Below, piece after piece: positions 1 through 64,000 of a DNA stretch of 64,000 nucleotides; within the stretch, counting starts at the first letter, position 1, and each line of letters starts with the position of its first letter. The DNA is from an uncultured virus (IMG/VR IMGVR_UViG_3300037307_000895). Taxonomy: Duplodnaviria; Heunggongvirae; Uroviricota; Caudoviricetes. Location: the IMG/VR virus record IMGVR_UViG_3300037307_000895. One strand, written 5' to 3'. The notes beneath the pieces are model-generated. The model was not told the DNA's origin, searched no databases, and saw only the letters and a program-made list of their open reading frames with translations. A program made the translations under genes and the position numbers.

Positions 1-146
1 GTATGACTATTATTCCTTTGGAAATATTCGAATCCAACGGTAAATTTAAAATCAAAATAAGCTTAGCTAAAGGTAAAAAACTTCACGATAAACGAGAGTC
101 AGTCAAGAAGAAAGAAATGGATAGAGAAATTAAAAATTACACATAA
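1..146 (+). CDS. smpB: SsrA-binding protein SmpB, C-terminal part (partial)
   Basis: Frame from nt 3 reads [44 protein letters not shown], the typical SmpB C-terminal tail; not in the ORF track. Confidence 0.85.
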
Positions 147-147
147 T

Positions 148-510
148 ATGCACAGAGAAGACAATTCAAAATATCTACTTTTTATTGAGCCGAAAAAAGA
201 AGATAAATTAAAAGAACCCATTAATGACGAACTAACACAAATGATGGAAATGGCTCTTTCTAAAGCAGAAAGAGGAGTATCTATGTACTCTTCTAAATCC
301 GACAATGGAAATTTTAGAAAAGGTATAGGGTTTAAAGGATTCCACACAACAGATTGTGGTGAAAGGTCAGCATCAACAGATTTTTTATTAGAAAATGGAA
401 TGATAACTAATTCATTAGCTCCTTTCTATTTAAGATGGTATAGATATTCTATACCCGAATCCGAAATGATTAAAGTAAAAAAATTAAAAGAATACTATGA
501 AAATAATTAA
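148..510 (+). CDS. hypothetical protein
   Basis: 120-aa ORF directly after smpB. Confidence 0.6.
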   Translation: MHREDNSKYLLFIEPKKEDKLKEPINDELTQMMEMALSKAERGVSMYSSKSDNGNFRKGIGFKGFHTTDCGERSASTDFLLENGMITNSLAPFYLRWYRYSIPESEMIKVKKLKEYYENN

Positions 511-827
511 ATGGTTTGAATGGATTTTTGATTTTTACATCGCACACTTTCTATATAACGAAAGAAAACTATACAGATATGATCGTTATATGAAAGAAAA
601 ATGGGGTGATAAATATACTAAAATTAAAGACTAAACATAGACTTCAATTTAGTCCAAAAATTTTTTAATAAAGATACAGAAGCCTTTATTATTTGTTTAT
701 CATTAATCCAAATATCTGCAACTAAAATAACCGCAAATATAATACCTAGTAATTTAATCATAATTGTAATTTATTTTCGATATATATTAGATATAAAAAA
801 AGAATTTAGTCTAAATATGGAAAAATT

Positions 828-857
828 TTTGGTTTTTTAAACTTTTTTGTATCTTTG
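828..857 (+). promoter_or_regulatory. Bacteroidetes-type promoter (-33 TTTG / -7 TAnnTTTG)
   Basis: TTTG 828-831, TATCTTTG 850-857. Confidence 0.55.
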
Positions 858-1177
858 TGTTATAAATAACAACTCGACACTTGATTTATTAGAAAATAAA
901 TTAAGATAATAAAGGTAGAGTGTCAGAGCTTTATGATGGTAAGTAGTGACGAAATAGGCTTCTACTTCTCCAAGTCGAAAATTCACGAACCATCAAAATG
1001 TAAATTTAATAATTATATTAAATGAAACGGAGAAGGGGTTTAAGTAATATTAGTGGCATCGTTACTTATTATACCTATTAAGATGGATGTCACATTTTAG
1101 AAAAAATTCCCCCTAATTGAAAAATTAGGGGGAAATTTACTAAAAGAGAGAATAAAAAGTTAATATATAAAAAAAGA

Positions 1178-1209
1178 TTTGGTGGATTCAAAAAGTCACC
1201 GTATCTTTG
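1178..1209 (+). promoter_or_regulatory. Bacteroidetes-type promoter of the His/Phe/Trp tRNA operon
   Basis: TTTG-N20-TATCTTTG; near-identical copies at 21323 and 23753. Confidence 0.75.
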
Positions 1210-1242
1210 TGAAACAAATAAACAAATAAAAATATAATAGTC

Positions 1243-1341
1243 ATGTCATACGTTAGCAAACATAAACATTTTAGTAAGTTCCATTTTTGGTTTATCACCA
1301 AGAGTTCAGGAGCTATTGCTGATTTGTTTTATGACGAATAA
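1243..1341 (+). CDS. attenuator leader peptide (His/Phe/Trp-rich)
   Basis: MSYVSKHKHFSKFHFWFITKSSGAIADLFYDE; contains GAGTTCAGG complementary to the terminator 5' arm. Confidence 0.8.
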   Translation: MSYVSKHKHFSKFHFWFITKSSGAIADLFYDE

Positions 1342-1366
1342 CGTGATTTAACAAAAGTAATAGGTG

Positions 1367-1398
1367 AAACCCTGAACTCAAAAAGTTCAGGGTTTTTT
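1367..1398 (+). terminator. intrinsic terminator (attenuator)
   Basis: AAACCCTGAACT-caaaa-AGTTCAGGGTTT then T tract. Confidence 0.85.
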
Positions 1399-1409
1399 AT
1401 TGCTAAATT

Positions 1410-1592
1410 TTGATGATTATGAAAACAATAAAACTAATCGCGAAAGCGAAGTTGAATATAAAGTCTCTCAAGGAAAAAAATAATAAATCAGAACTTCTGA
1501 TTGAAGAAAGTTGGTTAAAGTATCTTGAGAACAAAAGAAGAGAAGAGATAAAAGATAGGTCACTTATCATAGATAAAATACCTGTCATGTAA
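1410..1592 (+). CDS. small hypothetical protein
   Basis: 60-aa ORF between the attenuator and the first tRNA. Confidence 0.4.
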   Translation: MMIMKTIKLIAKAKLNIKSLKEKNNKSELLIEESWLKYLENKRREEIKDRSLIIDKIPVM

Positions 1593-1595
1593 TAT

Positions 1596-1686
1596 GGTGT
1601 CGTTGGTCCGAGTGGTCGAAGGAATCTGGCTGTGAACCAGAATGAGTGAACAACAAACAACACGGGTTCGAACCCCGTACGACACC
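1596..1686 (+). tRNA. tRNA-His(GUG), encoded G-1, long variable region
   Basis: GTGTCGT/ACGACAC acceptor, TCTGG-CTGTGAA-CCAGA, TTCGAAC T-loop. Confidence 0.85.
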
Positions 1687-1692
1687 CAAAAT

Positions 1693-1764
1693 GGAGACGG
1701 TAGCTCAGAGGGTAGAGCAACGGCAGAAAACCGTGTGTCGTTGGTTCGATTCCAGCCCTCTCCA
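1693..1764 (+). tRNA. tRNA-Phe(GAA)-like, atypical
   Basis: 4-bp anticodon stem ACGG-CAGAAAA-CCGT, A33, bulge in acceptor stem. Confidence 0.6.
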
Positions 1765-1774
1765 CGAAACATAA

Positions 1775-1847
1775 GGTGCGGTATCTCAGTTGGTAGAGCG
1801 TGGGCCTGAAGAGCCCAGCGTCGGCGGTTCGAATCCGTCCCGCACCA
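1775..1847 (+). tRNA. tRNA-Phe(GAA)
   Basis: GGTGCGG/CCGCACC, TGGGC-CTGAAGA-GCCCA. Confidence 0.9.
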
Positions 1848-1857
1848 CTAAAAATAT

Positions 1858-1933
1858 GGTAAACAAGCTAACTTAGTAGAAGCGTTGGTCTGAAAAACCA
1901 AAGGATCCAGAGCGTAACTGGAGTTTACCACCA
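1858..1933 (+). tRNA. tRNA-Phe(GAA), non-canonical T-loop, encoded CCA
   Basis: GGTAAAC/GTTTACC, TTGGT-CTGAAAA-ACCAA, TCCAG-AGCGTAA-CTGGA. Confidence 0.75.
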
Positions 1934-1938
1934 AATAT

Positions 1939-2013
1939 GGAGTTTGTAGCTTAGTTGGTTAAAGCGTCAGTTTGTGGCACTGAAGAGCGTGGGTTCGAAT
2001 CCCATCAAACTCC
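1939..2013 (+). tRNA. tRNA-His(GUG), encoded G-1
   Basis: GAGTTTG/CAAACTC, TCAGT-TTGTGGC-ACTGA. Confidence 0.9.
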
Positions 2014-2021
2014 CAAAACAT

Positions 2022-2105
2022 ACGGGCACTCAAGTGGTGTGACACGCAGACTCCAAATCTGTCCTGATGGTTAAAGTGTTGTGGGTTCGACTCCTACTGT
2101 CCGTG
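2022..2105 (+). tRNA. tRNA-Trp(CCA), atypical D and variable regions
   Basis: ACGGGCA/TGTCCGT, GCAGA-CTCCAAA-TCTGT. Confidence 0.75.
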
Positions 2106-2111
2106 CTAAAT

Positions 2112-2182
2112 ACGGGTATGGTGTAACGGTAACATTACGGTCTCCAAAACCGCAGATCTAGGTTCGAATCCTGGTACCCGTA
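2112..2182 (+). tRNA. tRNA-Trp(CCA)
   Basis: ACGGGTA/TACCCGT, CGGT-CTCCAAA-ACCG. Confidence 0.9.
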
Positions 2183-2195
2183 CAAATAAATAATT

Positions 2196-2918
2196 ATGAG
2201 ATATTTAATAGGCATACAACCAACAGGTAAACTCACAATAGGCAACTATTTAGGTTGTTTAAAGAAGGGTTTGAGGCTTCAGGAAGAAGGTCATGATGTA
2301 ACCTTTTTAATAGCCAACTATCACTCTTTAACTACTGATAGTTACACTGATGTGACTGAACAAGAGTTGAGAAGACTTGGTTGTAAGAATATTAAAAGAC
2401 AGACTCCTGAATATACTGAGTTATTTTTCAAGTTATCTTGTAAATTAAACTTGGGAACATTGTTAAAAATGCCTCAGTATAAAGATAAAAAGGATGATGT
2501 AGAATTTGATTTAGGTTTATTATTATATCCTGTTTTAATGGCAGCTGATATCATAATAAATGACCCTGATGTAGTAATTGTAGGTAAAGATCAAGTGGCT
2601 CACTTAGATTTGTGTAATGACATTTCTAAGAGGTTCAATGGTAAATACTACAAATATGAAATGGGTGATGTTGATAAGATTATGTCTTTAATTGACCCAA
2701 CAAAAAAAATGTCAAAATCTTTGGGTGAAAGGCATGTTCTTTATATCTTTGATGAAAATTATGAGGCGAAGATAAAAAAGGCAAATATGAATGAGGAAGG
2801 AACAGAAAATATAAAAAAGATAGGATTAGGAATTGGAGTAGATGTAGAAAAATATACAATGAATGTAGACTTGAAAAAGGCTATATCAGAAAAAATGAAT
2901 GAATTGTTTAATATATAA
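2196..2918 (+). CDS. trpS: tryptophanyl-tRNA synthetase (compact, 240 aa)
   Basis: GIQPTGKLTIGNYLG (HIGH-like), YPVLMAADI, VGKDQ, KMSKS. Confidence 0.93.
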   Translation: MRYLIGIQPTGKLTIGNYLGCLKKGLRLQEEGHDVTFLIANYHSLTTDSYTDVTEQELRRLGCKNIKRQTPEYTELFFKLSCKLNLGTLLKMPQYKDKKDDVEFDLGLLLYPVLMAADIIINDPDVVIVGKDQVAHLDLCNDISKRFNGKYYKYEMGDVDKIMSLIDPTKKMSKSLGERHVLYIFDENYEAKIKKANMNEEGTENIKKIGLGIGVDVEKYTMNVDLKKAISEKMNELFNI

Positions 2919-2921
2919 TTC

Positions 2922-3275
2922 ATGAAAATTAGAAAGGTATTTGAGTTAGTAGATTATGAGGAAGTAGATTTATGGAGACCGATAGGACAATATTGGAAAA
3001 CTAATGAAATGGATTCCGTGGAAATAAAAAAATTGTGTAAAATTTTTCCACAATTAAGAAAGCCACATGAAAATGAAAAAGGGTTTACGGTTAAAACTAA
3101 ACTCATTTATGATAGTAAGGATGGTAGAGTGGATATAGATATATTAAAAAATGATGATGAATGGTTTTTTGTTAAGGTTATAAAAGGTGATGTGTTATAT
3201 GGTAAAACAAATTACTATAAATGTGACCAATTTGAAGGATTAATAAAATTAATAAAAGAAAAAATTATAAAATGA
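2922..3275 (+). CDS. hypothetical phage protein
   Basis: N-terminus MKIRKVFE; C-terminal YYKCDQFEGL; TAATATATA upstream. Confidence 0.6.
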   Translation: MKIRKVFELVDYEEVDLWRPIGQYWKTNEMDSVEIKKLCKIFPQLRKPHENEKGFTVKTKLIYDSKDGRVDIDILKNDDEWFFVKVIKGDVLYGKTNYYKCDQFEGLIKLIKEKIIK

Positions 3276-3331
3276 CAAACATTAAAAACATAAAGAAAAC
3301 TAAAAAACGAATACGAGTGGTTCGATGGTAA
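3272..3331 (+). CDS. attenuator leader peptide (Lys-rich)
   Basis: MTNIKNIKKTKKRIRVVRW; ATGA overlap with the upstream stop; GAGTGGTTCG pairs with the terminator arm. Confidence 0.75.
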   Translation: MTNIKNIKKTKKRIRVVRW

Positions 3332-3351
3332 GATATTGCCTAAACGGTAAT

Positions 3352-3389
3352 AACCCGAATCACTCTAAAAAGATGATTCGGGTTTTTTT
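3352..3389 (+). terminator. intrinsic terminator (attenuator)
   Basis: AACCCGAATCA...TGATTCGGGTT plus T tract. Confidence 0.85.
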
Positions 3390-3393
3390 ATTT

Positions 3394-3487
3394 GCTCTCG
3401 TTCGCTTAGTCAGATCCAAAGCAGCTGGCTTTTAACCAGCAGAGGTAACCAAGTCCTCGACCGTAGGTTTGAATCCTACCGGGAGCA
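3394..3487 (+). tRNA. tRNA-Lys(UUU) with long variable arm
   Basis: GCTCTCG/CGGGAGC, GCTGG-CTTTTAA-CCAGC, GAGG/CCTC variable stem. Confidence 0.8.
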
Positions 3488-3497
3488 CAAAACATAT

Positions 3498-3571
3498 TCC
3501 CCCGTAGCAAACAGGTTGTATTGCAACGGTCTTTTAAACCGTAGGGTCTGGTTCAATTCCAGACGGGGGAA
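3498..3571 (+). tRNA. tRNA-Lys(UUU)
   Basis: TCCCCCG/CGGGGGA, ACGGT-CTTTTAA-ACCGT. Confidence 0.9.
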
Positions 3572-3572
3572 C

Positions 3573-3660
3573 TAATCTAGGAGTTGTGGGTTCGAGTCCC
3601 ACCAGGCCCACAAATTTTTTAAAATGGGCTTGTAACTCAACTGGCAGAGTACTAGACTTT
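3573..3660 (+). tRNA. circularly permuted tRNA, probably Lys(UUU): 3' half 3573-3610, 5' half 3626-3660
   Basis: Joined halves give GGGCTTG/CAGGCCC, ACTC/GAGT, CTAGA-CTTT|TAA-TCTAG and GTGGG-TTCGAGT-CCCAC. Confidence 0.75.
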
Positions 3661-3732
3661 GGATTCATATGATAATGGTTAGTCAATTCGGCTCTTACCC
3701 GAAGAGTCTCGGTTCGAATCCGAGTGGATCCA
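3661..3732 (+). tRNA. tRNA-Lys(CUU)
   Basis: GGATTCA/TGGATCC, TTCGG-CTCTTAC-CCGAA. Confidence 0.88.
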
Positions 3733-3771
3733 CTGTTGTATAGGTAGAGTGCCTTTCTTAATATATAGTAT

Positions 3772-4644
3772 ATGAGAAGGCACTATAGTGATATATTTTT
3801 AAGTAAAATAGATTGGGTTGAGATTCAATCATTTTATGATGAAGGAAATTTTTATAACGATATAATAAAAAAATTTAATGTTAAAAGTAATGTATTAAAT
3901 GAGGCGATAAAACTTGGACTCATAAAAATGAGAACATTATCAGAATCAATAAGGATGTCCAAAAGAAGAAAAACATATAAACATACACAAGAAACAAAAG
4001 ATAAAATATCAAAAATAAGAAAAGAATATTTAGAAAAAAATCCAAATAAAGTTCCATATTTACTCAACCACAGTAGTAAAGAATCGTATCCAGAAAAATA
4101 TTTTACAGAAGTATTTGAAAAAGAGAAAATAGAAGTTGTTAAAAAACATAGAGTTAAATTATATGAATTAGATTTTTGTATTTTAGATAAAAAAATTGAT
4201 ATAGAAATAGATGGGACACAGCATTATTATGATAAAAAAATTGTAGAAAGTGATAAAAAAAGAACAAAATTTTTAGAAGATAATGGTTGGGATGTTATAA
4301 GAATAGATTGGAGAAAATATCAAAAACTAGATAAGCTTAATAAAGAACTATTCATCAAAAATTTAAAAAATTATATTAATGAGTTATCAATTAATAAACC
4401 AATAATTACTATAATGCAAAAAAAATCAAATGTGGTTGAATCATTATGTATATGCGGAAAACCTAAAAAGTTAAAGTCAAAAAATTGTAATAAATGTAGG
4501 GGTATTAACGATAGAAAAGTTAATAGACCGTCACATGAACAACTATTACAAGAAATAAAAGAATTGGGATATTGTGGTACTGGTAAAAAATATGGAGTGA
4601 GTGATAACGCAATTAGAAAATGGATAAAAAGTTATAATAATTAA
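3772..4644 (+). CDS. DUF559/Vsr-like (PD-(D/E)XK) putative homing endonuclease with C-terminal HTH
   Basis: YELDF..IDIEIDGTQH..D.KR..FL...GW.VIRI; NUMOD-like HTQETKDKISK; KYGVSDNAIRKW. Confidence 0.75.
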   Translation: MRRHYSDIFLSKIDWVEIQSFYDEGNFYNDIIKKFNVKSNVLNEAIKLGLIKMRTLSESIRMSKRRKTYKHTQETKDKISKIRKEYLEKNPNKVPYLLNHSSKESYPEKYFTEVFEKEKIEVVKKHRVKLYELDFCILDKKIDIEIDGTQHYYDKKIVESDKKRTKFLEDNGWDVIRIDWRKYQKLDKLNKELFIKNLKNYINELSINKPIITIMQKKSNVVESLCICGKPKKLKSKNCNKCRGINDRKVNRPSHEQLLQEIKELGYCGTGKKYGVSDNAIRKWIKSYNN

Positions 4645-4657
4645 TTATATTTGTATT

Positions 4658-4894
4658 ATGGAAAACTTAGAATTAATAAGAGAACAAATAATGTCACATC
4701 TTTCAGATGATTACAGAACTATATGGATACAAAGACATGCTCGTTCAGGACAAAGAGATATTTTGATAACTTTATTTCCACATGGTTTTGGTCAATATAG
4801 AATAGTTACACTTCGTAACCTTTCTGAAATAACATTTGAAGAAATCTTTTCAAGACTTCAAAGAGAACTTTCTGTTGTAGATATTAATATATAA
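4658..4894 (+). CDS. hypothetical protein
   Basis: ORF track; TATATTTG upstream. Confidence 0.5.
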   Translation: MENLELIREQIMSHLSDDYRTIWIQRHARSGQRDILITLFPHGFGQYRIVTLRNLSEITFEEIFSRLQRELSVVDINI

Positions 4895-4897
4895 TTA

Positions 4898-5338
4898 ATG
4901 AAATATCTACAACACATAAAGTCATTTTTCACTAAAAATAAGATGGATGATAATAAATTTGAAAGGATTCTTATCGAGTTAAAGAAATATATTGATGAAA
5001 AATGTCCAAGTGAATTAGTAATAGGCGCATCAAAACTGCGAAAGGAAAGATTCACAACTCAATTGAATTTTAATGTTAATGAAATTAAAGTAACGAATAA
5101 TCGAACAGAAGGTAAAATCGAAATCAATTTAATACAGGATGATAATAATTTTATAACAATAGAAATTCAATATTCAAACTATAAATTTGATATGATTACA
5201 TGGAAAGATTTTATAGTAATAAATAAAGAGAAAATGTTTTTTTATTCTCTTAAAATACAACACGGTCAAGAAGACTCTTTATTTGAAGATATTAGAAACT
5301 TTTTTGATGAACGAAACTTATTTGGTAAAATTATATGA
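4898..5338 (+). CDS. hypothetical protein
   Basis: ORF track; TAATATATA upstream. Confidence 0.55.
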   Translation: MKYLQHIKSFFTKNKMDDNKFERILIELKKYIDEKCPSELVIGASKLRKERFTTQLNFNVNEIKVTNNRTEGKIEINLIQDDNNFITIEIQYSNYKFDMITWKDFIVINKEKMFFYSLKIQHGQEDSLFEDIRNFFDERNLFGKII

Positions 5339-5586
5339 AAGTAATTTGTATAAATCCAGTTTATGTTGATGAACAACTTATAAACCTTTATGAAGTTGGT
5401 AAAATTTATGATGCTAAATATTTATTTGATAGAGTTTTAATATCAGATAATGAGGTTATAGAATTTGAATGGTCTGTCTATTGTGCTCCTCATAATCATT
5501 ATCAATTTACTGATAAAGAATTTAATCAATATTTTAAAGATATTACAAAGTGTAGAGATGAAAAAATTAATATTATACTCAATTAA
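5335..5586 (+). CDS. hypothetical protein with C-terminal RDEKI..IL tag
   Basis: ends RDEKINIILN. Confidence 0.6.
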   Translation: MKVICINPVYVDEQLINLYEVGKIYDAKYLFDRVLISDNEVIEFEWSVYCAPHNHYQFTDKEFNQYFKDITKCRDEKINIILN

Positions 5587-6725
5587 TATATTTTGTAAAT
5601 TTTTCTATCCCTTTCTTCTCCAACACAAATGAAATTTTCCTTTTTTGTATTTTCCATAATAAATTTAGCAAATTCTTGATGGTTATAATTTACATAGGCG
5701 CCCACCATTTGTGGTTCATTGATGTCATGAAATTGAATAAACATCTCTTTAAATGTTAGTGATTGCAAAAAATCTATCAATTTATTAAATTCCTCTTCAG
5801 TTTTGAGAAAGTGATGAAAGATATTTAAGGCGACAATAATATCATAATTTCTATTATCTAAATTAAAAACATTATCATCAAATACTCTAAATTTCATATC
5901 ATAAGAACTTTTAAGATGTTTCATAACACCTAAGAATGTTTTATCATTTTCGACAGCAGTAGCATCCATACCATCTAATTCACTTCTGTAACAAATATGT
6001 CCGAATAAACTTCCTATATCAACAATTGACTTACTATCTTCAAATTTATTTGATTTTATTATTTTATATCTTTCGTCAGACCACATAGGGACCAATTCGT
6101 CAAAGTCTGGATGTGGTAAGGGTTGATATGTCTTTCCTTTCCAGAAATTATTACACATAGTAAAAATATAATCTCGATAGTCTTCCCATAGTTTATGTCT
6201 AACATAAACCTTAACCGGCACACTTTTCAATCCGAGTATTTTAGCAATTGATAATCTATGTGTTCCATTATTACAAAATATAAACTCTCCATTTCTATCT
6301 ATAGCAACATATATATCATCGGTTATCATATCTTCTGTCAAAAACCTATCTAACCTATTTGAGTCCAAATCAATTTGGGGTTTAATTCCCTCATCTTTAA
6401 TAATGCTATATAATTCGATTATTTCTTGTTCCCTTTTTATTAAATCTGATTCTGTCTTACAATACCACTGAGGAATGCCATTATTTATATTCTTGATCAT
6501 GTGGAAGTATAATTCTGTATCCTTCCATTTTACATTATTAACTATCAAATCATTAATCGATTTAAATATTATAGAATCATCAAAATTAAAATAATTTCTA
6601 TCCCAATCTCCATCTAAGACATATGGGTGTGATTTAATATCAAAATTAATTCTTGATATTTTTTTTATCTTAGATGGATCAACATATAATATTTTATCCC
6701 AGTTTACTTGTCCCATTTTTAACAT
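5583..6725 (-). CDS. ParB-like domain plus class I SAM methyltransferase fusion
   Basis: NGTHRLSIAKILGLKSVPV; SIVDIGSLFG; YDIIVALNIFHH. Confidence 0.7.
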   Translation of the reverse strand: MLKMGQVNWDKILYVDPSKIKKISRINFDIKSHPYVLDGDWDRNYFNFDDSIIFKSINDLIVNNVKWKDTELYFHMIKNINNGIPQWYCKTESDLIKREQEIIELYSIIKDEGIKPQIDLDSNRLDRFLTEDMITDDIYVAIDRNGEFIFCNNGTHRLSIAKILGLKSVPVKVYVRHKLWEDYRDYIFTMCNNFWKGKTYQPLPHPDFDELVPMWSDERYKIIKSNKFEDSKSIVDIGSLFGHICYRSELDGMDATAVENDKTFLGVMKHLKSSYDMKFRVFDDNVFNLDNRNYDIIVALNIFHHFLKTEEEFNKLIDFLQSLTFKEMFIQFHDINEPQMVGAYVNYNHQEFAKFIMENTKKENFICVGEERDRKIYKIY

Positions 6726-8847
6726 ATTCTTTTTTTAGTATTTGAGGTTTATCGATCACCTCATCACTTTTTATAAAGTTGAATTTTTCTATAGATAATA
6801 ATTGTTGTGTCTTTTCGAAATTTTCATCTTTTATCATAAAATTCTTTTCTCTTTTTCTAATTAAATTATTGGATGATATACTACTAAAAGCACCCATAAG
6901 TGCATATAAGTTAATGTCAATTGGATTATTTCTAAAAATTTGTAAAAGCTTAGACGGCAATTCGCTAAGCCAATCATATTTGAAAACTTTCCATTTTTCC
7001 ATTAAATCAAAATATCTCTCAAATATTAATTCATTTGTCCATTTGGGACTATGTTGCCCAACAACTTCTCCAAAGAGAAGTGTTTCGTATCCATCGTTTT
7101 GTAATCTCATCATCTGATCCACCTCACAGGATATAATTTCCAAATTATATGGGTAATTCCTTAATATATTATGCTTATACCCTTTAATTCCATATATATT
7201 GAAATCTAAATGTATATCTCTTAATTTAAAAGCTACATTACAGATATTATCATCACTACTTTTTATAGATTCATAAATTGTTTCAATAGAATTTTCCTCT
7301 AATATCATATCCTCATCAACTTGTATATAATATTCGGTTTCACAGGTATCTATCATCTCTTGGAATGCCTTTGACATTGGAGCTACATTAACAACTTCTT
7401 TAATATTAAAAATACAATTTTGATTTTTTAAAGCATTTAAACAATCTGAATAGTTAGGATTTTCACCAGATCTAATAATAAAAACAGTTAAATCTTTTTT
7501 CAAATCTCTTTTATTTAATCCTAAAAAGAAATCAGCAAATTTCATTGCAGTTTTCTTATAAGTAAAATCTTTTAAAATAACTTCTCTAGCCTTTTTGCCA
7601 ACTTCTTTACATTTAGATCTATTCTTTTTTAATTTTTTTAAGATTTTAACAAAGTCATTTTTATTTTTACCCGTAAAACAAGGTATTAACTTAGACAATT
7701 CATTATTATTTCTTATTAACATAGGAACTTCACACAATCCAGCTTCTAAAAATGTTTGCGGACCTCCTTCAAAATCGCTAAAATTTATACAAACGTCCGC
7801 TTTATTATATTCATTAACAAGTTCCGAATTTGGCATATTAGTACAAGTAATTAATTTAACTCCTGCTTCCTTACATATCCACTGAATATCTTTATAATTT
7901 TTTACTTTTCTGTTTTTATTACCAACAAATATGGCAGTAAATTCAACATTTTTGACATTTTTTATAGGATAAAACAATTCTTCATTGGTGGCATCAGTAA
8001 TAACTTCATATCTAAAATCATCATTTTTTACCTCACTAAGTATTGAATTTTTAAGATAGTCATTAGCGAATATTCCTCCCCTACAATCAGAAAACATACT
8101 TCCCAATTTTGCCACATTATAGTATTCGTTTTCTAACCAAAATGCAGAATAACATCCTCTTATTACATTTTTTCTGTTCAAAACTTTTTCTTCTGCTTCA
8201 AAAAAAACATAAATATAGTCCCATTCATCATAGTTAATTATATAACTTCCTCTTGAAATGTCAATTATATATGCTATTTCATATTTTATTTTATCGGGAT
8301 ATGGATTATAATTTATAATAGCATTTGCTATATTATCAAAAGCCCATCCCTTAGTATCAGGAATAAGTAATATTTTTAATCTATCATCTTTCTCTTCAAC
8401 TACCATTTGAATATTATCTATATTCTTTGGTTTTTCAACTTTCTTTGATTTTATTTTACGAATAACATATTCAATGAATTTAATATTTGACTCAAATGGA
8501 TTAATAATTCTTTTAAAGAAATAAAAATTATTTTCAGATCTTATTACATCGTTTTTATATGTTTTTTTACATTCGTATAAAATAATGTCATTTATTTCAT
8601 AATCGGGTCTAATATAAATAAAATAATCTTCCCTATGTAATTTCTTTAAATAATTTACAAATTCGATATTAGAATAATTTTTATTGAATACTTTAATTTT
8701 GTTAATATTAGATAACTTATTATCATTAAAGTCAGAACAGACGGATATTCCAGTAACTAGCTTACTTTCTGAGATTTTTCTTAAATTATTTAGAATTTTA
8801 TCGTAATCTTCAATATCGCTACGAACAATTTTAGTTATTACTACCAT
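6694..8847 (-). CDS. glycosyltransferase (GT4-like plus GT-A-like domains)
   Basis: SDFEGGPQTFLEAG (GT-B) and YIQVDEDMIL (DxD). Confidence 0.75.
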   Translation of the reverse strand: MVVITKIVRSDIEDYDKILNNLRKISESKLVTGISVCSDFNDNKLSNINKIKVFNKNYSNIEFVNYLKKLHREDYFIYIRPDYEINDIILYECKKTYKNDVIRSENNFYFFKRIINPFESNIKFIEYVIRKIKSKKVEKPKNIDNIQMVVEEKDDRLKILLIPDTKGWAFDNIANAIINYNPYPDKIKYEIAYIIDISRGSYIINYDEWDYIYVFFEAEEKVLNRKNVIRGCYSAFWLENEYYNVAKLGSMFSDCRGGIFANDYLKNSILSEVKNDDFRYEVITDATNEELFYPIKNVKNVEFTAIFVGNKNRKVKNYKDIQWICKEAGVKLITCTNMPNSELVNEYNKADVCINFSDFEGGPQTFLEAGLCEVPMLIRNNNELSKLIPCFTGKNKNDFVKILKKLKKNRSKCKEVGKKAREVILKDFTYKKTAMKFADFFLGLNKRDLKKDLTVFIIRSGENPNYSDCLNALKNQNCIFNIKEVVNVAPMSKAFQEMIDTCETEYYIQVDEDMILEENSIETIYESIKSSDDNICNVAFKLRDIHLDFNIYGIKGYKHNILRNYPYNLEIISCEVDQMMRLQNDGYETLLFGEVVGQHSPKWTNELIFERYFDLMEKWKVFKYDWLSELPSKLLQIFRNNPIDINLYALMGAFSSISSNNLIRKREKNFMIKDENFEKTQQLLSIEKFNFIKSDEVIDKPQILKKEYVKNGTSKLG

Positions 8848-8887
8848 CAGTATTATATATAATTTTTTATACTTTTCTTAAAATTTT

Positions 8888-8918
8888 TTTGGTATAATTA
8901 AAAAAAGTCGTATCTTTG
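8888..8918 (+). promoter_or_regulatory. Bacteroidetes-type promoter of the Ser/Arg tRNA operon
   Basis: TTTG-N19-TATCTTTG; TAATATATA also at 8941. Confidence 0.75.
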
Positions 8919-8953
8919 TGAAAACAAGAGAATAAAAATATAATATATAAGTT

Positions 8954-9019
8954 ATGAAAATTAGAAATACAAATACAAGTTCGTCACGTAGTTCAAACAG
9001 CTCGAAGATTCGAAGTTGA
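8954..9019 (+). CDS. attenuator leader peptide (Ser/Arg-rich)
   Basis: MKIRNTNTSSSRSSNSSKIRS; AGATTCGA complementary to the terminator arm. Confidence 0.8.
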   Translation: MKIRNTNTSSSRSSNSSKIRS

Positions 9020-9046
9020 TTGTATTTTCATTGCCTATACAATATT

Positions 9047-9079
9047 AAAACCTCGAATCTAAAAAATTCGAGGTTTTTT
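9047..9079 (+). terminator. intrinsic terminator (attenuator)
   Basis: AAAACCTCGAAT...ATTCGAGGTTTT plus T tract. Confidence 0.85.
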
Positions 9080-9090
9080 GTTTTTTATAC

Positions 9091-9163
9091 GGTTCCATCG
9101 TTCAACTGGATAGGACTTCGGACTACGAATCCGATAATGAGAGTTCAAATCTCTCTGGAACTT
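9091..9163 (+). tRNA. tRNA-Arg(ACG)
   Basis: GGTTCCA/TGGAACT, TCGGA-CTACGAA-TCCGA. Confidence 0.9.
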
Positions 9164-9168
9164 CAAAT

Positions 9169-9256
9169 GGAGGGACGCAGTAGACAGAGCTACCCCGTCT
9201 TGAAAACGGCTAGGACGTAATCATCCGTCGTAAGGGTTGGACTCCCTTTCCCTCCG
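9169..9256 (+). tRNA. tRNA-Ser(UGA), atypical D/T loops
   Basis: GGAGGGA/TCCCTCC, CCGT-CTTGAAA-ACGG, long variable arm. Confidence 0.7.
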
Positions 9257-9302
9257 CACTTTGGGTTGTAGGTGACTTCGGGCCATAAGGAACCTTCAAT
9301 AA

Positions 9303-9391
9303 GGAGAGGTGGCAGAGTTAGGTTTATTGCACCGGTCTTGAAAACCGGAGGCCCTTAGCGGGGCCCGTGGGTTCGAATCCCACCCTCTCCT
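9303..9391 (+). tRNA. tRNA-Ser(UGA)
   Basis: GGAGAGG/CCTCTCC, CCGGT-CTTGAAA-ACCGG. Confidence 0.92.
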
Positions 9392-9398
9392 CAAAAAT

Positions 9399-9474
9399 GT
9401 TCCCGTATCAGCCTAGTCTTCGAAACTAGAAACTGTAATGGATGAAAATGTGGGTTCGACCCCCACCGGGAATT
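9399..9474 (+). tRNA. tRNA-Arg(UCG)-like, rearranged D-arm
   Basis: GTTCCCG/CGGGAAT, CTAGT-CTTCGAA-ACTAG; D-loop-like TAATGG lies after the anticodon arm. Confidence 0.65.
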
Positions 9475-9480
9475 CAAAAT

Positions 9481-9715
9481 ATTCAGGTAGTTTAACGGAT
9501 AAAACAGTCCTAAAACGTACGGATAGTCTTGAAGAAAGACGGGTTTTAACTTGCTACCGGAGGCATTCAATTTATGGTTGTGTATCAACTGTTGTAAGTC
9601 CAAAGGGTGTGAGGTTCGATCTGAATGGTTTACGGATGCACTGAGAAACACTCAGGAAGCGCGTTTCCAAGGACGATTTGTAAAACTTTTGTGGGTTCGA
9701 TTTCCATCCTGAATA
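9481..9715 (+). ncRNA. tRNA scaffold with ~158-nt insert in the anticodon loop
   Basis: ATTCAGG/CCTGAAT, D-arm GTTT/AAAC, GTCCT..insert..AGGAC, T-arm GTGGG-TTCGATT-TCCAT. Confidence 0.6.
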
Positions 9716-9721
9716 CAAATT

Positions 9722-9806
9722 GGAAGATTGTCAGAGTGGTCTATTGTACTTCTTTGCTAAAGAAGCGGGTGTAACAGCCCCACAGGTTCGAATCCTGTAT
9801 CTTCCG
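9722..9806 (+). tRNA. tRNA-Ser(GCU)
   Basis: GGAAGAT/ATCTTCC, CTTCT-TTGCTAA-AGAAG. Confidence 0.9.
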
Positions 9807-9815
9807 CATAAAATT

Positions 9816-9906
9816 GGAAGTGTACCCAATGTTGGCAAAGGGGACGGTTTGCTAAACCGTTAGGTCGGTTAATCCCGGCGAGTGGGGTCGGCACCCACCA
9901 CTTCCG
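9816..9906 (+). tRNA. tRNA-Ser(GCU)
   Basis: GGAAGTG/CACTTCC, ACGGT-TTGCTAA-ACCGT, variant T-loop. Confidence 0.8.
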
Positions 9907-9911
9907 CAAAT

Positions 9912-10000
9912 GGTGGGATACCCAAGTGGTTATAAGGGGCTTGCTTGGAAAGCAAGTAGGTCGTTAATTCGGCGCATGGGTTCGAATCCCATTCTCACCG
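9912..10000 (+). tRNA. tRNA-Ser(GGA)
   Basis: GGTGGGA/TCTCACC, CTTGC-TTGGAAA-GCAAG. Confidence 0.9.
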
Positions 10001-10015
10001 CTAAAAAATAAAATT

Positions 10016-10213
10016 ATGATTTTAGAAGAAAAAATAGATGAATTGATTTTTGTTGAACAAAGGACATTTTATATCTATAATTCAGAAGAAGATAGAAAAG
10101 CCGGAAAATATTTATTTGTAACTTCCGACGAGAGTGCCTTTTTAAAACAAAAAGAAAAACTAAAAAGTAAATTATCAATCATCAGAGACGAAAAAATAAA
10201 TAAGATTTTATGA
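10016..10213 (+). CDS. hypothetical protein with C-terminal tag
   Basis: ends IRDEKINKIL. Confidence 0.6.
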   Translation: MILEEKIDELIFVEQRTFYIYNSEEDRKAGKYLFVTSDESAFLKQKEKLKSKLSIIRDEKINKIL

Positions 10214-10500
10214 TAATTGGTAAGTGCCCCATATGTGATAGAGATATGATTGAAGATGTTTATGTAGATCGTCATCACTTCTACCCAAAATGTAAAGGAG
10301 GACGTGAAACTGAATGGGTGCATAAAATATGCCATCGTAAAATTCATTCTGTTTTTACCGAAACTGAATTAGCTAAACATTATAATAATGCAGAATCGGT
10401 AAGAGAACATCCCGAAATGATCAAATTTATAAAATGGGTATCTAAAAAAGATCCTGATTTTTATGATAAAAATATAACACATAATAGAAAAAGAAAATGA
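10210..10500 (+). CDS. small HNH endonuclease-family protein
   Basis: CPICDR..HHFYPKCKGG..CHRKIH. Confidence 0.8.
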   Translation: MIIGKCPICDRDMIEDVYVDRHHFYPKCKGGRETEWVHKICHRKIHSVFTETELAKHYNNAESVREHPEMIKFIKWVSKKDPDFYDKNITHNRKRK

Positions 10501-10949
10501 AAACTTTAAAAGAATATCAAGAACACATTCAGAAAATGAAAGAGGATCCTGAATATAAAAGGCAATATCTTTTAGGAGTCAAACAAAAGCAGAAGGAAGA
10601 TTTTGCTAAGATAAAACCATTTGAAAAAGCAGAAGATGTTCCTCAATTGCCAAGAGCTGATAATTTAGAAGAATGGAAAGAATTTTATGTTCCGATAATA
10701 ATCAATAAAGGAGGAATACCAAAAGAAAAATTAGTTGATGAGGAATGGTATTACGGTGACCACAGAAGATGTCATTTTGCTAAATGGAATGAAAAGGAAA
10801 ACAAATTCGAATATGTAAGATATAAATTTGGTTACTATTGGGATGAATGTAATCACTTTGAAGATGATGATGGATTCGCTCTATTTGTTCCTTTAAGAAT
10901 CGCAACTGAAGAAGAAAAAGAAGAACAACTAAAAAATATAAATAAATAA
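10497..10949 (+). CDS. hypothetical protein
   Basis: ORF track, operonic overlap. Confidence 0.6.
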   Translation: MKTLKEYQEHIQKMKEDPEYKRQYLLGVKQKQKEDFAKIKPFEKAEDVPQLPRADNLEEWKEFYVPIIINKGGIPKEKLVDEEWYYGDHRRCHFAKWNEKENKFEYVRYKFGYYWDECNHFEDDDGFALFVPLRIATEEEKEEQLKNINK

Positions 10950-10950
10950 T

Positions 10951-11409
10951 ATGAAATACTATCAAACAGACCAATTGCAAAAGATGATAAATTGGGAAAA
11001 GATAATGGATTTACCAAGATATGCGGGTGGTCATGACGACCAAATGATATCTCTTTTTAAAGATTCTGTTTTGGTAGGACACTGGAATGAAGGTGATTAT
11101 CAAGGAGAAGTGGCTACTTGTGTTTGTTTATCAGATGGTAAGTATGCTATTTATAATGATTATTATGGATCTTGTTCAGGATGTGATGCTTGGGAAGGAG
11201 CTACAGATGATGAAGTTAGAGCAATGTGTATAGGCCTTTCTAATGATGCATATGTATTTGAATCTCTAACTGATGTAGTTGATTATTTAACTACAAAGGA
11301 CAAAGATAAATATTCATGGAATGGAAAATGTTCTGAAGGACTATTGAAATCTATTCAGGATAATATATCAGCTATGAGAGATTTGAAAATAAGTAAGATT
11401 ACAAAATAA
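10951..11409 (+). CDS. conserved phage protein (YGSCSGCDAW motif)
   Basis: ORF track; C-terminal MRDLKISKITK. Confidence 0.6.
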   Translation: MKYYQTDQLQKMINWEKIMDLPRYAGGHDDQMISLFKDSVLVGHWNEGDYQGEVATCVCLSDGKYAIYNDYYGSCSGCDAWEGATDDEVRAMCIGLSNDAYVFESLTDVVDYLTTKDKDKYSWNGKCSEGLLKSIQDNISAMRDLKISKITK

Positions 11410-11527
11410 TATATAATTAAATATTTTTTATTTAAAAATAAATTCGTATATTTGTATAATGAGAAGAAATTATAAACATAAGTAATTGTAAGTCAAAGCC
11501 TGATATTTCAGCGATAATGCTGTATTG

Positions 11528-11552
11528 AACCCGGTCTTTGGCCGGGTTTTTT
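11528..11552 (+). terminator. intrinsic terminator downstream of a promoter and micro-ORF
   Basis: AACCCGGTC-ttt-GGCCGGGTT plus T tract. Confidence 0.75.
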
Positions 11553-11573
11553 ATTTAAAAAAAATTAAATATC

Positions 11574-12949
11574 ATGAAAAGTATTAATAAAGGTGATAAA
11601 GTAAAAATGACAGAAAAGTTGAAAATATCTTTGATGTCGAATGGTTGTGAAGATCATGTAATTGAATTTGGAAATTGTATAGGTATTGTCGAAGATAGGT
11701 GTTATCCAAATATTAATGAAGCTACAGAAGTTAATGTCAGGTGGCAGCCATCAGGTCTTAGATATGGATACTTTCCAGATGAATTAGAAAAAATTAAAGA
11801 CTAAATGTTATGAAAAACAAAGATATAAATTGGCTCAACGATAAGATTCAAGATATCAAAAAGAGAAAAAGAAGTCTTGAAATGCTTATAGATCCTGAAT
11901 TGAAAAAGAAAATTAGGAAAGATTTAAAGCGTGAATATCGTTCTGTCAAAAGATCAGAAAAGCAGAATGTGGATAAACACATTAAAGAAGAAATTAACAA
12001 ATACAACAATTAATTATGAAATTAACTCAAAAAGATTTCCAAGAAGGACAAGTTTTAACTTGTGTAAAATTAAATTGTGATGGTTATAATGGGGGTGATG
12101 TAGATGATGAAAGATTGATACTCGGCGAAAAATATACAATCACAGATTTGGACTTTCATTTTCCCGACAGAGTTTGTGTTAAATTGAAAGGTCCTTATTA
12201 TTTTCACGAAGAATTTGTTCCAATTGAATGTTTTTGTGATACGGCTTATATTCGTAATGAAAAGATTAAAGAAATTTTAAAATGAAAGATATAGAAAAAT
12301 ATAAAATTGAAACTAAAGTAGAACCAATAGCAGCATATTTCACCCTGTTGATGGGTATGTTAAAAGAGCCTTTTATGTCGTCAGACCTTAAATATCTGAT
12401 TATACAAGGCTCTTACACAAAACTGATGGATATGGGTTATTCTAGAGAAGAAGTTGCTGATTTTGCTGATAAGGTTTCTGTATTTGTTAAAGAGAATATT
12501 GAAATAAACTCTTTTATGGGATAAAAAATTATTATAAAAATGAAAAGCGAAGTTTGTAATCATGATAGTGTGAAAAATGTGTCTTCTCATAGACTAAATG
12601 ATCATATTGTTTTTATACAAGTGACTTGTATATTATGTGGAATGATTAGATATGAAACAAAAGATTTAAAAACGGGTTCAGTAACAACATCTATATGGTC
12701 AAAAAAATGAAAATAGTAAGAGGTAAAACTCCTTATCTTATGGACGCTATTAGCGTCTTGAGTGTTAGAAAATTATTTGATGATAATGCGGAATGCAAAT
12801 TTGATTTTAATTGTGTGTCCAAAAAATTAACAATTTTAGATAATTACAAAACACAACAAGACTATATGTACGGAAAGGAATACCGAGTAGAATACTTACC
12901 AGACTTACAATATATCAGAGAAGAAAAAATTAAAGAAATATTAGAATGA
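11574..12949 (+). CDS. cluster of short hypothetical proteins (11574-11804, 11810-12013, 12016-12285, 12282-12524, 12695-12949)
   Basis: Tightly packed co-oriented ORFs; two end in the R.EKIKEIL tag. Confidence 0.55.
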
Positions 12950-13605
12950 AATCATATCCGAAAATAGAACATTATAATAAGGCTCCCTTTGGAGAACATT
13001 GCTATGCCTTCTACAAACATGATGGTTCTAACTTCCGTGCTGAGTGGGGTAGAAAAAGAGGTTGGTATAAATGGGGTACAAGAAATGTAATGATTGATAA
13101 AAATACTCCTTTTTATGGAGAAGCTATTGATATCTTTTTGAATAAATATGGTCAAAATTTAGATGATGTATTCAGAATTGAATATCCTAAAGTTGATAGT
13201 TTTGTTGTCTTTGGTGAATTTTTAGGTCCGAATTCTTTCGCTGGCAAACACGTTGAAACTGATAATATGGATGTAATTATATTTGATGTTAATCAACACA
13301 AAAGAGGTTTCTTACCACCTAAAGAATTCATTGAAAATTTTGGTCATCTTGATATTCCTAAAATTATCTATCAAGGAGAATACAACCACGAATTAATCAA
13401 AAAGGTAAAAGCCAACCAATTTGGATTAGAAGAAGGTGTAGTCTGTAAAGGTGTGATTAAAACGAAAAAAGAAGGTGAAGTTGTTTGGATGAATAAAATA
13501 AAAACCAATCAATGGATCGAAAAAGTAAAAATATTGTATGGTGAGAAGGCACTGATTGAAGAATTCAATAGTGACTCTAAAATATTAAAAGAATATGAAT
13601 ACTAA
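12946..13605 (+). CDS. ATP-dependent RNA ligase-like nucleotidyltransferase
   Basis: Motif I KHDGSN, FGEF, IFDV, EEGVVCK, KIK. Confidence 0.75.
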   Translation: MKSYPKIEHYNKAPFGEHCYAFYKHDGSNFRAEWGRKRGWYKWGTRNVMIDKNTPFYGEAIDIFLNKYGQNLDDVFRIEYPKVDSFVVFGEFLGPNSFAGKHVETDNMDVIIFDVNQHKRGFLPPKEFIENFGHLDIPKIIYQGEYNHELIKKVKANQFGLEEGVVCKGVIKTKKEGEVVWMNKIKTNQWIEKVKILYGEKALIEEFNSDSKILKEYEY

Positions 13606-14320
13606 AAAGAGAATATTCAGTTTAAGGGGTATATCACCTGATTATCCAAGAATACCACATTTAGATAAAAAAATATCTAATATGACACACGATGATATTC
13701 TTTCTGATAATTCTATTGTCTATCCCATAGACGGATATGTTCAAGAAAAAATAGATGGTGCTAACTTGGGTGTTTCATGGTATAAAAATGGACCGATTGT
13801 TAGAAATAGAAATAATATCTTAAAGAAAGGTTATTCTAAAATACACACACCTGCAAAAGAGCAATTCAAATCTACATGGAATTGGGTTCATGATAATAGA
13901 AAAGATATTCAAATAATATCTGAAAAATTAATGTCTGAGATAACAATTTACGGCGAGTGGATGATTGCACAACATTCTATTGAATATAATAAACTCCCTG
14001 ATTGGTTTATCGCTTATGATATATGGGTAGTAGAAGATAATAAATTTTTGTCTCCAAAGAAAGTGGAAGAACTACTTTCTAAGACAAACATATCTTATAT
14101 TAAACCACATAAGACAGTATTAAATGATACTAATGATGTGATTAGGTGGTCAGAAATGCCATCTGATTATAGAAATGGTGTTCGTGAGGGAATTGTTATT
14201 AAAACTGTGGAAGGTGATTATATTAAAGATACTTATAAGGTAGTTAATAAGCACTTTGTTCGTAGAGAAGATTTTAATGAAAAATTAATTAGAAATAAAT
14301 TAATAATTAATGATTATTAA
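13595..14320 (+). CDS. ATP-dependent RNA ligase (Rnl2-like)
   Basis: QEKIDGAN, YGEW, AYDI, REGIVIK, YKVVN. Confidence 0.85.
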   Translation: MNTKKRIFSLRGISPDYPRIPHLDKKISNMTHDDILSDNSIVYPIDGYVQEKIDGANLGVSWYKNGPIVRNRNNILKKGYSKIHTPAKEQFKSTWNWVHDNRKDIQIISEKLMSEITIYGEWMIAQHSIEYNKLPDWFIAYDIWVVEDNKFLSPKKVEELLSKTNISYIKPHKTVLNDTNDVIRWSEMPSDYRNGVREGIVIKTVEGDYIKDTYKVVNKHFVRREDFNEKLIRNKLIINDY

Positions 14321-14371
14321 GTCATTTGAAGATTGGCTAAATGAAGGTGTTGATTTTAAGGATAATTTCAC

Positions 14372-14404
14372 AAAAAGAGAGTCTGTAATTGACTCTCTTT
14401 TTTT
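14372..14404. terminator. bidirectional terminator
   Basis: AAAAAGAGAGTC-tgtaatt-GACTCTCTTTTT between convergent genes. Confidence 0.75.
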
Positions 14405-14405
14405 A

Positions 14406-15638
14406 TTAGTTTCCTTTTGATGGGAATCTTGTCCAATCTTTTAGCCAATCTACTGAACCAACAGCTCCTTGTGAAATTCCAATAGGCGAGACCCCATTTA
14501 ATGGCCAAGTATCTAAGATTACATTTCCATCTGATAAAGCTTTATTTTTAACATCAGATGATGATATCACACTTGATTTTGATATAAAATTTTGAGTGGG
14601 ATCGAATGATTTAACAACATTATTTTTAAATTGACTAACTCCATCTTTATATGATTGAGCAGTAGCATCACTTTCTAAACTAAAGCTACCTTTCATCCAA
14701 CCAACTACAATTGAATTTTCCATAGTAAATCTAGTTGATCTTCTCCATCTTAATCCTAAATTATGATTTGATAATGATGAAGCATCATTAGGTCCAATTA
14801 AAGTCATATTAATCATCTTTGGATGTGTAATAGGAGTAGCAGAAGATCCTGTTCCGTCATTATCACATTCTACACCATTACCAGCATCTCCATTATCTAC
14901 AAATAATGGATCTCTTTTAGATATAGAATAGGATACGGTCCCAGTATATCCAAAGTCAAAGTCAAAATCATCATCAGCAGTGGCATAAGCAACTAAATTT
15001 TTTACATTAACAGTGCCCCCGAAGAATTCAAAAGCATCATCATTAGCATAAACACTTTGAACATATTCAATTTTGGTTCCTCTACCAACTCCACCTAATG
15101 TTAGAGCGTTTATTTCACTATTTGGAAACGCAGCCACACCAGCATATTCTATTCTAACATATCTCATAATTCCACTATTATCATCATCATCGTTTCCACC
15201 ATATTGTCTACCAACACCACCTTCAATAGTTGGGGTAGTAGTTCTATTGGTTTTTGCCTTTCCTAAAATAATTATCCCACCCCAATCACCAGGACTTCTC
15301 TGACCGACTGGCTTTCCTGAAGTAAAAACGATTGGATTTGATGAAGTTCCTTGTGCATCTATCTTTCCGCCTCTTTCTACACATAAAGCTCCCTTTTCAA
15401 CAACATCACTTTTAATTGTTGTTCCTGGTAATATTACTATTTTACCACCCTCCACTACATAAACATAACCTTTTATTATCCATTCTTTATCAGGAGTAAG
15501 TGTAATAGTATTTGTAATGTTTCCTGTTATAACATTATTAGTAGGAACATTAATTAGTAAGTCATCATTCCCACCCAGTTCTTTTTTACATCCGAAAAGG
15601 AATAAAGTAGATAAAGCTAATAGCGATATTTTTTTCAT
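14406..15638 (-). CDS. Bacteroidetes-type beta-helical lipoprotein paired with a TBDR
   Basis: Lipobox LFGC; GDWGGIIILG, DDAFEFFGG, DDDFDFD motifs. Confidence 0.75.
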   Translation of the reverse strand: MKKISLLALSTLFLFGCKKELGGNDDLLINVPTNNVITGNITNTITLTPDKEWIIKGYVYVVEGGKIVILPGTTIKSDVVEKGALCVERGGKIDAQGTSSNPIVFTSGKPVGQRSPGDWGGIIILGKAKTNRTTTPTIEGGVGRQYGGNDDDDNSGIMRYVRIEYAGVAAFPNSEINALTLGGVGRGTKIEYVQSVYANDDAFEFFGGTVNVKNLVAYATADDDFDFDFGYTGTVSYSISKRDPLFVDNGDAGNGVECDNDGTGSSATPITHPKMINMTLIGPNDASSLSNHNLGLRWRRSTRFTMENSIVVGWMKGSFSLESDATAQSYKDGVSQFKNNVVKSFDPTQNFISKSSVISSSDVKNKALSDGNVILDTWPLNGVSPIGISQGAVGSVDWLKDWTRFPSKGN

Positions 15639-15646
15639 TTTTATTT

Positions 15647-18118
15647 TTATTTTATTTTCACATTAAGTGATAGGTTTATAGTTCTTTCTTGGCGATTATT
15701 CATCAAAGGTAATTCTCTATCTTTTTGATAGAACTTCATATTTTGACCTAATATATTTCCAAGTGATAACTTAAATTCAAAATTATTATTTAATTTATAA
15801 ATTGTTGTTATATCAATTATATCTCTTGAATTTTCATAAATATCTGAATATCCCTGAAATCCAACTAATGATATTCTTTCTCCGGTTCTATTATAAGAAA
15901 TGGTTGAAGATAATTTTCTATAATTAAAAGAAGATGCGATATTAATATTATAAGGAGATTGTCCTTGTAAAGGTCTATTTCCAGTTTCGGTTTTAACATT
16001 TGAATAAATTAAAGAAACATTTGAATATAGTGTCATCCATTTAAAAACATTCTTTCTAAAATCTAATTCTCCACCAAATAAAATAGCACTCTTTGAATTT
16101 TTATAACTTAATAATAAATTAGAAGGAACAGATCCAGCATCTACAATCATTTCTATTGGATTGTCGAATTGTTTACCAAATAATCCAAATGAAAATGTTT
16201 CAGAATTACTAATATTCTTCTCCCACTTCATATCAACATTTGAAATATTTGCGATGGTTAAATTAGGATTGCCTATAATTTGTGCATTTCTAACGAAGTC
16301 ATAATAAGTGAAATTAGATATTTCTCTTAATTCTGGTCTAGAAACGCTTCTACTAGCTGAAAATCTTATTTTATTCTTTTCAGTTATCATATATGATAAG
16401 TTAATAGAAGGTAATAATGACGGATAATTATTTTTTACAATAACATCACTACCACCAAAGTCAGAAGTTTCTACTCCGAAAGAATTATATTCAAATCTTA
16501 ACCCACCATTAAACTTCCACTTATTTAAGCTTTTATCATACATTACATAAGAAGACATAGTATAAAAATTAGCAGAATATCTATCGGTATTATTTGTTAT
16601 CTCTTCTAATAAATCTTTAGATTGATATCTAAATACTCTTGCTTGAAAATATCTATTCTTATTTAAATAAGAAACACCTGTTTTAAATCCACGATTTTCA
16701 TAATTTAATGTGCCATTAAATCCACTTTCATACATTGTGCTCCAAAATCTATAACTATCTCTCCAAACAGTACTAAATGTGTCCGTTGTTCCTATAGATC
16801 TCTGTAAAGGATTTATTCTGTAATCTGGTTGATCTCTGGTAATAACATTATATCCTATTGTACCATTGATATTATCTTTTTTGAAATCGATTAGTGAGTT
16901 AAATAATAGTTTATTAACTGTATTAGAAGATTGTAATCTAACATCTTGTAAATTATCATAGTTTTCTCCAGTTCTATTGATAAAGGAATTTTCTGAATTA
17001 TAATTGAATATATTTTTCCAATTTAACTTAATTCCTTTATTATAAGATAAATTTAATAATCCATTAATAGAATAAGATTGAACATAACCAGTGTCATTAT
17101 AATTATATGCCAATTCATTAGGTGAGAAATATTCTAATCTATTGGAATAAATTACAGAATTATTCCTAGAAGAGGATACACTAAATATTGAAGAAACATC
17201 TCCTATTCTTTGTGATCCATTTAAATTCAAATTTAAATTTGGATATGTATTTAAAGAATATGAATTTGGATTTGATATTAAAGTTGTATAAGTCTTTCTA
17301 TCAGAAATGTCAGAAGATTTAAATTTTTGAGTAGAGGGAAAATTATTAGGAAAATTTACTGATTTAACTGATTCAAAATTTTCATTAAATAGTAGATTAT
17401 TAGTCCCTATTAAAGCACTTAAGTTTAAAGAATTTACATATGTTGATTTTGTAGTTAATTGTACTAAACCACCAGAAAAATCTCCCGGCAAATTAGCTGA
17501 TGGTGATTTTATAACAATAACATTATCGATTATTGAATTCGGTATAATGTCATATGAAAAAGTTCTTCTATCTGGCTCAGTTGATGGTAATAATCCCCCA
17601 TCCATCATTGATAAATTATATCTGTCTGCCAATCCTCTAACGACAATAAACTTATCATCTTGAACTGTGATTCCACTAATTCTTCTTAAAGATTCTCCCA
17701 TATTTCTATCCGGAGTCTTTTTTATAGTCTCAATAGAAATACCATCGGATACTGAAGATGAATTTCTAATGGTTGATATAACCGATGTTACTGTTTCTTT
17801 TTTGTATGTACCCTTTACTTCTACAGCATTTAAAGTAGAAACCTTTTTATCCAAATTAAAGATGATTGTAGTATCTGATTTTATGTTTAACACCTGTTTA
17901 AAATCAAAAGTTGAAATGTGTGTTATTGAAATTGTATTTGTTCCTTTTACTAAATTTATTTGGAATTTTCCATTGGAATCTGATAATACATACGATTTAT
18001 TTAAAATAATAGCTGCCCCTTCTAGTGGCTTTCCCTCCGACTCAACTACACCATTCAATACTTGACCTTGTACCAAAAATGAAGTAATTAAAAGCCACAA
18101 TGTTAATAATATTCTCAT
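15647..18118 (-). CDS. TonB-dependent receptor
   Basis: Signal peptide, carboxypeptidase-like N domain, plug (VRGLADRYN), GNPNL, beta-barrel. Confidence 0.9.
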   Translation of the reverse strand: MRILLTLWLLITSFLVQGQVLNGVVESEGKPLEGAAIILNKSYVLSDSNGKFQINLVKGTNTISITHISTFDFKQVLNIKSDTTIIFNLDKKVSTLNAVEVKGTYKKETVTSVISTIRNSSSVSDGISIETIKKTPDRNMGESLRRISGITVQDDKFIVVRGLADRYNLSMMDGGLLPSTEPDRRTFSYDIIPNSIIDNVIVIKSPSANLPGDFSGGLVQLTTKSTYVNSLNLSALIGTNNLLFNENFESVKSVNFPNNFPSTQKFKSSDISDRKTYTTLISNPNSYSLNTYPNLNLNLNGSQRIGDVSSIFSVSSSRNNSVIYSNRLEYFSPNELAYNYNDTGYVQSYSINGLLNLSYNKGIKLNWKNIFNYNSENSFINRTGENYDNLQDVRLQSSNTVNKLLFNSLIDFKKDNINGTIGYNVITRDQPDYRINPLQRSIGTTDTFSTVWRDSYRFWSTMYESGFNGTLNYENRGFKTGVSYLNKNRYFQARVFRYQSKDLLEEITNNTDRYSANFYTMSSYVMYDKSLNKWKFNGGLRFEYNSFGVETSDFGGSDVIVKNNYPSLLPSINLSYMITEKNKIRFSASRSVSRPELREISNFTYYDFVRNAQIIGNPNLTIANISNVDMKWEKNISNSETFSFGLFGKQFDNPIEMIVDAGSVPSNLLLSYKNSKSAILFGGELDFRKNVFKWMTLYSNVSLIYSNVKTETGNRPLQGQSPYNINIASSFNYRKLSSTISYNRTGERISLVGFQGYSDIYENSRDIIDITTIYKLNNNFEFKLSLGNILGQNMKFYQKDRELPLMNNRQERTINLSLNVKIK

Positions 18119-18249
18119 TCGTTTTTTTATTTTTATATATTTTTGTATTTTAAAATTTTAAAGTGTGATTTCAATATTGTTCTTACATAATCCTTGATAA
18201 TAAAGTGTTTCCGAGTAATGTTATCTTATTGCTAAGTAATTTGGATTAA

Positions 18250-18660
18250 ATGATATCTATTTTGTATCTTTGTAAAAACTATCAAATGGACATTAAGAAT
18301 TTAAAAGGAAAAGATTTTGAAGATTTTAAAAAAAATTTCAAAGTTGAAAGTTATTGGGCACCGACTACTTATACCTCAATGATTGATGGTCAAAAATATG
18401 CTATCGCTATTGGAAATCCTTGGATTCCTATTCCTGATTTAATGACGCAGAAGGAAGTTCATAATAGTTGGGTTAAAAAAGAGTTTACTAAACCATCCAA
18501 CTCTACAATCTCAAAAAAGATAAAATCAAGTAGAGGAAAAGGTGAATACACAGTGACCTTCAATGGATCATGGAAATGCACTTGTTCGGGATTCAATTAC
18601 AGAAAAAATTGTTCACATATTGATACGGTAAAAAAAGAATTAAAAGACAAATTAAAATAA
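18250..18660 (+). CDS. SWIM zinc-finger protein (start probably 18286)
   Basis: CTCSGFNYRKNCSH. Confidence 0.7.
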   Translation: MISILYLCKNYQMDIKNLKGKDFEDFKKNFKVESYWAPTTYTSMIDGQKYAIAIGNPWIPIPDLMTQKEVHNSWVKKEFTKPSNSTISKKIKSSRGKGEYTVTFNGSWKCTCSGFNYRKNCSHIDTVKKELKDKLK

Positions 18661-18661
18661 T

Positions 18662-19072
18662 ATGCACGCAATAAATACAATTATAATTAAAGAATCAGAA
18701 TTAAGAGATAAGAAAATTTCTGATATTTTATCAGATACAAAATCTAAGAAAATAAAATCTGTAAATCTTGGGCATGGTATGGTGGCTTTTCCCACTCTAA
18801 GTAAAGGAGATATATCTAAGATTTTTGGAGAGAATATCTACTTTGTAGAAGTGAGAACCAATTACTTTGGTGGATCTGGCGACCAATCTGCGGGTCTTTA
18901 CAAAACTGAAGTAAAGGGGTTCAAGAAAATTAAATTTCTTGACAGTGAGTTTGATTGGACAATACAGCCAATTAACAATATACTTAGGGAATATGGTTTG
19001 GTAAAAAATTCGGGTGAAGATGAATTTGACACCATTAATTTGGGTAGATACAGAAGTAATGAGGATTTTTAA
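18662..19072 (+). CDS. hypothetical protein
   Basis: ORF track. Confidence 0.6.
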   Translation: MHAINTIIIKESELRDKKISDILSDTKSKKIKSVNLGHGMVAFPTLSKGDISKIFGENIYFVEVRTNYFGGSGDQSAGLYKTEVKGFKKIKFLDSEFDWTIQPINNILREYGLVKNSGEDEFDTINLGRYRSNEDF

Positions 19073-19082
19073 TAAAAAAAAA

Positions 19083-19310
19083 ATGGCGGGAAGTTATAGA
19101 CATATTACAGACGAAAACAACAATTTTAAAGGCATCGAATTAATTGGAGATTTAGGTGATGCATATGAGGCGTTAGAAGAATGTTGGTATATAATAAATA
19201 TTTTGTCAGGCGGCGATAAGCAAAAGATTGCTGATGCACATTTAGAATACATAAGAAGAACTGGTGGTAATGTTGAATATATAAAGAGTAAAGATTATTG
19301 GGAACGGTGA
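19083..19310 (+). CDS. hypothetical protein
   Basis: Probable start at MAGSYRHIT within the tracked ORF. Confidence 0.5.
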   Translation: MAGSYRHITDENNNFKGIELIGDLGDAYEALEECWYIINILSGGDKQKIADAHLEYIRRTGGNVEYIKSKDYWER

Positions 19311-19627
19311 TCTTCTGGTACTTTAAGGTCTTCTTTATTTGGAAGTAAAACATTAATACCCATAGCTTTTAATAGTAGTAATATTTCAATATAAGGTATC
19401 GGTGTTGGAAACATAACAATCATCAGAATTATCTTAACTAAGTCTTTTGAGTGTTCTCTTAAAAAATAAATTTCTTCTTTAGTTGGTTTTCTCTTTGATA
19501 ATCCGACATAATTTTTTAATATTTTAACGAAAATTCTGCTGGCAATTTTAGTCTCTCTCGCTTCTCGTTTACTAAAATTCTTAATATTATCTACTAACTT
19601 AGAGACATTTTTTTGTAGGTCATTCAT
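19295..19627 (-). CDS. hypothetical membrane-associated protein
   Basis: ORF track, hydrophobic segment. Confidence 0.55.
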   Translation of the reverse strand: MNDLQKNVSKLVDNIKNFSKREARETKIASRIFVKILKNYVGLSKRKPTKEEIYFLREHSKDLVKIILMIVMFPTPIPYIEILLLLKAMGINVLLPNKEDLKVPEDHRSQ

Positions 19628-19658
19628 AAGATATGGTATTCTTTATAAGTAAAGAAGT

Positions 19659-20276
19659 TTATTGTAGATACTTTCGGATGTTATATCCAATTTTTTGTTC
19701 AAGTGTAGTAATAGTTTCATCAGTTACCCAAGCATCATTTTGATCATTTTTAAAAAATAACGCATAAATAACAACCTTCTTCGATAGTGAATAAACAACT
19801 TTCCAGCAATATTCAGGAACATAAACACTGCCTATTTTCTTCCTATAATCAGATCCACCGGTGATTATCAATAAAGAATCGTTTTGTGATACTTGTCGTA
19901 TAATATGTTCATACATTTTCCAAACACCTCTGTTTAAATCTGGAGTCTGCGGAACTGCATTATAATATCTAAATGTTGATTCTGCTTTTATACAATCATA
20001 AGCATAGTCCTCAAAACTTACTAAATGTCCCTGATCATAACCACTTTTAGAATAATCTTTGAATGTGGGTGAAAATTTAACACCACCGCTCTTAAATGTC
20101 ATGCCTCTTCTATCACAATTTCCGCCACCTTTATATAATTTATAAATCACATAATGTGGTTGTTTTAGAGTATAACTATAATAAGAGGTATAATGTCCAT
20201 TATTTATAATGGTGTCTATTCTTTGACCAAAAATTGTCAAAGGAATTAAAAATAAAAATATCAATAAGTATTTCAT
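19659..20276 (-). CDS. secreted DNA/RNA non-specific endonuclease (NucA/EndA family)
   Basis: Signal peptide; SGYDQGHL, NAVPQTPDLNRGVWKMYE, VPEYCWKV. Confidence 0.88.
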   Translation of the reverse strand: MKYLLIFLFLIPLTIFGQRIDTIINNGHYTSYYSYTLKQPHYVIYKLYKGGGNCDRRGMTFKSGGVKFSPTFKDYSKSGYDQGHLVSFEDYAYDCIKAESTFRYYNAVPQTPDLNRGVWKMYEHIIRQVSQNDSLLIITGGSDYRKKIGSVYVPEYCWKVVYSLSKKVVIYALFFKNDQNDAWVTDETITTLEQKIGYNIRKYLQ

Positions 20277-20280
20277 AAAT

Positions 20281-20960
20281 TTAAAATTTCATGTCAGTTA
20301 CAATTTGAACTTGTATACCGATATTTGTGTCCTCAATACTAGACCACTTAGTCTCGGCATATTTAACCTGACCACCATCGAAAGTTATTGGATTTGGACC
20401 ATTCATCCTTCTTAATCTTTCTTCTTCTATCCTTTTTACTTTTTCTTCCTCCATTCTTGCCATTTCTTCAAATGTTAAATTATTCTTAGGAGGTTCTTGT
20501 ATATAGTTATTAGATTGATAAGGTTGTTTATAACCATATTTAGCCAATAAAGCGTCTGCCTCTGATTGAGTAATTGTGGGTTCAGAGGTGGTAATTACTT
20601 GATTATCTAAAACTCTTACTTCTGGTCTTATCATTTTTTATCTTTAATTATATCTGTAATTTTGGATTTTATTTTGCCTAATTCACTATATTCAAATTCA
20701 TCTACGAATTTATTTCCTTTTTTCTTAACACCAACATATTCGTCTCTAAACATTAATTGCATTAAAACATCACCATCACAAGAAACTTCTAAGTCGTTTC
20801 CTACTTGTTTAGTTTTGCAACCTAATGATTTAACATGAGATTTTAATTTATCTCTAAAATCAGCTTTCTTATCAGGATCCCAAGCTTTCTTAGCGTATGG
20901 TTTTTTAGTATCCTTAAAAGCTACCCCTTCAAATACATCAAAGTTTTTAATATGTTTCAT
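20281..20960 (-). CDS. two hypothetical proteins (20281-20634, 20631-20960)
   Basis: ORF track; the upstream one begins MKHIKNFDVFE. Confidence 0.55.
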
Positions 20961-21015
20961 AGTAATTATTTATTTTATACTTTATATATTAAAATTAAAT
21001 TTCTATATTTGCATT

Positions 21016-21207
21016 ATGTATGTCATCTGTATAAATGATTCTAAAGCCTTAAAGAAAGGCGAAAGATATAAAGTTGTTAACATTCACGATAGGGCTTATT
21101 ACATAGAATACCAAGGATGGTATAACAAAAGAAATTTTATACTAATAGAAGATAATAGAGAAAAAATAATTGAAGAAATTTTAAAAAAAGACAAAACAAA
21201 GGAATAA
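21016..21207 (+). CDS. hypothetical protein with C-terminal tag
   Basis: NREKIIEEIL; TATATTTG upstream. Confidence 0.55.
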   Translation: MYVICINDSKALKKGERYKVVNIHDRAYYIEYQGWYNKRNFILIEDNREKIIEEILKKDKTKE

Positions 21208-21230
21208 TTTTTTTATATATACATTTACAT

Positions 21231-21302
21231 TGCGGGGTAGAGAAGCGACATCTCGCCAGGCTCATAACCTGGAGATCAGTGGTTTGAATCCACTCCCCGC
21301 TA
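21231..21302 (+). tRNA. tRNA-Met(CAU), initiator-like
   Basis: 1:72 mismatch, GCGGGG/CCCCGC, CCAGG-CTCATAA-CCTGG. Confidence 0.8.
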
Positions 21303-21322
21303 CAAAAAATTGTCAAAAAAGA

Positions 21323-21354
21323 TTTGGTGGTTTAAAAAAGTCATCGTATCTTTG
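21323..21354 (+). promoter_or_regulatory. Bacteroidetes-type promoter of the Tyr/Glu tRNA operon
   Basis: TTTG-N20-TATCTTTG. Confidence 0.75.
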
Positions 21355-21372
21355 TGAAACAAAGGAATAAAA

Positions 21373-21468
21373 ATGAACAACAGAATAGAAATATCAGTTA
21401 ACGGAGCTTCTTATGAAGCTTATTATTATGAGGAGGAAACTCGCTCAGTTGAACTGGCATTTCTATAA
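21373..21468 (+). CDS. attenuator leader peptide (Tyr/Glu-rich)
   Basis: MNNRIEISVNGASYEAYYYEEETRSVELAFL; AGTTGAACTGG pairs with the terminator arm. Confidence 0.85.
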   Translation: MNNRIEISVNGASYEAYYYEEETRSVELAFL

Positions 21469-21490
21469 TGTAACAGATAGAAATTCTTAT

Positions 21491-21521
21491 AACCCGGTTC
21501 AACTAATGAACCGGGTTTTTT
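21491..21521 (+). terminator. intrinsic terminator (attenuator)
   Basis: AACCCGGTTCA-actaa-TGAACCGGGTT plus T tract. Confidence 0.88.
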
Positions 21522-21525
21522 ATTT

Positions 21526-21607
21526 GGGTCAATCGCATAGCGGCAATTGCTGGGGACTGTAAATCCCCTCTCTTCGGAGTTCGTAGGTTCGAGTCCTACT
21601 TGGCCCA
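21526..21607 (+). tRNA. tRNA-Tyr(GUA)
   Basis: GGGGA-CTGTAAA-TCCCC, canonical. Confidence 0.92.
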
Positions 21608-21615
21608 CACAATTT

Positions 21616-21688
21616 GGTCCTGTCGTCTAATGGTTTAGGACGCGTCCCTTTCACGGATGAAATGCGGGTTCGATTCCCGTCAGGACTA
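21616..21688 (+). tRNA. tRNA-Glu(UUC)
   Basis: CGTCC-CTTTCAC-GGATG. Confidence 0.92.
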
Positions 21689-21697
21689 CAATTATAT

Positions 21698-21779
21698 GGA
21701 TTGTTAGCAAAGCGGCAAAGTCGGGTGGTTGTAACCCACCTCCCTTCGGGGTCCGTAGGTTCGAGTCCTACACAATCCA
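21698..21779 (+). tRNA. tRNA-Tyr(GUA)
   Basis: GGTGG-TTGTAAC-CCACC. Confidence 0.88.
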
Positions 21780-21787
21780 CAACAAAT

Positions 21788-21859
21788 GGTCCTGTCGGCT
21801 AATGGCTAGGCTATCTGATTTTCACTCAGAAGATGCGGGTTCGATCCCCGTCGGGACTA
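21788..21859 (+). tRNA. tRNA-Glu(UUC)
   Basis: TCTGA-TTTTCAC-TCAGA. Confidence 0.88.
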
Positions 21860-21867
21860 CAAAATAT

Positions 21868-21953
21868 GGGAGTATAACGCCAGCGGCACGTAAGCCGCCC
21901 CTAATCAAACAGGCGTACGGAAGGTAAGTATGGTTCAAATCCTGCTACTCCCA
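21868..21953 (+). tRNA. tRNA-like RNA, rearranged D-arm, 6-nt loop containing GTA
   Basis: GGGAGTA/TACTCCC; ACGCC/GGCGT helix enclosing GCGGC-ACGTAA-GCCGC. Confidence 0.55.
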
Positions 21954-21959
21954 CAAAAT

Positions 21960-22044
21960 GTCACGGTATGCAAATTGGTTAAGCGACCAGACTTTCAATC
22001 TGGGAACCGAATGGTTCGTGCGGGTTCGAACCCCGTCCGTGATA
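21960..22044 (+). tRNA. tRNA-Glu(UUC) with long variable arm
   Basis: CCAGA-CTTTCAA-TCTGG; GAACC/GGTTC variable stem. Confidence 0.85.
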
Positions 22045-22051
22045 CTAAAAC

Positions 22052-22145
22052 GGGAGGCGTCTACACAACGGGTCTGTAAAACCCGTCTGCATTATCAAAA
22101 TAGTGTATGGATTGCAGTTTAAAGGTTCGATTCCTTCGTCTCCCA
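22052..22145 (+). tRNA. tRNA-Tyr(GUA)-like, rearranged D-arm
   Basis: GGGAGGC/GTCTCCC, CGGGT-CTGTAAA-ACCCG, TACAC/GTGTA followed by TGG. Confidence 0.6.
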
Positions 22146-22148
22146 CAA

Positions 22149-22382
22149 TTAATTCAATGATAGGGAAGCAAATAATAAACCAGCAACTAATCCAAAAATG
22201 GGAACTAATTTAGATCCATCAACATTAAATAATTTTGCATAAAGAAAACTCAAAGCTGACGAAACTACTCCAGATAATACAACAAACCATAATGAAGGTA
22301 AATTAAGATATTCATTTCCCAACATTCCTATGGCTGCAGCCGATAAAAATGATAACAATAGTGCTAAAAAAAGTTTAAACAT
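22149..22382 (-). CDS. small membrane protein
   Basis: Three hydrophobic segments. Confidence 0.55.
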   Translation of the reverse strand: MFKLFLALLLSFLSAAAIGMLGNEYLNLPSLWFVVLSGVVSSALSFLYAKLFNVDGSKLVPIFGLVAGLLFASLSLN

Positions 22383-22759
22383 AGATTTTTATTTTTATAT
22401 ATTCATTTTTTGTCTATTTTAATTCAATGATAAAGGTGATAATTTATTAAAAATTAAATAGACTTAATTATTAATTGAATAATCTATAAAAAATAAAACA
22501 ATCATTGAATAATAATCATAAAAATTGGATAAAAAATAAATAATTTTTTTATTATAAATAGGAATTTATTTTTTAATATATACTTATTATGAATAAAGTA
22601 TTAGCAATAGGTGGTGTATTATTTGTGTTATTTGATGTACTATTTGTGTTATTAAATAAAAATGTAGGTATTATAGAATGGGTAGTTTTAATCATTATAA
22701 ATCTCTTTTTTTTTGGATTAACTATCTATAATACTAGAAGAAAAAAATAATAATTTTTT

Positions 22760-23233
22760 ATGTTAGAAATATTATTAATTGTTGTAATAATTGGATTAAC
22801 TATTTTCTTTGCTCTAAGAAATAGAGACAGGAAATCACCAACTTCAATAACTACGACAACTACTACGACAGTAGAAACATCTACTACAACAACTACCACA
22901 ACAAAATCAGAAAATTTAGAAGATGTTTATTTATCTTGTTGTTATAAACAAGTAGCGGGTGGTGTTGCAGAAGTTTCTGTCTATAGTAGTCATCCAATAG
23001 ACACTAATTTGTTGATAGATGTTAGAGTTATAGATGATTTTGGAAATACGTTTAATTCGCAAATTTCTATGTTTAATGGAAATATAAGTGTATATTCGAA
23101 TGGTATAAATTTAACTAATGGTGGTGCTGGTGTATCAGGATGTGAGATATTAAATGTAACACCCTCTTCATCTTCAACACAGAACTATGTTATAGATTAT
23201 AATAATCCTGGTTATGGATTATCATGTAATTAA
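22760..23233 (+). CDS. membrane-anchored protein with Thr-rich linker
   Basis: N-terminal TM segment, poly-Thr. Confidence 0.6.
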   Translation: MLEILLIVVIIGLTIFFALRNRDRKSPTSITTTTTTTVETSTTTTTTTKSENLEDVYLSCCYKQVAGGVAEVSVYSSHPIDTNLLIDVRVIDDFGNTFNSQISMFNGNISVYSNGINLTNGGAGVSGCEILNVTPSSSSTQNYVIDYNNPGYGLSCN

Positions 23234-23249
23234 AAAATAATAAATAAAA

Positions 23250-23447
23250 ATGGAAGTAGTAATAATTATCCTTATGTCATCTGTATTTTTATATGTATTA
23301 TATAATATAATCAAAAGCTTTAAAAAAACTAAGCCTGTAAATACCAACGGAACATCTGGGGGTTCAGGTGGTGGAACAACGATTATAGATACAGAAAAAG
23401 ATGTAGATTCAGATGATGCTGAGTCTGTTGAAACATTTAAAAATTAA
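23250..23447 (+). CDS. small membrane protein
   Basis: N-terminal TM segment. Confidence 0.5.
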   Translation: MEVVIIILMSSVFLYVLYNIIKSFKKTKPVNTNGTSGGSGGGTTIIDTEKDVDSDDAESVETFKN

Positions 23448-23454
23448 TATAATT

Positions 23455-23706
23455 ATGAAACATATTAAAAAATTTAATGAATCTAAATCAGAAAAAGACC
23501 AGTGGTGGGATAATAACTGGGAAAGGTTAATAAAAATTACTGATGAAATTCCATATGAAGACTGGAAAGTATTAATAAAACATAGAAATGATTTTGATGG
23601 AGTTTATAATTCGACCGGAAAACATCAAGCTTTATATTTATTAGATACTTATACTATTGATGAATTAGAGCAAATGATTAATGATTACACTTTTGAAGAT
23701 GATTAA
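23455..23706 (+). CDS. hypothetical protein (MKHIKKFNE start)
   Basis: Internal Met of the tracked ORF matches the shared N-terminal motif. Confidence 0.55.
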   Translation: MKHIKKFNESKSEKDQWWDNNWERLIKITDEIPYEDWKVLIKHRNDFDGVYNSTGKHQALYLLDTYTIDELEQMINDYTFEDD

Positions 23707-23752
23707 AAAATAAACAAAAAGGGAGAATAAAAATATAATATATAGATTTAAA

Positions 23753-23784
23753 TTTGGTGGTTTAAAAAAGTCATCATATCTTTG
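23753..23784 (+). promoter_or_regulatory. Bacteroidetes-type promoter of the Ile/Gly/Ala tRNA operon
   Basis: TTTG-N20-TATCTTTG. Confidence 0.75.
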
Positions 23785-23801
23785 TAAAACAAACATTTAA
23801 A

Positions 23802-23873
23802 ATGAAACAAATTAATAACATATCAGCGATAGCACAAATAGGGGGAGGCGCCGGCGCGTCGTCTTGTGGCTGA
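23802..23873 (+). CDS. attenuator leader peptide (Ile(ATA)/Ala/Gly-rich)
   Basis: MKQINNISAIAQIGGGAGASSCG; TGTGGCTG pairs with CAGTCACA. Confidence 0.8.
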   Translation: MKQINNISAIAQIGGGAGASSCG

Positions 23874-23897
23874 GGTATGTTATTATAAAAGATATAC

Positions 23898-23958
23898 AAA
23901 ACCCAGTCACATCGACTGGGTTTTTAGTTTGAACCCAGTCACGAATGACTGGGTTTTT
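23898..23958 (+). terminator. tandem intrinsic terminators (attenuator)
   Basis: Two copies of AACCCAGTC..GACTGGGTTTTT. Confidence 0.85.
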
Positions 23959-23964
23959 CGATTT

Positions 23965-24047
23965 CGGTAGGTACCGGTGGTGTCTTATACACACTATAAC
24001 CGTAACTGGTATGTTGAAATATGTGGGTTCGAATCCCATCCTACCGA
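23965..24047 (+). tRNA. tRNA-Ile(UAU)-like, rearranged D-arm
   Basis: CGGTAGG/CCTACCG, GGTGT-CTTATAC-ACACT, CGGT/ACCG followed by TAACTGG. Confidence 0.65.
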
Positions 24048-24054
24048 CAAATAA

Positions 24055-24137
24055 GCGGGTATCGTATAATGGAGGCATATGCCAGATTATAGGAGCCTTC
24101 CAAGCTTCGGATGTCGGTTCGATTCCGACTACCCGCT
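24055..24137 (+). tRNA. tRNA-Gly(UCC), enlarged D-loop
   Basis: GCGGGTA/TACCCGC, GAGC-CTTCCAA-GCTT. Confidence 0.8.
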
Positions 24138-24145
24138 CATAATAT

Positions 24146-24222
24146 GGGGGTTGGGACTGCAATGGGGTGGTCACCTGACTTGCAATTAGGAAAACAGACG
24201 GTATCGTTCACCGTAACCTCCA
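24146..24222 (+). tRNA. tRNA-Ala(UGC), variant T-loop
   Basis: G3.U70, CCTGA-CTTGCAA-TTAGG. Confidence 0.75.
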
Positions 24223-24266
24223 CAACATGCCGGATGATCCACCGTTGAATCGCGGTGCCGGCTCCA

Positions 24267-24339
24267 GCGGAAGTAGCTCATTTGGTAGAGCGCGACCTTG
24301 CCAAGGTTGAGGCGGCCGGTTCAAGCCCGGTCTTCCGCT
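24267..24339 (+). tRNA. tRNA-Gly(GCC)
   Basis: CGACC-TTGCCAA-GGTTG. Confidence 0.92.
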
Positions 24340-24425
24340 CAAAAACCAGGAGAGTAAAACCTATACTGAGAATGTTCTGGGTGTGGTTACCTAGTTCAAT
24401 GGTGTAAGTGTAGGGTTCTCCACCT

Positions 24426-24496
24426 GCGAGAGTCGTATAATGGTATTACAGTGGCTTGCCATGTCACAGACGAGGGTTCGATTCCCTTCTCTCGCT
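24426..24496 (+). tRNA. tRNA-Gly(GCC)
   Basis: GTGGC-TTGCCAT-GTCAC. Confidence 0.9.
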
Positions 24497-24556
24497 CTAA
24501 GTTTAGATGAATCCATAAATCGATCAACAGAGGGCGTTGCCTATTCTAAGCTTTAT

Positions 24557-24630
24557 GGGGGTGTAGCTCAGCTGGCTAGAGCACCTGCTTTGCAAGCAGG
24601 GGGTCATCGGTTCGACTCCGTTCACCTCCA
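24557..24630 (+). tRNA. tRNA-Ala(UGC)
   Basis: Canonical, G3.U70. Confidence 0.93.
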
Positions 24631-24741
24631 CTAAACTTTGAAGTAAAGGTGAATGCTTCGGAGGAATCTATTAGAAGGAAACTATATACCACTTCCTTTT
24701 GAGAAATTCAAATTTTTTGATAAAAATTAAAATTTTAAAAA

Positions 24742-25260
24742 ATGAGAAAACTACAAAAAATTTGTATAAATTACGGAGTAAATGGTATTTTAGATAAAAA
24801 TCTAATAGACATATCAATGAATGAGTTGAAATTGATAACTAATCAAACCCCAACAATAACAAGGAGCAAAAAAGACATATCTAATTTCAAACTAAGAAAA
24901 GGAATGGAATTGGGTGTAAAAGTAACTCTGAGAGGTAGGAAAATGTATCAATTTTTAGATCATCTAATAGATTGTTTATTAAATTCATACGAATTTAAAG
25001 GATTAAATGCTAATTCATTTGATAAGCATGGAAATTACTCAATGGGTATTAAAGACCAAAGAATATTTACTGAAATTAATATAGATAATATCAAAAATGT
25101 TAATGGAATGGACATTACATTTGTAACAAACTGTAATAAAAGTGATTCTTTAATTTTACTAAATAAATTAAACCTACCATTTACAGTCGATAGAGAATTC
25201 AATATTACTAAAAGTGATAGAATAATAAAGTTTAATAAAAAATATAAATCAAGTGAGTAA
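24742..25260 (+). CDS. rplE: 50S ribosomal protein uL5 homolog
   Basis: KLQKICINYGV, SKKDISNFKLRKGMELGVKVTLRG, SFDKHGNYSMGIKDQRIFTEI, GMDITFVT. Confidence 0.9.
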   Translation: MRKLQKICINYGVNGILDKNLIDISMNELKLITNQTPTITRSKKDISNFKLRKGMELGVKVTLRGRKMYQFLDHLIDCLLNSYEFKGLNANSFDKHGNYSMGIKDQRIFTEINIDNIKNVNGMDITFVTNCNKSDSLILLNKLNLPFTVDREFNITKSDRIIKFNKKYKSSE

Positions 25261-25466
25261 TCTTAAAGGGGGATATTGAATATCCCCCTTTTTAAAAAAA
25301 TTATAAGGAGGACCCAGGCTGTGGACGCAAAAAACAAATAACTCAGAGTCAACACGGAACAAGACATCAGAGAAAATTAAAAAAATATTCCGAAGGATTT
25401 AATGAAAAATTCTCTTTCTTCTTAAAGTGCTATCGAGCAGGATTACTAACATTTTGTGGTAGTGAT

Positions 25467-25763
25467 GTGGAAGTTGGATATCATCCATATTGGAGTGGAA
25501 AAGAATCATTTAGAATGTTTGATGACGGACAATTTAAAAATAAAATACCTGTATCGAAACATCCAAACATTTTAAAATGTGTAATTATAGGTAAAAAAAG
25601 TTGGGGATTATGGGTGAAAGAATGGAGTGATGGGATAAGTGAAGGAACATTTACTGTAAATGAAATTCTAAATGAATTTACACTTAGAGGAATAAAAATA
25701 CCAGATTCTTTTTTAAAAGATTTTTATAATGTAATAGAGAAAAAGGTATTAAAAACAAATTAA
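25467..25763 (+). CDS. hypothetical protein
   Basis: ORF track. Confidence 0.45.
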   Translation: MEVGYHPYWSGKESFRMFDDGQFKNKIPVSKHPNILKCVIIGKKSWGLWVKEWSDGISEGTFTVNEILNEFTLRGIKIPDSFLKDFYNVIEKKVLKTN

Positions 25764-26419
25764 TATTCTTGTCCAGCACCGCCGCCACCAAAATTACCAC
25801 CACCTAGTGATCCCAGTGATATCAAATAACACTCATCATAAATTCTTTTATATATGTATTGATGATTTAATTTATAATCCGATAAACTAAAATGCGCAAA
25901 TTTTTTAGATGTTACATCTACATCTTTATGTAATATAACATAATCAAATGGGTGTAACATTTTTCCATGATATAAAATATATTCATCAGTTTCTTTTATT
26001 TTCCTTAATTCTGATAATTTCACATTTTTAGAATCTTTAAATTTTGAATAATTCACATAAACTTTACTAGACAAAAGATTATTTTTATACCAAAATTCAT
26101 TAGTTCCGTTTTTTAAATTTATAGTATTGTAAGTTACTGTTTTTTCATCATCTCCAGATCCCTCTGTAACATCATGACTACTGACAATCAAACCTTCATT
26201 TGAAACGATAAGTGTAAACATTGGAACTGTATAAGTTGAATATTTTTTAAATACGTCACTTCCTATAGAAATTTCCTTATCCAATTTAGCAGTACCAGCA
26301 TTTTTCATAAAATGATATCCAGCACCTAAAGTAGATGCTACAAAAGCTGTGCCTATAGCTATATCTTTTAATTTACCCTCATTCAGATTATATTCATCAT
26401 ATTTTATTAAATAATTCAT
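25760..26419 (-). CDS. hypothetical protein
   Basis: N-terminus MNYLIKYDEYNLNEG, Gly-rich tail. Confidence 0.6.
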   Translation of the reverse strand: MNYLIKYDEYNLNEGKLKDIAIGTAFVASTLGAGYHFMKNAGTAKLDKEISIGSDVFKKYSTYTVPMFTLIVSNEGLIVSSHDVTEGSGDDEKTVTYNTINLKNGTNEFWYKNNLLSSKVYVNYSKFKDSKNVKLSELRKIKETDEYILYHGKMLHPFDYVILHKDVDVTSKKFAHFSLSDYKLNHQYIYKRIYDECYLISLGSLGGGNFGGGGAGQEY

Positions 26420-26472
26420 ATAACTATATATAAAATTAAAAAATTATTATTATATTTGTAAAAATTTTAAAT

Positions 26473-27063
26473 ATGTATATAAAATTATTTCTTTTTTATT
26501 TCTACTACTTAATAATTAAAAATCCTGTCAAAATTTTCTATCTTATTATATCCTTAATAACTTATAATTATGCGGGCACATTTGAAAATATAAAAAGGGA
26601 AGTAGAAGTAGTAAATTATTTTACTTCAGATAATACGCATCTATATGTTTATAAAAAAGCAGAAGAAAATCAAATCAAATATGAAGTTTTTAGTAGTAAC
26701 GAAAAGCAAAATCTAATAAATGGAATGTTAATATACTATGAATATAATGGCACAAATATACTATTATGGTTATTATGGGGGTCATCAATTATACTTTTTA
26801 TAGTATCTATTCTAATGGGTCGAAGTGATGAAAGTACAGGATGGAATTCTGACAGATGTTTTAATGATTCATTAAAATGGTTCATTAAATGTGATAGTGT
26901 TAATGGAAAATATTATTATCACGCGTTTAATAAATTAATACGAGTGGATAGCTATACACACTCAAGTTTTAGAGTAGATTCCTTCTCAGATTTAAGATTA
27001 TTACCAACATATCATAGTAAAGAAGAAATTAGGGACAAACTGCTAAAAAAAATAGGAATATAA
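26473..27063 (+). CDS. membrane protein with C-terminal tag
   Basis: TM segments; ends IRDKLLKKIGI. Confidence 0.55.
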   Translation: MYIKLFLFYFYYLIIKNPVKIFYLIISLITYNYAGTFENIKREVEVVNYFTSDNTHLYVYKKAEENQIKYEVFSSNEKQNLINGMLIYYEYNGTNILLWLLWGSSIILFIVSILMGRSDESTGWNSDRCFNDSLKWFIKCDSVNGKYYYHAFNKLIRVDSYTHSSFRVDSFSDLRLLPTYHSKEEIRDKLLKKIGI

Positions 27064-27084
27064 TATATAAAATAAAAAATTAAA

Positions 27085-27520
27085 ATGACGGTATATGAAT
27101 ATTACAATAGAGCCAAATGTCTAAGTTGTGAAACCATCATGTGGAATAATACTAAAGAAACATCAATTATTTGTCAATGCACCCAATCATCATTAATGGT
27201 AAATGATGAATATAATAATTGTGTTGATATTTCTGATGAAGAATTTAAAAATGCAATTAGAAATGAATTAGGACTTGACCTAAATGAAGAATTGGTTTTA
27301 ATAAAAAATAATTAATTATATGGAAAAAAACGAAATCAAAAAATTGTTATACACACATAAACCTATAGCTACCTTTTCTTATATAAGAAAAGGGGTTGCT
27401 TATTATAAAACTAAAATAAATGATGTTGAGGTAATATTTAACATACCAGTAATAGATATGGGAGATGCTGACTTTTTACCAGAAATGGAAGCAAAATTAT
27501 TAGCTAGATGGATAATGTAA
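27085..27520 (+). CDS. two small hypothetical proteins (27085-27315, 27320-27520)
   Basis: ORF track. Confidence 0.5.
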
Positions 27521-28518
27521 AAAGAAAAGAAAAAATTTGGTTTCTATCACCACCTGTTAGTGTACCGACAGGTGGTATAAATAATTTTTATAGACTGTGT
27601 GATTTAGCAAATGAATTAGGAATTGAATCCTATGTTTTAAGTGTTGGTCCATACTCACATCCAGATCCTTCTAACCTTTCTAAATACTGGAGAAAAGTTG
27701 AAGAAATTGGATTTAGATATGATATGTTTAATAGTCCTCTTATTAGTGATGGTGATATTGTTGTTCAACCAGAAATTTATAATTGGAAACCATTTTTTTC
27801 TGTTCCCGTTAGAAGAGTTACTTACATTCAGAATTGGGCATTAGTTAGTAACCATTCATTTGAAAACCACTATTGGGTCTATAACAACATGACACATCTT
27901 ACTTATTGTATCGAAGCAGTAAGGTGTTCATTTTTAACAGATGATTTTTTGCTGAAAGGAGGAAATATGGAATTAGAAGAAACACGAGGATTTATAGAAT
28001 CTAAAAAAATAAAATGGTCAACAGTTTCACCCTATTTTAATAAAGAAGATTTCAAAATATCTACTAAGGATATCGATATAGTAATGTTTCCGAGAAAATC
28101 GCCACAGTTAGCTGAAATGGCTAAAAGTCATTTTGGTGATAAATTGATGTTGGTTGATGGTGTATCTCCGGAAGAAGTAAAAGAGATTATAAGTCGTGCA
28201 AAGATTGTAATTTTACCATCAGCAGCAGAAGGATTGTGTTTCCCAGCAATAGAGGCTATATTATCAGGCACCGTTGTTGCAACATGGAATTGTGGAGCTC
28301 CTGAAGATTATATCATTGATGGTTATACAGGAATATTATCAGAATATGGTAATATGAATCAATTGATTAATAAAGTAGAAAATGTTTTGAATGGTGGAGT
28401 AGAAAATATAACCAAAAATGCTTATGAACTAATAACAGGATGGTACAATAAAGAAAATGCTAAAAGAGAATTATTGGTAAGTTATTTCTCTACTTTATCA
28501 ACAAAACCAGAATATTAA
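27508..28518 (+). CDS. glycosyltransferase family 4
   Basis: PTGGINNFY; LPSAAEGLCFPAIEA; IIDGYTG. Confidence 0.8.
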   Translation: MDNVKRKEKIWFLSPPVSVPTGGINNFYRLCDLANELGIESYVLSVGPYSHPDPSNLSKYWRKVEEIGFRYDMFNSPLISDGDIVVQPEIYNWKPFFSVPVRRVTYIQNWALVSNHSFENHYWVYNNMTHLTYCIEAVRCSFLTDDFLLKGGNMELEETRGFIESKKIKWSTVSPYFNKEDFKISTKDIDIVMFPRKSPQLAEMAKSHFGDKLMLVDGVSPEEVKEIISRAKIVILPSAAEGLCFPAIEAILSGTVVATWNCGAPEDYIIDGYTGILSEYGNMNQLINKVENVLNGGVENITKNAYELITGWYNKENAKRELLVSYFSTLSTKPEY

Positions 28519-29895
28519 TTAGATAATTTAATATTTATAATATGTGTGAGTATTTCAAATCTATCATATTGGTGTATTATGCTATAAGGATTTTTATTAT
28601 CATTTACTATTAATCCTGATCTATCTATAGTAAAAAAATTACTGTGTCCAGCTGTTAATATCTTACTATCTTTAGAAGAGTGTAATTTTATTTTTTCTTT
28701 AAATGTTAAGCAATATTTTATTGGTACTGACTGTTCCATTATTAATAGGTTATTACCATTATCAAGGTGTGAATTTTCTGATATAGAATTGGTTACAAAA
28801 TCTAAAAAATGTTTCAAATTATTAGAATTTCCTTTTATAATACCACCATTTATTATCGTTTGATTTTTTATTTTTTGTAAATAATCTTCACCATAAAGTG
28901 CTCTTATCCAATGTGAGTTTATCCAACATTCTTCGATTGTCTTATCTTCTAATCCAAAATGTATAAATTCTTCTTCAATAAAAACATCAAAGGGATTAGA
29001 CTGAAAAAAAAACATCTCTTATATCCATGAAAATAATATTAGAATATTCTAATTCTTCAATAACTTTTTTATATATAAATGGTCTTAGATTATTGATACT
29101 ATTAAATTTTATATCAATAAAATCATAATCTATCAATTTGTTTGTTATTTCAAAATTTGTTTCTAAATTAATATTTATTTTTTCATATGATATAATTATT
29201 AATTCACCCATAAATGTTGTTTTTGATAAACTTTTTATAAAAGGTAATATTATATCCGCATCATATCCCGCAGCCAGTGTTATTATGACATCTTTATTTT
29301 TTTTGATAAAAAGTGCATCGATATGATGTAGGTTTAAATTTGGATTTATATGTTCTTCTAAAATGCAAACTTTACTAAATCCTATTTCATTCATATATCC
29401 AACCACTTCATCGTGCAATGGAGCCCCTTGATTATATTCTGATAGAGATAATTCTAATATAACACCTTTGGCTTTCTTAAATGTATTTATACCACCCCTT
29501 ATAATATCGAGCTCTGAACCTTGTGTATCTACTTTAATTAAATCAAAATTTTCTTGATTTATTATATCATCTAATTTATTTCCCCTTTTTGTAACTATTT
29601 TTAATTCATGTTCTGAATAAAAAGGTGTTAACTCTTTATATACAGAATCTCCGGTTGATATAGGGTTTGAATTTTTATAAAAATTATAAAGATTATTATC
29701 TTTCGTAATAAGTCCAATAAAATAATTATTTGTTAAAGATTTCAAATATGGTTCACATTCTTCTGATGCTTCTATTAAAAAAATATAACTATCTGGAAAT
29801 TCTGATATACATTCTCTGTAAAATTGACCAATATTAGCTCCTATATCTAATACTTTATTTGGAATAAAATATTCTCTTATTTTTTTCAAATTCAT
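28515..29895 (-). pseudogene. FkbM methyltransferase plus GT-A-like fusion, frameshifted in a T9 run
   Basis: VLDIGANIG, IKVDTQGSEL; DIRDVFF|QSNPF split across frames at 29004-29012. Confidence 0.7.
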
Positions 29896-29967
29896 ATTAA
29901 TTATATTTTTTTATTATATGAAATTTTTTATACAAGGATTAAAACAATCATAAAATATAATATATAA

Positions 29968-29999
29968 TTTGGTAAATAAAAATAACTTATTTATCTTTG
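29968..29999 (+). promoter_or_regulatory. Bacteroidetes-type promoter
   Basis: TTTG-N20-TATCTTTG directly before tRNA-Gly; no leader or terminator. Confidence 0.7.
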
Positions 30000-30010
30000 T
30001 TTAAAATCAA

Positions 30011-30083
30011 GCGGAAGTAGCTCATTTGGTAGAGCACCGTCCTTCCAAGTCGGGGGTGGCCGGTTCGAGCCCGGTCTTCCGCT
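30011..30083 (+). tRNA. tRNA-Gly(UCC)
   Basis: GCGGAAG/CTTCCGC, CTTCCAA loop. Confidence 0.9.
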
Positions 30084-30182
30084 CAAAAATGGATTTGCAA
30101 CCCATTTATTTTTAATAACATATCATTTTTCTTTGTCAAAAGGAGGATAAAAAATTTCAAAGAAATTTGAAAAAAAAGAAAA

Positions 30183-30995
30183 ATGTATATGAAACAGAAA
30201 GACTCACTTGGCGATCGTATGAAATTTTACGAATCGCAAACCTGTGTGGAAAGATTACTTCCACTAATTCCAATTGTTGCCAGACTTGATGGTAAAGGAT
30301 TTTCTAAATTCACTAAAGGTTTGAAAAGACCTTATGATGAAAGACTGTCTAATCTGATGGTTGAAACCACTAAATACTTGGTTAAAGAAACCAACGCAAA
30401 CTGTGGTTATACTCAATCTGATGAAATTACTCTTGTTTGGTATTCTGAAGATCTCGAATCTCAAGTTTACTTCGATGGTAGAATTATGAAGATGGTTTCA
30501 GACCTAGCATCTATGTGCTCTGTCTTTTTCAACTCTAAACTGCCAGAATATCTTCCTGAAAAGTCAGATAAACTTCCAAGATTCGATTGTAGAGTATTCA
30601 GTGTTCCAACTCTAACTGAAGCAGTTAATGCTTTTTATTGGAGAGAAAAAGATGCTACCAAGAACTCTATTTCCATGTCTGCTCAATCTTTTTATTCTCA
30701 CAAGGAATTGATGAATAAAAACAGTGGTGAAAAACAAGAAATGCTTTTTCAAAAAGGTGTTAATTGGAATGATTATCCTTCTTTCTTCAAAAGAGGAACT
30801 TATGTTCAACGAAAGAGAGTGTTGACTAAATTTAGCGACGAAGAACTATCTAAACTTCCACCTAAACACAATGCTAGAAAAGATCCTGATTTTGTTGTTG
30901 AAAGATGGGTTATTGATAGAGTAAATCTACCACCACTATCAAAAATTAAGAATCAAGTAGATGTAATCATCTATGGAAAAGATCCGATTGAATAG
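30183..30995 (+). CDS. thg1: tRNA-His guanylyltransferase / Thg1-like protein
   Basis: ARLDGKGFSKFT, YTQSDEITL, FDGR..K, FDCR, WREKDA.KNS. Confidence 0.92.
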   Translation: MYMKQKDSLGDRMKFYESQTCVERLLPLIPIVARLDGKGFSKFTKGLKRPYDERLSNLMVETTKYLVKETNANCGYTQSDEITLVWYSEDLESQVYFDGRIMKMVSDLASMCSVFFNSKLPEYLPEKSDKLPRFDCRVFSVPTLTEAVNAFYWREKDATKNSISMSAQSFYSHKELMNKNSGEKQEMLFQKGVNWNDYPSFFKRGTYVQRKRVLTKFSDEELSKLPPKHNARKDPDFVVERWVIDRVNLPPLSKIKNQVDVIIYGKDPIE

Positions 30996-31047
30996 ATAAA
31001 ACAAATTAATCATTTTTATATAATAAATAGAAATAGAAATTAATAAT

Positions 31048-32531
31048 ATGAAAATTTATGATTGCTTTATGTTTTCTCATGAAGTAGAATTACTTGAAAT
31101 GAGGATAAATCATATGTGGGAGTGGGTAGACTATTTTGTAATAGTAGAAGCGGACGTTACTCACAGAAATGAAAAAAAAGATTACTTATTGCCGTCCATT
31201 TTAAACACCGATTTAAAATGGGCTAAAGACAAAATAATATATTTACAATTTTCACCAAATGTGACCGACGATGTTTTTATTGAAAATCAACATTATATAG
31301 ATAATGAGCAAAGGAACTATATAATGATGGGTCTTCATAATAGCGATCCAAATGATATAATAATGATTAGTGATTTAGATGAGTTTCCAAATTATACTTG
31401 TTTAAAATTACTTAAAGATGAAAATTTTCATGTCTGTATTGATCATTATATATGCTCATTTAAAATGCTTAAATTCCGAAGGATTTTTGAATGTTAAAAT
31501 TAAAAATTCATCATGGGAGTGGTGTGGTACAGTTGTTGGTAGAAGATCTTCTTTAAGATATCCTCAGATATGGAGAACAATGAGGTGGAGTATACCATTT
31601 AGAAATGGCGGATTTCATTTTAGTTGGATTGGTTATAAAAACAATTTAAATAAAATTAAAAGAACATCACATTTTGAAGAAGAATCAAATGTCAATAGGG
31701 TAAATAGATCTATTAATAATTTTGGTATAATTGATTTTAATGAACATGAAATATACGATACAACCGAAGAAGATTTTCCAAAAGCAATTATTAATCTAAA
31801 AAATAAATATGAATATCTTTTCTATAAGGAAAATATAGTAAAATACTGTCTAAATGAAAAAGATTATTTTATAACCAGTGAACAACAAATACCAGTTTTT
31901 GAAATATTTAAAAATGAATATTATGATGAGATTCATTCTTTTATGAGTGAATGTAAAGATAAAAAAACATTTTTTGATATTGGATCCCTATACGGAATAT
32001 ATTCAATTATGTTTAAATTGGTGAATAATGACTCTTGTGTTGTAAGCTTTGATCCTTCACCGATTGCATTTGATAGATTAAAGTTTAATAACATAAATAA
32101 TAATTTTAAAGACTGGATAATAGAAAACATAGCAGTTGGTGAAAAAGACGATAATATAAATATGCATTATGAATGGGATAAATAATGATTATAATATTGG
32201 TAATTCGACAAATTATGTAAATTCTATAATGAAAAAAATAGATAGTTATGTTTTAGAAAATTCTATATATCCAGATATTATAAAAATAGACGTAGAAGGA
32301 TATGAATATCAAGTTATAATTGGAGCATACAATACTATAAAAGAACATTCTCCTGTAATTTTTATGGAATTACACGGGGAATGGATAAAAAATAATGGTT
32401 ATTCACATATTGATATATATAATTTATTATCAAATATTGGATATAAATTTTATAACCTAGATATGTCCCCTATTATTAATATTGACGAAGAATTATCAAT
32501 ATTTGCGAAAAGGGTTATTGCAAAAAAATAA
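31048..32531 (+). pseudogene. GT17-like glycosyltransferase plus FkbM methyltransferase, split into three frames
   Basis: KIYDCFMFSHEVELLE, ISDLDE, GGFHFSW; FFDIGSLYG; IKIDVEGYE. Confidence 0.65.
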
Positions 32532-32568
32532 AAATGAAAAATTAAATTAAAAATACTATCTTTGTTAG

Positions 32569-33333
32569 ATGACTATCTTTTTGGGAGACATACATGGAAA
32601 TTTTAAATACGTCAAATGGGCTATTCAAAATAGAAAATTGACGAATTGTAATATTGTGCAAGTTGGTGACTTTGGAATTGGAACTTTACCAGAGTACGAT
32701 GAGGATATTTTAGTGAGGTTTAATGAATTTCTCACAGAACATAATGTCACTATGTATGTAATTCGTGGAAATCACGATGACCCCAAATTCTTCAAGGGAA
32801 ATCATATATTCAGTCATTTAAAATTATTACCGGATTACACACAATTAGAGATTGATGGATATAATTTTCTATTCGTTGGAGGCGCCGTTTCTATTGACAG
32901 AAATTTTAGTTTAGAAAAAATGCAAATATCTGCTAGCTACGGTCAAAATAGACCTCTCTATTGGTTTGATGAAGTCTTTGTATTAGATGAAGAAAAAATC
33001 AAAAATATCAAGGGTGTAGATATCATTGTTACACACACTGCGCCTGAATGGTGTCATCCTGATAATAGAAATGGTCTCGGTGATTTTGTGATGGAGTTTG
33101 TGTATAACGACAGACAACTAGAAACAGATTTATTAGAAGAAAGAAAATTGGTTAGTAAAATGTTTAATATGTTAAAGGAAAATGGAAACCAAATTAAAAA
33201 ACATTATTATGGACATTTTCATAGAAGTGAAGTTACACTAAATGGAATGACTGAACACATTTTACTTGGAATCAATGAAATGAGAACTCTTGAAGATAGA
33301 AATGATGATTATTATGAAAAACTATTTAACTAA
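32569..33333 (+). CDS. calcineurin-like metallophosphoesterase
   Basis: GDIHG, GDFG, RGNHD, THTAP, GHFH. Confidence 0.9.
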   Translation: MTIFLGDIHGNFKYVKWAIQNRKLTNCNIVQVGDFGIGTLPEYDEDILVRFNEFLTEHNVTMYVIRGNHDDPKFFKGNHIFSHLKLLPDYTQLEIDGYNFLFVGGAVSIDRNFSLEKMQISASYGQNRPLYWFDEVFVLDEEKIKNIKGVDIIVTHTAPEWCHPDNRNGLGDFVMEFVYNDRQLETDLLEERKLVSKMFNMLKENGNQIKKHYYGHFHRSEVTLNGMTEHILLGINEMRTLEDRNDDYYEKLFN

Positions 33334-33338
33334 ATAAT

Positions 33339-33545
33339 ATGAATACAGATTTTAAACAAGACCAAAAAGTGTCTTATGACTATGGTATTATCAAAGGTAC
33401 CGGAAAGGTTGTTGGTATAGCATCAAACGGAGTTCCGTTAGTTGGAAAAACCTATATCATTGAACCTGATGTTGCATTTAATAATGAAGTGTATCCTTAC
33501 ACACATTTTGTTTGTCCCGAATTATACTTAACTACTATTAATTGA
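33339..33545 (+). CDS. hypothetical protein
   Basis: ORF track. Confidence 0.5.
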   Translation: MNTDFKQDQKVSYDYGIIKGTGKVVGIASNGVPLVGKTYIIEPDVAFNNEVYPYTHFVCPELYLTTIN

Positions 33546-33551
33546 TAAATT

Positions 33552-35483
33552 ATGAGGAAAATTATTTTATCTATTTTCACATTAATTTCTATCAGTACAT
33601 ACTCACAAACAGATACATCTAAAGTTGTTCAACTTGAAAATGTATCTGTTATGGGTATTAGAAGTGATAGAAAAACTCCAATATCTCAAAAAATAGTAAC
33701 CAAAAAACAAATTGAAAGAACCTATCAAGGTCAAGAAGTACCTATTCTTATAATGGAAAAAACTCCATCTGTTACATCATATATGGATGGTGGTCACCCA
33801 CAAGGATATACATACTTTAGGCTACGTGGTATTGACCAAACAAGGATTAATATGACACTTGATGGGGTTCCATTAAATGAACCCGAAGATCAAGGTGTTT
33901 ATACATCTAATTATCCAGGATTCACAAACTTTATTCAATCAATGCAAGTTCAAAGGGGAGTTGGTACTTCTACTAATGGTGTTGCGTCATATGGGGGTTC
34001 AATAAATTTTGTTACTAAATCAGGTTTTGAAAAAGAATCTGAAATTGCATTAGGATATGGATCTTTTAATACTATGAGATTCAATTTCTCAAATGGAACA
34101 GGTTTAAGTAAAAAGAATTTTGCTCTTTACACCAATTTATCTCTATATCAAACTGATGGGTATAGGTATAATTCTGGTGGAGATGGTGGATCTATATTTA
34201 TTAGTGGAGGTAAATATGGTGACAAAGATATCATTAAATTTTCTGCATTTAGTGGCATATCAAGAAACGGAATGGCTTGGCTTGGTGTATCTGAGGAAGA
34301 TATAAAAATAGATAAAAAAACAAATTATAATCAAAATGATGCTTGGGATGATTTTAGACAAACATTTACTCAAGGGAAATGGATAAGGAAAATAAATAGT
34401 AAAAGTAAATTCTCTACTGGATTATTTTATAATCGTTTAGACGGTTCTTATGACTATTTCATGAGTGGAAATCGATCTTTGTTTTTAGGATCCAACTTCT
34501 TTGGTTTAATCAATAATTATCAGTATAAAAGTAAAAACTTTAAATTTGATGCGGGGTTAAATATAAATACATATAATCGTGATCACAAAAATATTGAAGC
34601 CGACTATAAAAATAAAGGATTTAGAAATGAATTAAGCATTTTTTCTAAATTAAGTTATGATATTAGTAAATTTACTCTATTTACGGATCTTCAATATAGA
34701 TATAGTGATTTTTCATATGAAGGTGATGTCTCAATGGACAAACTAAAGTGGAATTTCTTTAATCCTAAATTCGGCATAGTTTATAATAAAAATAGTTATA
34801 TGAACTATTATTTTTCTATTGGAAAAACAGGTAGAGAACCAACCAGAACAAACTTATTTGGTGGATCAGATAATTTAACAACTTTAGAAAATGTATCACC
34901 CGAATCAGTAATCGATTATGAATTGGGCTTTAATAGGCGTCTGGAAAAATCGAATATACAAGCCAACTTATATTATATGGATTTCGAAAATGAAATAACT
35001 TTATTAGGTGCTATAGGAACTAATTCGCTACCTTTGATGACAAATGTTAGTAAAAGTTTTAGAAGTGGGATTGAACTGGATTATACAAGAACATCTGCTT
35101 TTGATATCATGTCAACCACTACAACTATAAACTACTCATTTAATAGAATTATAGATGGTGATACTAAATTTCAACCTCTATATACACCCGATTTAATAAT
35201 TAGTCAATCACTTGGTTTTAATTTTCATAAAATATTTCTTGAGGGAAACTTTAGATATAATAGCAAATCATATATCAGTTTAGATAATAAATATTCTATT
35301 CCTGACTTTGTAGTATTTGGAGCAAATGTGAGATATGATTATAAAAAATGGTCAGTATTAGGCCAATTAAATAATATTTTTAGTAATAATTACTACACAA
35401 TGGGATATGTAGTTGATAATGTAAAGTACTTATACACCAATGCTCCTGTTAGTTTTTACATAACAATAAAAAGGAAAATATGA
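33552..35483 (+). CDS. TonB-dependent receptor (vitamin/nucleoside uptake type)
   Basis: RLRGIDQTRINMTLDGVPLNEPE, QVQRGVGTSTNG plug; adjacent to pnuC. Confidence 0.9.
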   Translation: MRKIILSIFTLISISTYSQTDTSKVVQLENVSVMGIRSDRKTPISQKIVTKKQIERTYQGQEVPILIMEKTPSVTSYMDGGHPQGYTYFRLRGIDQTRINMTLDGVPLNEPEDQGVYTSNYPGFTNFIQSMQVQRGVGTSTNGVASYGGSINFVTKSGFEKESEIALGYGSFNTMRFNFSNGTGLSKKNFALYTNLSLYQTDGYRYNSGGDGGSIFISGGKYGDKDIIKFSAFSGISRNGMAWLGVSEEDIKIDKKTNYNQNDAWDDFRQTFTQGKWIRKINSKSKFSTGLFYNRLDGSYDYFMSGNRSLFLGSNFFGLINNYQYKSKNFKFDAGLNINTYNRDHKNIEADYKNKGFRNELSIFSKLSYDISKFTLFTDLQYRYSDFSYEGDVSMDKLKWNFFNPKFGIVYNKNSYMNYYFSIGKTGREPTRTNLFGGSDNLTTLENVSPESVIDYELGFNRRLEKSNIQANLYYMDFENEITLLGAIGTNSLPLMTNVSKSFRSGIELDYTRTSAFDIMSTTTTINYSFNRIIDGDTKFQPLYTPDLIISQSLGFNFHKIFLEGNFRYNSKSYISLDNKYSIPDFVVFGANVRYDYKKWSVLGQLNNIFSNNYYTMGYVVDNVKYLYTNAPVSFYITIKRKI

Positions 35484-36022
35484 GTTTAATAGAAATAGGA
35501 GCAGTTGTGTTTAGTTTTCTATCAGTCATAATGGCTGTTAAGAGAAGTTTGTCAACATGGATATTTGGAATATTAGGTATAGTATTTTATGGAATATTAT
35601 TCTTTCAAAGAGAGATATTCTCAAATATGTTATTACAAATGATTTTTTTAGTTCAATCATTTGTTGGTTTATATGAGTGGAAAACAAATAGAAATCAGGG
35701 CGAACTTATAGTTACTAAAATGTCAATGAAAGAATGGGTAAGTTATCTTGCTACTCTTAATATACTAATCATAGTTATGTGTCTAATGTTTGAAAAATTA
35801 GATGCCATTACAACATCAGTTAGTCTGATGGCTAATGTTTTATTAATGAATAGAAAATTAGAAAATTGGTTTTTTTGGATAATAGCGGATGTTGTCTATA
35901 TTATAATGTTCATTGAACAAAAATTATATTTGTCATCTGGTTTATATTTTGTATTTTTAATTACTTGTATTTTAGGATATTTCAAATGGAAAAACAAATT
36001 CAATGACAAAAATCTATCATAA
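35480..36022 (+). CDS. pnuC: nicotinamide riboside transporter PnuC
   Basis: Multi-TM; GLYEW, RKLENWFFWIIAD. Confidence 0.88.
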   Translation: MSLIEIGAVVFSFLSVIMAVKRSLSTWIFGILGIVFYGILFFQREIFSNMLLQMIFLVQSFVGLYEWKTNRNQGELIVTKMSMKEWVSYLATLNILIIVMCLMFEKLDAITTSVSLMANVLLMNRKLENWFFWIIADVVYIIMFIEQKLYLSSGLYFVFLITCILGYFKWKNKFNDKNLS

Positions 36023-36281
36023 AGGAAATGTTTGGGAGGTTAAATATTGTAATGAAGAACTAAAAAGTAAAAAAAGTACTTTTCATGCTCTTGTTTATGC
36101 TAAAATGGAAGACTTTGACTTGGAAGAATCAATAGTTTTAGAATATAAGTCTAGATTCTATATATGCTCATCTTTTGGAATAAGAGAATCTATAAGTAAT
36201 GCAGTTGAGTTATATCTAAGTTATTTAGTAGATGAAACAAGGGACATTAAAATTAAATTAATAAATGGTGAAAAAATATAA
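36003..36281 (+). CDS. hypothetical protein with C-terminal tag
   Basis: TRDIKIKLIN. Confidence 0.5.
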   Translation: MTKIYHKGNVWEVKYCNEELKSKKSTFHALVYAKMEDFDLEESIVLEYKSRFYICSSFGIRESISNAVELYLSYLVDETRDIKIKLINGEKI

Positions 36282-37272
36282 ATCAGGGTATGTATTAGGG
36301 AAATTTCTACCCTTTCATTTGGGTCATAAATATCTTATTGATACTGCGGTAGAAAATTGTGATAAAGTTACCGTTTTGGTAGGAACTCTTCCAAAAGAAC
36401 CGATTCCTGGTGCTCTTAGATATCAATGGGTTAAAGATACTTATAAAAATAATGACAATGTTACTGTTAAATGGTGTAATGAAATATTACCCCAACAACC
36501 AGAAGAGCACCCAGATTTTTGGAATATTTGGGTCGATGTGGTAAAAAGGTATTGTCCTGATGATATTGACGTTATATTTACCTCGGAAAGTTATGGTGAC
36601 CCGTATGCCAAGCATTTAGGAATAAAACATCATTTGGTAGATATTGAGAGAAAGAAATATCCTATATCAGGAACCCTGTGTAGAAATGAAACTTTTAAAC
36701 ATTGGGATTTGTTAACAGACGAAGCAAAGCCTTATTTTGTTAAAAAAGTTGCTATTATGGGGCCTGAGTCAACAGGCAAATCCGAGTTAACAAAAAAATT
36801 AGCTCATCATTTTGAAACAGAATTTGTTGAAGAATATGGCAGGACTGTTTATGAAGAAAATGGTAATAGTGTAAGTATATCAGATTTTATCAAAATATCT
36901 GTCGGAAGACAAAAGATAGAAGATGAGAAAATTAAAAAGGCGAATAAAATTTTATTCTGTGATACAGAAGATATAACAACCTATTATCTTTTGAAAGAAT
37001 ATTATCCAAAAAACTGGGTAGAAGTTAAACATTGGTTTTATCATAGAATGAATGATTATAGAAATTATGACTTGTATATTTTATTAAAGCCCGATTGTAA
37101 TTGGGTTCAAGATGGAACAAGAACTTTTGAAAATAATAGATGGGAACAATATGAAATAATTAAATCATTTTTGCTACAAAAAAATTGTAACTTTGTAGAG
37201 ATTGGGGGAGATTGGAATAATAGATTTAAAGAATCAATAAAAATAATTAATAAATTATGGATATCGAATTAA
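36265..37272 (+). CDS. nadR: NadR-like NMN adenylyltransferase / nicotinamide riboside kinase (no HTH)
   Basis: GKFLPFHLGH (HxGH), ISGT, GPESTGKS, EYGR, WVQDGTR. Confidence 0.92.
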   Translation: MVKKYKSGYVLGKFLPFHLGHKYLIDTAVENCDKVTVLVGTLPKEPIPGALRYQWVKDTYKNNDNVTVKWCNEILPQQPEEHPDFWNIWVDVVKRYCPDDIDVIFTSESYGDPYAKHLGIKHHLVDIERKKYPISGTLCRNETFKHWDLLTDEAKPYFVKKVAIMGPESTGKSELTKKLAHHFETEFVEEYGRTVYEENGNSVSISDFIKISVGRQKIEDEKIKKANKILFCDTEDITTYYLLKEYYPKNWVEVKHWFYHRMNDYRNYDLYILLKPDCNWVQDGTRTFENNRWEQYEIIKSFLLQKNCNFVEIGGDWNNRFKESIKIINKLWISN

Positions 37273-38248
37273 AATTAAAAGAAGTTTTGGGTGAGAAAGG
37301 ATTTAAAAGGGCCCAAATGATAGCAGAGAATAAATTTGGACACAAAACTAATTTAATAGAGAAGTATTATAACTCTTTAATAAATGGATATTTAGACATT
37401 AATGAAGAATGGTCTAATGACTTTGTGATTGAAATGATTAAAAATAAATATAATAAAGTAGAAGACAAAAGGAAGTTTATTGAAGATATTTTGAGTACCT
37501 ATGATACTAAAGATGATAGAACACGAAATCTTCTTGAAAAGTATTTGAGAGCTTTACGAAATAATAAAATATAAAAAACATGAGAGTTATTCAAGTAAGA
37601 TTTGACACAGTAATGATAACTTTGTTAATGGATAGATTGGATTTAAATGAAATCGTTAAACTAATAAATTCAGAATCAAGGTTTGGATTATATGTTGAAA
37701 ATGATAAAATTTTGATGAAGTGGAATGAAAATAATATTGAAGAGTGTTATATTGAAGATGTAACCGACCAGAGAGGAATCATACAATTTGAACAACATTA
37801 AAAAAATGATAATATGAAAATTTGGAACTTTGAAGGAAACGATGAAAACTACATCTCAGATGTCTTCAAAATACTAAAGAAGTATTCTGATGGATTCAAC
37901 GAATCACAAAAAGTATTGACTGCTCGAATCGATCCAAGAATTAACAATAATTCAGAGGCGGTATTCTCAATGAATCTTGATAATGGTTTTAATTTAATGA
38001 CTTGTACAGTTAAGTTTGACGGTTATGTGAAATTAGAAATTAACTATTACAGAGATAAAATAAAAGAAACCTTAAAAATCGGTAAAATAGAAACTCTATT
38101 AGATGAAGTTATTAAAAGTGATAAGATGGCTTCACTTATATCTCATTTAATTTTTATAAAAAAATCTGCGGATAGGATTGCCGCACAAGCGGTCCACCTT
38201 GAGGATTCAAATACTATTCGTACAAATGATCGTAATTATTGGATTTAA
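37257..38248 (+). CDS. three hypothetical proteins (37257-37574, 37580-37801, 37814-38248)
   Basis: ORF track. Confidence 0.5.
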
Positions 38249-38725
38249 ATGAAAATATTATTTTTAGATATTGATTCAGTGATGATTGTCCATGATTGGA
38301 ACAAGGCAGATCCTCCATGTGATAAGTTTGGTATGCTTCCATTTACCAAAGAATGTGTAGAAGCTCTAAATGAGATTATTCTAAGGACTGATTGTAAAAT
38401 TGTCCTTAGTTCTGACCACAAACATAATCATGATTTAGAAACTCTGAATCAAATTTTCGTTTCTAACGGTTGTAATGAAGGTCCGATTGATATAACTCCC
38501 ACATCACCACTATACAGAGGTGATAACCTTGATGACGGCAGAGCTCATGAAATTATCATGTGGATAGAAAGAGCCAACTTCAATTTTAAGTGGGTGGCGG
38601 TTGATGATTTATTTTTAGATAAAGGAGAATTTAGAGAAAAAATGAAAAATAATTTTGTTGAAACTCAAAATGGTATCCATCTTGTTAAGGATAAAATAAT
38701 AAAAATATTAAATGATTTACTTTAA
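38249..38725 (+). CDS. HAD-superfamily phosphatase (Swiss-army-knife RNA-repair type)
   Basis: ILFLDIDSV, KIVLSS, WVAVDD. Confidence 0.75.
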   Translation: MKILFLDIDSVMIVHDWNKADPPCDKFGMLPFTKECVEALNEIILRTDCKIVLSSDHKHNHDLETLNQIFVSNGCNEGPIDITPTSPLYRGDNLDDGRAHEIIMWIERANFNFKWVAVDDLFLDKGEFREKMKNNFVETQNGIHLVKDKIIKILNDLL

Positions 38726-40459
38726 AGAATATATCATAAAAGTAGAAAGTGAAAAATATCCATTTTTTGACATTAAAAATATAGACATTAGAGATATTAA
38801 AGAAATAGGTAATGGAAGCTTTGAAGTTAATTATGATTTTAGTGTTGTCTCACGAATGGACTCAAAATGGTCTTTAAATAGAAGGGAAAAGAGGGTTTTA
38901 AATCTTATGCAAATAAGAGAGGAAAGAATAAACCAAATTTTAGATGTTTGAATTTTTTAAAAAGAAGGAAAAAGAATATAAAGAAGCCGAATTTCGTATT
39001 TTTAGATATCGAACCCCAAAACTACATCTTGGAAATAACATCATTGGAAATCAAAATAAAATAATAAGATTAAAAGATATCATAGTTCAAGAAATTGGAG
39101 GGATGTGTGAATTAAATGACGATGGGCTAATTGGACATTCACCGATGTTTGTAGATTCTATTTTAGATAAACCACTAACTTGTGAATATGCCTATGCCAT
39201 TAATTGTGATGGTTCAGTTAAATTTTTTAATACAATTGAAGAATGTTTAGAATTTTATTTCTATTCATTTTCTATTTACTCAAATCCTTATAAAAACTTT
39301 TCTCCCGATGATCGTGTATCAACACTTAAATATATTGATATTCCTATAATATTAGAATTTATGATGGATAAATGTATTCCAGTTTTTATAAATGACAATT
39401 ATGAAATATTTAAAGACAGAACAAATGCTTTAATAGGATATCACAGTATTGAAATGAATAGTTTTATGAATGCACTTCCAAAAATATTTTATGGATCTTT
39501 TTATATGGATTCAAATAGTAGAATAGTACACTCAATATCAGAGGAACTTTTAACCATGGATATAATTGAAACCAAGTCAGCACCATATAAACCATATGCT
39601 AATATACCTGGTAATTGTTTTGATTCAAACGGATTTGTTTTTTATAAAAGTGATGTAATAGAATATTCTAACTACAAAGAATACTTAAGACTTAATAAAT
39701 CATTCTTGAGAGATAGGAAAATTGAATCTATTCTAAACTAATAAAAATAGTAATTATATAAAAAGGGTGCAGGATATTAATGAGAAAAAAATATTTAAAA
39801 AATTACCTGATTATTTTCATATAAATGAAAATTTGACTAATTTTCAAAGGAAATCTATATCATATTCGTTGACTAGTGAAATGATTCAAGAAATAGGAAT
39901 AGACCCAGAGCCTTATATTAATGATATAATTTCAAATGAAATATTATCATATATACAAAAAACTTGCTTTAAAAAAGATCAATATTCTAATCCTTACTTT
40001 TTAGACGAAAGGGATAAAGATGAACAAAGAATTGTTGATGACTTATCTTATTTAACTTATTGTGAGTGTAAAAAATATTTCATTTCATCACCTAGAATAG
40101 TGACCTTACTATCAAATCATCCAATGTTTTCTGTATATTTTTCACACGCAGCTGGTATTGGAAGTTTATATAGTTTAATAGGAAAATATGATAAAACAGA
40201 AATATTAATTAATAACCTATTAAAACATGATGATAATTTTATACTACTATTTGATAGTGTTGAAATATCATTGAAAATAATTGATTCGAAAATTGTTGAC
40301 GAGGCAACATTTTCCCCAAGGACTATAATAGAATTTTTATTCGATTATAGAGTAATAAATCCCAAACCGGTTTATTTTATTGAAAATAAAGATTCGGAAT
40401 TCTATAGTGAATTTCTATTAAAGATTAGAGATGAAAAGATTAATAAAATTATAAATTAA
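38712..40459 (+). CDS. three hypothetical proteins with C-terminal tag (38712-38951, 38944-39741, 39767-40459)
   Basis: End IREERINQIL, LRDRKIESILN, IRDEKINKIIN. Confidence 0.55.
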
Positions 40460-40886
40460 TCTTTTGTACTATATCATCAAGAAATTCTTTAGATTCTTCT
40501 TCTGATAAATCATTTAAATCCTTACCATGTTCAACTGAAAAAGCATAATCACCAAGCTTTATTAGCTTTTTACCAGGTCCATCATTATCATATATTACAA
40601 TTTTCTTTTGTGGTAAGGTTTTTAACCAACCTACTAATTGTGGGCTTGGGTCATTACATAAAACTGCAATTCCAGGATATCCCGCCTGATGGACTCTCGC
40701 GATATCAAATATTCCTTCAGTTATAAATAAAAACTTATCTGTAAAATTATAAGATTCTAATCCCCATACAGCAATTTTCTTACCATATTGTTCATCTCCG
40801 ACCCAGTTATAATATTTTGTATCCTTAACATTATCTCTTTGACCTTTCTTTGGAAATTTTGGATTATACTTTTGATATCCAACCAT
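40449..40886 (-). CDS. TOPRIM-domain primase-like protein (N-terminus possibly truncated or frameshifted)
   Basis: FITEGIFD, YDNDGPG, KDLND. Confidence 0.75.
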   Translation of the reverse strand: MVGYQKYNPKFPKKGQRDNVKDTKYYNWVGDEQYGKKIAVWGLESYNFTDKFLFITEGIFDIARVHQAGYPGIAVLCNDPSPQLVGWLKTLPQKKIVIYDNDGPGKKLIKLGDYAFSVEHGKDLNDLSEEESKEFLDDIVQKINL

Positions 40887-41006
40887 TTGGTAATATCAAA
40901 ATATTGGCTTATCTTTGTATTAATAGTTGTTAATCTATTCAAAATTAACTGGTGGCGTTAAAGAAGTTCACGATAGTAACTTCCTAACAAATAAAATTAG
41001 GAAGAA

Positions 41007-41234
41007 ATGAAAAAGTTACTAGAGTTAATTGAACAACTCAAAATGGCCGAAAAAGAACAAAAAGAATTCTCTCAAATTGTTCGTAGAAAAATAAAAGGTA
41101 AATATGACCACAATAAACACCAAGCTTATATGGCGATTTACAATCACTATGGAATGAGAGAGAGATATGAAAAAATCAGAAATCTTAAACAAAAAATAAA
41201 TCAACTTCGTTTAAGATACTGGTATTGGGAATAA
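41007..41234 (+). CDS. hypothetical protein
   Basis: ORF track. Confidence 0.5.
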   Translation: MKKLLELIEQLKMAEKEQKEFSQIVRRKIKGKYDHNKHQAYMAIYNHYGMRERYEKIRNLKQKINQLRLRYWYWE

Positions 41235-41240
41235 AAAATA

Positions 41241-41272
41241 TTTGGTAGAAATAAAAAAAGTTTCTATCTTTG
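41241..41272 (+). promoter_or_regulatory. Bacteroidetes-type promoter of the large tRNA operon
   Basis: TTTG-N20-TATCTTTG; TAATATATA at ~41316. Confidence 0.75.
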
Positions 41273-41344
41273 TGTAACAAATCTCAAAAAAGATAAAAAG
41301 AGAGATTAAACTTTTAATATATAACAATATATAATAAACTAATT

Positions 41345-41458
41345 ATGAAACTGAATAACAGAAATATGACGATTATGAACCTCAATATGGTGGTGATTAC
41401 ATTATGTAATAGAACCTCATATCCGGGTTTTGCTCATATTCCTGATATTATTGTATAA
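41345..41458 (+). CDS. attenuator leader peptide (Leu/Asn/Arg/Met/Thr/Ile/Val/Cys)
   Basis: MKLNNRNMTIMNLNMVVITLCNRTSYPGFAHIPDIIV; TCCGGGTTT pairs with AGACCCGGA. Confidence 0.8.
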   Translation: MKLNNRNMTIMNLNMVVITLCNRTSYPGFAHIPDIIV

Positions 41459-41479
41459 TAGTTGTTGGAAGTAGTAGTA

Positions 41480-41510
41480 AAGACCCGGAACCAAAAGTTT
41501 CGGGTTTTTT
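41480..41510 (+). terminator. intrinsic terminator (attenuator)
   Basis: AAGACCCGGAAC..GTTTCGGGTTTT plus T tract. Confidence 0.85.
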
Positions 41511-41516
41511 ATTTAT

Positions 41517-41600
41517 GGCTCTGTGGCGAAATTGGTACGCGTCAGACTTAAAATCTGATGGACTGAAAAGTCCGTGTCGGTTCGACCCCGACCAGAGCCA
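41517..41600 (+). tRNA. tRNA-Leu(UAA)
   Basis: TCAGA-CTTAAAA-TCTGA. Confidence 0.92.
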
Positions 41601-41609
41601 CAACAAATT

Positions 41610-41697
41610 GGCTGAGTGGTGGAAGTAAACATGGTAGACACACTAGTCTTAGAAACTAGTACCGAAAGGTGTGAGGGTTCGAGTCCCTCCTTGGTCA
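41610..41697 (+). tRNA. tRNA-Leu(UAG)
   Basis: CTAGT-CTTAGAA-ACTAG. Confidence 0.88.
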
Positions 41698-41709
41698 CAA
41701 CAAAAATAA

Positions 41710-41788
41710 GCCTCCGTAGTCGAGTGTGCCTTCTAAGCATTTAATCGTAACGGAACTGAAAATGTGGGTTCGAATCCCACCGGAGGTT
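41710..41788 (+). tRNA. tRNA-Arg(UCU)-like, rearranged D-arm
   Basis: GCCTCCG/CGGAGGT, GTGC-CTTCTAA-GCAT, CGA/TCG followed by TAACGG. Confidence 0.65.
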
Positions 41789-41793
41789 CAAAT

Positions 41794-41878
41794 GGATGGG
41801 TTGCTTTAGAGGCCGAAAAGTCTGGGCTGTTAACCCAGTGTCGCAAGACCGCCGTGGGTTCGAATCCCACCCCATCCT
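41794..41878 (+). tRNA. tRNA-Asn(GUU), long variable arm
   Basis: CTGGG-CTGTTAA-CCCAG. Confidence 0.85.
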
Positions 41879-41883
41879 CACAT

Positions 41884-41957
41884 TGGAATGTAGCTCAAAT
41901 GGTTAGAGCGCGAAGCTGATACCTTCGAGGTAGTGGGATCGTTACCCGCCATTCCAA
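41884..41957 (+). tRNA. tRNA-Ile(GAU)
   Basis: CGAAG-CTGATAC-CTTCG; variant T-loop. Confidence 0.82.
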
Positions 41958-41959
41958 CA

Positions 41960-42050
41960 AGGGAAAAAATAAAAGAAGAGATAGAAAAATGTGTCTTAGT
42001 GTGTTCTAATTGTCATAGAGAGATACATTACGGTATAATTGATATAGAAA
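41960..42050 (+). pseudogene. HNH endonuclease C-terminal remnant
   Basis: Spacer translates REKIKEEIEKCVLVCSNCHREIH. Confidence 0.6.
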
Positions 42051-42131
42051 CGGCGTGTAACCCTCAATCCTGATAAGATTGCTACGGGTAATTGGTAAGT
42101 GAAAATGCAGGTTCGATTCCTGTCACGCCGA
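42051..42131 (+). tRNA. tRNA-Ile(GAU)-like, rearranged D-arm
   Basis: CGGCGTG/CACGCCG, CAATC-CTGATAA-GATTG, ACCC/GGGT followed by AATTGGTA. Confidence 0.68.
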
Positions 42132-42137
42132 CAAAAT

Positions 42138-42223
42138 TGATCGGTGGCCCGAGTGGCGAAGGGTCCGGCCTGTTAAGCCGACGTAGTAAAATACCACCGT
42201 GGGTTCGAGTCCCACCCGATCAG
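42138..42223 (+). tRNA. tRNA-Asn(GUU), long variable arm
   Basis: CGGC-CTGTTAA-GCCG. Confidence 0.85.
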
Positions 42224-42229
42224 CAATAA

Positions 42230-42314
42230 GCGCGGATGGTTCGAGTGGTCGAAGACGACAGTCTGCAAAACTGTATCCGAAAGGTCATCGTGAGTTCAAA
42301 TCTCACTCCGCGCT
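42230..42314 (+). tRNA. tRNA-Cys(GCA), long variable arm
   Basis: ACAGT-CTGCAAA-ACTGT, U73. Confidence 0.87.
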
Positions 42315-42320
42315 CAACAA

Positions 42321-42397
42321 GCCTTTGTAGCTTTAACTGGTAGAGCACCTGACTTGTAATCAGGGGGTTGCAGGTTCGAGTCCTGTTGAAGGCTCCA
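42321..42397 (+). tRNA. tRNA-Thr(UGU)
   Basis: CCTGA-CTTGTAA-TCAGG, encoded CCA. Confidence 0.92.
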
Positions 42398-42403
42398 ATA
42401 ATT

Positions 42404-42491
42404 GGGTCTATGGTGTAATGGCTAAACATCCTTCCCTTACAAGGAAGAGACGAGAAGTATGATCTTGGTTCGAATCCAAGTAGACCCACCA
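42404..42491 (+). tRNA. tRNA-Val(UAC), long variable region
   Basis: CTTCC-CTTACAA-GGAAG, encoded CCA. Confidence 0.85.
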
Positions 42492-42496
42492 AAAAT

Positions 42497-42579
42497 GCCG
42501 ATGTGGCTCAGTGGCGACAGCAATGGTTTTGTAAACCATCACCGTAAGGTCATCGGGGGTTCGAGTCCCTCCATCGGCT
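42497..42579 (+). tRNA. tRNA-Thr(UGU), long variable arm
   Basis: ATGGT-TTTGTAA-ACCAT. Confidence 0.85.
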
Positions 42580-42588
42580 CAGAAATAG

Positions 42589-42662
42589 AGTCTCATAGCT
42601 CAGTTTGGGAGAGCGCTTCTGTGACATGGAAGAGGCCACCGGTTCGACCCCGGTTGAGACTA
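42589..42662 (+). tRNA. tRNA-Val(GAC)
   Basis: CTTCT-GTGACAT-GGAAG. Confidence 0.85.
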
Positions 42663-42710
42663 CAAATAGTGATGGTGATGATGTAACCCCATCATCCGGG
42701 TTCATCACTA

Positions 42711-42782
42711 TGGAGAGTAGCTCAGTTGGTAGAGCACCGGACTGATTTCCGGTGGTCGATGGTTCGAGTCCATCCTCTCCAA
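42711..42782 (+). tRNA. tRNA-Ile(GAU)-like with 6-nt anticodon loop
   Basis: CCGGA-CTGATT-TCCGG, otherwise canonical. Confidence 0.6.
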
Positions 42783-42788
42783 CAAATT

Positions 42789-43050
42789 AGGGAAGTAACT
42801 CAGTGGCAGAGTATCCCCAGACATGGGGGGAAAGTCGTTAGGTTCGATTCCAGCCTTCCCTACAAATCAACGGTCTGATCAACTGTTGACTGAATGGTTC
42901 GAAACATTCGATTGATTATGGTGTAAAGGGCACACCCGTTTCGTAGGGAGGTTTAAGGTTCGATTCCTTATTAATCAACAAAGTGGGAGATTAAGGGACA
43001 CACTCTGGGTTAAACCCCAGAAATAGATAGGTTCAACTCCTATCCCCACA
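42789..43050 (+). ncRNA. three tRNA-like elements with undetermined anticodons (42789-42862, 42912-42979, 42983-43050)
   Basis: Acceptor stems and TTC T-loops present; anticodon arms aberrant. Confidence 0.5.
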
Positions 43051-43054
43051 AAAT

Positions 43055-43127
43055 GCCGTAGTCGTATAATGGTTGATTACACGCCGTTGGTATCGGTGAG
43101 ATGGCAGTTCGAATCTGCTCTATGGCT
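43055..43127 (+). tRNA. tRNA-Thr(GGU)
   Basis: CGCCG-TTGGTAT-CGGTG. Confidence 0.88.
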
Positions 43128-43239
43128 CTGTAAGCATGGTAGTTGCCCTTGTTTGACTGAAATAGTTTAACCCGCAGATAAGCTAGAAGTAAGGAAAAAA
43201 CAAAAAATCTACTCGTCACTGCGGGAAGTGACGTTTTAT

Positions 43240-43320
43240 GTCCAGATGATGAAATTGGTAAACATACCGGCATGAGAGGCCGGCGCCAAAAGCTTGTAGG
43301 TTCGAATCCTGCTCTGGGCA
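43240..43320 (+). tRNA. tRNA-Leu(GAG)
   Basis: CCGGC-ATGAGAG-GCCGG. Confidence 0.85.
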
Positions 43321-43321
43321 C

Positions 43322-43476
43322 TGATGTTGTGGCGGAATTAGGTATACGCGGGGGTCTGGTTCGATATGATTGATGTTGGGTAAACTCCAATGTCTTCCAC
43401 TCAAGAACGAAAACCGCCGTCTGATGGATAAGTGGATAATGAAGTCAGATTGTGGGTTCGAGTCCCACCAACACAA
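43322..43476 (+). ncRNA. Leu-like tRNA scaffold with an insert replacing the anticodon loop
   Basis: TGTTG/CAACA, GCG..CGC D-arm, ~55-nt insert, GTCTGA/TCAGAT variable stem, canonical T-arm. Confidence 0.5.
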
Positions 43477-43478
43477 AT

Positions 43479-43561
43479 GGATTTGTGGCGAAATTGGTAG
43501 CACGCGCTAGTCTTAGGAACTAGTACCGAAAGGTGTGAGGGTTCGACCCCCTCCAAATCCA
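43479..43561 (+). tRNA. tRNA-Leu(UAG)
   Basis: CTAGT-CTTAGGA-ACTAG. Confidence 0.92.
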
Positions 43562-43569
43562 CTAAAAAT

Positions 43570-43655
43570 GCCGCTGTGAACCGATGTGGTAATGGTGCCT
43601 CCCTCATAAGGAGGTTGGTTTTATCCTATTGCTGGTTCGAGTCCAGCCAGCGGTA
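43570..43655 (+). tRNA. tRNA-Met/Ile2(CAU), long variable region
   Basis: CCTCC-CTCATAA-GGAGG. Confidence 0.82.
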
Positions 43656-43656
43656 C

Positions 43657-43821
43657 ATGAATATAGACTTAGATAAACAAATTGAACTAACAAAGATTGA
43701 GTTAGATTCTTACAAATCAAATAAGTATTCTGCTAAAGAAATTGTTGATTGGTTAGAATCTGTTTATAAATCTTTATTAGAATTAAAAAGGCTCAATGGC
43801 GAAATTGGGAGTACGCGATAG
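43657..43821 (+). CDS. small hypothetical protein inside the tRNA array
   Basis: MNIDLDKQIELTK...; 3' end overlaps tRNA-Leu. Confidence 0.4.
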   Translation: MNIDLDKQIELTKIELDSYKSNKYSAKEIVDWLESVYKSLLELKRLNGEIGSTR

Positions 43822-43874
43822 ACTCAAAATCTATTGGTAGAAATACCGTGTGGGTTCGATGCCCACTTGAGCCA
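43790..43874 (+). tRNA. tRNA-Leu(CAA)
   Basis: ATAGA-CTCAAAA-TCTAT. Confidence 0.9.
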
Positions 43875-43876
43875 CT

Positions 43877-44098
43877 ATGGTTTATGGTGTTAATAAATGT
43901 TTGTATAAAATAATTGGACTAAATGGTGATAAAAAGGTGGGTACTATAAAAGTAGTAGCACACACCAAATTAGAAGCTTATTATTATTGCAAAGACTTAT
44001 TACCAAAACATAATAAATTCGACTATCATCATATAAAATTTGTTGATTGTGAATGTGGTCCGATTTTAGAAAAAAATGATTTAAAAAGAAAGAAATGA
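43877..44098 (+). CDS. hypothetical protein
   Basis: ORF track; its stop overlaps the asn leader ATG. Confidence 0.5.
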   Translation: MVYGVNKCLYKIIGLNGDKKVGTIKVVAHTKLEAYYYCKDLLPKHNKFDYHHIKFVDCECGPILEKNDLKRKK

Positions 44099-44142
44099 AA
44101 ATGATTGTAAATAACAGGAATAATTTAACAGATTCGGTCTGA
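44095..44142 (+). CDS. attenuator leader peptide (Asn/Arg-AGG)
   Basis: MKMIVNNRNNLTDSV; GTCTGAT pairs with ATCAGAT of the terminator. Confidence 0.78.
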   Translation: MKMIVNNRNNLTDSV

Positions 44143-44172
44143 TTGGATATTCCTTGCTAAAAAATACAAGAT

Positions 44173-44200
44173 AACCCATCAGATTTCTGATGGGTTTTTT
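44173..44200 (+). terminator. intrinsic terminator (attenuator of asnS)
   Basis: AACCCATCAGA-tt-TCTGATGGGTT plus T tract. Confidence 0.85.
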
Positions 44201-44228
44201 ATTTAAAAAAAAATTAAAAATTAAAATT

Positions 44229-45407
44229 ATGAAAGGGTGGATTAAATCAATACGTCAATCAAAAAGCTTGATGTTTATTTCAGTAACAGATGGTGTTAAA
44301 GATCATCAATTAACCTTGAAAGAAGGTGAATATGAACTTGAAGGTGAATTAAAAGTAGGTGCTTCATTTACTGCAGAAGGTTATGACTCTATAACACCGA
44401 AAGGGTTCGAAGAATTTGTAGTATCTAAAATGATAATAATTGGAGAATCAGATGATGAATATCCAATACAACCAAAAAGGCACTCATTTGACTTCCTAAG
44501 AACTATACCTGAATTGAGAGGAAGAACAAAAGGATTTCAATCAACTTGGAAGATAAGACATTACTTATCTCAACTAATTCACCAATTTATGTCTGAAAAG
44601 GGATTTTTTCAATATTGGACACCAATTATAACTCAAGCGGATTGTGAAGGAGCTGGTGAAACATTTACTGTTAAGTCTGATTGGTTAGAAGAAAAATTAA
44701 CAGTTTCAGGCCAACTACATGGTGAAGTAGGAATGATGTCTCTTGGAAAAATCTATACTTTTGGACCTTGTTTTAGAGCGGAAAAGTCTGCTACTAAAAA
44801 ACATTTGTCTGAATTTTGGATGTTAGAGCCTGAAATGGCATTCTATTCTTTAGAAGATACTATTTCTTTTTCCGAGGAAATGTTGAAGTATGTATTAACT
44901 CAAATAGTTAAACATGAAGAAGATTTCAAAAGACTTGAGATTGATACTTCTCATATAACATCTATCATAGATAAAGATTGGGTTAAAATTAGATATGAAG
45001 ATGTTTGTAAAGAATTTAAATTAGATTTTGGAGAAGATGTTTCTTCAGAGATTGAGAAGATGATGATAGATAAATATAAATTGCCTATTTATATTACACA
45101 TTGGCCAAAAGATTTGAAACCATTCTATATGAAAAAGTTTGAAGAATATGCTTATTGTTTTGACTTAATTTTTCCAGAAGTTGGTGAATTGATAGGTGGT
45201 TCTGAAAGAGAAGACTCTTATCAAATTCTGAAAGATGAAATGGAGAAAAGTGGATTAGATATGAGTAAGATGGATTGGTATTTAAAAACAAGAAAGTGGG
45301 GCTCGGTTCCACACTCTGGATTTGGACTTGGTTTTGATAGATTAGTAACATTTGTTTGTAAACTACAAAAGATTCATGATTCGATACCCTTCCCAATAGG
45401 GTATTGA
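44229..45407 (+). CDS. asnS: asparaginyl-tRNA synthetase
   Basis: DCEGAGETF, LTVSGQLHGE, FGPCFRAEKS, HLSEFWMLEPEMAF, GELIGGSERE, PHSGFGLGFDR. Confidence 0.95.
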   Translation: MKGWIKSIRQSKSLMFISVTDGVKDHQLTLKEGEYELEGELKVGASFTAEGYDSITPKGFEEFVVSKMIIIGESDDEYPIQPKRHSFDFLRTIPELRGRTKGFQSTWKIRHYLSQLIHQFMSEKGFFQYWTPIITQADCEGAGETFTVKSDWLEEKLTVSGQLHGEVGMMSLGKIYTFGPCFRAEKSATKKHLSEFWMLEPEMAFYSLEDTISFSEEMLKYVLTQIVKHEEDFKRLEIDTSHITSIIDKDWVKIRYEDVCKEFKLDFGEDVSSEIEKMMIDKYKLPIYITHWPKDLKPFYMKKFEEYAYCFDLIFPEVGELIGGSEREDSYQILKDEMEKSGLDMSKMDWYLKTRKWGSVPHSGFGLGFDRLVTFVCKLQKIHDSIPFPIGY

Positions 45408-45412
45408 TATAA

Positions 45413-45484
45413 GGTCCCGTAACTTAACGGAAAAGTCACATCCTCCTAAGATGTTGTATATGGGTTCGAATCCCATCGGGACTT
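45413..45484 (+). tRNA. tRNA-Arg(CCU)
   Basis: GGTCCCG/CGGGACT, ACATC-CTCCTAA-GATGT. Confidence 0.9.
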
Positions 45485-45596
45485 CATTTTTAAAATTTTT
45501 TAAAAATGAATAGCTGAAAAGTTAAATATTATATATATATGTAATATTCTCACGTCATTCTTACCCACACTATAGTTAAAAAATCACATAATAAAT

Positions 45597-47669
45597 ATGG
45601 GTAAAGTTACAATTACAGTCGATTGTGAGGATGGTTCAATATATGGACTACAAGGTCCTCAAGGATTACAAGGATCACAAGATGGGGCGGGAAATCAGGG
45701 AAATCAGGGATTACAAGGTCCAGGAGGAAGCACATCAACAGGAGTTCAAGGAAATCAGGGATTACAAGGAAGTGGTTCCTCAGGAAGTCAAGGACCTCAA
45801 GGGAATAATGGATTACAAGGTCCATCCGGAAGCGGTCAAGGAACACAAGGATTACAAGGTCCTATTGGTCCAGCTAGAAATGGATCAGGAAATGGGATTT
45901 TTGAAGTCGGATGGATAAATGTGGCTGATTATGGAGCAATTGGTGGTGCTGATTCGACATTAGCATTTAAACAAGCTGTCCAGGCTGCCATAGATAATGG
46001 TTATCATAAAATTTGGATTCCTGCTTCTACAGATCCCTATATTATTAAAGAAACTATAAAGTTTCCAGGTAATTTCAGAGCATGGGTTGTTAAAGGAGCT
46101 GGTAATGCAGATGGTGGTGCTGTAGAAAAAAGAACTAAACTTTTATGGCAAGCTAAGCAAGGAGCCTGTTTGAATTTCGTAGCTACTAGACTTGGTTATA
46201 TCGCAGACTTTGAAATAGAGGGAGAAAATGATAAACCATATGATGTAGTTGAGAAATATAGAAATAAAGCAGAAGTTTGGAATCCTCAATTCTGGGTTAA
46301 AGATGGATATTCCATAGATAGAAATGCTGCATATTCAGGTATAGCCTTTGATGAAAATCAAACCTCCCCTCCATGGGCTGCTCAAACTCAAATAGAAAGA
46401 GTAAAAATTACAAAATGTGTAGTAGGTTTTAACATTAGTTCGACTCAAGGGAGTCAACAAGCAGATACAATATGGTTAAAAGATACAAAGGTTGAAAACT
46501 GTGTATACGGATATGCTATAAACCAAGACCAGTGTAGAGCTATTACAATTGAAAATGCATGGGTTAATAATTGTTACTCTGCCTTTACAAATAATAAGTT
46601 TGGAGATGGTCAAGGTTCAGCATTTAATGTATTTGGAGGTCAATTTACTACTTGTTTTAAATTATTTGAATGTACAGAAGCTTATGCAGGACAATGTTCT
46701 ATTAATGGTATATTTGCAGAAGCTTGCGGAATATTAGGGGCATGGCAACCATTTGGTATAAATGAAAACCCTGTTGTATTTACAGCTTGTGAATTTGGAC
46801 TAGATAATAACGCATGGGAAGATGATTCTAGTCTACACTGGGTTACTCCTCTCGTAACTTATGAAGGAAGTGGTATTAACGATACATTCATAGGATGTAA
46901 GTTCCGTTCACAAAAAGATATTTTAGGTTTTGCTGGTGGTACATTTATTAATACTCAATTTACGGAGCTAAATAATTTATTTTTCTCTGTTCCTTTAGAT
47001 GTATCAATACAGGGAAGATCTAGATTTAAAAATACAAAATTGAGATTTGAAGACCATATCGATTTACATGAATCTCATAAATGGTATGTTCGACCTGAAA
47101 TAAGAAATATAAGAGAGTATACTAATAATGAGAATGTTTACCCAAAATATAAAATCTACAATACAGAATCTCATTTAGGAACTTGGTATAATGTAACTTA
47201 TAGAATGTTACCAGATACAAATCCTGATACATTCACTTGGGACCTTCCACAAAATGAGGCTGAACAATTCCAATTGGGTGACTATATGAACGGATATGTA
47301 GGAAGTACTATGAAGATATCAGGAATGGGACTAAAATTTGGAGAAGCGTGGGTTCCAGCTTGGAAAGTAATTTCTAAAAATGGAAACTCTGTAACATTTA
47401 AGAAATCTGCGCCTGAAATAGAATCTAATGTTTCTGGAAAAGATAATCATTCTGGACAAGTATTTTCCGGAAACAAAGGATGGGTATGTGGTGTTCCCAT
47501 AGAGGTGATGGAAAGTGGTAAAGAAGTGTTTGTTAAAAACGGAAATAGGTTAGAAGTTGGAGATATATGTAATATCAATGGTCAATTAACGAGAGTAGTT
47601 TCTGTTGATGATAAAGTTAAGTTTGCTCATAATATAACAGAAGGATTTGTTAAAAGTGTGTCTTATTAA
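45597..47669 (+). CDS. collagen-like repeat plus pectate-lyase-like beta-helix protein (tail fibre/spike candidate)
   Basis: GxQ triplets; INVADYGAIGGADSTLAFKQA. Confidence 0.7.
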   Translation: MGKVTITVDCEDGSIYGLQGPQGLQGSQDGAGNQGNQGLQGPGGSTSTGVQGNQGLQGSGSSGSQGPQGNNGLQGPSGSGQGTQGLQGPIGPARNGSGNGIFEVGWINVADYGAIGGADSTLAFKQAVQAAIDNGYHKIWIPASTDPYIIKETIKFPGNFRAWVVKGAGNADGGAVEKRTKLLWQAKQGACLNFVATRLGYIADFEIEGENDKPYDVVEKYRNKAEVWNPQFWVKDGYSIDRNAAYSGIAFDENQTSPPWAAQTQIERVKITKCVVGFNISSTQGSQQADTIWLKDTKVENCVYGYAINQDQCRAITIENAWVNNCYSAFTNNKFGDGQGSAFNVFGGQFTTCFKLFECTEAYAGQCSINGIFAEACGILGAWQPFGINENPVVFTACEFGLDNNAWEDDSSLHWVTPLVTYEGSGINDTFIGCKFRSQKDILGFAGGTFINTQFTELNNLFFSVPLDVSIQGRSRFKNTKLRFEDHIDLHESHKWYVRPEIRNIREYTNNENVYPKYKIYNTESHLGTWYNVTYRMLPDTNPDTFTWDLPQNEAEQFQLGDYMNGYVGSTMKISGMGLKFGEAWVPAWKVISKNGNSVTFKKSAPEIESNVSGKDNHSGQVFSGNKGWVCGVPIEVMESGKEVFVKNGNRLEVGDICNINGQLTRVVSVDDKVKFAHNITEGFVKSVSY

Positions 47670-47704
47670 AAAAGGGGGTCATCAAAAAGATGACCCCCTT
47701 TTTT
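47668..47704. terminator. intrinsic terminator
   Basis: AAAAAGGGGGTCATC-aaaaa-GATGACCCCCTTTTTT. Confidence 0.8.
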
Positions 47705-47750
47705 AATTTACTTTTATTATATTTGAAAATTATTATTAATATATAAATAC

Positions 47751-48659
47751 ATGAATCATTTAATGAAGTTTGAGGAAATTAAATGGAATAAAATTAAAAC
47801 AAAAGTTTCTAATTTATTTTCACCTGAAATAGATAAAAAATTTAGAGAAGTTGTATCTAAATTAAATATCAATGGCGTTAAATTTGAACAACAAGAACAA
47901 AATAATAGAGATTATATCAATTATAAATCCATTATAAATATTGATGTTCCAATAGATGGGTATGAAAAATCGATATTATGGATAACAAAAAGATTAAATA
48001 TTATATCAATTTCATTAAATACCGAATTTAAAGAATCTAGTATAGTAGGCAAAATTTTACACGGACCGCGTGTAAAAAATATTTATTCTCATAATATAAA
48101 ATATAATCATAATACAAAGCGACCTTATATATCTTTTAAAACAGATTTTGTAAATATAAATAATGATATTAAAGTAGATGAACTAAAGAAAATTATAGTA
48201 AATAATATAAATACCATTATTAACCAAAATTGGAATGAAGTTAAAAAAGATTTAAATAAAGCATCAGTCTTAATAGATGAACATAATAGAAATTTAGAAG
48301 AAAAGAATAGAAAAGGTAAAGAATTAGTTAGTAAATCAAATGAAATATCAGACTTATTAATATCTTTAGAGGATATTAGTAAATCAGTTAAAAAGGAATC
48401 TAAAGATGGATTCCTATCTTTTACTTATGAGATACCTGGAATAATAGTAGAGCCAACCGAATATAGCAAATCTTCACTTTATAGATATTCAACTGCTAGG
48501 TTTACGAATGATGTATCTAAATTTATATTAACGGATGAACTATTTGATGTTATGGATGCTATAAAATCCTTTAAAAATAAAGTTAGGGATGAAATACTTG
48601 ATTCTAAAATTAAGATTCATTTTAAAAATAATTTTGTTACTATAATTTTTATTCTATAA
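47751..48659 (+). CDS. hypothetical protein (MNHLMKFEE start)
   Basis: ORF track; TAATATATA upstream. Confidence 0.6.
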   Translation: MNHLMKFEEIKWNKIKTKVSNLFSPEIDKKFREVVSKLNINGVKFEQQEQNNRDYINYKSIINIDVPIDGYEKSILWITKRLNIISISLNTEFKESSIVGKILHGPRVKNIYSHNIKYNHNTKRPYISFKTDFVNINNDIKVDELKKIIVNNINTIINQNWNEVKKDLNKASVLIDEHNRNLEEKNRKGKELVSKSNEISDLLISLEDISKSVKKESKDGFLSFTYEIPGIIVEPTEYSKSSLYRYSTARFTNDVSKFILTDELFDVMDAIKSFKNKVRDEILDSKIKIHFKNNFVTIIFIL

Positions 48660-48669
48660 CTTTATTATT

Positions 48670-49235
48670 ATGTTAAAGATATTTAAAGTTACATTTAATG
48701 ATGGAGGATGGCATTCAGGATCTCTCCCAAGTTTTTTTCAAGTTGCAGAAACCAAAGAGGATGCTATAGAAATAGTAAAGTCGGTGGAAACTCATTACAA
48801 AGGTTGGGATTGTTGGGCAACTGAATTCAAGATAGAGGGATATATAATAAAAGTGTATGATGAAAAGTCATTTGAACGTAATGAAAAGATTGATAAAATA
48901 CTCTAATCAATAGTATGAAGTGTATACGTTGCAACTATGAAATAAAACTTTTACATGAGGAAGAAAAAACTCATGAAGAATGTGTTTTTGAAAATCCTGA
49001 CAAAAGAATGTGGTTAAATGGGGTTGTTGGAACTATATCAGCGGGTTATGGATCAAATTGTGATGGAGATATTTTTACAATAGCTATATGTGATGACTGT
49101 ATTAGAAATTGTAAAGAACAAGGTATAATAGCATATACGGGAAATTATATGTTCAAAGGTGACGATATAAAAGAAGAAATTGATAAATATCGAAAATTAT
49201 GGAGACGCAATAATAATTTAGATGAATTATTATAA
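48670..49235 (+). CDS. two hypothetical proteins with C-terminal tag (48670-48906, 48915-49235)
   Basis: ERNEKIDKIL; RRNNNLDELL; the second has CxxC pairs. Confidence 0.55.
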
Positions 49236-51491
49236 CGGTTCTTTATTTATTTCTGTTCTAATGTAATTTGGATTAATTTGACTAAATGAATAATTTGGTA
49301 ATATCATTCTTGTATTAGCATTATCTGCAAATATTAAGTTTCTATAATCTTCACCTATAATATATTGGTTCAGTAACTTATTATGTTCAGATTCAGGAAT
49401 AACATCATTAAACAATCTGATGTTTGTCATCTTCATATCGCTTCCTAAGATAGACATATCGCCGTTTTCAATTTCAAATTCGACCGGGGTCATATCATTA
49501 ACTTGATATTTAACTAATTTTAATACAGTGCTATTTAATGTATTAGCATCTTCTTCGACATCGACATTCCTCTTGTATAACCATTGGTGTAACTTCCTTT
49601 GTCTCTGGTCAAAGTTAACAATATAAGAATACCATGTTTCTTCTATTAATGCATCGGCATTTCCTGAAACTCCTATTTCAAATCTATAGATGTCTTGATT
49701 AAGTGTTATAACGACATTATCTGCCTCTATGTTAATTTTAAATCCAATTGAATTAACATCATCATAGTATTGTATCAAATTATAAACATCATTAACCGTA
49801 TAATTATTGATATTAAACCATGAAAAATAACTAAAATTATCGGATACTGTGAAATACTTTCTGAAGTTTCTATAAATAACAGCTGGTTGTCCAAAATCAA
49901 CCATAGTTAAGTCATAGTTAGTTTTACTTATAATAGTAGTTGAGTTTTCTATTAGCTCCTTATTTATATCTACATTTATCTCTTGTCTTAGTACGTCTTG
50001 TGTTAGAGGCTTAAATTGCTCTTGATTCGCCACATCTTTCTTATCTAATTTGTTATCTATTCCAAACAATTCATCAATTGTAGAATTCTTAGTAAGTTCC
50101 TTAACTTTATCAGTAATAGTTTGGTTAACTCCAATAATATTGGATTTTTGAACATATTTTTTCAACATAACTTTCCAATATAATGAAGAATTATTAAAGC
50201 TTCTAAATTGTTGTGCGTGTTCAACTTGGAACATCCTATTTAATTCACAAAACCATAAGAAATCTTCTTTACTTGGTCTTTTTTCAACGCCAAATATTTG
50301 TTTAAATGTATCTTTAGGTATATGAACCTCAAAACTATCAAATAGAGATAAGTCAAATTGATTCATTACGATTTGATTGTCAGGAAAATTATTACCATCA
50401 ACAGATATCTTAATTAAATCACTACATACGTAATTATAAAGTTGATATTCGTGAAAAGTATAATCGATTCCTTTTTTATCTGGATCGGTTATAAAATAAA
50501 CAACCTCATGTCCAAACATTTGGTTAGCATCATTACTTAATTTATTTAAAAGTTCAACAGCTTGTGTTTGCTGATACGGCTTATATAAATTAGCTATTTC
50601 TTCTTGTGTTAGAGGAGCATTGTTATTATTACAGGTTGAAGAGGTAAGCATAGTTGAGTTACCAAGATTGCTCAGATTATTTATCTGATCTTGTGTAAGA
50701 GTAGAGGTATCACTAACAAAAGATAGTTTTAAACAATTACAATTTTCTCTTATTCCATGTAAATTTGTTTTTTGACCATCTAAAGTTACATTTTGGAAAT
50801 CTCCAATTAAATTTATATCGTTTATAGTTACTGATGAAGACCCATTATATTCTATTAGATATTCGATTTGGAAAAAACGAATTGGATTTATTTTAACTGT
50901 AGTTATATTTTCCTTAGTTAATGGTTCCCATTGTGTAACAGTTCTACCATAATCTTGAGAAAATCTATATTTAAATGAAGTATTATCAATATCACCATTT
51001 GAAAGAATTTCTAAATCTTCTATATTAAAAACCTTATAAATATATGGTGGTTTTATAATAGCTGAATTGTTTGAAGGTGATAATACTGAAGTGCCTGAAG
51101 AAATATTCCTTTCTAAATATCCTTCTAATATATAATCAGTCAATTTTATTGTACCAATATTCGATGTTCCAGATCTTACCCATTTAATATCTATATACAT
51201 TTTATCTTTTGGATCAAATGGTGGAAAATTATTTATTTCTGATTCTAAACTTAACCATTCTGTCCATGCATTTGAATCTCTAGAAACTCTATAATATGTT
51301 TCTAAATATCTACTATTATTTGAACCATAACTATTATAATCAAATTTTTTGAATTTTTCTACTGATTCTAGATCAATAAAAGACATAACATACTCATTAC
51401 CAATATCATTAAATTCTGGAGCAGTCTCTAATGGGTAACTATCTGATATTTTAATTGTTCCATTTACTTTGTTTGCCTCTATAGTGTACAT
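49230..51491 (-). CDS. virion structural protein with T4 gp14-like neck domain
   Basis: QMFGHEVVYF..FEVHIPKDTF..RPSKEDFLWF..RMFQVEH resembles the gp14 neck fold; C-terminal LamG-like region. Confidence 0.55.
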   Translation of the reverse strand: MYTIEANKVNGTIKISDSYPLETAPEFNDIGNEYVMSFIDLESVEKFKKFDYNSYGSNNSRYLETYYRVSRDSNAWTEWLSLESEINNFPPFDPKDKMYIDIKWVRSGTSNIGTIKLTDYILEGYLERNISSGTSVLSPSNNSAIIKPPYIYKVFNIEDLEILSNGDIDNTSFKYRFSQDYGRTVTQWEPLTKENITTVKINPIRFFQIEYLIEYNGSSSVTINDINLIGDFQNVTLDGQKTNLHGIRENCNCLKLSFVSDTSTLTQDQINNLSNLGNSTMLTSSTCNNNNAPLTQEEIANLYKPYQQTQAVELLNKLSNDANQMFGHEVVYFITDPDKKGIDYTFHEYQLYNYVCSDLIKISVDGNNFPDNQIVMNQFDLSLFDSFEVHIPKDTFKQIFGVEKRPSKEDFLWFCELNRMFQVEHAQQFRSFNNSSLYWKVMLKKYVQKSNIIGVNQTITDKVKELTKNSTIDELFGIDNKLDKKDVANQEQFKPLTQDVLRQEINVDINKELIENSTTIISKTNYDLTMVDFGQPAVIYRNFRKYFTVSDNFSYFSWFNINNYTVNDVYNLIQYYDDVNSIGFKINIEADNVVITLNQDIYRFEIGVSGNADALIEETWYSYIVNFDQRQRKLHQWLYKRNVDVEEDANTLNSTVLKLVKYQVNDMTPVEFEIENGDMSILGSDMKMTNIRLFNDVIPESEHNKLLNQYIIGEDYRNLIFADNANTRMILPNYSFSQINPNYIRTEINKEPL

Positions 51492-51543
51492 ATAAATCTA
51501 TATATTAAAAAACATTATCGTTACATTTTCGTATATTTGTAGT

Positions 51544-51783
51544 ATGAAACTATATCCAAAAAAAGACTATAAAAATATGTTTGGTCAAATTATTTGGCAC
51601 AAAGAAAAAATATATGAGTGTTCATTACTATCAGAAAATGAAGATCCACTCAAATCTGATTATGTAGTAACTTGTGAACTCATTGGAAATGAGTATCCTA
51701 TAATGGAAATGTGTGAAATTTTAGAAAAATTTTACCTAGAAAGTGAAATAAGGGATAAAAAAATAAATAATTTTTTGGAATAA
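51544..51783 (+). CDS. hypothetical protein with C-terminal tag
   Basis: IRDKKINNFLE. Confidence 0.5.
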   Translation: MKLYPKKDYKNMFGQIIWHKEKIYECSLLSENEDPLKSDYVVTCELIGNEYPIMEMCEILEKFYLESEIRDKKINNFLE

Positions 51784-51814
51784 TTCTAAAAAGATAGTAT
51801 ATTTGTTAAAATAA

Positions 51815-53056
51815 TTGTGTATAATGGACATAAAAGAAACATTTTTAAAACTAACTAGTAGAACATACCCACACGGAACAGAAAAGGATTTAGATAATCT
51901 TTTGCCTGATTTTCTTGATATAGATGAGTTTGGCAACCGATTTATTAAAATTGGTGACTCCCCCACTTGTATGTTCACATCACATCTTGATACTGCCACA
52001 TCTACTAATGCTGATATCAACCATGTTTTTGATGGAAATATAGTTAAAACAGATGGAACTACTATATTAGGCGCAGATGATAAGGCAGGTGTAACTATTA
52101 TGCTTTATATGATTCAGAATGAAATTCCTGGTCTGTATTACTTTTTTCTTGGAGAAGAAGTTGGTTGTGTTGGATCAAGGGCTCTTTCCGCCAAAATAAA
52201 AAATAATAAAATCGAAGGCATTCAAAAAGTTATTTCTTTTGATAGAAGAGGTACTGATTCTGTCATTACATTCCAATCTAGTTCAAGATGTTGTTCAGAT
52301 AAATTTGGAGAAGCCTTGGCTAAAGAATTAAATAAAAATGTGTCTTTCAATTATAAAATTGACCCCACAGGTATATATACAGACTCAGCACAATTTACAA
52401 GAATTTATCCAGAGTGTACTAATATATCAGTAGGATATCGTTCGGAACATACATTTGCAGAAAGTCAGGATTTAGATCATCTTGAACAACTCGCAAGAAC
52501 TTGTTTAATTGTCGATTGGGAAAATCTCCCTGTTGAGAGAGATCCTAGTGTCTATGAAAGTAGATATAGTGGATATGGATATGGTGGTTATTGGGATAGT
52601 GAATGGGAAGAATATTATGGATGGAACTCACTTTCTAACGATAGGAGACAATCTTATGGTAGCTCTTATACTCCTGGTAGAGTATACAAACCAGAACCGC
52701 CTAAAGATGAATCATTTTATTTCATGGATGATGAATTTGATAATTATATTTCTTCAGTAAAAATTAATTCATTAACTAAAAAATTAATTGCGGTTGATTT
52801 TTCTAATGAACGCCTTGAAGAAGAAAAAACCACAATTATTGATTTCTTAGACTCATTAGAAGTTGATTATAAAGAAGTAAAATGGGATGGATATAAATTA
52901 GTCGTTCTACATGATGTTCATCAAGGTGGACATAAAACAGAAGCTGATAGAGAAGAACTAGCTGAATTCCTTCACTCACTAGATTTCTGGAGAAAAGAAA
53001 TTGAAAGTGATTATAAAGGAAATCATTGGTCCTACGAAGGAGAAAAAATATTCTAA
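51815..53056 (+). CDS. M20/M28-family zinc peptidase-like protein
   Basis: SHLDT, LGADDKAG, GEEVGCVGS, SFDRRG, GY.SEHT..E. Confidence 0.82.
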   Translation: MCIMDIKETFLKLTSRTYPHGTEKDLDNLLPDFLDIDEFGNRFIKIGDSPTCMFTSHLDTATSTNADINHVFDGNIVKTDGTTILGADDKAGVTIMLYMIQNEIPGLYYFFLGEEVGCVGSRALSAKIKNNKIEGIQKVISFDRRGTDSVITFQSSSRCCSDKFGEALAKELNKNVSFNYKIDPTGIYTDSAQFTRIYPECTNISVGYRSEHTFAESQDLDHLEQLARTCLIVDWENLPVERDPSVYESRYSGYGYGGYWDSEWEEYYGWNSLSNDRRQSYGSSYTPGRVYKPEPPKDESFYFMDDEFDNYISSVKINSLTKKLIAVDFSNERLEEEKTTIIDFLDSLEVDYKEVKWDGYKLVVLHDVHQGGHKTEADREELAEFLHSLDFWRKEIESDYKGNHWSYEGEKIF

Positions 53057-53129
53057 TCTAACCCCCCTTTGATAAGGGGGTTTTATTTAAAGTTTAATTT
53101 TAATATATACATTAAAATTAAACTTTCAC

Positions 53130-54269
53130 ATGGCATCTTGTTCATCTTCAATATTTGGATCTTCTTCTCAAGGAACTATTAAAATAGTAGGTTCAGATGT
53201 TATTGCAGTAATGGGTTCTGAAACTATGGAAAAATTAGGACTAGGTGACCTAAGAATACCATATAAACAAATATTAAAAAGTAGAATTCTATTAAAAGAA
53301 GGTCAAACAAATTATCTACTCAATCATCTTGGATTGGGTGATAATGCGACATTACTTATCATTAAAGCTATATATAATTCAAAATCGGTTAATGAACCAG
53401 ATAATTATATTCAATACTCATATTATGATGATTTAACCAAATCATATTATATGGGTCAATTATTAATTTTAAGTGGAAATTCAACACACAGAATTCCTCA
53501 ATTATATTTAACAAATCCTAATACTAAATATCCTGTTAGTTTAGAAGTTATGGTGGCTGTCATTGATGATACTTATACTTATTTCAATGATACAGTTAAT
53601 CAATCAGGAACATCCTTTGTCAACTTAGAATATACTGACATAAAAACACATATCGTTGATGAAACAATAATGATAGTGGATTCTAATTCCAATCCTCTAA
53701 TTTATTTAACACTATCAGATATACAATCAATTGAAAAATCAGGAACAATATTAATTTTAGATGACTCATCTTTAGGAACAATATTTTTACAATTCAAAAC
53801 TGAATATGATGCAGATCAAGCTAATTCTTTATTGAATTATGTTCTAAACAATAGTAATGTTAACTTAAACACACTATCCCCTCTTGAAGATGATGTTGTT
53901 CCGATTATATACTTTAATAGTGATGTTAGTGGAAATTGGATTTCATTTAATGGTTCTACAGCTGGGGTTCCTTATAACACAAGTAATGGTTTAACATTCT
54001 CAGTTGACATACCATATTCAATATTTGGAACTGCATCAATTAGTATAAATTCATTACAATTATTGGATGTATTAGTAGACTATAGTGAAGATAATAGAGA
54101 TGGTATAATTGTAATGACTAGTTCAAATGTTTATTTAACTTCAACATCATCGGGTACTGTTTCGGTTATATCAGCAACAGGTTCTTATCAATACAAATTT
54201 AACTTATCTGATATAGCGGGTAATGTTGTTGATGCTAATACTGTAGTTAATATAAACATTATAGATTAA
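53130..54269 (+). CDS. putative virion structural protein
   Basis: Ser/Thr-rich, TAATATATA upstream, C-terminal SDIAGN. Confidence 0.5.
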   Translation: MASCSSSIFGSSSQGTIKIVGSDVIAVMGSETMEKLGLGDLRIPYKQILKSRILLKEGQTNYLLNHLGLGDNATLLIIKAIYNSKSVNEPDNYIQYSYYDDLTKSYYMGQLLILSGNSTHRIPQLYLTNPNTKYPVSLEVMVAVIDDTYTYFNDTVNQSGTSFVNLEYTDIKTHIVDETIMIVDSNSNPLIYLTLSDIQSIEKSGTILILDDSSLGTIFLQFKTEYDADQANSLLNYVLNNSNVNLNTLSPLEDDVVPIIYFNSDVSGNWISFNGSTAGVPYNTSNGLTFSVDIPYSIFGTASISINSLQLLDVLVDYSEDNRDGIIVMTSSNVYLTSTSSGTVSVISATGSYQYKFNLSDIAGNVVDANTVVNINIID

Positions 54270-54284
54270 AAATAAACAATTAAA

Positions 54285-55097
54285 ATGGCATATACATGGA
54301 ATACATTTTTAAAACCATTATCAGTTGACGATAGAGTAATTCAAATATTAGACAAAACAGGTAAAATAAAATTTACCATAGATCCATTTTCAATAATTAA
54401 TGTTTCTATTTCGAATAATTTGATAAAAATAAACTTTAAAAATGATTCCATTTCGATTGCTTTTTCTTCAACAAATGAGTCAAAATCTGCACTTCCATTA
54501 TTACAAGAACAGATAATATCATTAAAAGAAAAAAATCCATTATATGTAGATAAAAAAATGGAGAATTATGTAGATTCACAAAATTTACAAGGGCCTCAAG
54601 GATTTCAAGGTAACCAAGGATTAGAAGGATTTCAAGGTAACCAAGGATTAGAAGGATTTCAAGGCAATCAAGGTAAAGATGGTTTACAAGGTAATCAAGG
54701 ATGGCAAGGCAATGCTGGTACTGGTACACAAGGTAATCAAGGTATTGGTTCTAATAATATTGTTAAATATTTTCCATCATTTTATGATGGAGGTGTAAAT
54801 AGTTTCACTATACCAGATACACAAAATGATTTTGTTTATGTATTTTTATCATGGGATGATATGTCAGGTTCCGTACCTACACAAATTCAAATAATTGTTC
54901 CTTCTTATAATCAGGTAAAGGAAAACCAAATTATTTATATAATTAATAAATCAATTGATCTTTCAGGTTGTAGTTTAGAAATAATAGTTAGTCTAAGTTT
55001 TGGTGTCTCCACTACAAATGATTTTGTAATGAATAGCACTAAAATTATATATGCAACATTAATGAATGCTGATGGATGGACTTACATAACAAATTAA
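54285..55097 (+). CDS. collagen-like repeat protein
   Basis: (GxQ/E)n with 27-nt tandem repeats at ~54600-54670. Confidence 0.65.
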   Translation: MAYTWNTFLKPLSVDDRVIQILDKTGKIKFTIDPFSIINVSISNNLIKINFKNDSISIAFSSTNESKSALPLLQEQIISLKEKNPLYVDKKMENYVDSQNLQGPQGFQGNQGLEGFQGNQGLEGFQGNQGKDGLQGNQGWQGNAGTGTQGNQGIGSNNIVKYFPSFYDGGVNSFTIPDTQNDFVYVFLSWDDMSGSVPTQIQIIVPSYNQVKENQIIYIINKSIDLSGCSLEIIVSLSFGVSTTNDFVMNSTKIIYATLMNADGWTYITN

Positions 55098-56826
55098 AAA
55101 TTATGTTTCATAAAAAGAAATATTATTATACTAACCAGAAAATAATAATAAGAAAAAACCTATTATTGGGCCAAATAGTTAAATTATTGCCTAATAATAG
55201 GTTTCTTGTTTCATACTATGAAAACAATAAATTCAAATATGACGTAATTGATAAAAATGGTATTGTTGATGATGATGAATATGAAATCATAAAAAACCGA
55301 ATCAACACCATAAATAAGATAATAAATTAGTAAAAAATGTAACATCATGATATACATTACTATATAATTATTACTTAAATTTTTTGGTTATAACTTTAAT
55401 TTAATTTATATTTGTTATAAATCTATGTTATTATGACTATACGATTGAACAAATCTACTAAGCTTAACTTAAAAAGGCATATAATATTCAAAATAAATTA
55501 TTATATTTATATCTATAAAAATAAATATGATATTCAATCTATATACTTTAATAGTCCTATTGATGGAATAGAATATTTTAATTCTAGACCTTATAATACG
55601 AATACCGAAAAATATTTAATCGATTGGGAACAGGCACAAGGATCTACTTTAGTTAAGATATTAAATTGTTTAAAATCAAAAGATTTTTACGGATATTGTA
55701 AAACAACTGAAGGAAAATTAGTAAAAATTATACCTAAAAAAGATAAAAATGAACTTAAAAACTAATTATATTTATTCAATTGAGTATGAAACTCAAGGTA
55801 CTTATGATTGTGAAAATCATGGATGTCGTGATGAAGGTATTTGTCGTTGCTACAAAATTTACAATGTTGAAATCTCAAAAATAGATGTTTTGTCTATTAC
55901 AATGGATATCTATTCACAAATTTATAACACTAAATCAAAACAATATAAAAGGGATAATAAATTAAATAAAATATTATTTGGGTTCGATTCGGATATCGAA
56001 ATATATTGTATTGATAGAGTTTTAAGAAATCATAAAATTTATAATACAGACCTTTGGGAAGGTAATTGGAGTAGTGGATATTATGGTGATGAATTGGATT
56101 CTATTACATTAAATAGTGGTGTTTTTAATAAAATAATAGAATCCTTGTCTACTCTTACTACTTTAGGAACATTAAAAGAAAAAATTGAATATGTTTTAAA
56201 TGGTGAATATGGATATTTATTAGATGTTTTAAAAAATAAAAAATATCGTGTAGAAAAAGTTAAAACAAGTGATATTGTTTTTGCACAAACCGAATATCAT
56301 AAAAAAATTGATAAAAATTTAAATTTTTACGATGATTCGAAATATGATTTAATAAGAGGAGTTTGCCTACTTAATGATGATAAATATAAAGTAGTAGATG
56401 GATACCACAGATTGACTAATACCAAAAAAAATGATGTTAAAATAATAGTAGCTTATGATTAATATAAACTCTATAACTGAATCGAATGAATATTTAGATT
56501 ATTTTATTAATCTAAATGAAAAAGAAAAATCCGAATTGATTGATGTTTGGATAGAAAAAATGAACAGTAATAATCATAATAATTATGAACTACTAACATT
56601 TTTTAGAATCACTGAACATCTTGGAGTAGATACAACTGATAATGTTTTAGAGACTATAAATTTTTTAGACGATTCTATTGATGAACTAGATTCACTTATT
56701 GATTGGATACTAGATAAATATATACCAGGTAATGGTAGACAAGAAAATTTATTACAGGAAATATCATCTAAAATTGAAGAATGTAAATATCTATCCAACT
56801 TTTATAAAGAAAAGGTAATAAACTAA
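55076..56826 (+). CDS. hypothetical proteins (55076-55330, 55433-55765, 55749-56462 with ParB-like VVDGYHRL, 56455-56826)
   Basis: ORF track. Confidence 0.5.
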
Positions 56827-56851
56827 TAATCAAAAATTAAATAAAAATAAA

Positions 56852-57421
56852 ATGGTATCAAATAGAGAAACAAAATATAAAGGTCATTTTAAAGTTGATG
56901 AATTAACCGTAAAAACCAGAAATGGTAAAGAAGTAAAAAGGGAAGTCATGGTAAGAAAAGATGCAGTGGCTTCGGTTGTTTACGACACCGATAAAAATAA
57001 ATTCATATTTGTCAGCCAATGGAGACCAGGTTCAAATACAGAAATTATTGAATTAGTTGCTGGAACATTAGATGTTCCTGGTGAAGACCCAAGGGATGCA
57101 ATGAAAAGAGAGATTGATGAAGAAATTGGATATAAGACAGATCATATTCATTTAATTGATGAATGTTATATGTCGCCAGGTGGAACTACAGAAATTATTA
57201 GTATCTATTATTCTGAAGTTTCCGAAAAATTACATGATGGTGGTGGATTAGAAAATGAGGATATTGATATAATCGAAATGTCCTTACAAGAACTCTTGAC
57301 AACCAGGTTTAAAGATGCCAAAACTATAATTGGGGTCAATTACATTAGAGAAAATAAAGGAAAATTTTTAGTACGAATGGGTGACCAAAAATATGGATTT
57401 GGTAATAAAAAAATAGATTAA
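56852..57421 (+). CDS. Nudix hydrolase, ADP-ribose pyrophosphatase-like
   Basis: ELVAGTLD.PGEDPRDAMKREIDEEIGY; SPGG.TE; DAKT. Confidence 0.88.
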   Translation: MVSNRETKYKGHFKVDELTVKTRNGKEVKREVMVRKDAVASVVYDTDKNKFIFVSQWRPGSNTEIIELVAGTLDVPGEDPRDAMKREIDEEIGYKTDHIHLIDECYMSPGGTTEIISIYYSEVSEKLHDGGGLENEDIDIIEMSLQELLTTRFKDAKTIIGVNYIRENKGKFLVRMGDQKYGFGNKKID

Positions 57422-57425
57422 TTAT

Positions 57426-58130
57426 ATGTTAAATGAATATGCGGAATTTAAATCAATTAGTATTGATGAATTAAACACTAGAATATCTAATTCTGGTAGT
57501 TTACTATTAAATGATATAAAAAAATATAGAGAAGTAGGTGAGAATAAAATGGATTATTTGTTTTATAATTCATTGAATTTACCGCTAGAGATAATAAAAT
57601 TACCTTTCAGTATAGATTTGAATTCGATGATTAATAAATATTCTCTTTTTTCACCATATTTATTACAATTATTAAATTCATCTGAGTATAATAAAGTTCT
57701 AGAATTTATGGGAGGAACTTCCTTATTTTCTGAATTTGTTTCTGGGATGGGTAAAGAGGTTACTTATGCATCTCCTGAATCAGAAATGTTTAATTTTGTT
57801 AAATGGAGGGTATCTAATAGAAATCTGAATATTAAAATTAAAGAAGTTGCCAGAGATTTTAAGTTATATGAAACATATGATTTTATCATGTCTGATGGTG
57901 TTTTACAATTATTTAATGACGAAGAACAATATAATATTTTAGAATCAATGACTAATTCTTTAAATAAAGGTGGTGTATTGGCTTTATTAGTAGATTGGTC
58001 TGGTAGTGAAGAAAATCCACTTAATTATGATATTGATGTATCAAAATTACATGATTACCTAGATAGAAAAGATTTAGTTTGTATCTATGGTAAAAATACA
58101 TTTTCATCTTTGTGGAAAAAGATGTTTTAA
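57426..58130 (+). CDS. class I SAM methyltransferase-like protein
   Basis: KVLEFMGG, YDFIMSDGVL, LNKGG. Confidence 0.6.
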   Translation: MLNEYAEFKSISIDELNTRISNSGSLLLNDIKKYREVGENKMDYLFYNSLNLPLEIIKLPFSIDLNSMINKYSLFSPYLLQLLNSSEYNKVLEFMGGTSLFSEFVSGMGKEVTYASPESEMFNFVKWRVSNRNLNIKIKEVARDFKLYETYDFIMSDGVLQLFNDEEQYNILESMTNSLNKGGVLALLVDWSGSEENPLNYDIDVSKLHDYLDRKDLVCIYGKNTFSSLWKKMF

Positions 58131-58636
58131 GAATAATATATAATTCAATGAAAAATAAATTTAAAGAGCCTTTTGTTTTATTATTGATAGGTCCACCTTT
58201 AAGTGGTAAATCTACTTGGATCAAAAATAATTTTGAACCAGATACTGTGACTATTATCAGTCGTGATGATTTAGTTATTGAGGTCTGGGGTGAAAATAAT
58301 TATGATGAAGCATTTAGAAATGTAGACCAAAAAAAAGTTAATTATCTTTTGGATAGTAAAATGAAAGAAGCTGCTGAAAGTGGAGATAATGTGATTGTTG
58401 ATATGACCAATATGACTTCTAAAAGAAGAAGAACCACTTTAGAATATTTTAGTGATGATTATCAAAAGGTTGCGGTTATATTTCCGATTTTAGATTGGGA
58501 TGAATATTGGAGGAGAAATGATAAGAGAAAATCTGAAGAGAATAAGAGTATTCCAGACCATGTTATCAAAAATATGATAGCATCTTACCAGCCTATTAAA
58601 AAAGAAGAAGGATTTGATAAGGTAATTTCAATTTAA
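58112..58636 (+). CDS. P-loop polynucleotide kinase-like (AAA_33)
   Basis: IGPPLSGKSTW, ISRDD, VIVDMTN, R..KR, IPDHVI..M. Confidence 0.82.
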   Translation: MEKDVLRIIYNSMKNKFKEPFVLLLIGPPLSGKSTWIKNNFEPDTVTIISRDDLVIEVWGENNYDEAFRNVDQKKVNYLLDSKMKEAAESGDNVIVDMTNMTSKRRRTTLEYFSDDYQKVAVIFPILDWDEYWRRNDKRKSEENKSIPDHVIKNMIASYQPIKKEEGFDKVISI

Positions 58637-58693
58637 TTTTTCTTTGTTTTTTCAGTATTTTTTCGTATATTTGTAGTACAAAATAGTCTATAT

Positions 58694-59311
58694 ATGAACA
58701 AATACGAAAAACTCAAGATTTCTCTCCGTTATTGGTTATTAGGAATGGCTCAGTCTAACCCTGAATACCTAAAATGTGTAGAAGCTCTCGAATTCGCTTC
58801 TAAATTTCACACAGGAGTGAGAAAAGATGGTATTACTCCTGAGTTTGAACATCAATTAGTGATTACTCACTACATCAGAAGTCTGATTAACAACCTAATG
58901 TATCCTGTTGAGACTATTTGTACTTCCCTTTTACATGATGTTCCCGAAGATTATGCTGTTTCTTTTGAAGAACTTACCGATAAATTCGGAAACAGAGTTT
59001 CTAATTCTGTTGAAAAATTGACCAAGTTTCATCGTGGACACAAAAAGACTAATGAAGTTTACTTTGATGGAATTTCGAAAGACCCAATCGCTTCAGTTTG
59101 TAAAGGTGGTGACAGAATACATAATCTTCAATCAATGGTTGGTGTATTCACAGTTACTAAACAAAAAGATTATATCTTAGAAGCTGAAGATTGGATCCTT
59201 CCAGCACTTAAAGAAGCTCGTCGTCTTTTCCCTCAACAAGAATTAGCATATGAAAACATCAAATTGATGATGAAGTCTCAAATTGAATTAATTAAATTTA
59301 CTCACAATTAA
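58694..59311 (+). CDS. HD-domain hydrolase, RelA/SpoT (Mesh1/SAH)-like
   Basis: H.G.RKDG.TP...H, LLHDVPED, K..DRIHNL. Confidence 0.82.
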   Translation: MNKYEKLKISLRYWLLGMAQSNPEYLKCVEALEFASKFHTGVRKDGITPEFEHQLVITHYIRSLINNLMYPVETICTSLLHDVPEDYAVSFEELTDKFGNRVSNSVEKLTKFHRGHKKTNEVYFDGISKDPIASVCKGGDRIHNLQSMVGVFTVTKQKDYILEAEDWILPALKEARRLFPQQELAYENIKLMMKSQIELIKFTHN

Positions 59312-59320
59312 AAAATATTT

Positions 59321-59707
59321 ATGAAAATAGCATTAGTGGCTCATGATAATAAAAAAGCAGAAATGGTTTCATTTGTAATGAAACGTATGGATTTTTTCAA
59401 TATGAATAATATTGAAATTTTTGCTACAGGAACAACAGGAAAGCATATATATGATGCTGGAGTTAAAAAGGTTAACAGAGTTCTTTCAGGACCAATGGGT
59501 GGAGATGCTCAAATAGCATCAATGATAGTTGATAAAAAAATAGACGGATTGATTTTTTTCGTTGACCCACTTGATGTACATCCTCACCAAGTAGACGTTA
59601 GTATGTTATTAAGAATATGTAATGTACATAATATTCCGGTAGCGACTAATTATTCAACCGCAAAATGTCTAGTTTCATATTGGAAAACAAAATTAGAAAA
59701 TGCATAA
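59321..59707 (+). CDS. mgsA: methylglyoxal synthase
   Basis: IALVAHDNKK, ATGTTG, SGPMGGDAQI, DPLDVHPHQVDV. Confidence 0.93.
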   Translation: MKIALVAHDNKKAEMVSFVMKRMDFFNMNNIEIFATGTTGKHIYDAGVKKVNRVLSGPMGGDAQIASMIVDKKIDGLIFFVDPLDVHPHQVDVSMLLRICNVHNIPVATNYSTAKCLVSYWKTKLENA

Positions 59708-60930
59708 ATTCAAAAAAGGTGATAGGGTCATATGTAATTGTAAATTGAAGAGGAAAAGGGGAAATGGTAAGTGGGAAGAATTTACAAAAACTAAATGTCG
59801 TATCATAAAAATAAATAGAGAGGATATCCCAAACTATAGAGTTTATATTGAGGATTTAGATAGATACGATATTATAGGAGAAATATATCTTAAAAAGGAT
59901 ACTGAATATTATAGAGATACTAAAATACAAGAAATTTTAAAATAATTTTATATGCCAAACTATGTGAAAAACCAAATTGAAGTTATCGGTGATAGAAAAC
60001 AGATTGATGAACTTTTGAAAAATGTTTCCTCAAAAGATAGATGTTTTGATTTTGAAAAAATATCACCAATGCCTGAATCATTGAGAATAGATTCTGGTTC
60101 TACAAATGATAGAAACTATGCGATATTTCTTTATGAAGAAAAAATAGATGATAGTCCATTAAAAGGATATCTTTCATACCCATGGGTCAAAAAAGAAGGA
60201 ATTACTACACTTGAAGAAGTATATGAATACTTCAAAACCAAGGCACCAGATGGCCAAATATATAACAGGAATATAGCTAAACAAATGCATGAAAACATTC
60301 AAAAATATGGTGCTAAAGATTGGTATGATTGGTCCTGTAATAATTGGGGCACAAAATGGAACGCTAGTGACTCAACAATTGATGAAAATATAATTACATT
60401 TGAGACAGCTTGGGCTACACCTGTTCCTATTATTGAGAAACTTTCAATTGATTACCCTAATTTAGAATTTGTTGTTAGTTATGCAGATGAAGATATTGGT
60501 TCAAATTGTGGGATATATAAGATGAAAAATGGTAATATCATATCTGATGAAAAGGGTGATATAGTTTTTGCTTGTGAAATGTGGGGATATGATCCTGCTG
60601 ATTATGATGATTCATATCGTAGAGATAAAACAATTGATACAATTCTTGATAAAAAGGAAATCAATGAGTGATTTTAAGAAAGCAATCAGTAAAGCGATAG
60701 CTGAATCTCGGAGCAAAAAAATGCGTATAATAAAAACAAGAGCCATATGTACAAATTGTTATAAAGAATTTGTGGCTGAGGAATATGTAGGTGATAAATC
60801 GGATGTTCAAAAATTAATAATAATGTTGGAGCGAAATGTTGGATCACAACTTTTCCATCATATGAAAGATGATTCAGAATGTAAAATGATTAGGGATAGG
60901 GATTTTAAATTAAAAAATATTTTAAAGTAA
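59700..60930 (+). CDS. hypothetical proteins with C-terminal tag (59700-59945; 59952-60671 DUF1281/YubB-like; ~60664-60930)
   Basis: MPNYVKN..WYDWSCNNWGTKWNA..FETAW; tags RDTKIQEIL, RDKTIDTIL, RDFKLKNIL. Confidence 0.6.
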
Positions 60931-61416
60931 ATGATAACTATAATAGCAGCTTCTTCTAAAAATGGAGTTATAGGTAAAGAGAATACTCTACCATGGAGAT
61001 TACCCGAAGACCTCAAGAGATTTAAATCATTAACTACAGGTAAAAATGTATTAATGGGTAGAAAAACCTATGAATCAATTGGTAAGCCACTACCTAATCG
61101 AACTAATATTGTGGTGACCAGAGATACTGCTTTTAAAGCAGATGGTGTTTTAGTTTATAATAGCTTAGAACAAGTTCTTCCAATATTTAGGGATATAGTG
61201 GTAATTGGTGGTGGTGAAATATACAATCAATTTATTAATAAAGCTGATGTTATTGAATTAACTTTAATTGATAAAGAATTTGAAGGAGATGCTTTCTTTC
61301 CGACTATAGACAAAAATTGGAAAGAAATTAATCGTGAAACACAAAAAAACACCGAATTTGAATACCATTTCATAACATATATCAACACAAAAAATTCCAT
61401 TAAAAATGCCACATAA
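60931..61416 (+). CDS. folA: dihydrofolate reductase
   Basis: NGVIG..LPWRLPEDLKRFK, MGRKTYESIG.PLPNR, IGGG, GDAFFP. Confidence 0.95.
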   Translation: MITIIAASSKNGVIGKENTLPWRLPEDLKRFKSLTTGKNVLMGRKTYESIGKPLPNRTNIVVTRDTAFKADGVLVYNSLEQVLPIFRDIVVIGGGEIYNQFINKADVIELTLIDKEFEGDAFFPTIDKNWKEINRETQKNTEFEYHFITYINTKNSIKNAT

Positions 61417-61780
61417 AATGAAAATATTAAATACAGTTGAACCCAAAGACTATACTAAGAAAATTGGAAATAAAAACCATCAGGTATATTTAAATGTCGT
61501 TGGAATATTTGATTCTGTAAGTATGAATTGGAAATATTATGTAATATCAACCGTTGACAATTATAAGATTATGACAAATGATATAAAAGATTTCCAAAAT
61601 GGAAGTACTTATTGTGAAACGGATATTTATCATATATCATCAAAAGGTAGATTTTTTTCTACACAAGAAGAAGCAGAACAATATATTAATGAATTTAAAA
61701 TGAGGTGGGAATATGCCACCAACGATACATTACAAGAAATTAGGGATCAAAAATTAAAATCATTAACAGATGAAAAGTAG
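61406..61780 (+). CDS. hypothetical protein with C-terminal tag
   Basis: IRDQKLKSL. Confidence 0.5.
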   Translation: MPHKMKILNTVEPKDYTKKIGNKNHQVYLNVVGIFDSVSMNWKYYVISTVDNYKIMTNDIKDFQNGSTYCETDIYHISSKGRFFSTQEEAEQYINEFKMRWEYATNDTLQEIRDQKLKSLTDEK

Positions 61781-62489
61781 AGAATATTTAATGGATATTT
61801 TTGAGGATACTATTAATAAGGTAGAATCTGGTAAATATAGAAATTACTTAAAATCAGAAAAAGTAAAATTTGACACCATAACTGTAGAATCTGAATATAA
61901 TCGTTTCAATGTTTCGGTAGTAAATGAAGATTGTATTGAGACAGCGAGAATTCTTTCAAAAGAAGGAAAAACTTGTATGTTAAACATGGCATCACACCGG
62001 AAACCTGGTGGTGGTGTGAAAACTGGCGCCATGGCTCAAGAAGAGGAATTAGCAAGGAGGTCAAATTTAATGTGGGGATTAAATTCAGAATATTACCCAC
62101 TTTCTGAAAACGAATTCATATATACATATGATGTTGACTTTTTTAAAGATTCTGATTATAATGAAATAGACCCATTCATTTGTGATGTTATTACTATGCC
62201 AGCTGTTAATATAAATGTGGGTAAACCATCTAATTATAAATATTTGATGTTAGAAAAAATAGAAAACATACTATCATATCCATATACAAAAGGTTGTAAG
62301 AATTTGGTATTAAGTGCTTTTGGATGTGGAGTATTTAAAAATGATCCTAAGTATGTATCTGGCTTATTTAAAGAATTGATATATAATAAGTATGGTGGTT
62401 TATATGATAATATAATTTTCTCTATAATTAATGATAGAAATTCTGTTGGTAGTAATTATTCAGTTTTTAAGGAAGTGATAATAAATTAA
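61770..62489 (+). CDS. bacterial PARG-like macrodomain protein (TIGR02452)
   Basis: LNMAS..KPGGG...GAMAQEEELARRS; LSAFGCGVFKNDP. Confidence 0.88.
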   Translation: MKSREYLMDIFEDTINKVESGKYRNYLKSEKVKFDTITVESEYNRFNVSVVNEDCIETARILSKEGKTCMLNMASHRKPGGGVKTGAMAQEEELARRSNLMWGLNSEYYPLSENEFIYTYDVDFFKDSDYNEIDPFICDVITMPAVNINVGKPSNYKYLMLEKIENILSYPYTKGCKNLVLSAFGCGVFKNDPKYVSGLFKELIYNKYGGLYDNIIFSIINDRNSVGSNYSVFKEVIIN

Positions 62490-62524
62490 TCTTTCATAAT
62501 CAATATATAGAAATAAAAATTGAC

Positions 62525-63076
62525 ATGAAAGATTTTATATCGTCTCTAATTTCTAATAAATGGTTCAAAATTATAAGCCTTGTTTCAGTTCTTATAATAG
62601 TTATTTTTGTTATAGGTAAATTTGATACCGAAGATAACCCCTTTAATAAAATTCAGCTATCTGAAAATAACTTAGTTTTATCAACAGACGGCACTTGTGA
62701 TACGATACTGAGAGTGGGATTAGATGTCGCAAATTTAAGTGGATTAATAGTCAATATTTTACCTCTTTCAGAATCAGCTAAATCCTCTTTTAATGGGGAT
62801 TTGAATGCACATTTAAGACTACATGATGGAACATATTATCTATTTATAAATCATAATAATTCTAGAGAAGAACTCATTAGAATAATATCACACGAAATCA
62901 TACACATACAACAATATCATTCAAAAAGGCTTATTTATGAGAATGGATCTGTTATGTGGGAAGGTGCTGAATATGATTTAAATTCAATATCATATGAAAA
63001 TCGCCCATGGGAAAATGAAGCATTTTCGGGACAGAATGAAATATATCAAAAAATTTATAATATTTTATATAAATAG
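62525..63076 (+). CDS. membrane-anchored zincin-like metallopeptidase
   Basis: HEIIHIQQ; RPWENEA. Confidence 0.7.
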   Translation: MKDFISSLISNKWFKIISLVSVLIIVIFVIGKFDTEDNPFNKIQLSENNLVLSTDGTCDTILRVGLDVANLSGLIVNILPLSESAKSSFNGDLNAHLRLHDGTYYLFINHNNSREELIRIISHEIIHIQQYHSKRLIYENGSVMWEGAEYDLNSISYENRPWENEAFSGQNEIYQKIYNILYK

Positions 63077-63199
63077 TTGATTATCAATTATATTTTTTAA
63101 AATCCTTGTCCTGCTTGAAAAAAATTTAATAAAATTTTAAAACCTTTGGTTTTCTAAGGAATATAATATCTATAATTTAAACAATTAAAAATTAAAACT

Positions 63200-63475
63200 A
63201 TGAACAAAGCAGATTTAATCAATGAGGTTTCTACCACTACCGGTCTTACTAAGACAAAATCAGGTGAAGTTATTGACGCCGTAACAGAATCAATGAAAAA
63301 CGCCCTATCTAAGGGTGATAAGGTAACTTTGGTTGGTTTTGGATCTTTTACTCCTTCTAAGAGAAAGTCTCGTAAAGGTCGTAATCCTAAAACTGGACAG
63401 GTAATTTCAATTCCTGAAAAGGTGGTTGTTAAGTTTAAGTCAGGATCATACCTTTCTGATTCTGTTAATTCTTAA
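63200..63475 (+). CDS. hup: HU family DNA-binding protein
   Basis: MNKADLI..GFGSF..RKGRNPKTG. Confidence 0.93.
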   Translation: MNKADLINEVSTTTGLTKTKSGEVIDAVTESMKNALSKGDKVTLVGFGSFTPSKRKSRKGRNPKTGQVISIPEKVVVKFKSGSYLSDSVNS

Positions 63476-63491
63476 TCTTAATTGACGGTAA

Positions 63492-63525
63492 TAAAAAAAG
63501 TCGGGTTTATTCCGACTTTTTTTTT
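63492..63525. terminator. intrinsic terminator
   Basis: AAAAAAAGTCGG-gtttatt-CCGACTTTTTTT. Confidence 0.8.
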
Positions 63526-63571
63526 GTTTTTGTATATAAATTTAATATATTTGTAATTAAATTCTATTGTA

Positions 63572-64000
63572 ATGCATTTAGAAATCGAAAGGAAATTTTT
63601 ATTAAAAGCAATACCATCAAAGGAACCTGATGAAGTAATTAATATAGATCAATATTATTGGAAAAATAGTAAAGGAATATGGGAGAGAGTTAGAAAGTAT
63701 GAATCAATCAAAGAAAAAAGATACATACATACAATTAAAAAGGCTGTTGCTAAAGGAATTAATATAGAAGATGAAAAAGATATTAATTCAAGTGATTTTG
63801 AGAAATTTTTAGAAAAATGTTTTAAAGATGGATCACAATCTAAATTTATATCAAAGGATAGAATCATATACAAGGTATCGGATGAAATAAAGTGGGAAGT
63901 AGATGTATTTGATAGTGGATATAAATTAATAATAGCAGAAGTCGAGATACCTAAGAAAAATTATAAATTAGATATACCTGATTTTATCAAAGATGTACTT
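63572..64000 (+). CDS. CYTH-domain protein (partial)
   Basis: MHLEIERKFLLK..KWEVDVF..IAEVE; runs off the window; not in the ORF track. Confidence 0.8.
   Translation, partial: MHLEIERKFLLKAIPSKEPDEVINIDQYYWKNSKGIWERVRKYESIKEKRYIHTIKKAVAKGINIEDEKDINSSDFEKFLEKCFKDGSQSKFISKDRIIYKVSDEIKWEVDVFDSGYKLIIAEVEIPKKNYKLDIPDFIKDVL

Follow-up and report, generated by a model that had tools for sequence, protein, structure and literature searches.

Why would a phage place a short open reading frame (ORF) and an intrinsic terminator directly in front of a large block of tRNA genes? The question is raised by a locus in a 64,000-nt stretch of DNA from an uncultured virus of the Caudoviricetes (IMG/VR record IMGVR_UViG_3300037307_000895; the whole stretch is called the window below). 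Our analysis of the sequence suggests that the element is most likely a ribosome-mediated leader-peptide transcription attenuator, which would gate at least 18 phage tRNA genes and thereby provide feedback on tRNA supply.

Codons 3-24 of the leader ORF are confined to Leu, Asn, Arg (AGA), Met, Thr, Ile (ATT), Val, and Cys, as the first-pass annotation had stated, and under strict-wobble decoding 22 of the 22 codons can be read by anticodons of the array at 41517-43875. This run is the longest of its kind across 307 small ORFs and in the six-frame translation of the whole window (next, 15, 14, and 14 codons). The same annotation had called for the probability of such a match. Against a background of 12,982 residues from ORFs of at least 150 aa, in which the set makes up a fraction of 0.426 when counted by amino acid and 0.379 when counted by codon, the chance of the run (p^22) is 7e-9 and 5e-10, respectively. 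Composition by itself is only weakly specific, because the set accounts for 38-43% of ordinary codon usage and for 16-40% of the codons of the other leaders in the window, and the argument therefore rests on the run being unbroken. Codons for individual amino acids are few and scattered (Cys once; Arg, Ile, and Val twice each), whereas trp, his, and leu leaders carry tandem codon runs. The run ends at 41416, where the antiterminator strand is about to start, and TCCGGGTTT indeed lies at 41422-41430, just past the codon match as previously placed.

With default settings, ARAGORN called 15 genes in the array: Leu (TAA, GAG, TAG, and CAA), Asn (two), Ile (GAT), Cys, Thr (three), Val (two), Met (CAT), and a gene at 42711-42783 whose anticodon loop has 6 nt. 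Rfam added three more tRNAs above the gathering score, and their anticodons were assigned by script from the anticodon loops. The array thus contains Leu (five), Asn (two), Ile GAT (two), Cys, Thr (three), Val (two), Met CAT, Arg TCT, and the odd-loop gene. This bears out most of the inventory given earlier, including the five Leu tRNAs and Arg(UCU), except that Ile(GAU) is present twice and not once; that the leader set equals the array set "exactly" is not fully demonstrable, because about four tRNA-like stretches carry no anticodon assignment.

Table 1. Positions of the attenuator, its tRNA array, and the other leaders of the window.
Feature	Position	Strand	Description and basis
Promoter, Bacteroidota type	41241..41272	+	TTTG, 20 nt spacer, TATCTTTG -7 box; pattern scan
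5' untranslated leader	41277..41344	+	small hairpin 41280-41285 with 41302-41307, A/T-rich stretch before ATG; MFE fold
Leader ORF	41345..41458	+	37 codons and stop; reads MKLNNRNMTIMNLNMVVITLCNRTSYPGFAHIPDIIV, then stop
Sensor-codon run, codons 3-24 (n = 22)	41351..41416	+	each readable by tRNAs that the array encodes
Segment 1, 5' half of 1:2 (anti-antiterminator)	41359..41394	+	predicted, MFE of full leader
Small hairpin, top of 1:2 structure	41396..41410	+	AUUACA-UUA-UGUAAU, from I-T-L-C-N codons; MFE
Segment 2, pairs with segment 1	41414..41444	+	MFE
Antiterminator 5' strand, within segment 2	41422-41434	+	contains TCCGGGTTT; MFE, covariation
Segment 3, antiterminator 3' strand	41476..41489	+	overlaps terminator 5' arm; MFE before 3' arm exists
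Intrinsic terminator	41479..41514	+	13-bp stem 41479-41491 with 41497-41509, loop CAAAA, T-run; fold, covariation
Regulated tRNA array	41517..43875	+	at least 18 genes and about 4 tRNA-like stretches; ARAGORN, Rfam, scripted anticodon reading
Rfam-added tRNA, Leu TAG	41615-41691
Rfam-added tRNA, Arg TCT	41710-41788		32.6 bits, weak call
Rfam-added tRNA, second Ile GAT	42051-42131
tRNA-like stretches	42789-42863, 42913-42978, 42984-43051, about 43330-43470		without assignable anticodon
Second attenuator in series, in front of asnS	44095..44201	+	leader and terminator; z = -4.40
Asn-rich leader	44095-44142	+	MKMIVNNRNNLTDSV, then stop; ATG overlaps stop of ORF 43877-44098
asnS-leader terminator	44173-44196	+	between Asn-rich leader and asnS
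asnS gene	about 44229-45407		TIGR00457, 392.2 bits vs cut-off 342.6
Sister leader A	1243..1341	+	..KHKHFSKFHFWF..; before His/Phe/Trp array 1597-2183
Sister leader B	3272..3331	+	..IKNIKKTKK..; before Lys array 3394-3733
Sister leader C	8954..9019	+	..TSSSRSSNSS..; before Arg(ACG)/Ser array 9091-10001
Sister leader D	21373..21468	+	..SYEAYYYEEE..; before Tyr/Glu array 21526-22045
Sister leader E	23802..23873	+	..ISAIAQIGGGAGA.., Ile as ATA three times; before Gly/Ala tRNA array

To follow the element beyond the window, we assembled 15 loci, namely the window, 12 IMG/VR contigs, LR745206.1, and LR756502.1 (that is, 14 related huge-phage contigs). A pattern scan of IMG/VR gave 85 loci, from which 12 were kept; the other 73 had neither leader nor tRNAs and were dropped as chance matches. 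In the phage-collection search, LR745206.1 was the only match (77.7% over 3% of 24 kb).

The predicted transcription start lies near 41277. Placement of the -7 box at -12 to -5 follows the accessible text of PMC9723704. Window-wide, the promoter pattern has 18 matches against 5.87 expected, a count reached by 0 of 100 shuffles, and the scan of 41273-51773 gave no further match to it. Of the 14 relatives whose upstream sequence is complete, 13 have a -7 box no more than 130 nt upstream, and a similar hairpin and the words TTTTAATATATA ahead of the ATG were read by eye in the upstream lines of the relatives.

Folding predicts two mutually exclusive arrangements of the leader RNA. The MFE structure of the full-length leader combines the 1:2 pairing with the terminator (z = -4.78), and the core GAACCU of segment 1 (41377-41382) is predicted to pair with GGGUUU (41425-41430); the MFE structure of the transcript without the terminator 3' arm is the 2:3 antiterminator. 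The terminator alone has -16.1 kcal/mol and ends 6 nt upstream of the first ARAGORN-called tRNA. Across the 15 loci, the terminator was obtained in every case and the antiterminator in 14 when segment 4 was blocked. Both helices covary: 99.3% of cells are paired in the terminator and 88.7% in the antiterminator, each helix has 19 cells in which both sides have changed, and none of 500 shuffles came as high in either case. Every slid register of the antiterminator scores lower. The antiterminator count includes one locus (L060) that sits one column off in segment 2 of alignment A1 and is tallied as unpaired because of this shift, though it has a perfectly matched 11-bp helix of its own. The amino acids encoded in segment 2 vary (PG, SG, EG) along with the helix. 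MFE folding predicts the 1:2 helix for the window and for most relatives, in a register that varies between loci; MAFFT places 3-nt indels differently, and covariation by column covers the antiterminator and the terminator only. Codons 3-7 are probably situated too far 5' for the 1:2 helix to be opened from there. The small hairpin at its top has a counterpart in the MFE of 15/15 loci and is possibly a pause hairpin.

The proposed mechanism builds on the observed anatomy of the sequence, the codon-anticodon match, the conservation, and the covariation of both helices. Host RNA polymerase would initiate at the promoter and transcribe the 37-codon leader, and we infer that the ORF is translated in coupling with transcription. 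Fast decoding of the Leu, Asn, Met, Thr, Ile, Val, Cys, and Arg (AGA) codons would let the ribosome trail the polymerase across segment 2; with segment 2 covered, segment 3 would remain available until segment 4 has been transcribed. The terminator would then form, and transcription would end a few bases ahead of the first tRNA. If any sensor codon is slow, the ribosome would stall within the run and occupy segment 1, leaving segment 2 free to pair with segment 3, so that no terminator would form and the array would be transcribed. The circuit would be a negative feedback on decoding capacity, because its products are the tRNAs that read the sensor codons: the block would be made when cognate tRNAs are scarce and shut off when they are abundant. 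This direction of response, and tRNA supply rather than amino-acid supply as the limiting signal, are presumed in the model. Making more tRNA would be no help if an amino acid, and not tRNA, were limiting.

Leaders matched to their own arrays also occur elsewhere in the window. Sister leader B has an ATG that overlaps the stop of the upstream ORF, and inspection by eye of further tRNA-like stretches in the array behind leader E suggested the anticodons Ile TAT, Gly TCC, and Ala TGC. When the six window leaders were permuted over the arrays, the true pairing was the best, and 1 of 720 permutations does as well; the same test gave 1/120, 1/6, and 1/24 in the relatives L002, L001, and L065, respectively. 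In L065, merged arrays accompany merged leaders: IRSHKHFSKSSKWF stands before Phe, His, Lys, Arg, and three Ser tRNAs, NIACYYEGG before Ile(TAT), Gly, and Glu, and PVNQPQPQDQD before Gln, Asp, and Pro. Counting this last leader, about seven sensor ORFs would partition all 20 amino acids. We tentatively suggest, at slightly less than an even chance, that the leaders jointly act as a phage homeostat for the whole tRNA pool, sorted by codon class, in which a stall would induce exactly the block that relieves it.

The identical anatomy could also respond to amino-acid starvation, or to a general slowdown of elongation in a dying host, and so time tRNA expression to the stage of infection. To a stalled ribosome, missing and uncharged tRNA are indistinguishable, and the neighbouring asnS attenuator belongs to a class whose classical signal is tRNA charging. 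However, extra tRNA would not relieve a shortage of amino acid, whereas feedback on supply would predict both that leaders are divided according to the isotypes in their own arrays and that they re-merge with the arrays as in L065. We regard starvation or a general slowdown of elongation as an unlikely signal and retain feedback on tRNA supply as the preferred reading.

Intact leader ORFs of 34-43 codons are found in 15/15 loci, and each contains a homologous sensor run of 19-25 codons. Summed over all loci, each locus's own array (ARAGORN defaults) can read 291 of the 340 run codons; truncation of loci and unusual tRNAs account for part of the 49 codons left without a cognate tRNA. Conservation of the peptide is fair over its N-terminal two thirds, which include a V-V-N-x-T-L-C core. 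This would fit a functional small peptide that has its own terminator; leaky read-through or an unrecognised promoter would then supply the tRNAs, and the codon match would be a by-product. Yet the conserved core coincides with RNA helices, and the peptide sequence of the C-terminal third is not conserved even though the RNA pairing there covaries with the terminator. Within the run, loci differ in the order of residues but share the permitted set of amino acids, and six unrelated leaders each fit their own array. In 15/15 loci the stop codon is 51-63 nt from the end of the T-run, and in 14/15 the first tRNA follows the T-run after 2-21 nt, too short a gap for a separate promoter. Taken together, these features make a functional peptide very unlikely. 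The single TGT (Cys) codon sits inside the conserved hairpin, and it is still present in L001 and L002, in whose arrays no Cys tRNA was found even with relaxed settings. At least one codon match may therefore be structural, and the Cys codon may be kept for the RNA hairpin rather than for sensing.

Alternative helices alone need no translation, and the leader RNA might be bound directly by a protein or tRNA in a TRAP-like or T-box-like manner, without a ribosome reading it. Against this, the start codon, stop codon, and frame are retained in 15/15 loci with in-frame indels, all gaps in alignment columns 1-100 being multiples of three, and the match to the array is at the codon level and in frame. 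An Rfam search of 41200-44000 with E up to 10 gave no T-box and no cis-regulatory family except a sub-threshold match to Thr_leader (RF00506) at 41436-41514, which covers the terminator and reaches 21.2 bits where gathering requires 55 (E = 0.72), and in the whole window no leader family scored above gathering. Direct binding is, in our judgement, slightly less credible still than a functional peptide. Agreement of leader and array by chance is practically negligible: taken together, the eight amino acids account for 43% of the proteome, but the run probability and its first rank in the six-frame translation speak against it, as does recurrence at 14 other loci and five other arrays. Promoter, frame-conserved ORF, terminator, exclusive antiterminator, covariation, and recurrence at other arrays and at asnS thus support the multivalent attenuator that the first-pass annotation had postulated.

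Leader-peptide attenuation is textbook biology for amino-acid operons, and the enterobacterial ilvGMEDA, ilvBN, and thr (RF00506) leaders are multivalent attenuators that sense two or three amino acids. The present element has in common with them a short, presumably translated leader with codons for several amino acids, an exclusive terminator and antiterminator with a predicted anti-antiterminator overlapping the sensor codons, and the proposed logic of an OR gate, in which a stall at any sensor codon would lead to read-through. It differs in the eight amino acids that it would sense, in being phage-borne with a Bacteroidota-type promoter, and in lacking sequence membership in Thr_leader, whose low-scoring match covers the terminator only. 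Its cargo is tRNA genes, not the amino-acid biosynthesis or aminoacyl-tRNA synthetase genes usual for the trp/his/ilv/thr class; the unusual cargo has no bearing on the mechanism, and because of it the output would feed back on the sensed molecule itself. The attenuator of E. coli pheST (pheM leader) controls phenylalanyl-tRNA synthetase and likewise applies leader-peptide attenuation to a part of the translation machinery needed for the very codons that are sensed, although it has a single amino acid, a protein cargo, and a cellular rather than viral setting; the asnS leader is its direct analogue in the window and places the classical logic within the same genome. T-box riboswitches similarly couple tRNA status to terminator read-through ahead of translation-related genes, but they bind uncharged tRNA directly and free of ribosomes, whereas this element keeps an in-frame ORF and has no T-box match. 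A parallel from the likely host phylum comes from Flavobacterium psychrophilum: the accessible text of PMC9723704 gives clues to and predictions of leader-peptide attenuation upstream of its amino-acid operons, and a sigma-A -7 box TAnnTTTG. The -7 box, the proposed mechanism, and the likely host phylum are the same as here; the attenuators in that text belong to host biosynthetic operons, and tRNA genes are not mentioned in it.

Our literature search found no published account of leader-peptide attenuation that controls tRNA genes or acts in a phage, and the words "attenuat", "leader", and "terminator" are absent from the text of PMC7162821. If the attenuator reading is true, huge phages would not only carry spare tRNAs but would gauge decoding speed per codon class and make tRNA blocks on demand. 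It would account for the grouping of tRNA genes by isotype into blocks in these phages, and it would provide compact, modular single-codon sensors of decoding capacity as well as a testable link between phage tRNAs and host defences that target tRNA. If the more tentative homeostat also holds, a stall at Asn codons would induce the synthetase too, and a huge phage would detect and repair host tRNA depletion or anticodon-nuclease cleavage in real time.

The 37-codon leader ORF ahead of the target tRNA array encodes MKLNNRNMTIMNLNMVVITLCNRTSYPGFAHIPDIIV, and its codons 3-24 specify solely L, N, R, M, T, I, V, and C. The first-pass annotation had proposed that this run forms an eight-amino-acid sensor whose codons are all read by the tRNAs downstream. 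At the codon level and under strict wobble, 22 of 22 codons were indeed decodable by anticodons of the array, with distinct tRNAs serving the Leu codons CTG, CTC, and TTA and the Thr codons ACG, ACA, and ACC. The array comprises 15 genes called by ARAGORN at default settings and three further tRNAs that Rfam matched above its gathering score; the anticodon loops of these three are Leu TAG, Arg TCT, and Ile GAT. The tRNA list originally given was correct overall, except that Ile GAT occurs twice and that about four tRNA-like stretches have no assigned anticodon.

Two tRNA-like genes in the array have an apparent 6-nt anticodon loop; the first of them holds the array's best Rfam tRNA score (66.1 bits) and is given a 2-base anticodon by ARAGORN. 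Many tRNAs in the window belonging to isotypes that normally have a short variable arm (His, Lys, Asn, Cys, Val, Thr, Met, and Glu) are 84-95 nt long, the extra length being, by eye, a variable-region hairpin often with a GAAA or GCAA loop. Between two tRNAs, one frame contains, by eye, a C-x2-C..H..H motif resembling the C-terminus of an HNH endonuclease, and this stretch may be a homing-endonuclease remnant.

As placed by the first-pass annotation, the run ends directly before TCCGGGTTT (41422-41430), the core of segment 2, and nine of the ten following codons lie outside the eight-amino-acid set. The set had a background frequency of 0.426 at the amino-acid level and 0.379 at the codon level, and the computed probability of 22 in succession was 7e-9 and 5e-10, respectively. 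The run was the longest of its kind both among 307 small ORFs and in the whole six-frame translation of the window (the next being 15, 14, and 14). The sensor amino acids are encoded by scattered codons, with no tandem runs. As the set covers 38-43% of usage, composition by itself is weak evidence; the unbroken run, its conservation, and the other leaders carry the case. The only Cys codon forms one arm of a conserved hairpin (ACR-TTA-TGT). TGT is kept in two related huge-phage contigs, L001 and L002, in whose arrays no Cys tRNA was found even with relaxed settings, and the Cys codon may therefore be structural.

Features of the tRNA-array leaders and associated loci in the window
Feature	Position (nt)	Strand	Details
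Target promoter motif	41241-41272		Upstream of target leader; pattern scan
Target leader ORF	41345-41458		37 codons and stop
Target intrinsic terminator	41479-41509		13-bp stem and T-run, downstream of target leader
Target tRNA array	41517-43875	+	
Sister leader KHKHFSKFHFWF	1243-1341		Array His/Phe/Trp
Sister leader IKNIKKTKK	3272-3331		Array Lys
Sister leader TSSSRSSNSS	8954-9019		Array Arg(ACG)/Ser
Sister leader SYEAYYYEEE	21373-21468		Array Tyr/Glu
Sister leader ISAIAQIGGGAGA	23802-23873		Array Gly/Ala
Three similar leader promoters	1178-1209, 21323-21354, 23753-23784		
asnS leader and gene region	44095-45407		Behind target array
asnS-leader terminator	44173-44196		
tRNA-like, 6-nt anticodon loop	42711-42783, 42984-43051		
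tRNA-like, no anticodon call	42789-42863, 42913-42978, ~43330-43470		
84-95-nt tRNAs	1597-1687, 3394-3488, 41794-41879, 42138-42315, 42404-42580, 43570-43656, 21960-22045		
HNH-like motif	41959-42050		
TrpRS-like ORF	2196-2918		
tRNA-Gly(TCC) and Thg1-like ORF	29968-30995		
TonB-dependent receptor-like ORF	15647-18118	-	
TonB-dependent receptor-like ORF	33552-35483	+	

The target leader is preceded by a promoter motif and followed by an intrinsic terminator that ends 6 nt before the first tRNA, and a pattern scan of the window found no promoter motif between 41272 and 51774. The MFE of the leader fold was -55.4 kcal/mol (z = -4.78). In the full-length fold, 41359-41394, which holds sensor codons, paired with 41414-41444 around a hairpin at 41396-41410, and the terminator also formed. 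When the RNA preceding the 3' arm of the terminator was folded, 41422-41434 paired with 41476-41489, occupying the 5' arm of the terminator. These predicted pairings, 1:2 (anti-antiterminator), 2:3 (antiterminator), and 3:4 (terminator), are those of the four segments of a classical attenuator.

A degenerate leader pattern matched 85 loci in IMG/VR, of which 12 have a homologous leader with a tRNA array behind it and 73 were chance matches. The comparison set of 15 loci includes these 12 and two GenBank genomes. All 15 have an intact ORF of 34-43 codons, a 19-25-codon run of the same eight amino acids ending right before segment 2, and a distance of 51-63 nt from the stop codon to the end of the T-run. 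The T-run lies 2-21 nt from the first tRNA in 14 of 15 loci, and a -7 box was found at most 130 nt upstream in 13 of the 14 loci having enough sequence. The residue order in the run differs among loci (MNLNMNMNTLT, LTVNMNLNNTMTT, NTTNMMNLTLN), the permitted set being constant, and alignment gaps within the coding portion have lengths divisible by three. Counting ARAGORN-default calls only, the locus's own array could decode 291 of 340 run codons; the remainder include truncated loci (the contig L070 extends just 1.2 kb downstream) and tRNAs missed by ARAGORN.

The terminator stem varies among the loci (CCCGGAAC, CCCGAAC, CCCAGATTC, CCCTCAG, and CCCTTAG), and segment 2 tracks it (CCGGGT, TTCGGGT, GAATCTGGGTT, and CTGAGGGT) through changes that alter the encoded residues (PG, SG, or EG). 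In the alignment of the leader loci, 88.7% of antiterminator cells and 99.3% of terminator cells were paired, with slid registers reaching at most 58.6% and 67.3%, respectively. In each helix 19 cells were changed on both sides, at four pairs of the antiterminator and three of the terminator, and 0 of 500 shuffles were as high for either, a control that ignores the kinship of the loci, so that the covariation figures are support and not a probability. The contig L060 is off by one column in this alignment and was scored against the antiterminator despite a perfect helix of its own. The terminator was present in the MFE structure of 15/15 loci, and with segment 4 blocked, segment 3 paired with segment 2 in all loci except that of the contig L022 (14/15).

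Five further arrays in the window each have their own leader, antiterminator, and terminator. When all leaders were scored against all arrays, the true pairing was the best of 720 permutations in the window; it ranked 1/120 in L002, 1/6 in L001, and 1/24 in L065, a related 281-kb contig. The arrays of L065 are combined differently than in the window and its leaders are combined accordingly, which constitutes a natural experiment: the leader IRSHKHFSKSSKWF lies ahead of an array of Phe, His, Lys, Arg(ACG), and three Ser tRNAs, NIACYYEGG lies ahead of Ile(TAT), Gly, and Glu, and PVNQPQPQDQD (~2760-2866 of that contig, minus strand, with a terminator) lies ahead of Gln, Asp, and Pro tRNAs at 2480-2708. 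In the window itself, the calls include no tRNA for Pro, Asp, or Gln. Ile is encoded by ATA three times in the Gly/Ala leader, in whose array one stretch was read by eye as Ile(TAT), whereas Ile is ATT in the target leader and the target array has Ile(GAT). The Lys leader lacks a promoter of its own; its start codon shares an ATGA with the stop of the ORF upstream.

Three of the leader promoters are near-identical over ~32 nt (TTTGGTGG.TT.AAAAAGTCA.C.TATCTTTG), which suggests a common regulatory class or recent duplication. A TrpRS-like ORF of 240 aa starts 13 nt past the Trp tRNA and probably shares a transcription unit with the His/Phe/Trp leader; it is truncated or divergent, because it scored 126.7 bits against trpS (TIGR00233; cut-off 176.75) and spans only profile positions 6-224 of 328. 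At another site, tRNA-Gly(TCC) lies directly behind a promoter motif without a leader, and the ORF downstream of it is that of a Thg1-like tRNA-His guanylyltransferase (Pfam PF04446, E = 3.6e-32).

Asparagine-tRNA ligase (asnS; TIGR00457, 392.2 bits, cut-off 342.6) is encoded behind the target array and is preceded by a 15-codon Asn-rich leader, MKMIVNNRNNLTDSV, and a terminator. The fold of this leader-terminator unit has z = -4.40, and the start codon of the leader overlaps the end of ORF 43877-44098 at its stop. As predicted from its layout, this unit is classical attenuator logic on a synthetase in the same genome. Since a pattern scan found no promoter motif between the tRNA-array promoter and the asnS unit, the two attenuators may act in series.

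The window is AT-rich; ARAGORN called 40 tRNA genes in it, grouped into several arrays and without exception on the plus strand, and Rfam likewise gave 40 tRNA matches. The closest public records, LR745206.1 (635 kb) and LR756502.1 (642 kb), are genomes labelled 'uncultured phage' that carry no annotation and have tRNA arrays syntenic with those of the window. The article text of PMC7162821 places genomes >634 kb in the Mahaphage clade, with predicted replication in Bacteroidetes. TTTG-N17-23-TAnnTTTG has 18 matches in the window against 5.87 expected, a count reached in 0 of 100 shuffles, and a passage in PMC9723704 describes TAnnTTTG as the sigma-A -7 box (-12 to -5) in a flavobacterium. The window also encodes TonB-dependent receptor-like proteins with CarboxypepD_reg domains; this and the motif excess fit a Bacteroidetes host. 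The two receptor-like ORFs carried by the phage have Plug and beta-barrel domains, one with CarboxypepD_reg.

Anatomy, conservation, and covariation, all of them sequence evidence, support the multivalent attenuator first proposed and a target element acting as a ribosome-stalling switch. On quick decoding, segment 2 would be under the ribosome by the time segments 3 and 4 are transcribed, and the terminator would form. A stall within the run would hold segment 1 and free segment 2, so that the antiterminator would form and the array would be transcribed. Were the leader left entirely untranslated, 1:2 pairing would be expected together with the terminator, giving an off state. A ribosome unwinds mRNA to ~11-13 nt 3' of the P-site codon. 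By this geometry, a ribosome stalled with codon 24 at its A site would open the RNA as far as ~41422, where the antiterminator strand begins. This could account for the cognate run ending at precisely that point, and it implies that codons 3-7 are probably too far 5' for opening the 1:2 helix. The tRNAs under control are also those that decode the sensor codons, so the circuit would feed back negatively on decoding capacity and act as an OR gate for eight classes of tRNA. In nature, either tRNA abundance (e.g. host tRNA decay or cleavage) or charging could be the limiting signal.

Given how ilv and thr leaders, the pheST attenuator, and T-boxes work, the target element would operate like the multivalent ilv and thr leaders and would resemble the pheST attenuator and T-boxes in logic. 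By sequence it is outside every Rfam leader family: Thr_leader scored 21.2 bits against 55 on the target leader, over the terminator only, and Rfam gave no T-box match there. Full-text literature searches found no published account of leader-peptide control of tRNA genes, and the words 'attenuat', 'leader', and 'terminator' are absent from the article text of the huge-phage paper PMC7162821. The target element differs from known leaders in its cargo (tRNA genes), its breadth (eight amino acids), and its carrier (a phage); it would represent a known kind of regulation, leader-peptide attenuation, in a new form.

Follow-up and report, generated by a model that had tools for sequence, protein, structure and literature searches.

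A giant freshwater phage carries, in the 64,000-nucleotide stretch of its DNA analysed here (the window), an asparaginyl-tRNA synthetase gene (asnS) and a tRNA-Arg(CCU) gene that are preceded by a small Asn/Arg-coded ORF and then by a terminator, all on the + strand. This raises the question of whether the small ORF and the terminator act together to control the two genes behind them. We propose that the element (44095-44200, approximately 105 nt) is probably a ribosome-mediated (leader-peptide) transcription attenuator, which would sense the decoding of Asn codons and of AGR Arg codons and would gate asnS and tRNA-Arg(CCU). The basis is computational and comprises the anatomy of the element, its conservation, its alternative folds and the purging of amino acids from the synthetases concerned.

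The asnS leader in the window has no promoter of its own. The nearest recognisable one upstream is a promoter-like motif, TTTG-N20-TATCTTTG, at 41241-41272, of a type which we take to be the Bacteroidetes consensus, and it belongs to a Leu/Asn/Ile/Cys/Thr/Val/Met tRNA array. The window has 16 matches to the motif where 2.4 would be expected, 0/100 shuffles reach 16, and a scan of the + strand for TAnnTTTG gave none from 41272 to 44756. A scan of the window for sigma-70-type promoters showed no enrichment, and its result was not used. Downstream of the motif lie the outer attenuator of the array (41345-41509), consisting of a leader ORF at 41345-41458 (MKLNNRNMTIMNLNMVVITLCNRT...) and a terminator at 41479-41509, and then the array itself (41517-43875), which contains a tRNA-Arg(UCU)-like gene at approximately 41710-41788. 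At least 16 tRNA genes separate the array promoter from the asnS leader. The outer leader is kept at 318-434 in a related phage sequence, LR745206.1 (L001). The initial annotation had described an attenuator nested at the end of the array, and the lack of a promoter motif between the 41241-41272 promoter and asnS bears this out. A separate asnS promoter 3' of the terminator was rejected, as the motif is absent and the room is 33 nt.

The array is followed by ORF73 (43877-44098; 73 aa), which has no family match, is not conserved in relatives, and has a stop that overlaps the first ATG of the leader as ATGA. The leader ORF (MKMIVNNRNNLTDSV; 44095-44142) has 13-15 codons and ends at a TGA (44140-44142); the relatives align with its alternative start at 44101, the second in-frame ATG. 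The core of the leader, AAT AAC AGG AAT AAT (NNRNN; 44110-44124), is as first described, with homologous blocks NNRNR, NNRNR and RNRNN in relatives, and it is indeed followed by asnS (44229-45407; 392 aa) and tRNA-Arg(CCU) (45413-45485; ARAGORN, Rfam 58.9 bits). These had been called the only genes downstream. Both adjoin, the tRNA gene beginning 5 nt past the asnS stop, and the statement is plausible, but no canonical terminator was found 3' of tRNA-Arg(CCU), only AT-rich hairpins.

Among the 633 small ORFs of the window (10-40 codons, both strands), the leader is the one with a five-codon window consisting purely of N and R, and at least four Asn per five codons occur in 2/633. In Markov-2 random sequence the corresponding counts were 4/21,060 for a pure N/R block and 15/21,060 for at least four Asn in five codons, so that the chance of an N/R block is approximately 1e-3 to 2e-4 per small ORF. 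The Asn run in the leader exceeds chance expectation.

Three pairings can be drawn from the leader and the sequence behind it. Hairpin A (regions 1:2; 44116-44154) has the AGG AAT codons as its 5' arm and the stop codon in its 3' arm. Region 2, the putative antiterminator strand (44136-44146), holds both UCUGA and the stop codon, and has its partner at 44175-44185. The intrinsic terminator (regions 3:4; 44173-44200) has ten base pairs in its stem (44173-44196), five of them G-C, and its T-run is at 44195-44200. Hairpin A and the terminator with its T-run had been omitted from the initial annotation. The distance to the asnS ATG is 33 nt from the T-run and 86 nt from the leader stop.

The leader together with hairpin A and the terminator has a fold z-score of -3.5, and 0/200 shuffles fold equally well. 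The complete anatomy, that is an Asn/Arg leader, a 1:2 hairpin, a 2:3 antiterminator and a 3:4 terminator, is found in four phage contigs, in agreement with the Asn/Arg attenuator originally suggested. When the leaders are untranslated, hairpin A and the terminator are predicted in 4/4 contigs (-25.9 to -29.0 kcal/mol). Masking block codon 1, 3 or 5 with a ribosome, region 4 not yet being made, leads to predicted pairing of regions 2 and 3 in 4/4 (-10.5 to -13.1 kcal/mol), and a shuffled region 2 matches the real antiterminator fold in 6, 1, 14 and 3 of 1000 trials in the four contigs. With the ribosome placed at the stop codon, the terminator alone folds. On thermodynamic prediction, the antiterminator would thus form upon stalling.

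The core of the antiterminator pairing is UCUGA:UCAGA. Of 35 cells in the antiterminator alignment, 97% are paired, compared with 15-38% when the partner is slid by 1-3 columns, and UCAGA is invariant although it lies partly in the terminator loop in L119 and L120, two of the relatives. The leader stop is a TGA within UCUGA in three contigs (the window, L001, L119) and a TAG directly before UCUGA in L120. RNAalifold gave 21 pairs, four of them with compensatory double changes, of which three are in the terminator. Because the antiterminator core never varies (6/10 pairs are invariant across the four related sequences, and a shuffle control, 254/500, was uninformative), its pairing is conserved rather than proven by covariation. 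In L001 hairpin A retains its outer stem, but in a shifted register rather than column for column.

A search of sequencing runs listed no RNA run with this DNA, and it is from these folds that we infer stalling, read-through and a physiological signal, as follows. Transcripts would start at the array promoter at 41241, and would have cleared the array's own attenuator before the asnS leader is made. Rapid translation of the leader would bring the ribosome to the stop inside region 2; with region 2 occupied by the terminating ribosome, the terminator (3:4) should form and transcription should end at approximately 44200. If charged tRNA-Asn or tRNA-Arg is scarce, the ribosome may stall on AAT, AAC or AGG, covering region 1 and freeing region 2. 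The freed region 2 (UCUGAU.GG) would then bind region 3 (CC.AUCAGA), which would block the terminator and allow the polymerase to enter asnS and tRNA-Arg(CCU). In a leader that is not translated, 1:2 and 3:4 would both fold, resulting in termination. The AsnRS, which contains no Asn, could still be made when Asn decoding fails.

Thirteen related phage contigs with asnS or an ArgRS-like gene were examined, and the element was found in 4/13 (the window, L001, L119 and L120), the relatives that bear it being huge-phage contigs. The other 9/13 are without it, and it is therefore dispensable. Each of the four leaders has one block of five codons, every one of which encodes Asn or Arg. The ORF, this N/R block and the stop position persist while the flanking sequence and the stems of the terminator diverge, and the leaders of the window and L001 differ synonymously at 4/8 conserved codons. 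The tails of the leader peptides diverge, that of L120 being in a different frame, which suggests that selection acts on the codons and on where the stop lies rather than on the peptide. The leaders of the three relatives each directly follow a promoter -7 box, as part of the full motif in L001 and L119 and by itself in L120, and the terminator there thus ends nothing but the leader.

The genes behind the element vary. The unit in L001 has asnS and an ArgRS-like gene, that in L119 has an ArgRS-like gene, a 13-codon stump of asnS and tRNA-Arg(CCU), and that in L120 has a truncated ArgRS-like gene; in the window, whose unit is asnS and tRNA-Arg(CCU), tblastn found no ArgRS-like gene. No asnS was found in the L120 contig (79% complete by CheckV). 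The stump in L119 is identical to the window at 41/47 nt, the 11 nt upstream included, and asnS was therefore once part of the L119 unit and has since been lost. The leaders of L119 and L120 retain three Asn codons without asnS downstream. A leader-pattern scan of IMG/VR gave 0 matches, and a second leader pattern found L119 and L120 only, with none in genome_contigs. In the phage GenBank collection a single close match was found, LR745206.1. Scanning metagenomes with the AsnRS alignment gave 80 loci that are 36-42% identical and unlike the phage clade; 21 of the 80 served solely as composition controls.

The Arg codon of the window leader had been taken for a rare codon matched to tRNA-Arg(CCU), but AGG is the second commonest Arg codon in the window (86/547 Arg codons; 5.4 per 1000, versus 24.5 per 1000 for AGA). 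The Arg codons of the four leaders are AGG in the window, AGA and AGG in L001, AGG and AGA in L119, and two AGA in L120. A design at the level of AGG is partly supported by the presence of this codon in 2/2 units with tRNA-Arg(CCU) 3' of the terminator (the window and L119). However, the L120 contig keeps the tRNA with a leader that has no AGG, and strict conservation of AGG therefore fails. The window leader has four Asn codons and one Arg, and leaders of units with an ArgRS-like gene have three Asn and two Arg; the Arg codons track the ArgRS-like gene of the relatives' units at least as well as they do tRNA-Arg(CCU).

Five further promoter-leader-terminator units precede tRNA arrays in the window, and in each of the five the leader codons specify the amino acids served by its own array. 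Pairing between the 3' part of the leader and the terminator's 5' arm is present in 5/5 units, and shuffles equal that pairing in 0/300, 36/300, 0/300, 0/300 and 1/300. Arg codons in the leaders match the local isoacceptor, with CGT/CGA (and one AGA) before tRNA-Arg(ACG), AGA before the tRNA-Arg(UCU)-like gene, and AGG before tRNA-Arg(CCU). No report of leader-peptide attenuators of phage tRNA or aminoacyl-tRNA synthetase genes was found in a literature search that left most subscription journals outside.

The product of asnS is clearly identified as AsnRS (TIGR00457, 390.6 bits with a cutoff of 342.6; Pfam PF00152, 1e-62). Its best PDB matches are AsnRS (1.4e-76), and its translation shows the class II motifs FRAE and GFGLGFDR. 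It contains 0 Asn in 392 residues, and 0 likewise in L001, in a window whose ORFs have an Asn frequency of 7.9% (binomial P = 8e-15). It is the lowest in Asn of the 43 window ORFs of at least 150 aa, the next lowest having 3.9%, and control AsnRS proteins have 11-32 Asn in 30/30. Having no Asn codons, the AsnRS should be translatable during the very shortage that would induce it. The relatives have a ThrRS with 0 Thr and an AspRS with 0 Asp, a phage LysRS-like protein has 1 Lys, and Arg is absent from the ArgRS-like protein in 5/9 loci computed; the cognate-free synthetases span about 350-425 aa.

The ArgRS-like assignment is weak. In L001 PF00750 scores 26.4 bits against a cutoff of 23.3, and it is the top family in 4/4 A4 members, the member shown being below the cutoff; TIGR00456 reaches 39-43 bits, far under its own cutoff, and phmmer gave no match in the PDB. 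The best 16 Foldseek matches listed (ranks 1-19) are all ArgRS, for a model with a pLDDT of 53 and TM-scores of approximately 0.3. Asn counts in AsnRS are 0 and 0 with the leader and 1, 2 and 4 without it, and in L127 and L128, where the element is missing, the ArgRS-like proteins are nonetheless free of Arg; a correlation of cognate-free status with the presence of the leader is thus not claimed. Synthetases devoid of their own amino acid appear, from the sequences compared, to be a feature newly described here, no report of a synthetase missing its cognate residue having been found in a search that left out most subscription journals.

Could the element respond to arginine alone? It might be an arginine (AGR) sensor for an ArgRS-like/tRNA-Arg module, with the Asn codons being AT-rich filler or letters required by hairpin A, and asnS a passenger. 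One or more AGR codons occur in each leader, block codons make up the 5' arm of hairpin A, and in L119 and L120 the leader stands directly before the ArgRS-like gene, without asnS. We nevertheless consider this unlikely, given that the L119 stump places asnS in the ancestral unit, that the leader has 4 Asn/1 Arg in the window without an ArgRS-like gene and 3/2 where that gene is present, and that pure N/R blocks are very rare by chance (1/633; 4/21,060). The purging of Asn from AsnRS would be sensible only if a shortage of Asn-tRNA is the relevant condition, which also counts against a sensor of Arg only.

Two further readings do without an attenuator. That the hairpin is an ordinary, possibly leaky intrinsic terminator of the tRNA-array/ORF73 transcript, beside a fortuitous ORF, is in our view very unlikely. 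Asn codons are abundant in AT-rich DNA, L127 has a terminator before its ArgRS-like gene with the N/R leader missing, and a terminator-sequence scan of IMG/VR found three loci (L005-L007), all in unrelated contexts, in which the same hairpin sequence is a bidirectional terminator between convergent genes. A plain terminator would not, however, account for an ORF, an N/R block and a stop in region 2 that are kept in four contigs amid diverging sequence, for a block of such low chance per small ORF (~1e-3 to 2e-4), for the -7 box immediately 5' of the leader in three relatives, or for complementarity between regions 2 and 3 that exceeds shuffles. An action on translation, with termination uninvolved, seems less likely still, whether through coupling or re-initiation from ORF73 via the ATGA or through a uORF that tunes asnS translation. 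A strong terminator lies within the 86 nt between the leader stop and the asnS ATG, and conservation is seen in the terminator and antiterminator rather than around the asnS start. The ATGA overlap at 44095, from which coupling to the upstream ORF had been proposed, does exist in the window but is specific to it, being present in 0/3 of the relatives with the element. Translational control does find some favour elsewhere, as the asnS start of L003 is overlapped, in another frame, by a uORF rich in N, K and R, and L128 has an R-rich uORF, both without a terminator. Attenuation by a translated Asn/Arg leader is the reading that we prefer.

Taken more broadly, the translation genes of huge phages could be a self-bootstrapping, demand-sensing module made of codon-matched attenuators and self-purged synthetases, a serious possibility that we put forward tentatively. 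If this is true, all of the tRNA blocks, as well as several synthetases (AsnRS/ArgRS-like, and AspRS in a relative), would lie behind codon-matched attenuators, some of them two-stage, so that tRNAs would come first and the synthetase upon persistent stalling. Each synthetase would be translatable with its own aminoacyl-tRNA essentially gone, and the phages would regularly meet or cause near-total loss of certain charged host tRNAs. Possible causes would be a mismatch in codon demand (the genome has 29.5% GC), host defences that target tRNA, or host shut-off. Phage aminoacyl-tRNA synthetase and tRNA genes would then be an inducible rescue system rather than constitutive spares. This offers a testable reason for the synthetases and dozens of tRNAs of huge phages, namely inducible supply upon slow decoding. 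A cognate-free synthetase would be a simple signature that could be screened across viromes, indicating the condition under which its synthesis is required, and the element, at ~105 nt, might be put to use as a small sensor of the capacity for Asn/Arg decoding.

The proposed element would extend classical attenuation to phage, to Asn and Arg, and to a synthetase-tRNA unit, with two attenuators in series at one locus. Compared with the five tRNA-array units of the window, the asnS unit differs in being inner or second-stage and promoterless, in having a synthetase and one tRNA, and in its dual Asn/Arg block. A close parallel in anatomy is the pheST attenuator of E. coli, with its pheM leader peptide. 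Both have a leader with cognate codons, an intrinsic terminator and alternative pairings before an aminoacyl-tRNA synthetase gene. The phage element would read Asn and Arg where pheST reads Phe, has a tRNA gene in its unit, and is nested behind a second attenuator; it has no sequence homology to pheST/pheM, and the AsnRS that it would regulate is wholly purged of its cognate residue.

Multivalent attenuators include thr (Thr/Ile) and ilvGMEDA (Ile/Val/Leu), and trp is the basis of the four-region model. The phage element shares this four-region logic, with a stop in or beside region 2, and its block likewise mixes two amino acids. Their targets are biosynthetic enzymes, whereas those of the phage element would be a synthetase and a tRNA. 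An Asn-sensing attenuator was not found reported in the literature on leader-peptide attenuation of asparaginyl-tRNA synthetase. T-box riboswitches precede aminoacyl-tRNA synthetase genes in Firmicutes, asnS included. As with a T-box, more synthetase would be made when the cognate tRNA is uncharged, by a choice between terminator and antiterminator. The T-box binds tRNA directly and needs no translation, in contrast to an element of ~105 nt with an internal ORF. The T-box and the other cis-regulatory families of Rfam were rejected for this element, as a search of 40000-47000 against Rfam, with matches accepted to E = 1, was empty in 43876-44229.

The absence of cognate residues also has a partial precedent. 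Amino-acid biosynthetic enzymes are reported to have a low cognate-amino-acid bias (PMC4209129). There, as in the phage, a protein needed in an amino-acid shortage contains little of the residue in question. Relative to that bias, the phage case differs in concerning aminoacyl-tRNA synthetases (AsnRS, ArgRS-like, ThrRS and AspRS) and in being total, with 0 residues, the LysRS-like protein having 1 Lys.

The element upstream of asnS (44095-44200) is likely to be a ribosome-mediated Asn/Arg transcription attenuator gating asnS and tRNA-Arg(CCU), a reading for which all support is computational. The gene layout and ATGA overlap reported in the initial annotation are confirmed by sequence, ORF and tRNA calls. 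A 73-aa ORF (43877-44098) overlaps by ATGA the leader ORF (44095-44142), which reads MKMIVNNRNNLTDSV and has its core, AAT AAC AGG AAT AAT, at 44110-44124. Downstream are asnS (44229-45407; TIGR00457, 390.6 bits, cutoff 342.6), whose product has AsnRS as its best PDB matches, and, 5 nt past it, tRNA-Arg(CCU) (45413-45485). Absent from that annotation were two structures between leader and asnS: a hairpin (44116-44154), with the AGG AAT codons as its 5' arm and the stop codon in its 3' arm, and an intrinsic terminator (44173-44196) with a T-run attached. The leader-terminator fold has a z-score of -3.5. An Rfam scan gave zero family matches in the leader, T-box included.

Thirteen phage contigs were compared, each with an asnS of the same clade or an ArgRS-like gene. 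The element is present in four, all related: the window, LR745206.1 (L001), L119 and L120. The leader of LR745206.1 reads MKTMTINNRNRLTDII (AAT AAT AGA AAC AGG), with asnS and the ArgRS-like gene after the terminator; that of L119 reads MKLMVNNRNRETDSV (AAT AAT AGG AAT AGA), followed by the ArgRS-like gene, an asnS stump and tRNA-Arg(CCU); and that of L120 reads MIQVRNRNNTEQI (AGA AAT AGA AAT AAT), followed by a truncated ArgRS-like gene. All four blocks are five codons of exclusively Asn and Arg. The peptide tails vary, L120 reading homologous nucleotides in a different frame, and the window and LR745206.1 leaders differ synonymously at four of eight conserved codons. This is the pattern expected if selection acts on the leader codons and stop position, and not on the peptide.

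The element is missing from the nine other contigs. In L002 and L088 asnS abuts another gene, L116, L117, L118 and L129 hold nothing resembling it, and L127 and L128 have, respectively, the terminator alone and an Arg-rich uORF alone. In L003 a terminator is absent, and an N/K/R-rich uORF (2973-3060), starting MSNKNKNRNNER, extends across the asnS start in a different frame; the same control may act here on translation, or the region may simply be an A-rich start. The terminator hairpin sequence of LR745206.1 recurs in other IMG/VR phage contigs (L005:2976-3001, L006 and L007:3003-3028), where it lies between convergent genes and serves as a terminator in both directions.

When not translated, each of the four leaders is predicted to form hairpin A (regions 1:2) together with the terminator (3:4), with energies between -25.9 and -29.0 kcal/mol. 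Stalling was modelled by masking the ribosome footprint, with block codon 1, 3 or 5 in the A site and the RNA ended at the terminator loop. In these masked folds region 2 (UCUGAU.GG) pairs with region 3 (CC.AUCAGA) in all four sequences (-10.5 to -13.1 kcal/mol; 44136-44146 with 44175-44185 in the window), and a shuffled region 2 equals the real fold in 6, 1, 14 and 3 of 1000 trials. A ribosome at the stop codon, which lies within UCUGA in three sequences and immediately before it in L120, leaves only the terminator to fold.

Of the 21 pairs given by RNAalifold, four show compensatory double changes, and three of these four belong to the terminator. For the antiterminator, pairing is kept in 97% of 35 cells but falls to 15-38% once the partner strand is slid; six of the ten antiterminator pairs are invariant, and the shuffle control was uninformative. 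The predicted antiterminator is thus a conserved pairing, not a covarying one. Direct reading of the L119 and L120 folds places part of UCAGA in the terminator loop, so the terminator stem alone is insufficient to explain its conservation.

Asn makes up 7.9% of the 15,799 codons in 67 window ORFs. Despite this high usage, runs like that of the leader are rare: two of the 633 small window ORFs have at least four Asn within five codons, and one, the leader itself, has a five-codon stretch purely of Asn and Arg. The corresponding counts in Markov-2 random sequence are 15 and 4 of 21,060 small ORFs.

The presence of arginine may be explained by the unit in relatives, which includes a 389-392-aa class I synthetase-like gene that is absent from the window. 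ArgRS is its best family (PF00750 in LR745206.1, 26.4 bits with a cutoff of 23.3; top family in all four further members). TIGR00456 gives 39-43 bits, well under its cutoff, phmmer against PDB gave zero matches, and in Foldseek with a poor model (pLDDT 53) the 16 best-ranked rows listed (ranks 1-19, the others being further chains of the same entries) are all ArgRS; hence the name ArgRS-like. In L120 the gene (3992-4651) is cut short at 219 codons. Behind the ArgRS-like gene of L119, the first 13 asnS codons, with 41 of 47 nt identical to the window asnS start, run straight into the 5' half of a tRNA-Arg(CCU) copy, and an intact tRNA-Arg(CCU) lies downstream (5152-5310). We read this stump as a deletion scar, asnS having been lost from the L119 unit. 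Together with the intact tRNA it argues for an ancestral unit of asnS, the ArgRS-like gene and tRNA-Arg(CCU), from which lineages lost different parts, and which would account for the dual Asn/Arg leader.

The initial annotation proposed a codon-level design around a rare AGG matched to tRNA-Arg(CCU). AGG occurs in three of the four leaders, including both units with that tRNA behind the terminator (window and L119), but the L120 leader has AGA twice though its contig keeps tRNA-Arg(CCU) elsewhere, so this proposal stands only in part. AGG is not rare, being the second commonest Arg codon of the window (86 of 547). Arg codons match the local isoacceptor in three window leaders: CGT/CGA (and one AGA) before tRNA-Arg(ACG), AGA before tRNA-Arg(UCU)-like, and AGG before tRNA-Arg(CCU).

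The motif TTTG-N19-21-TAnnTTTG, which we take to be the Bacteroidetes promoter consensus, has 16 matches in the window against 2.4 expected, a number reached in none of 100 shuffles. A -7 box immediately precedes the leader in all three relatives with the element, within a full match in LR745206.1 and L119 and alone (TATATTTG) in L120. In the window the 73-aa ORF occupies the promoter's place. The ATGA overlap, presented as coupling the leader to this ORF, is real in the window but peculiar to this phage; the relatives have the -7 box there instead. From 41272 to asnS the plus strand has neither the motif nor its -7 half, so transcripts of the leader must come from the tRNA-array promoter at 41241; the description of the leader as nested in the array was correct.

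A protein needed during shortage of one aminoacyl-tRNA should avoid the corresponding codon. AsnRS has no Asn in 392 residues in the window and LR745206.1, one in 392 in L003, two in 397 in L088 and four in 404 in L002. At the window Asn frequency, zero in 392 has a binomial P of 8e-15, and among the 43 ORFs of 150 aa or longer asnS has the least Asn (next lowest 3.9%). The 30 control AsnRS genes come from cellular-like loci and from other viruses; 21 were taken from one set of 80 loci and 9 from another of 28, choosing those with a match that starts at position 3001 and spans the protein, and each of the 30 contains 11-32 Asn. ArgRS-like proteins have no Arg in LR745206.1, L119, L120 (219 aa), L127 and L128, one in L116, L118 and L003, and three in L129. 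ThrRS lacks Thr in L003 (346 aa) and L120 (349 aa; TIGR00418, 482 and 476 bits, above cutoff), and AspRS on L124, a contig of the L003 phage, has no Asp in 425 residues and 58 Glu (NF003483, 493 bits, above cutoff). A LysRS-like protein (contig L125) has one Lys in 400 and 36 Arg; the window TrpRS-like protein has no Trp in 240 (P = 0.03, weak alone). Cognate-poor loci lie at window 44229-45407 and 2196-2918, L001:4338-5516, L003:1704-2744 and 4444-5619, L120:2776-3825, L124:1447-2724 and L125:1141-2343. This purging fits the attenuator reading, with support from protein composition that is independent of the RNA folds. It is striking and apparently undescribed: full-text literature searches turned up no synthetase described as free of its own amino acid, and the closest idea is low cognate bias in biosynthetic enzymes (PMC4209129).

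The L124 AspRS has its own Asp-containing leader, MTIKRIKLADDCLTCLTVTD, and terminator (1285-1446); the 3' arm of this terminator recurs inside the leader as a region-2 copy. The ThrRS of L003 and L120 match model positions 218-565 only, the N-terminal editing part being missing; the frame upstream of their first ATG (L003:1560-1703; L120:2640-2775) is typical ThrRS sequence without an ATG, so that the first ATG may not be the real start of the protein.

Five promoter-leader-terminator units stand in front of window tRNA arrays, and their leader amino acids are those of their own array (leader sequences quoted in part): HKHFSKFHFWF (1243-1341; unit 1178-2918) before His/Phe/Trp, SSSRSSNSS (8954-9019; 8888-10001) before Arg/Ser, YEAYYYEEE (21373-21468; 21323-22045) before Tyr/Glu, GGGAGA (23802-23873; 23753-24631) before Gly/Ala, and NNRNMTIMNLNMVVITLCNRT (41345-41458; 41241-43875), kept in LR745206.1, before Leu/Asn/Ile/Cys/Thr/Val/Met. 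In all five the leader's 3' part pairs with the terminator's 5' arm, a predicted antiterminator. A Lys-rich mini-ORF, MTNIKNIKKTKKRIRVVRW (3272-3331), lies just upstream of three tRNA-Lys genes (3394-3733), with no terminator seen nearby in the scan; L125 has comparable K/R-rich mini-ORFs ahead of tRNA-Lys genes and the LysRS-like gene.

The window is AT-rich huge-phage DNA (29.5% GC) with 40 tRNA genes, and the closest record is LR745206.1, a 634,780-bp uncultured phage. Besides the TrpRS-like protein and an RNA ligase, it encodes two TonB-dependent receptor-like proteins, ribosomal protein L5, a Thg1-like tRNA-His guanylyltransferase, an NMN transporter and a NadR-like protein (15647-18118, 33552-35483, 24742-25260, 30183-30995); with the promoter motif, these genes suggest a Bacteroidota host. 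After tRNA-Arg(CCU) comes a gene (45597-47669) whose 690-aa product carries collagen-like GxQ repeats and matches no Pfam family. Many window tRNAs run to 84-95 nt although a short variable arm is the norm for their type (1597-1687, 3394-3488, 41794-41879, 42138-42315, 42404-42491, 43570-43656 and others). Several tRNA-like stretches (41615-41691, 41710-41788, 42051-42131 and 42913-42978; Rfam 25-33 bits) were missed by ARAGORN, and the anticodon of the gene at 42711-42783 is unreadable. The overlong or missed tRNAs may carry insertions or introns.

In full-text searches no paper dealt with leader-peptide attenuation of tRNA or synthetase genes in phages, and none combined asparaginyl-tRNA synthetase with a leader peptide and attenuation. 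The mechanism itself is known, the systems for comparison being pheST-pheM, the trp, thr and ilv attenuators and the T-box; the variant would be new, and it is coupled to the purging of cognate residues from the phage synthetases.
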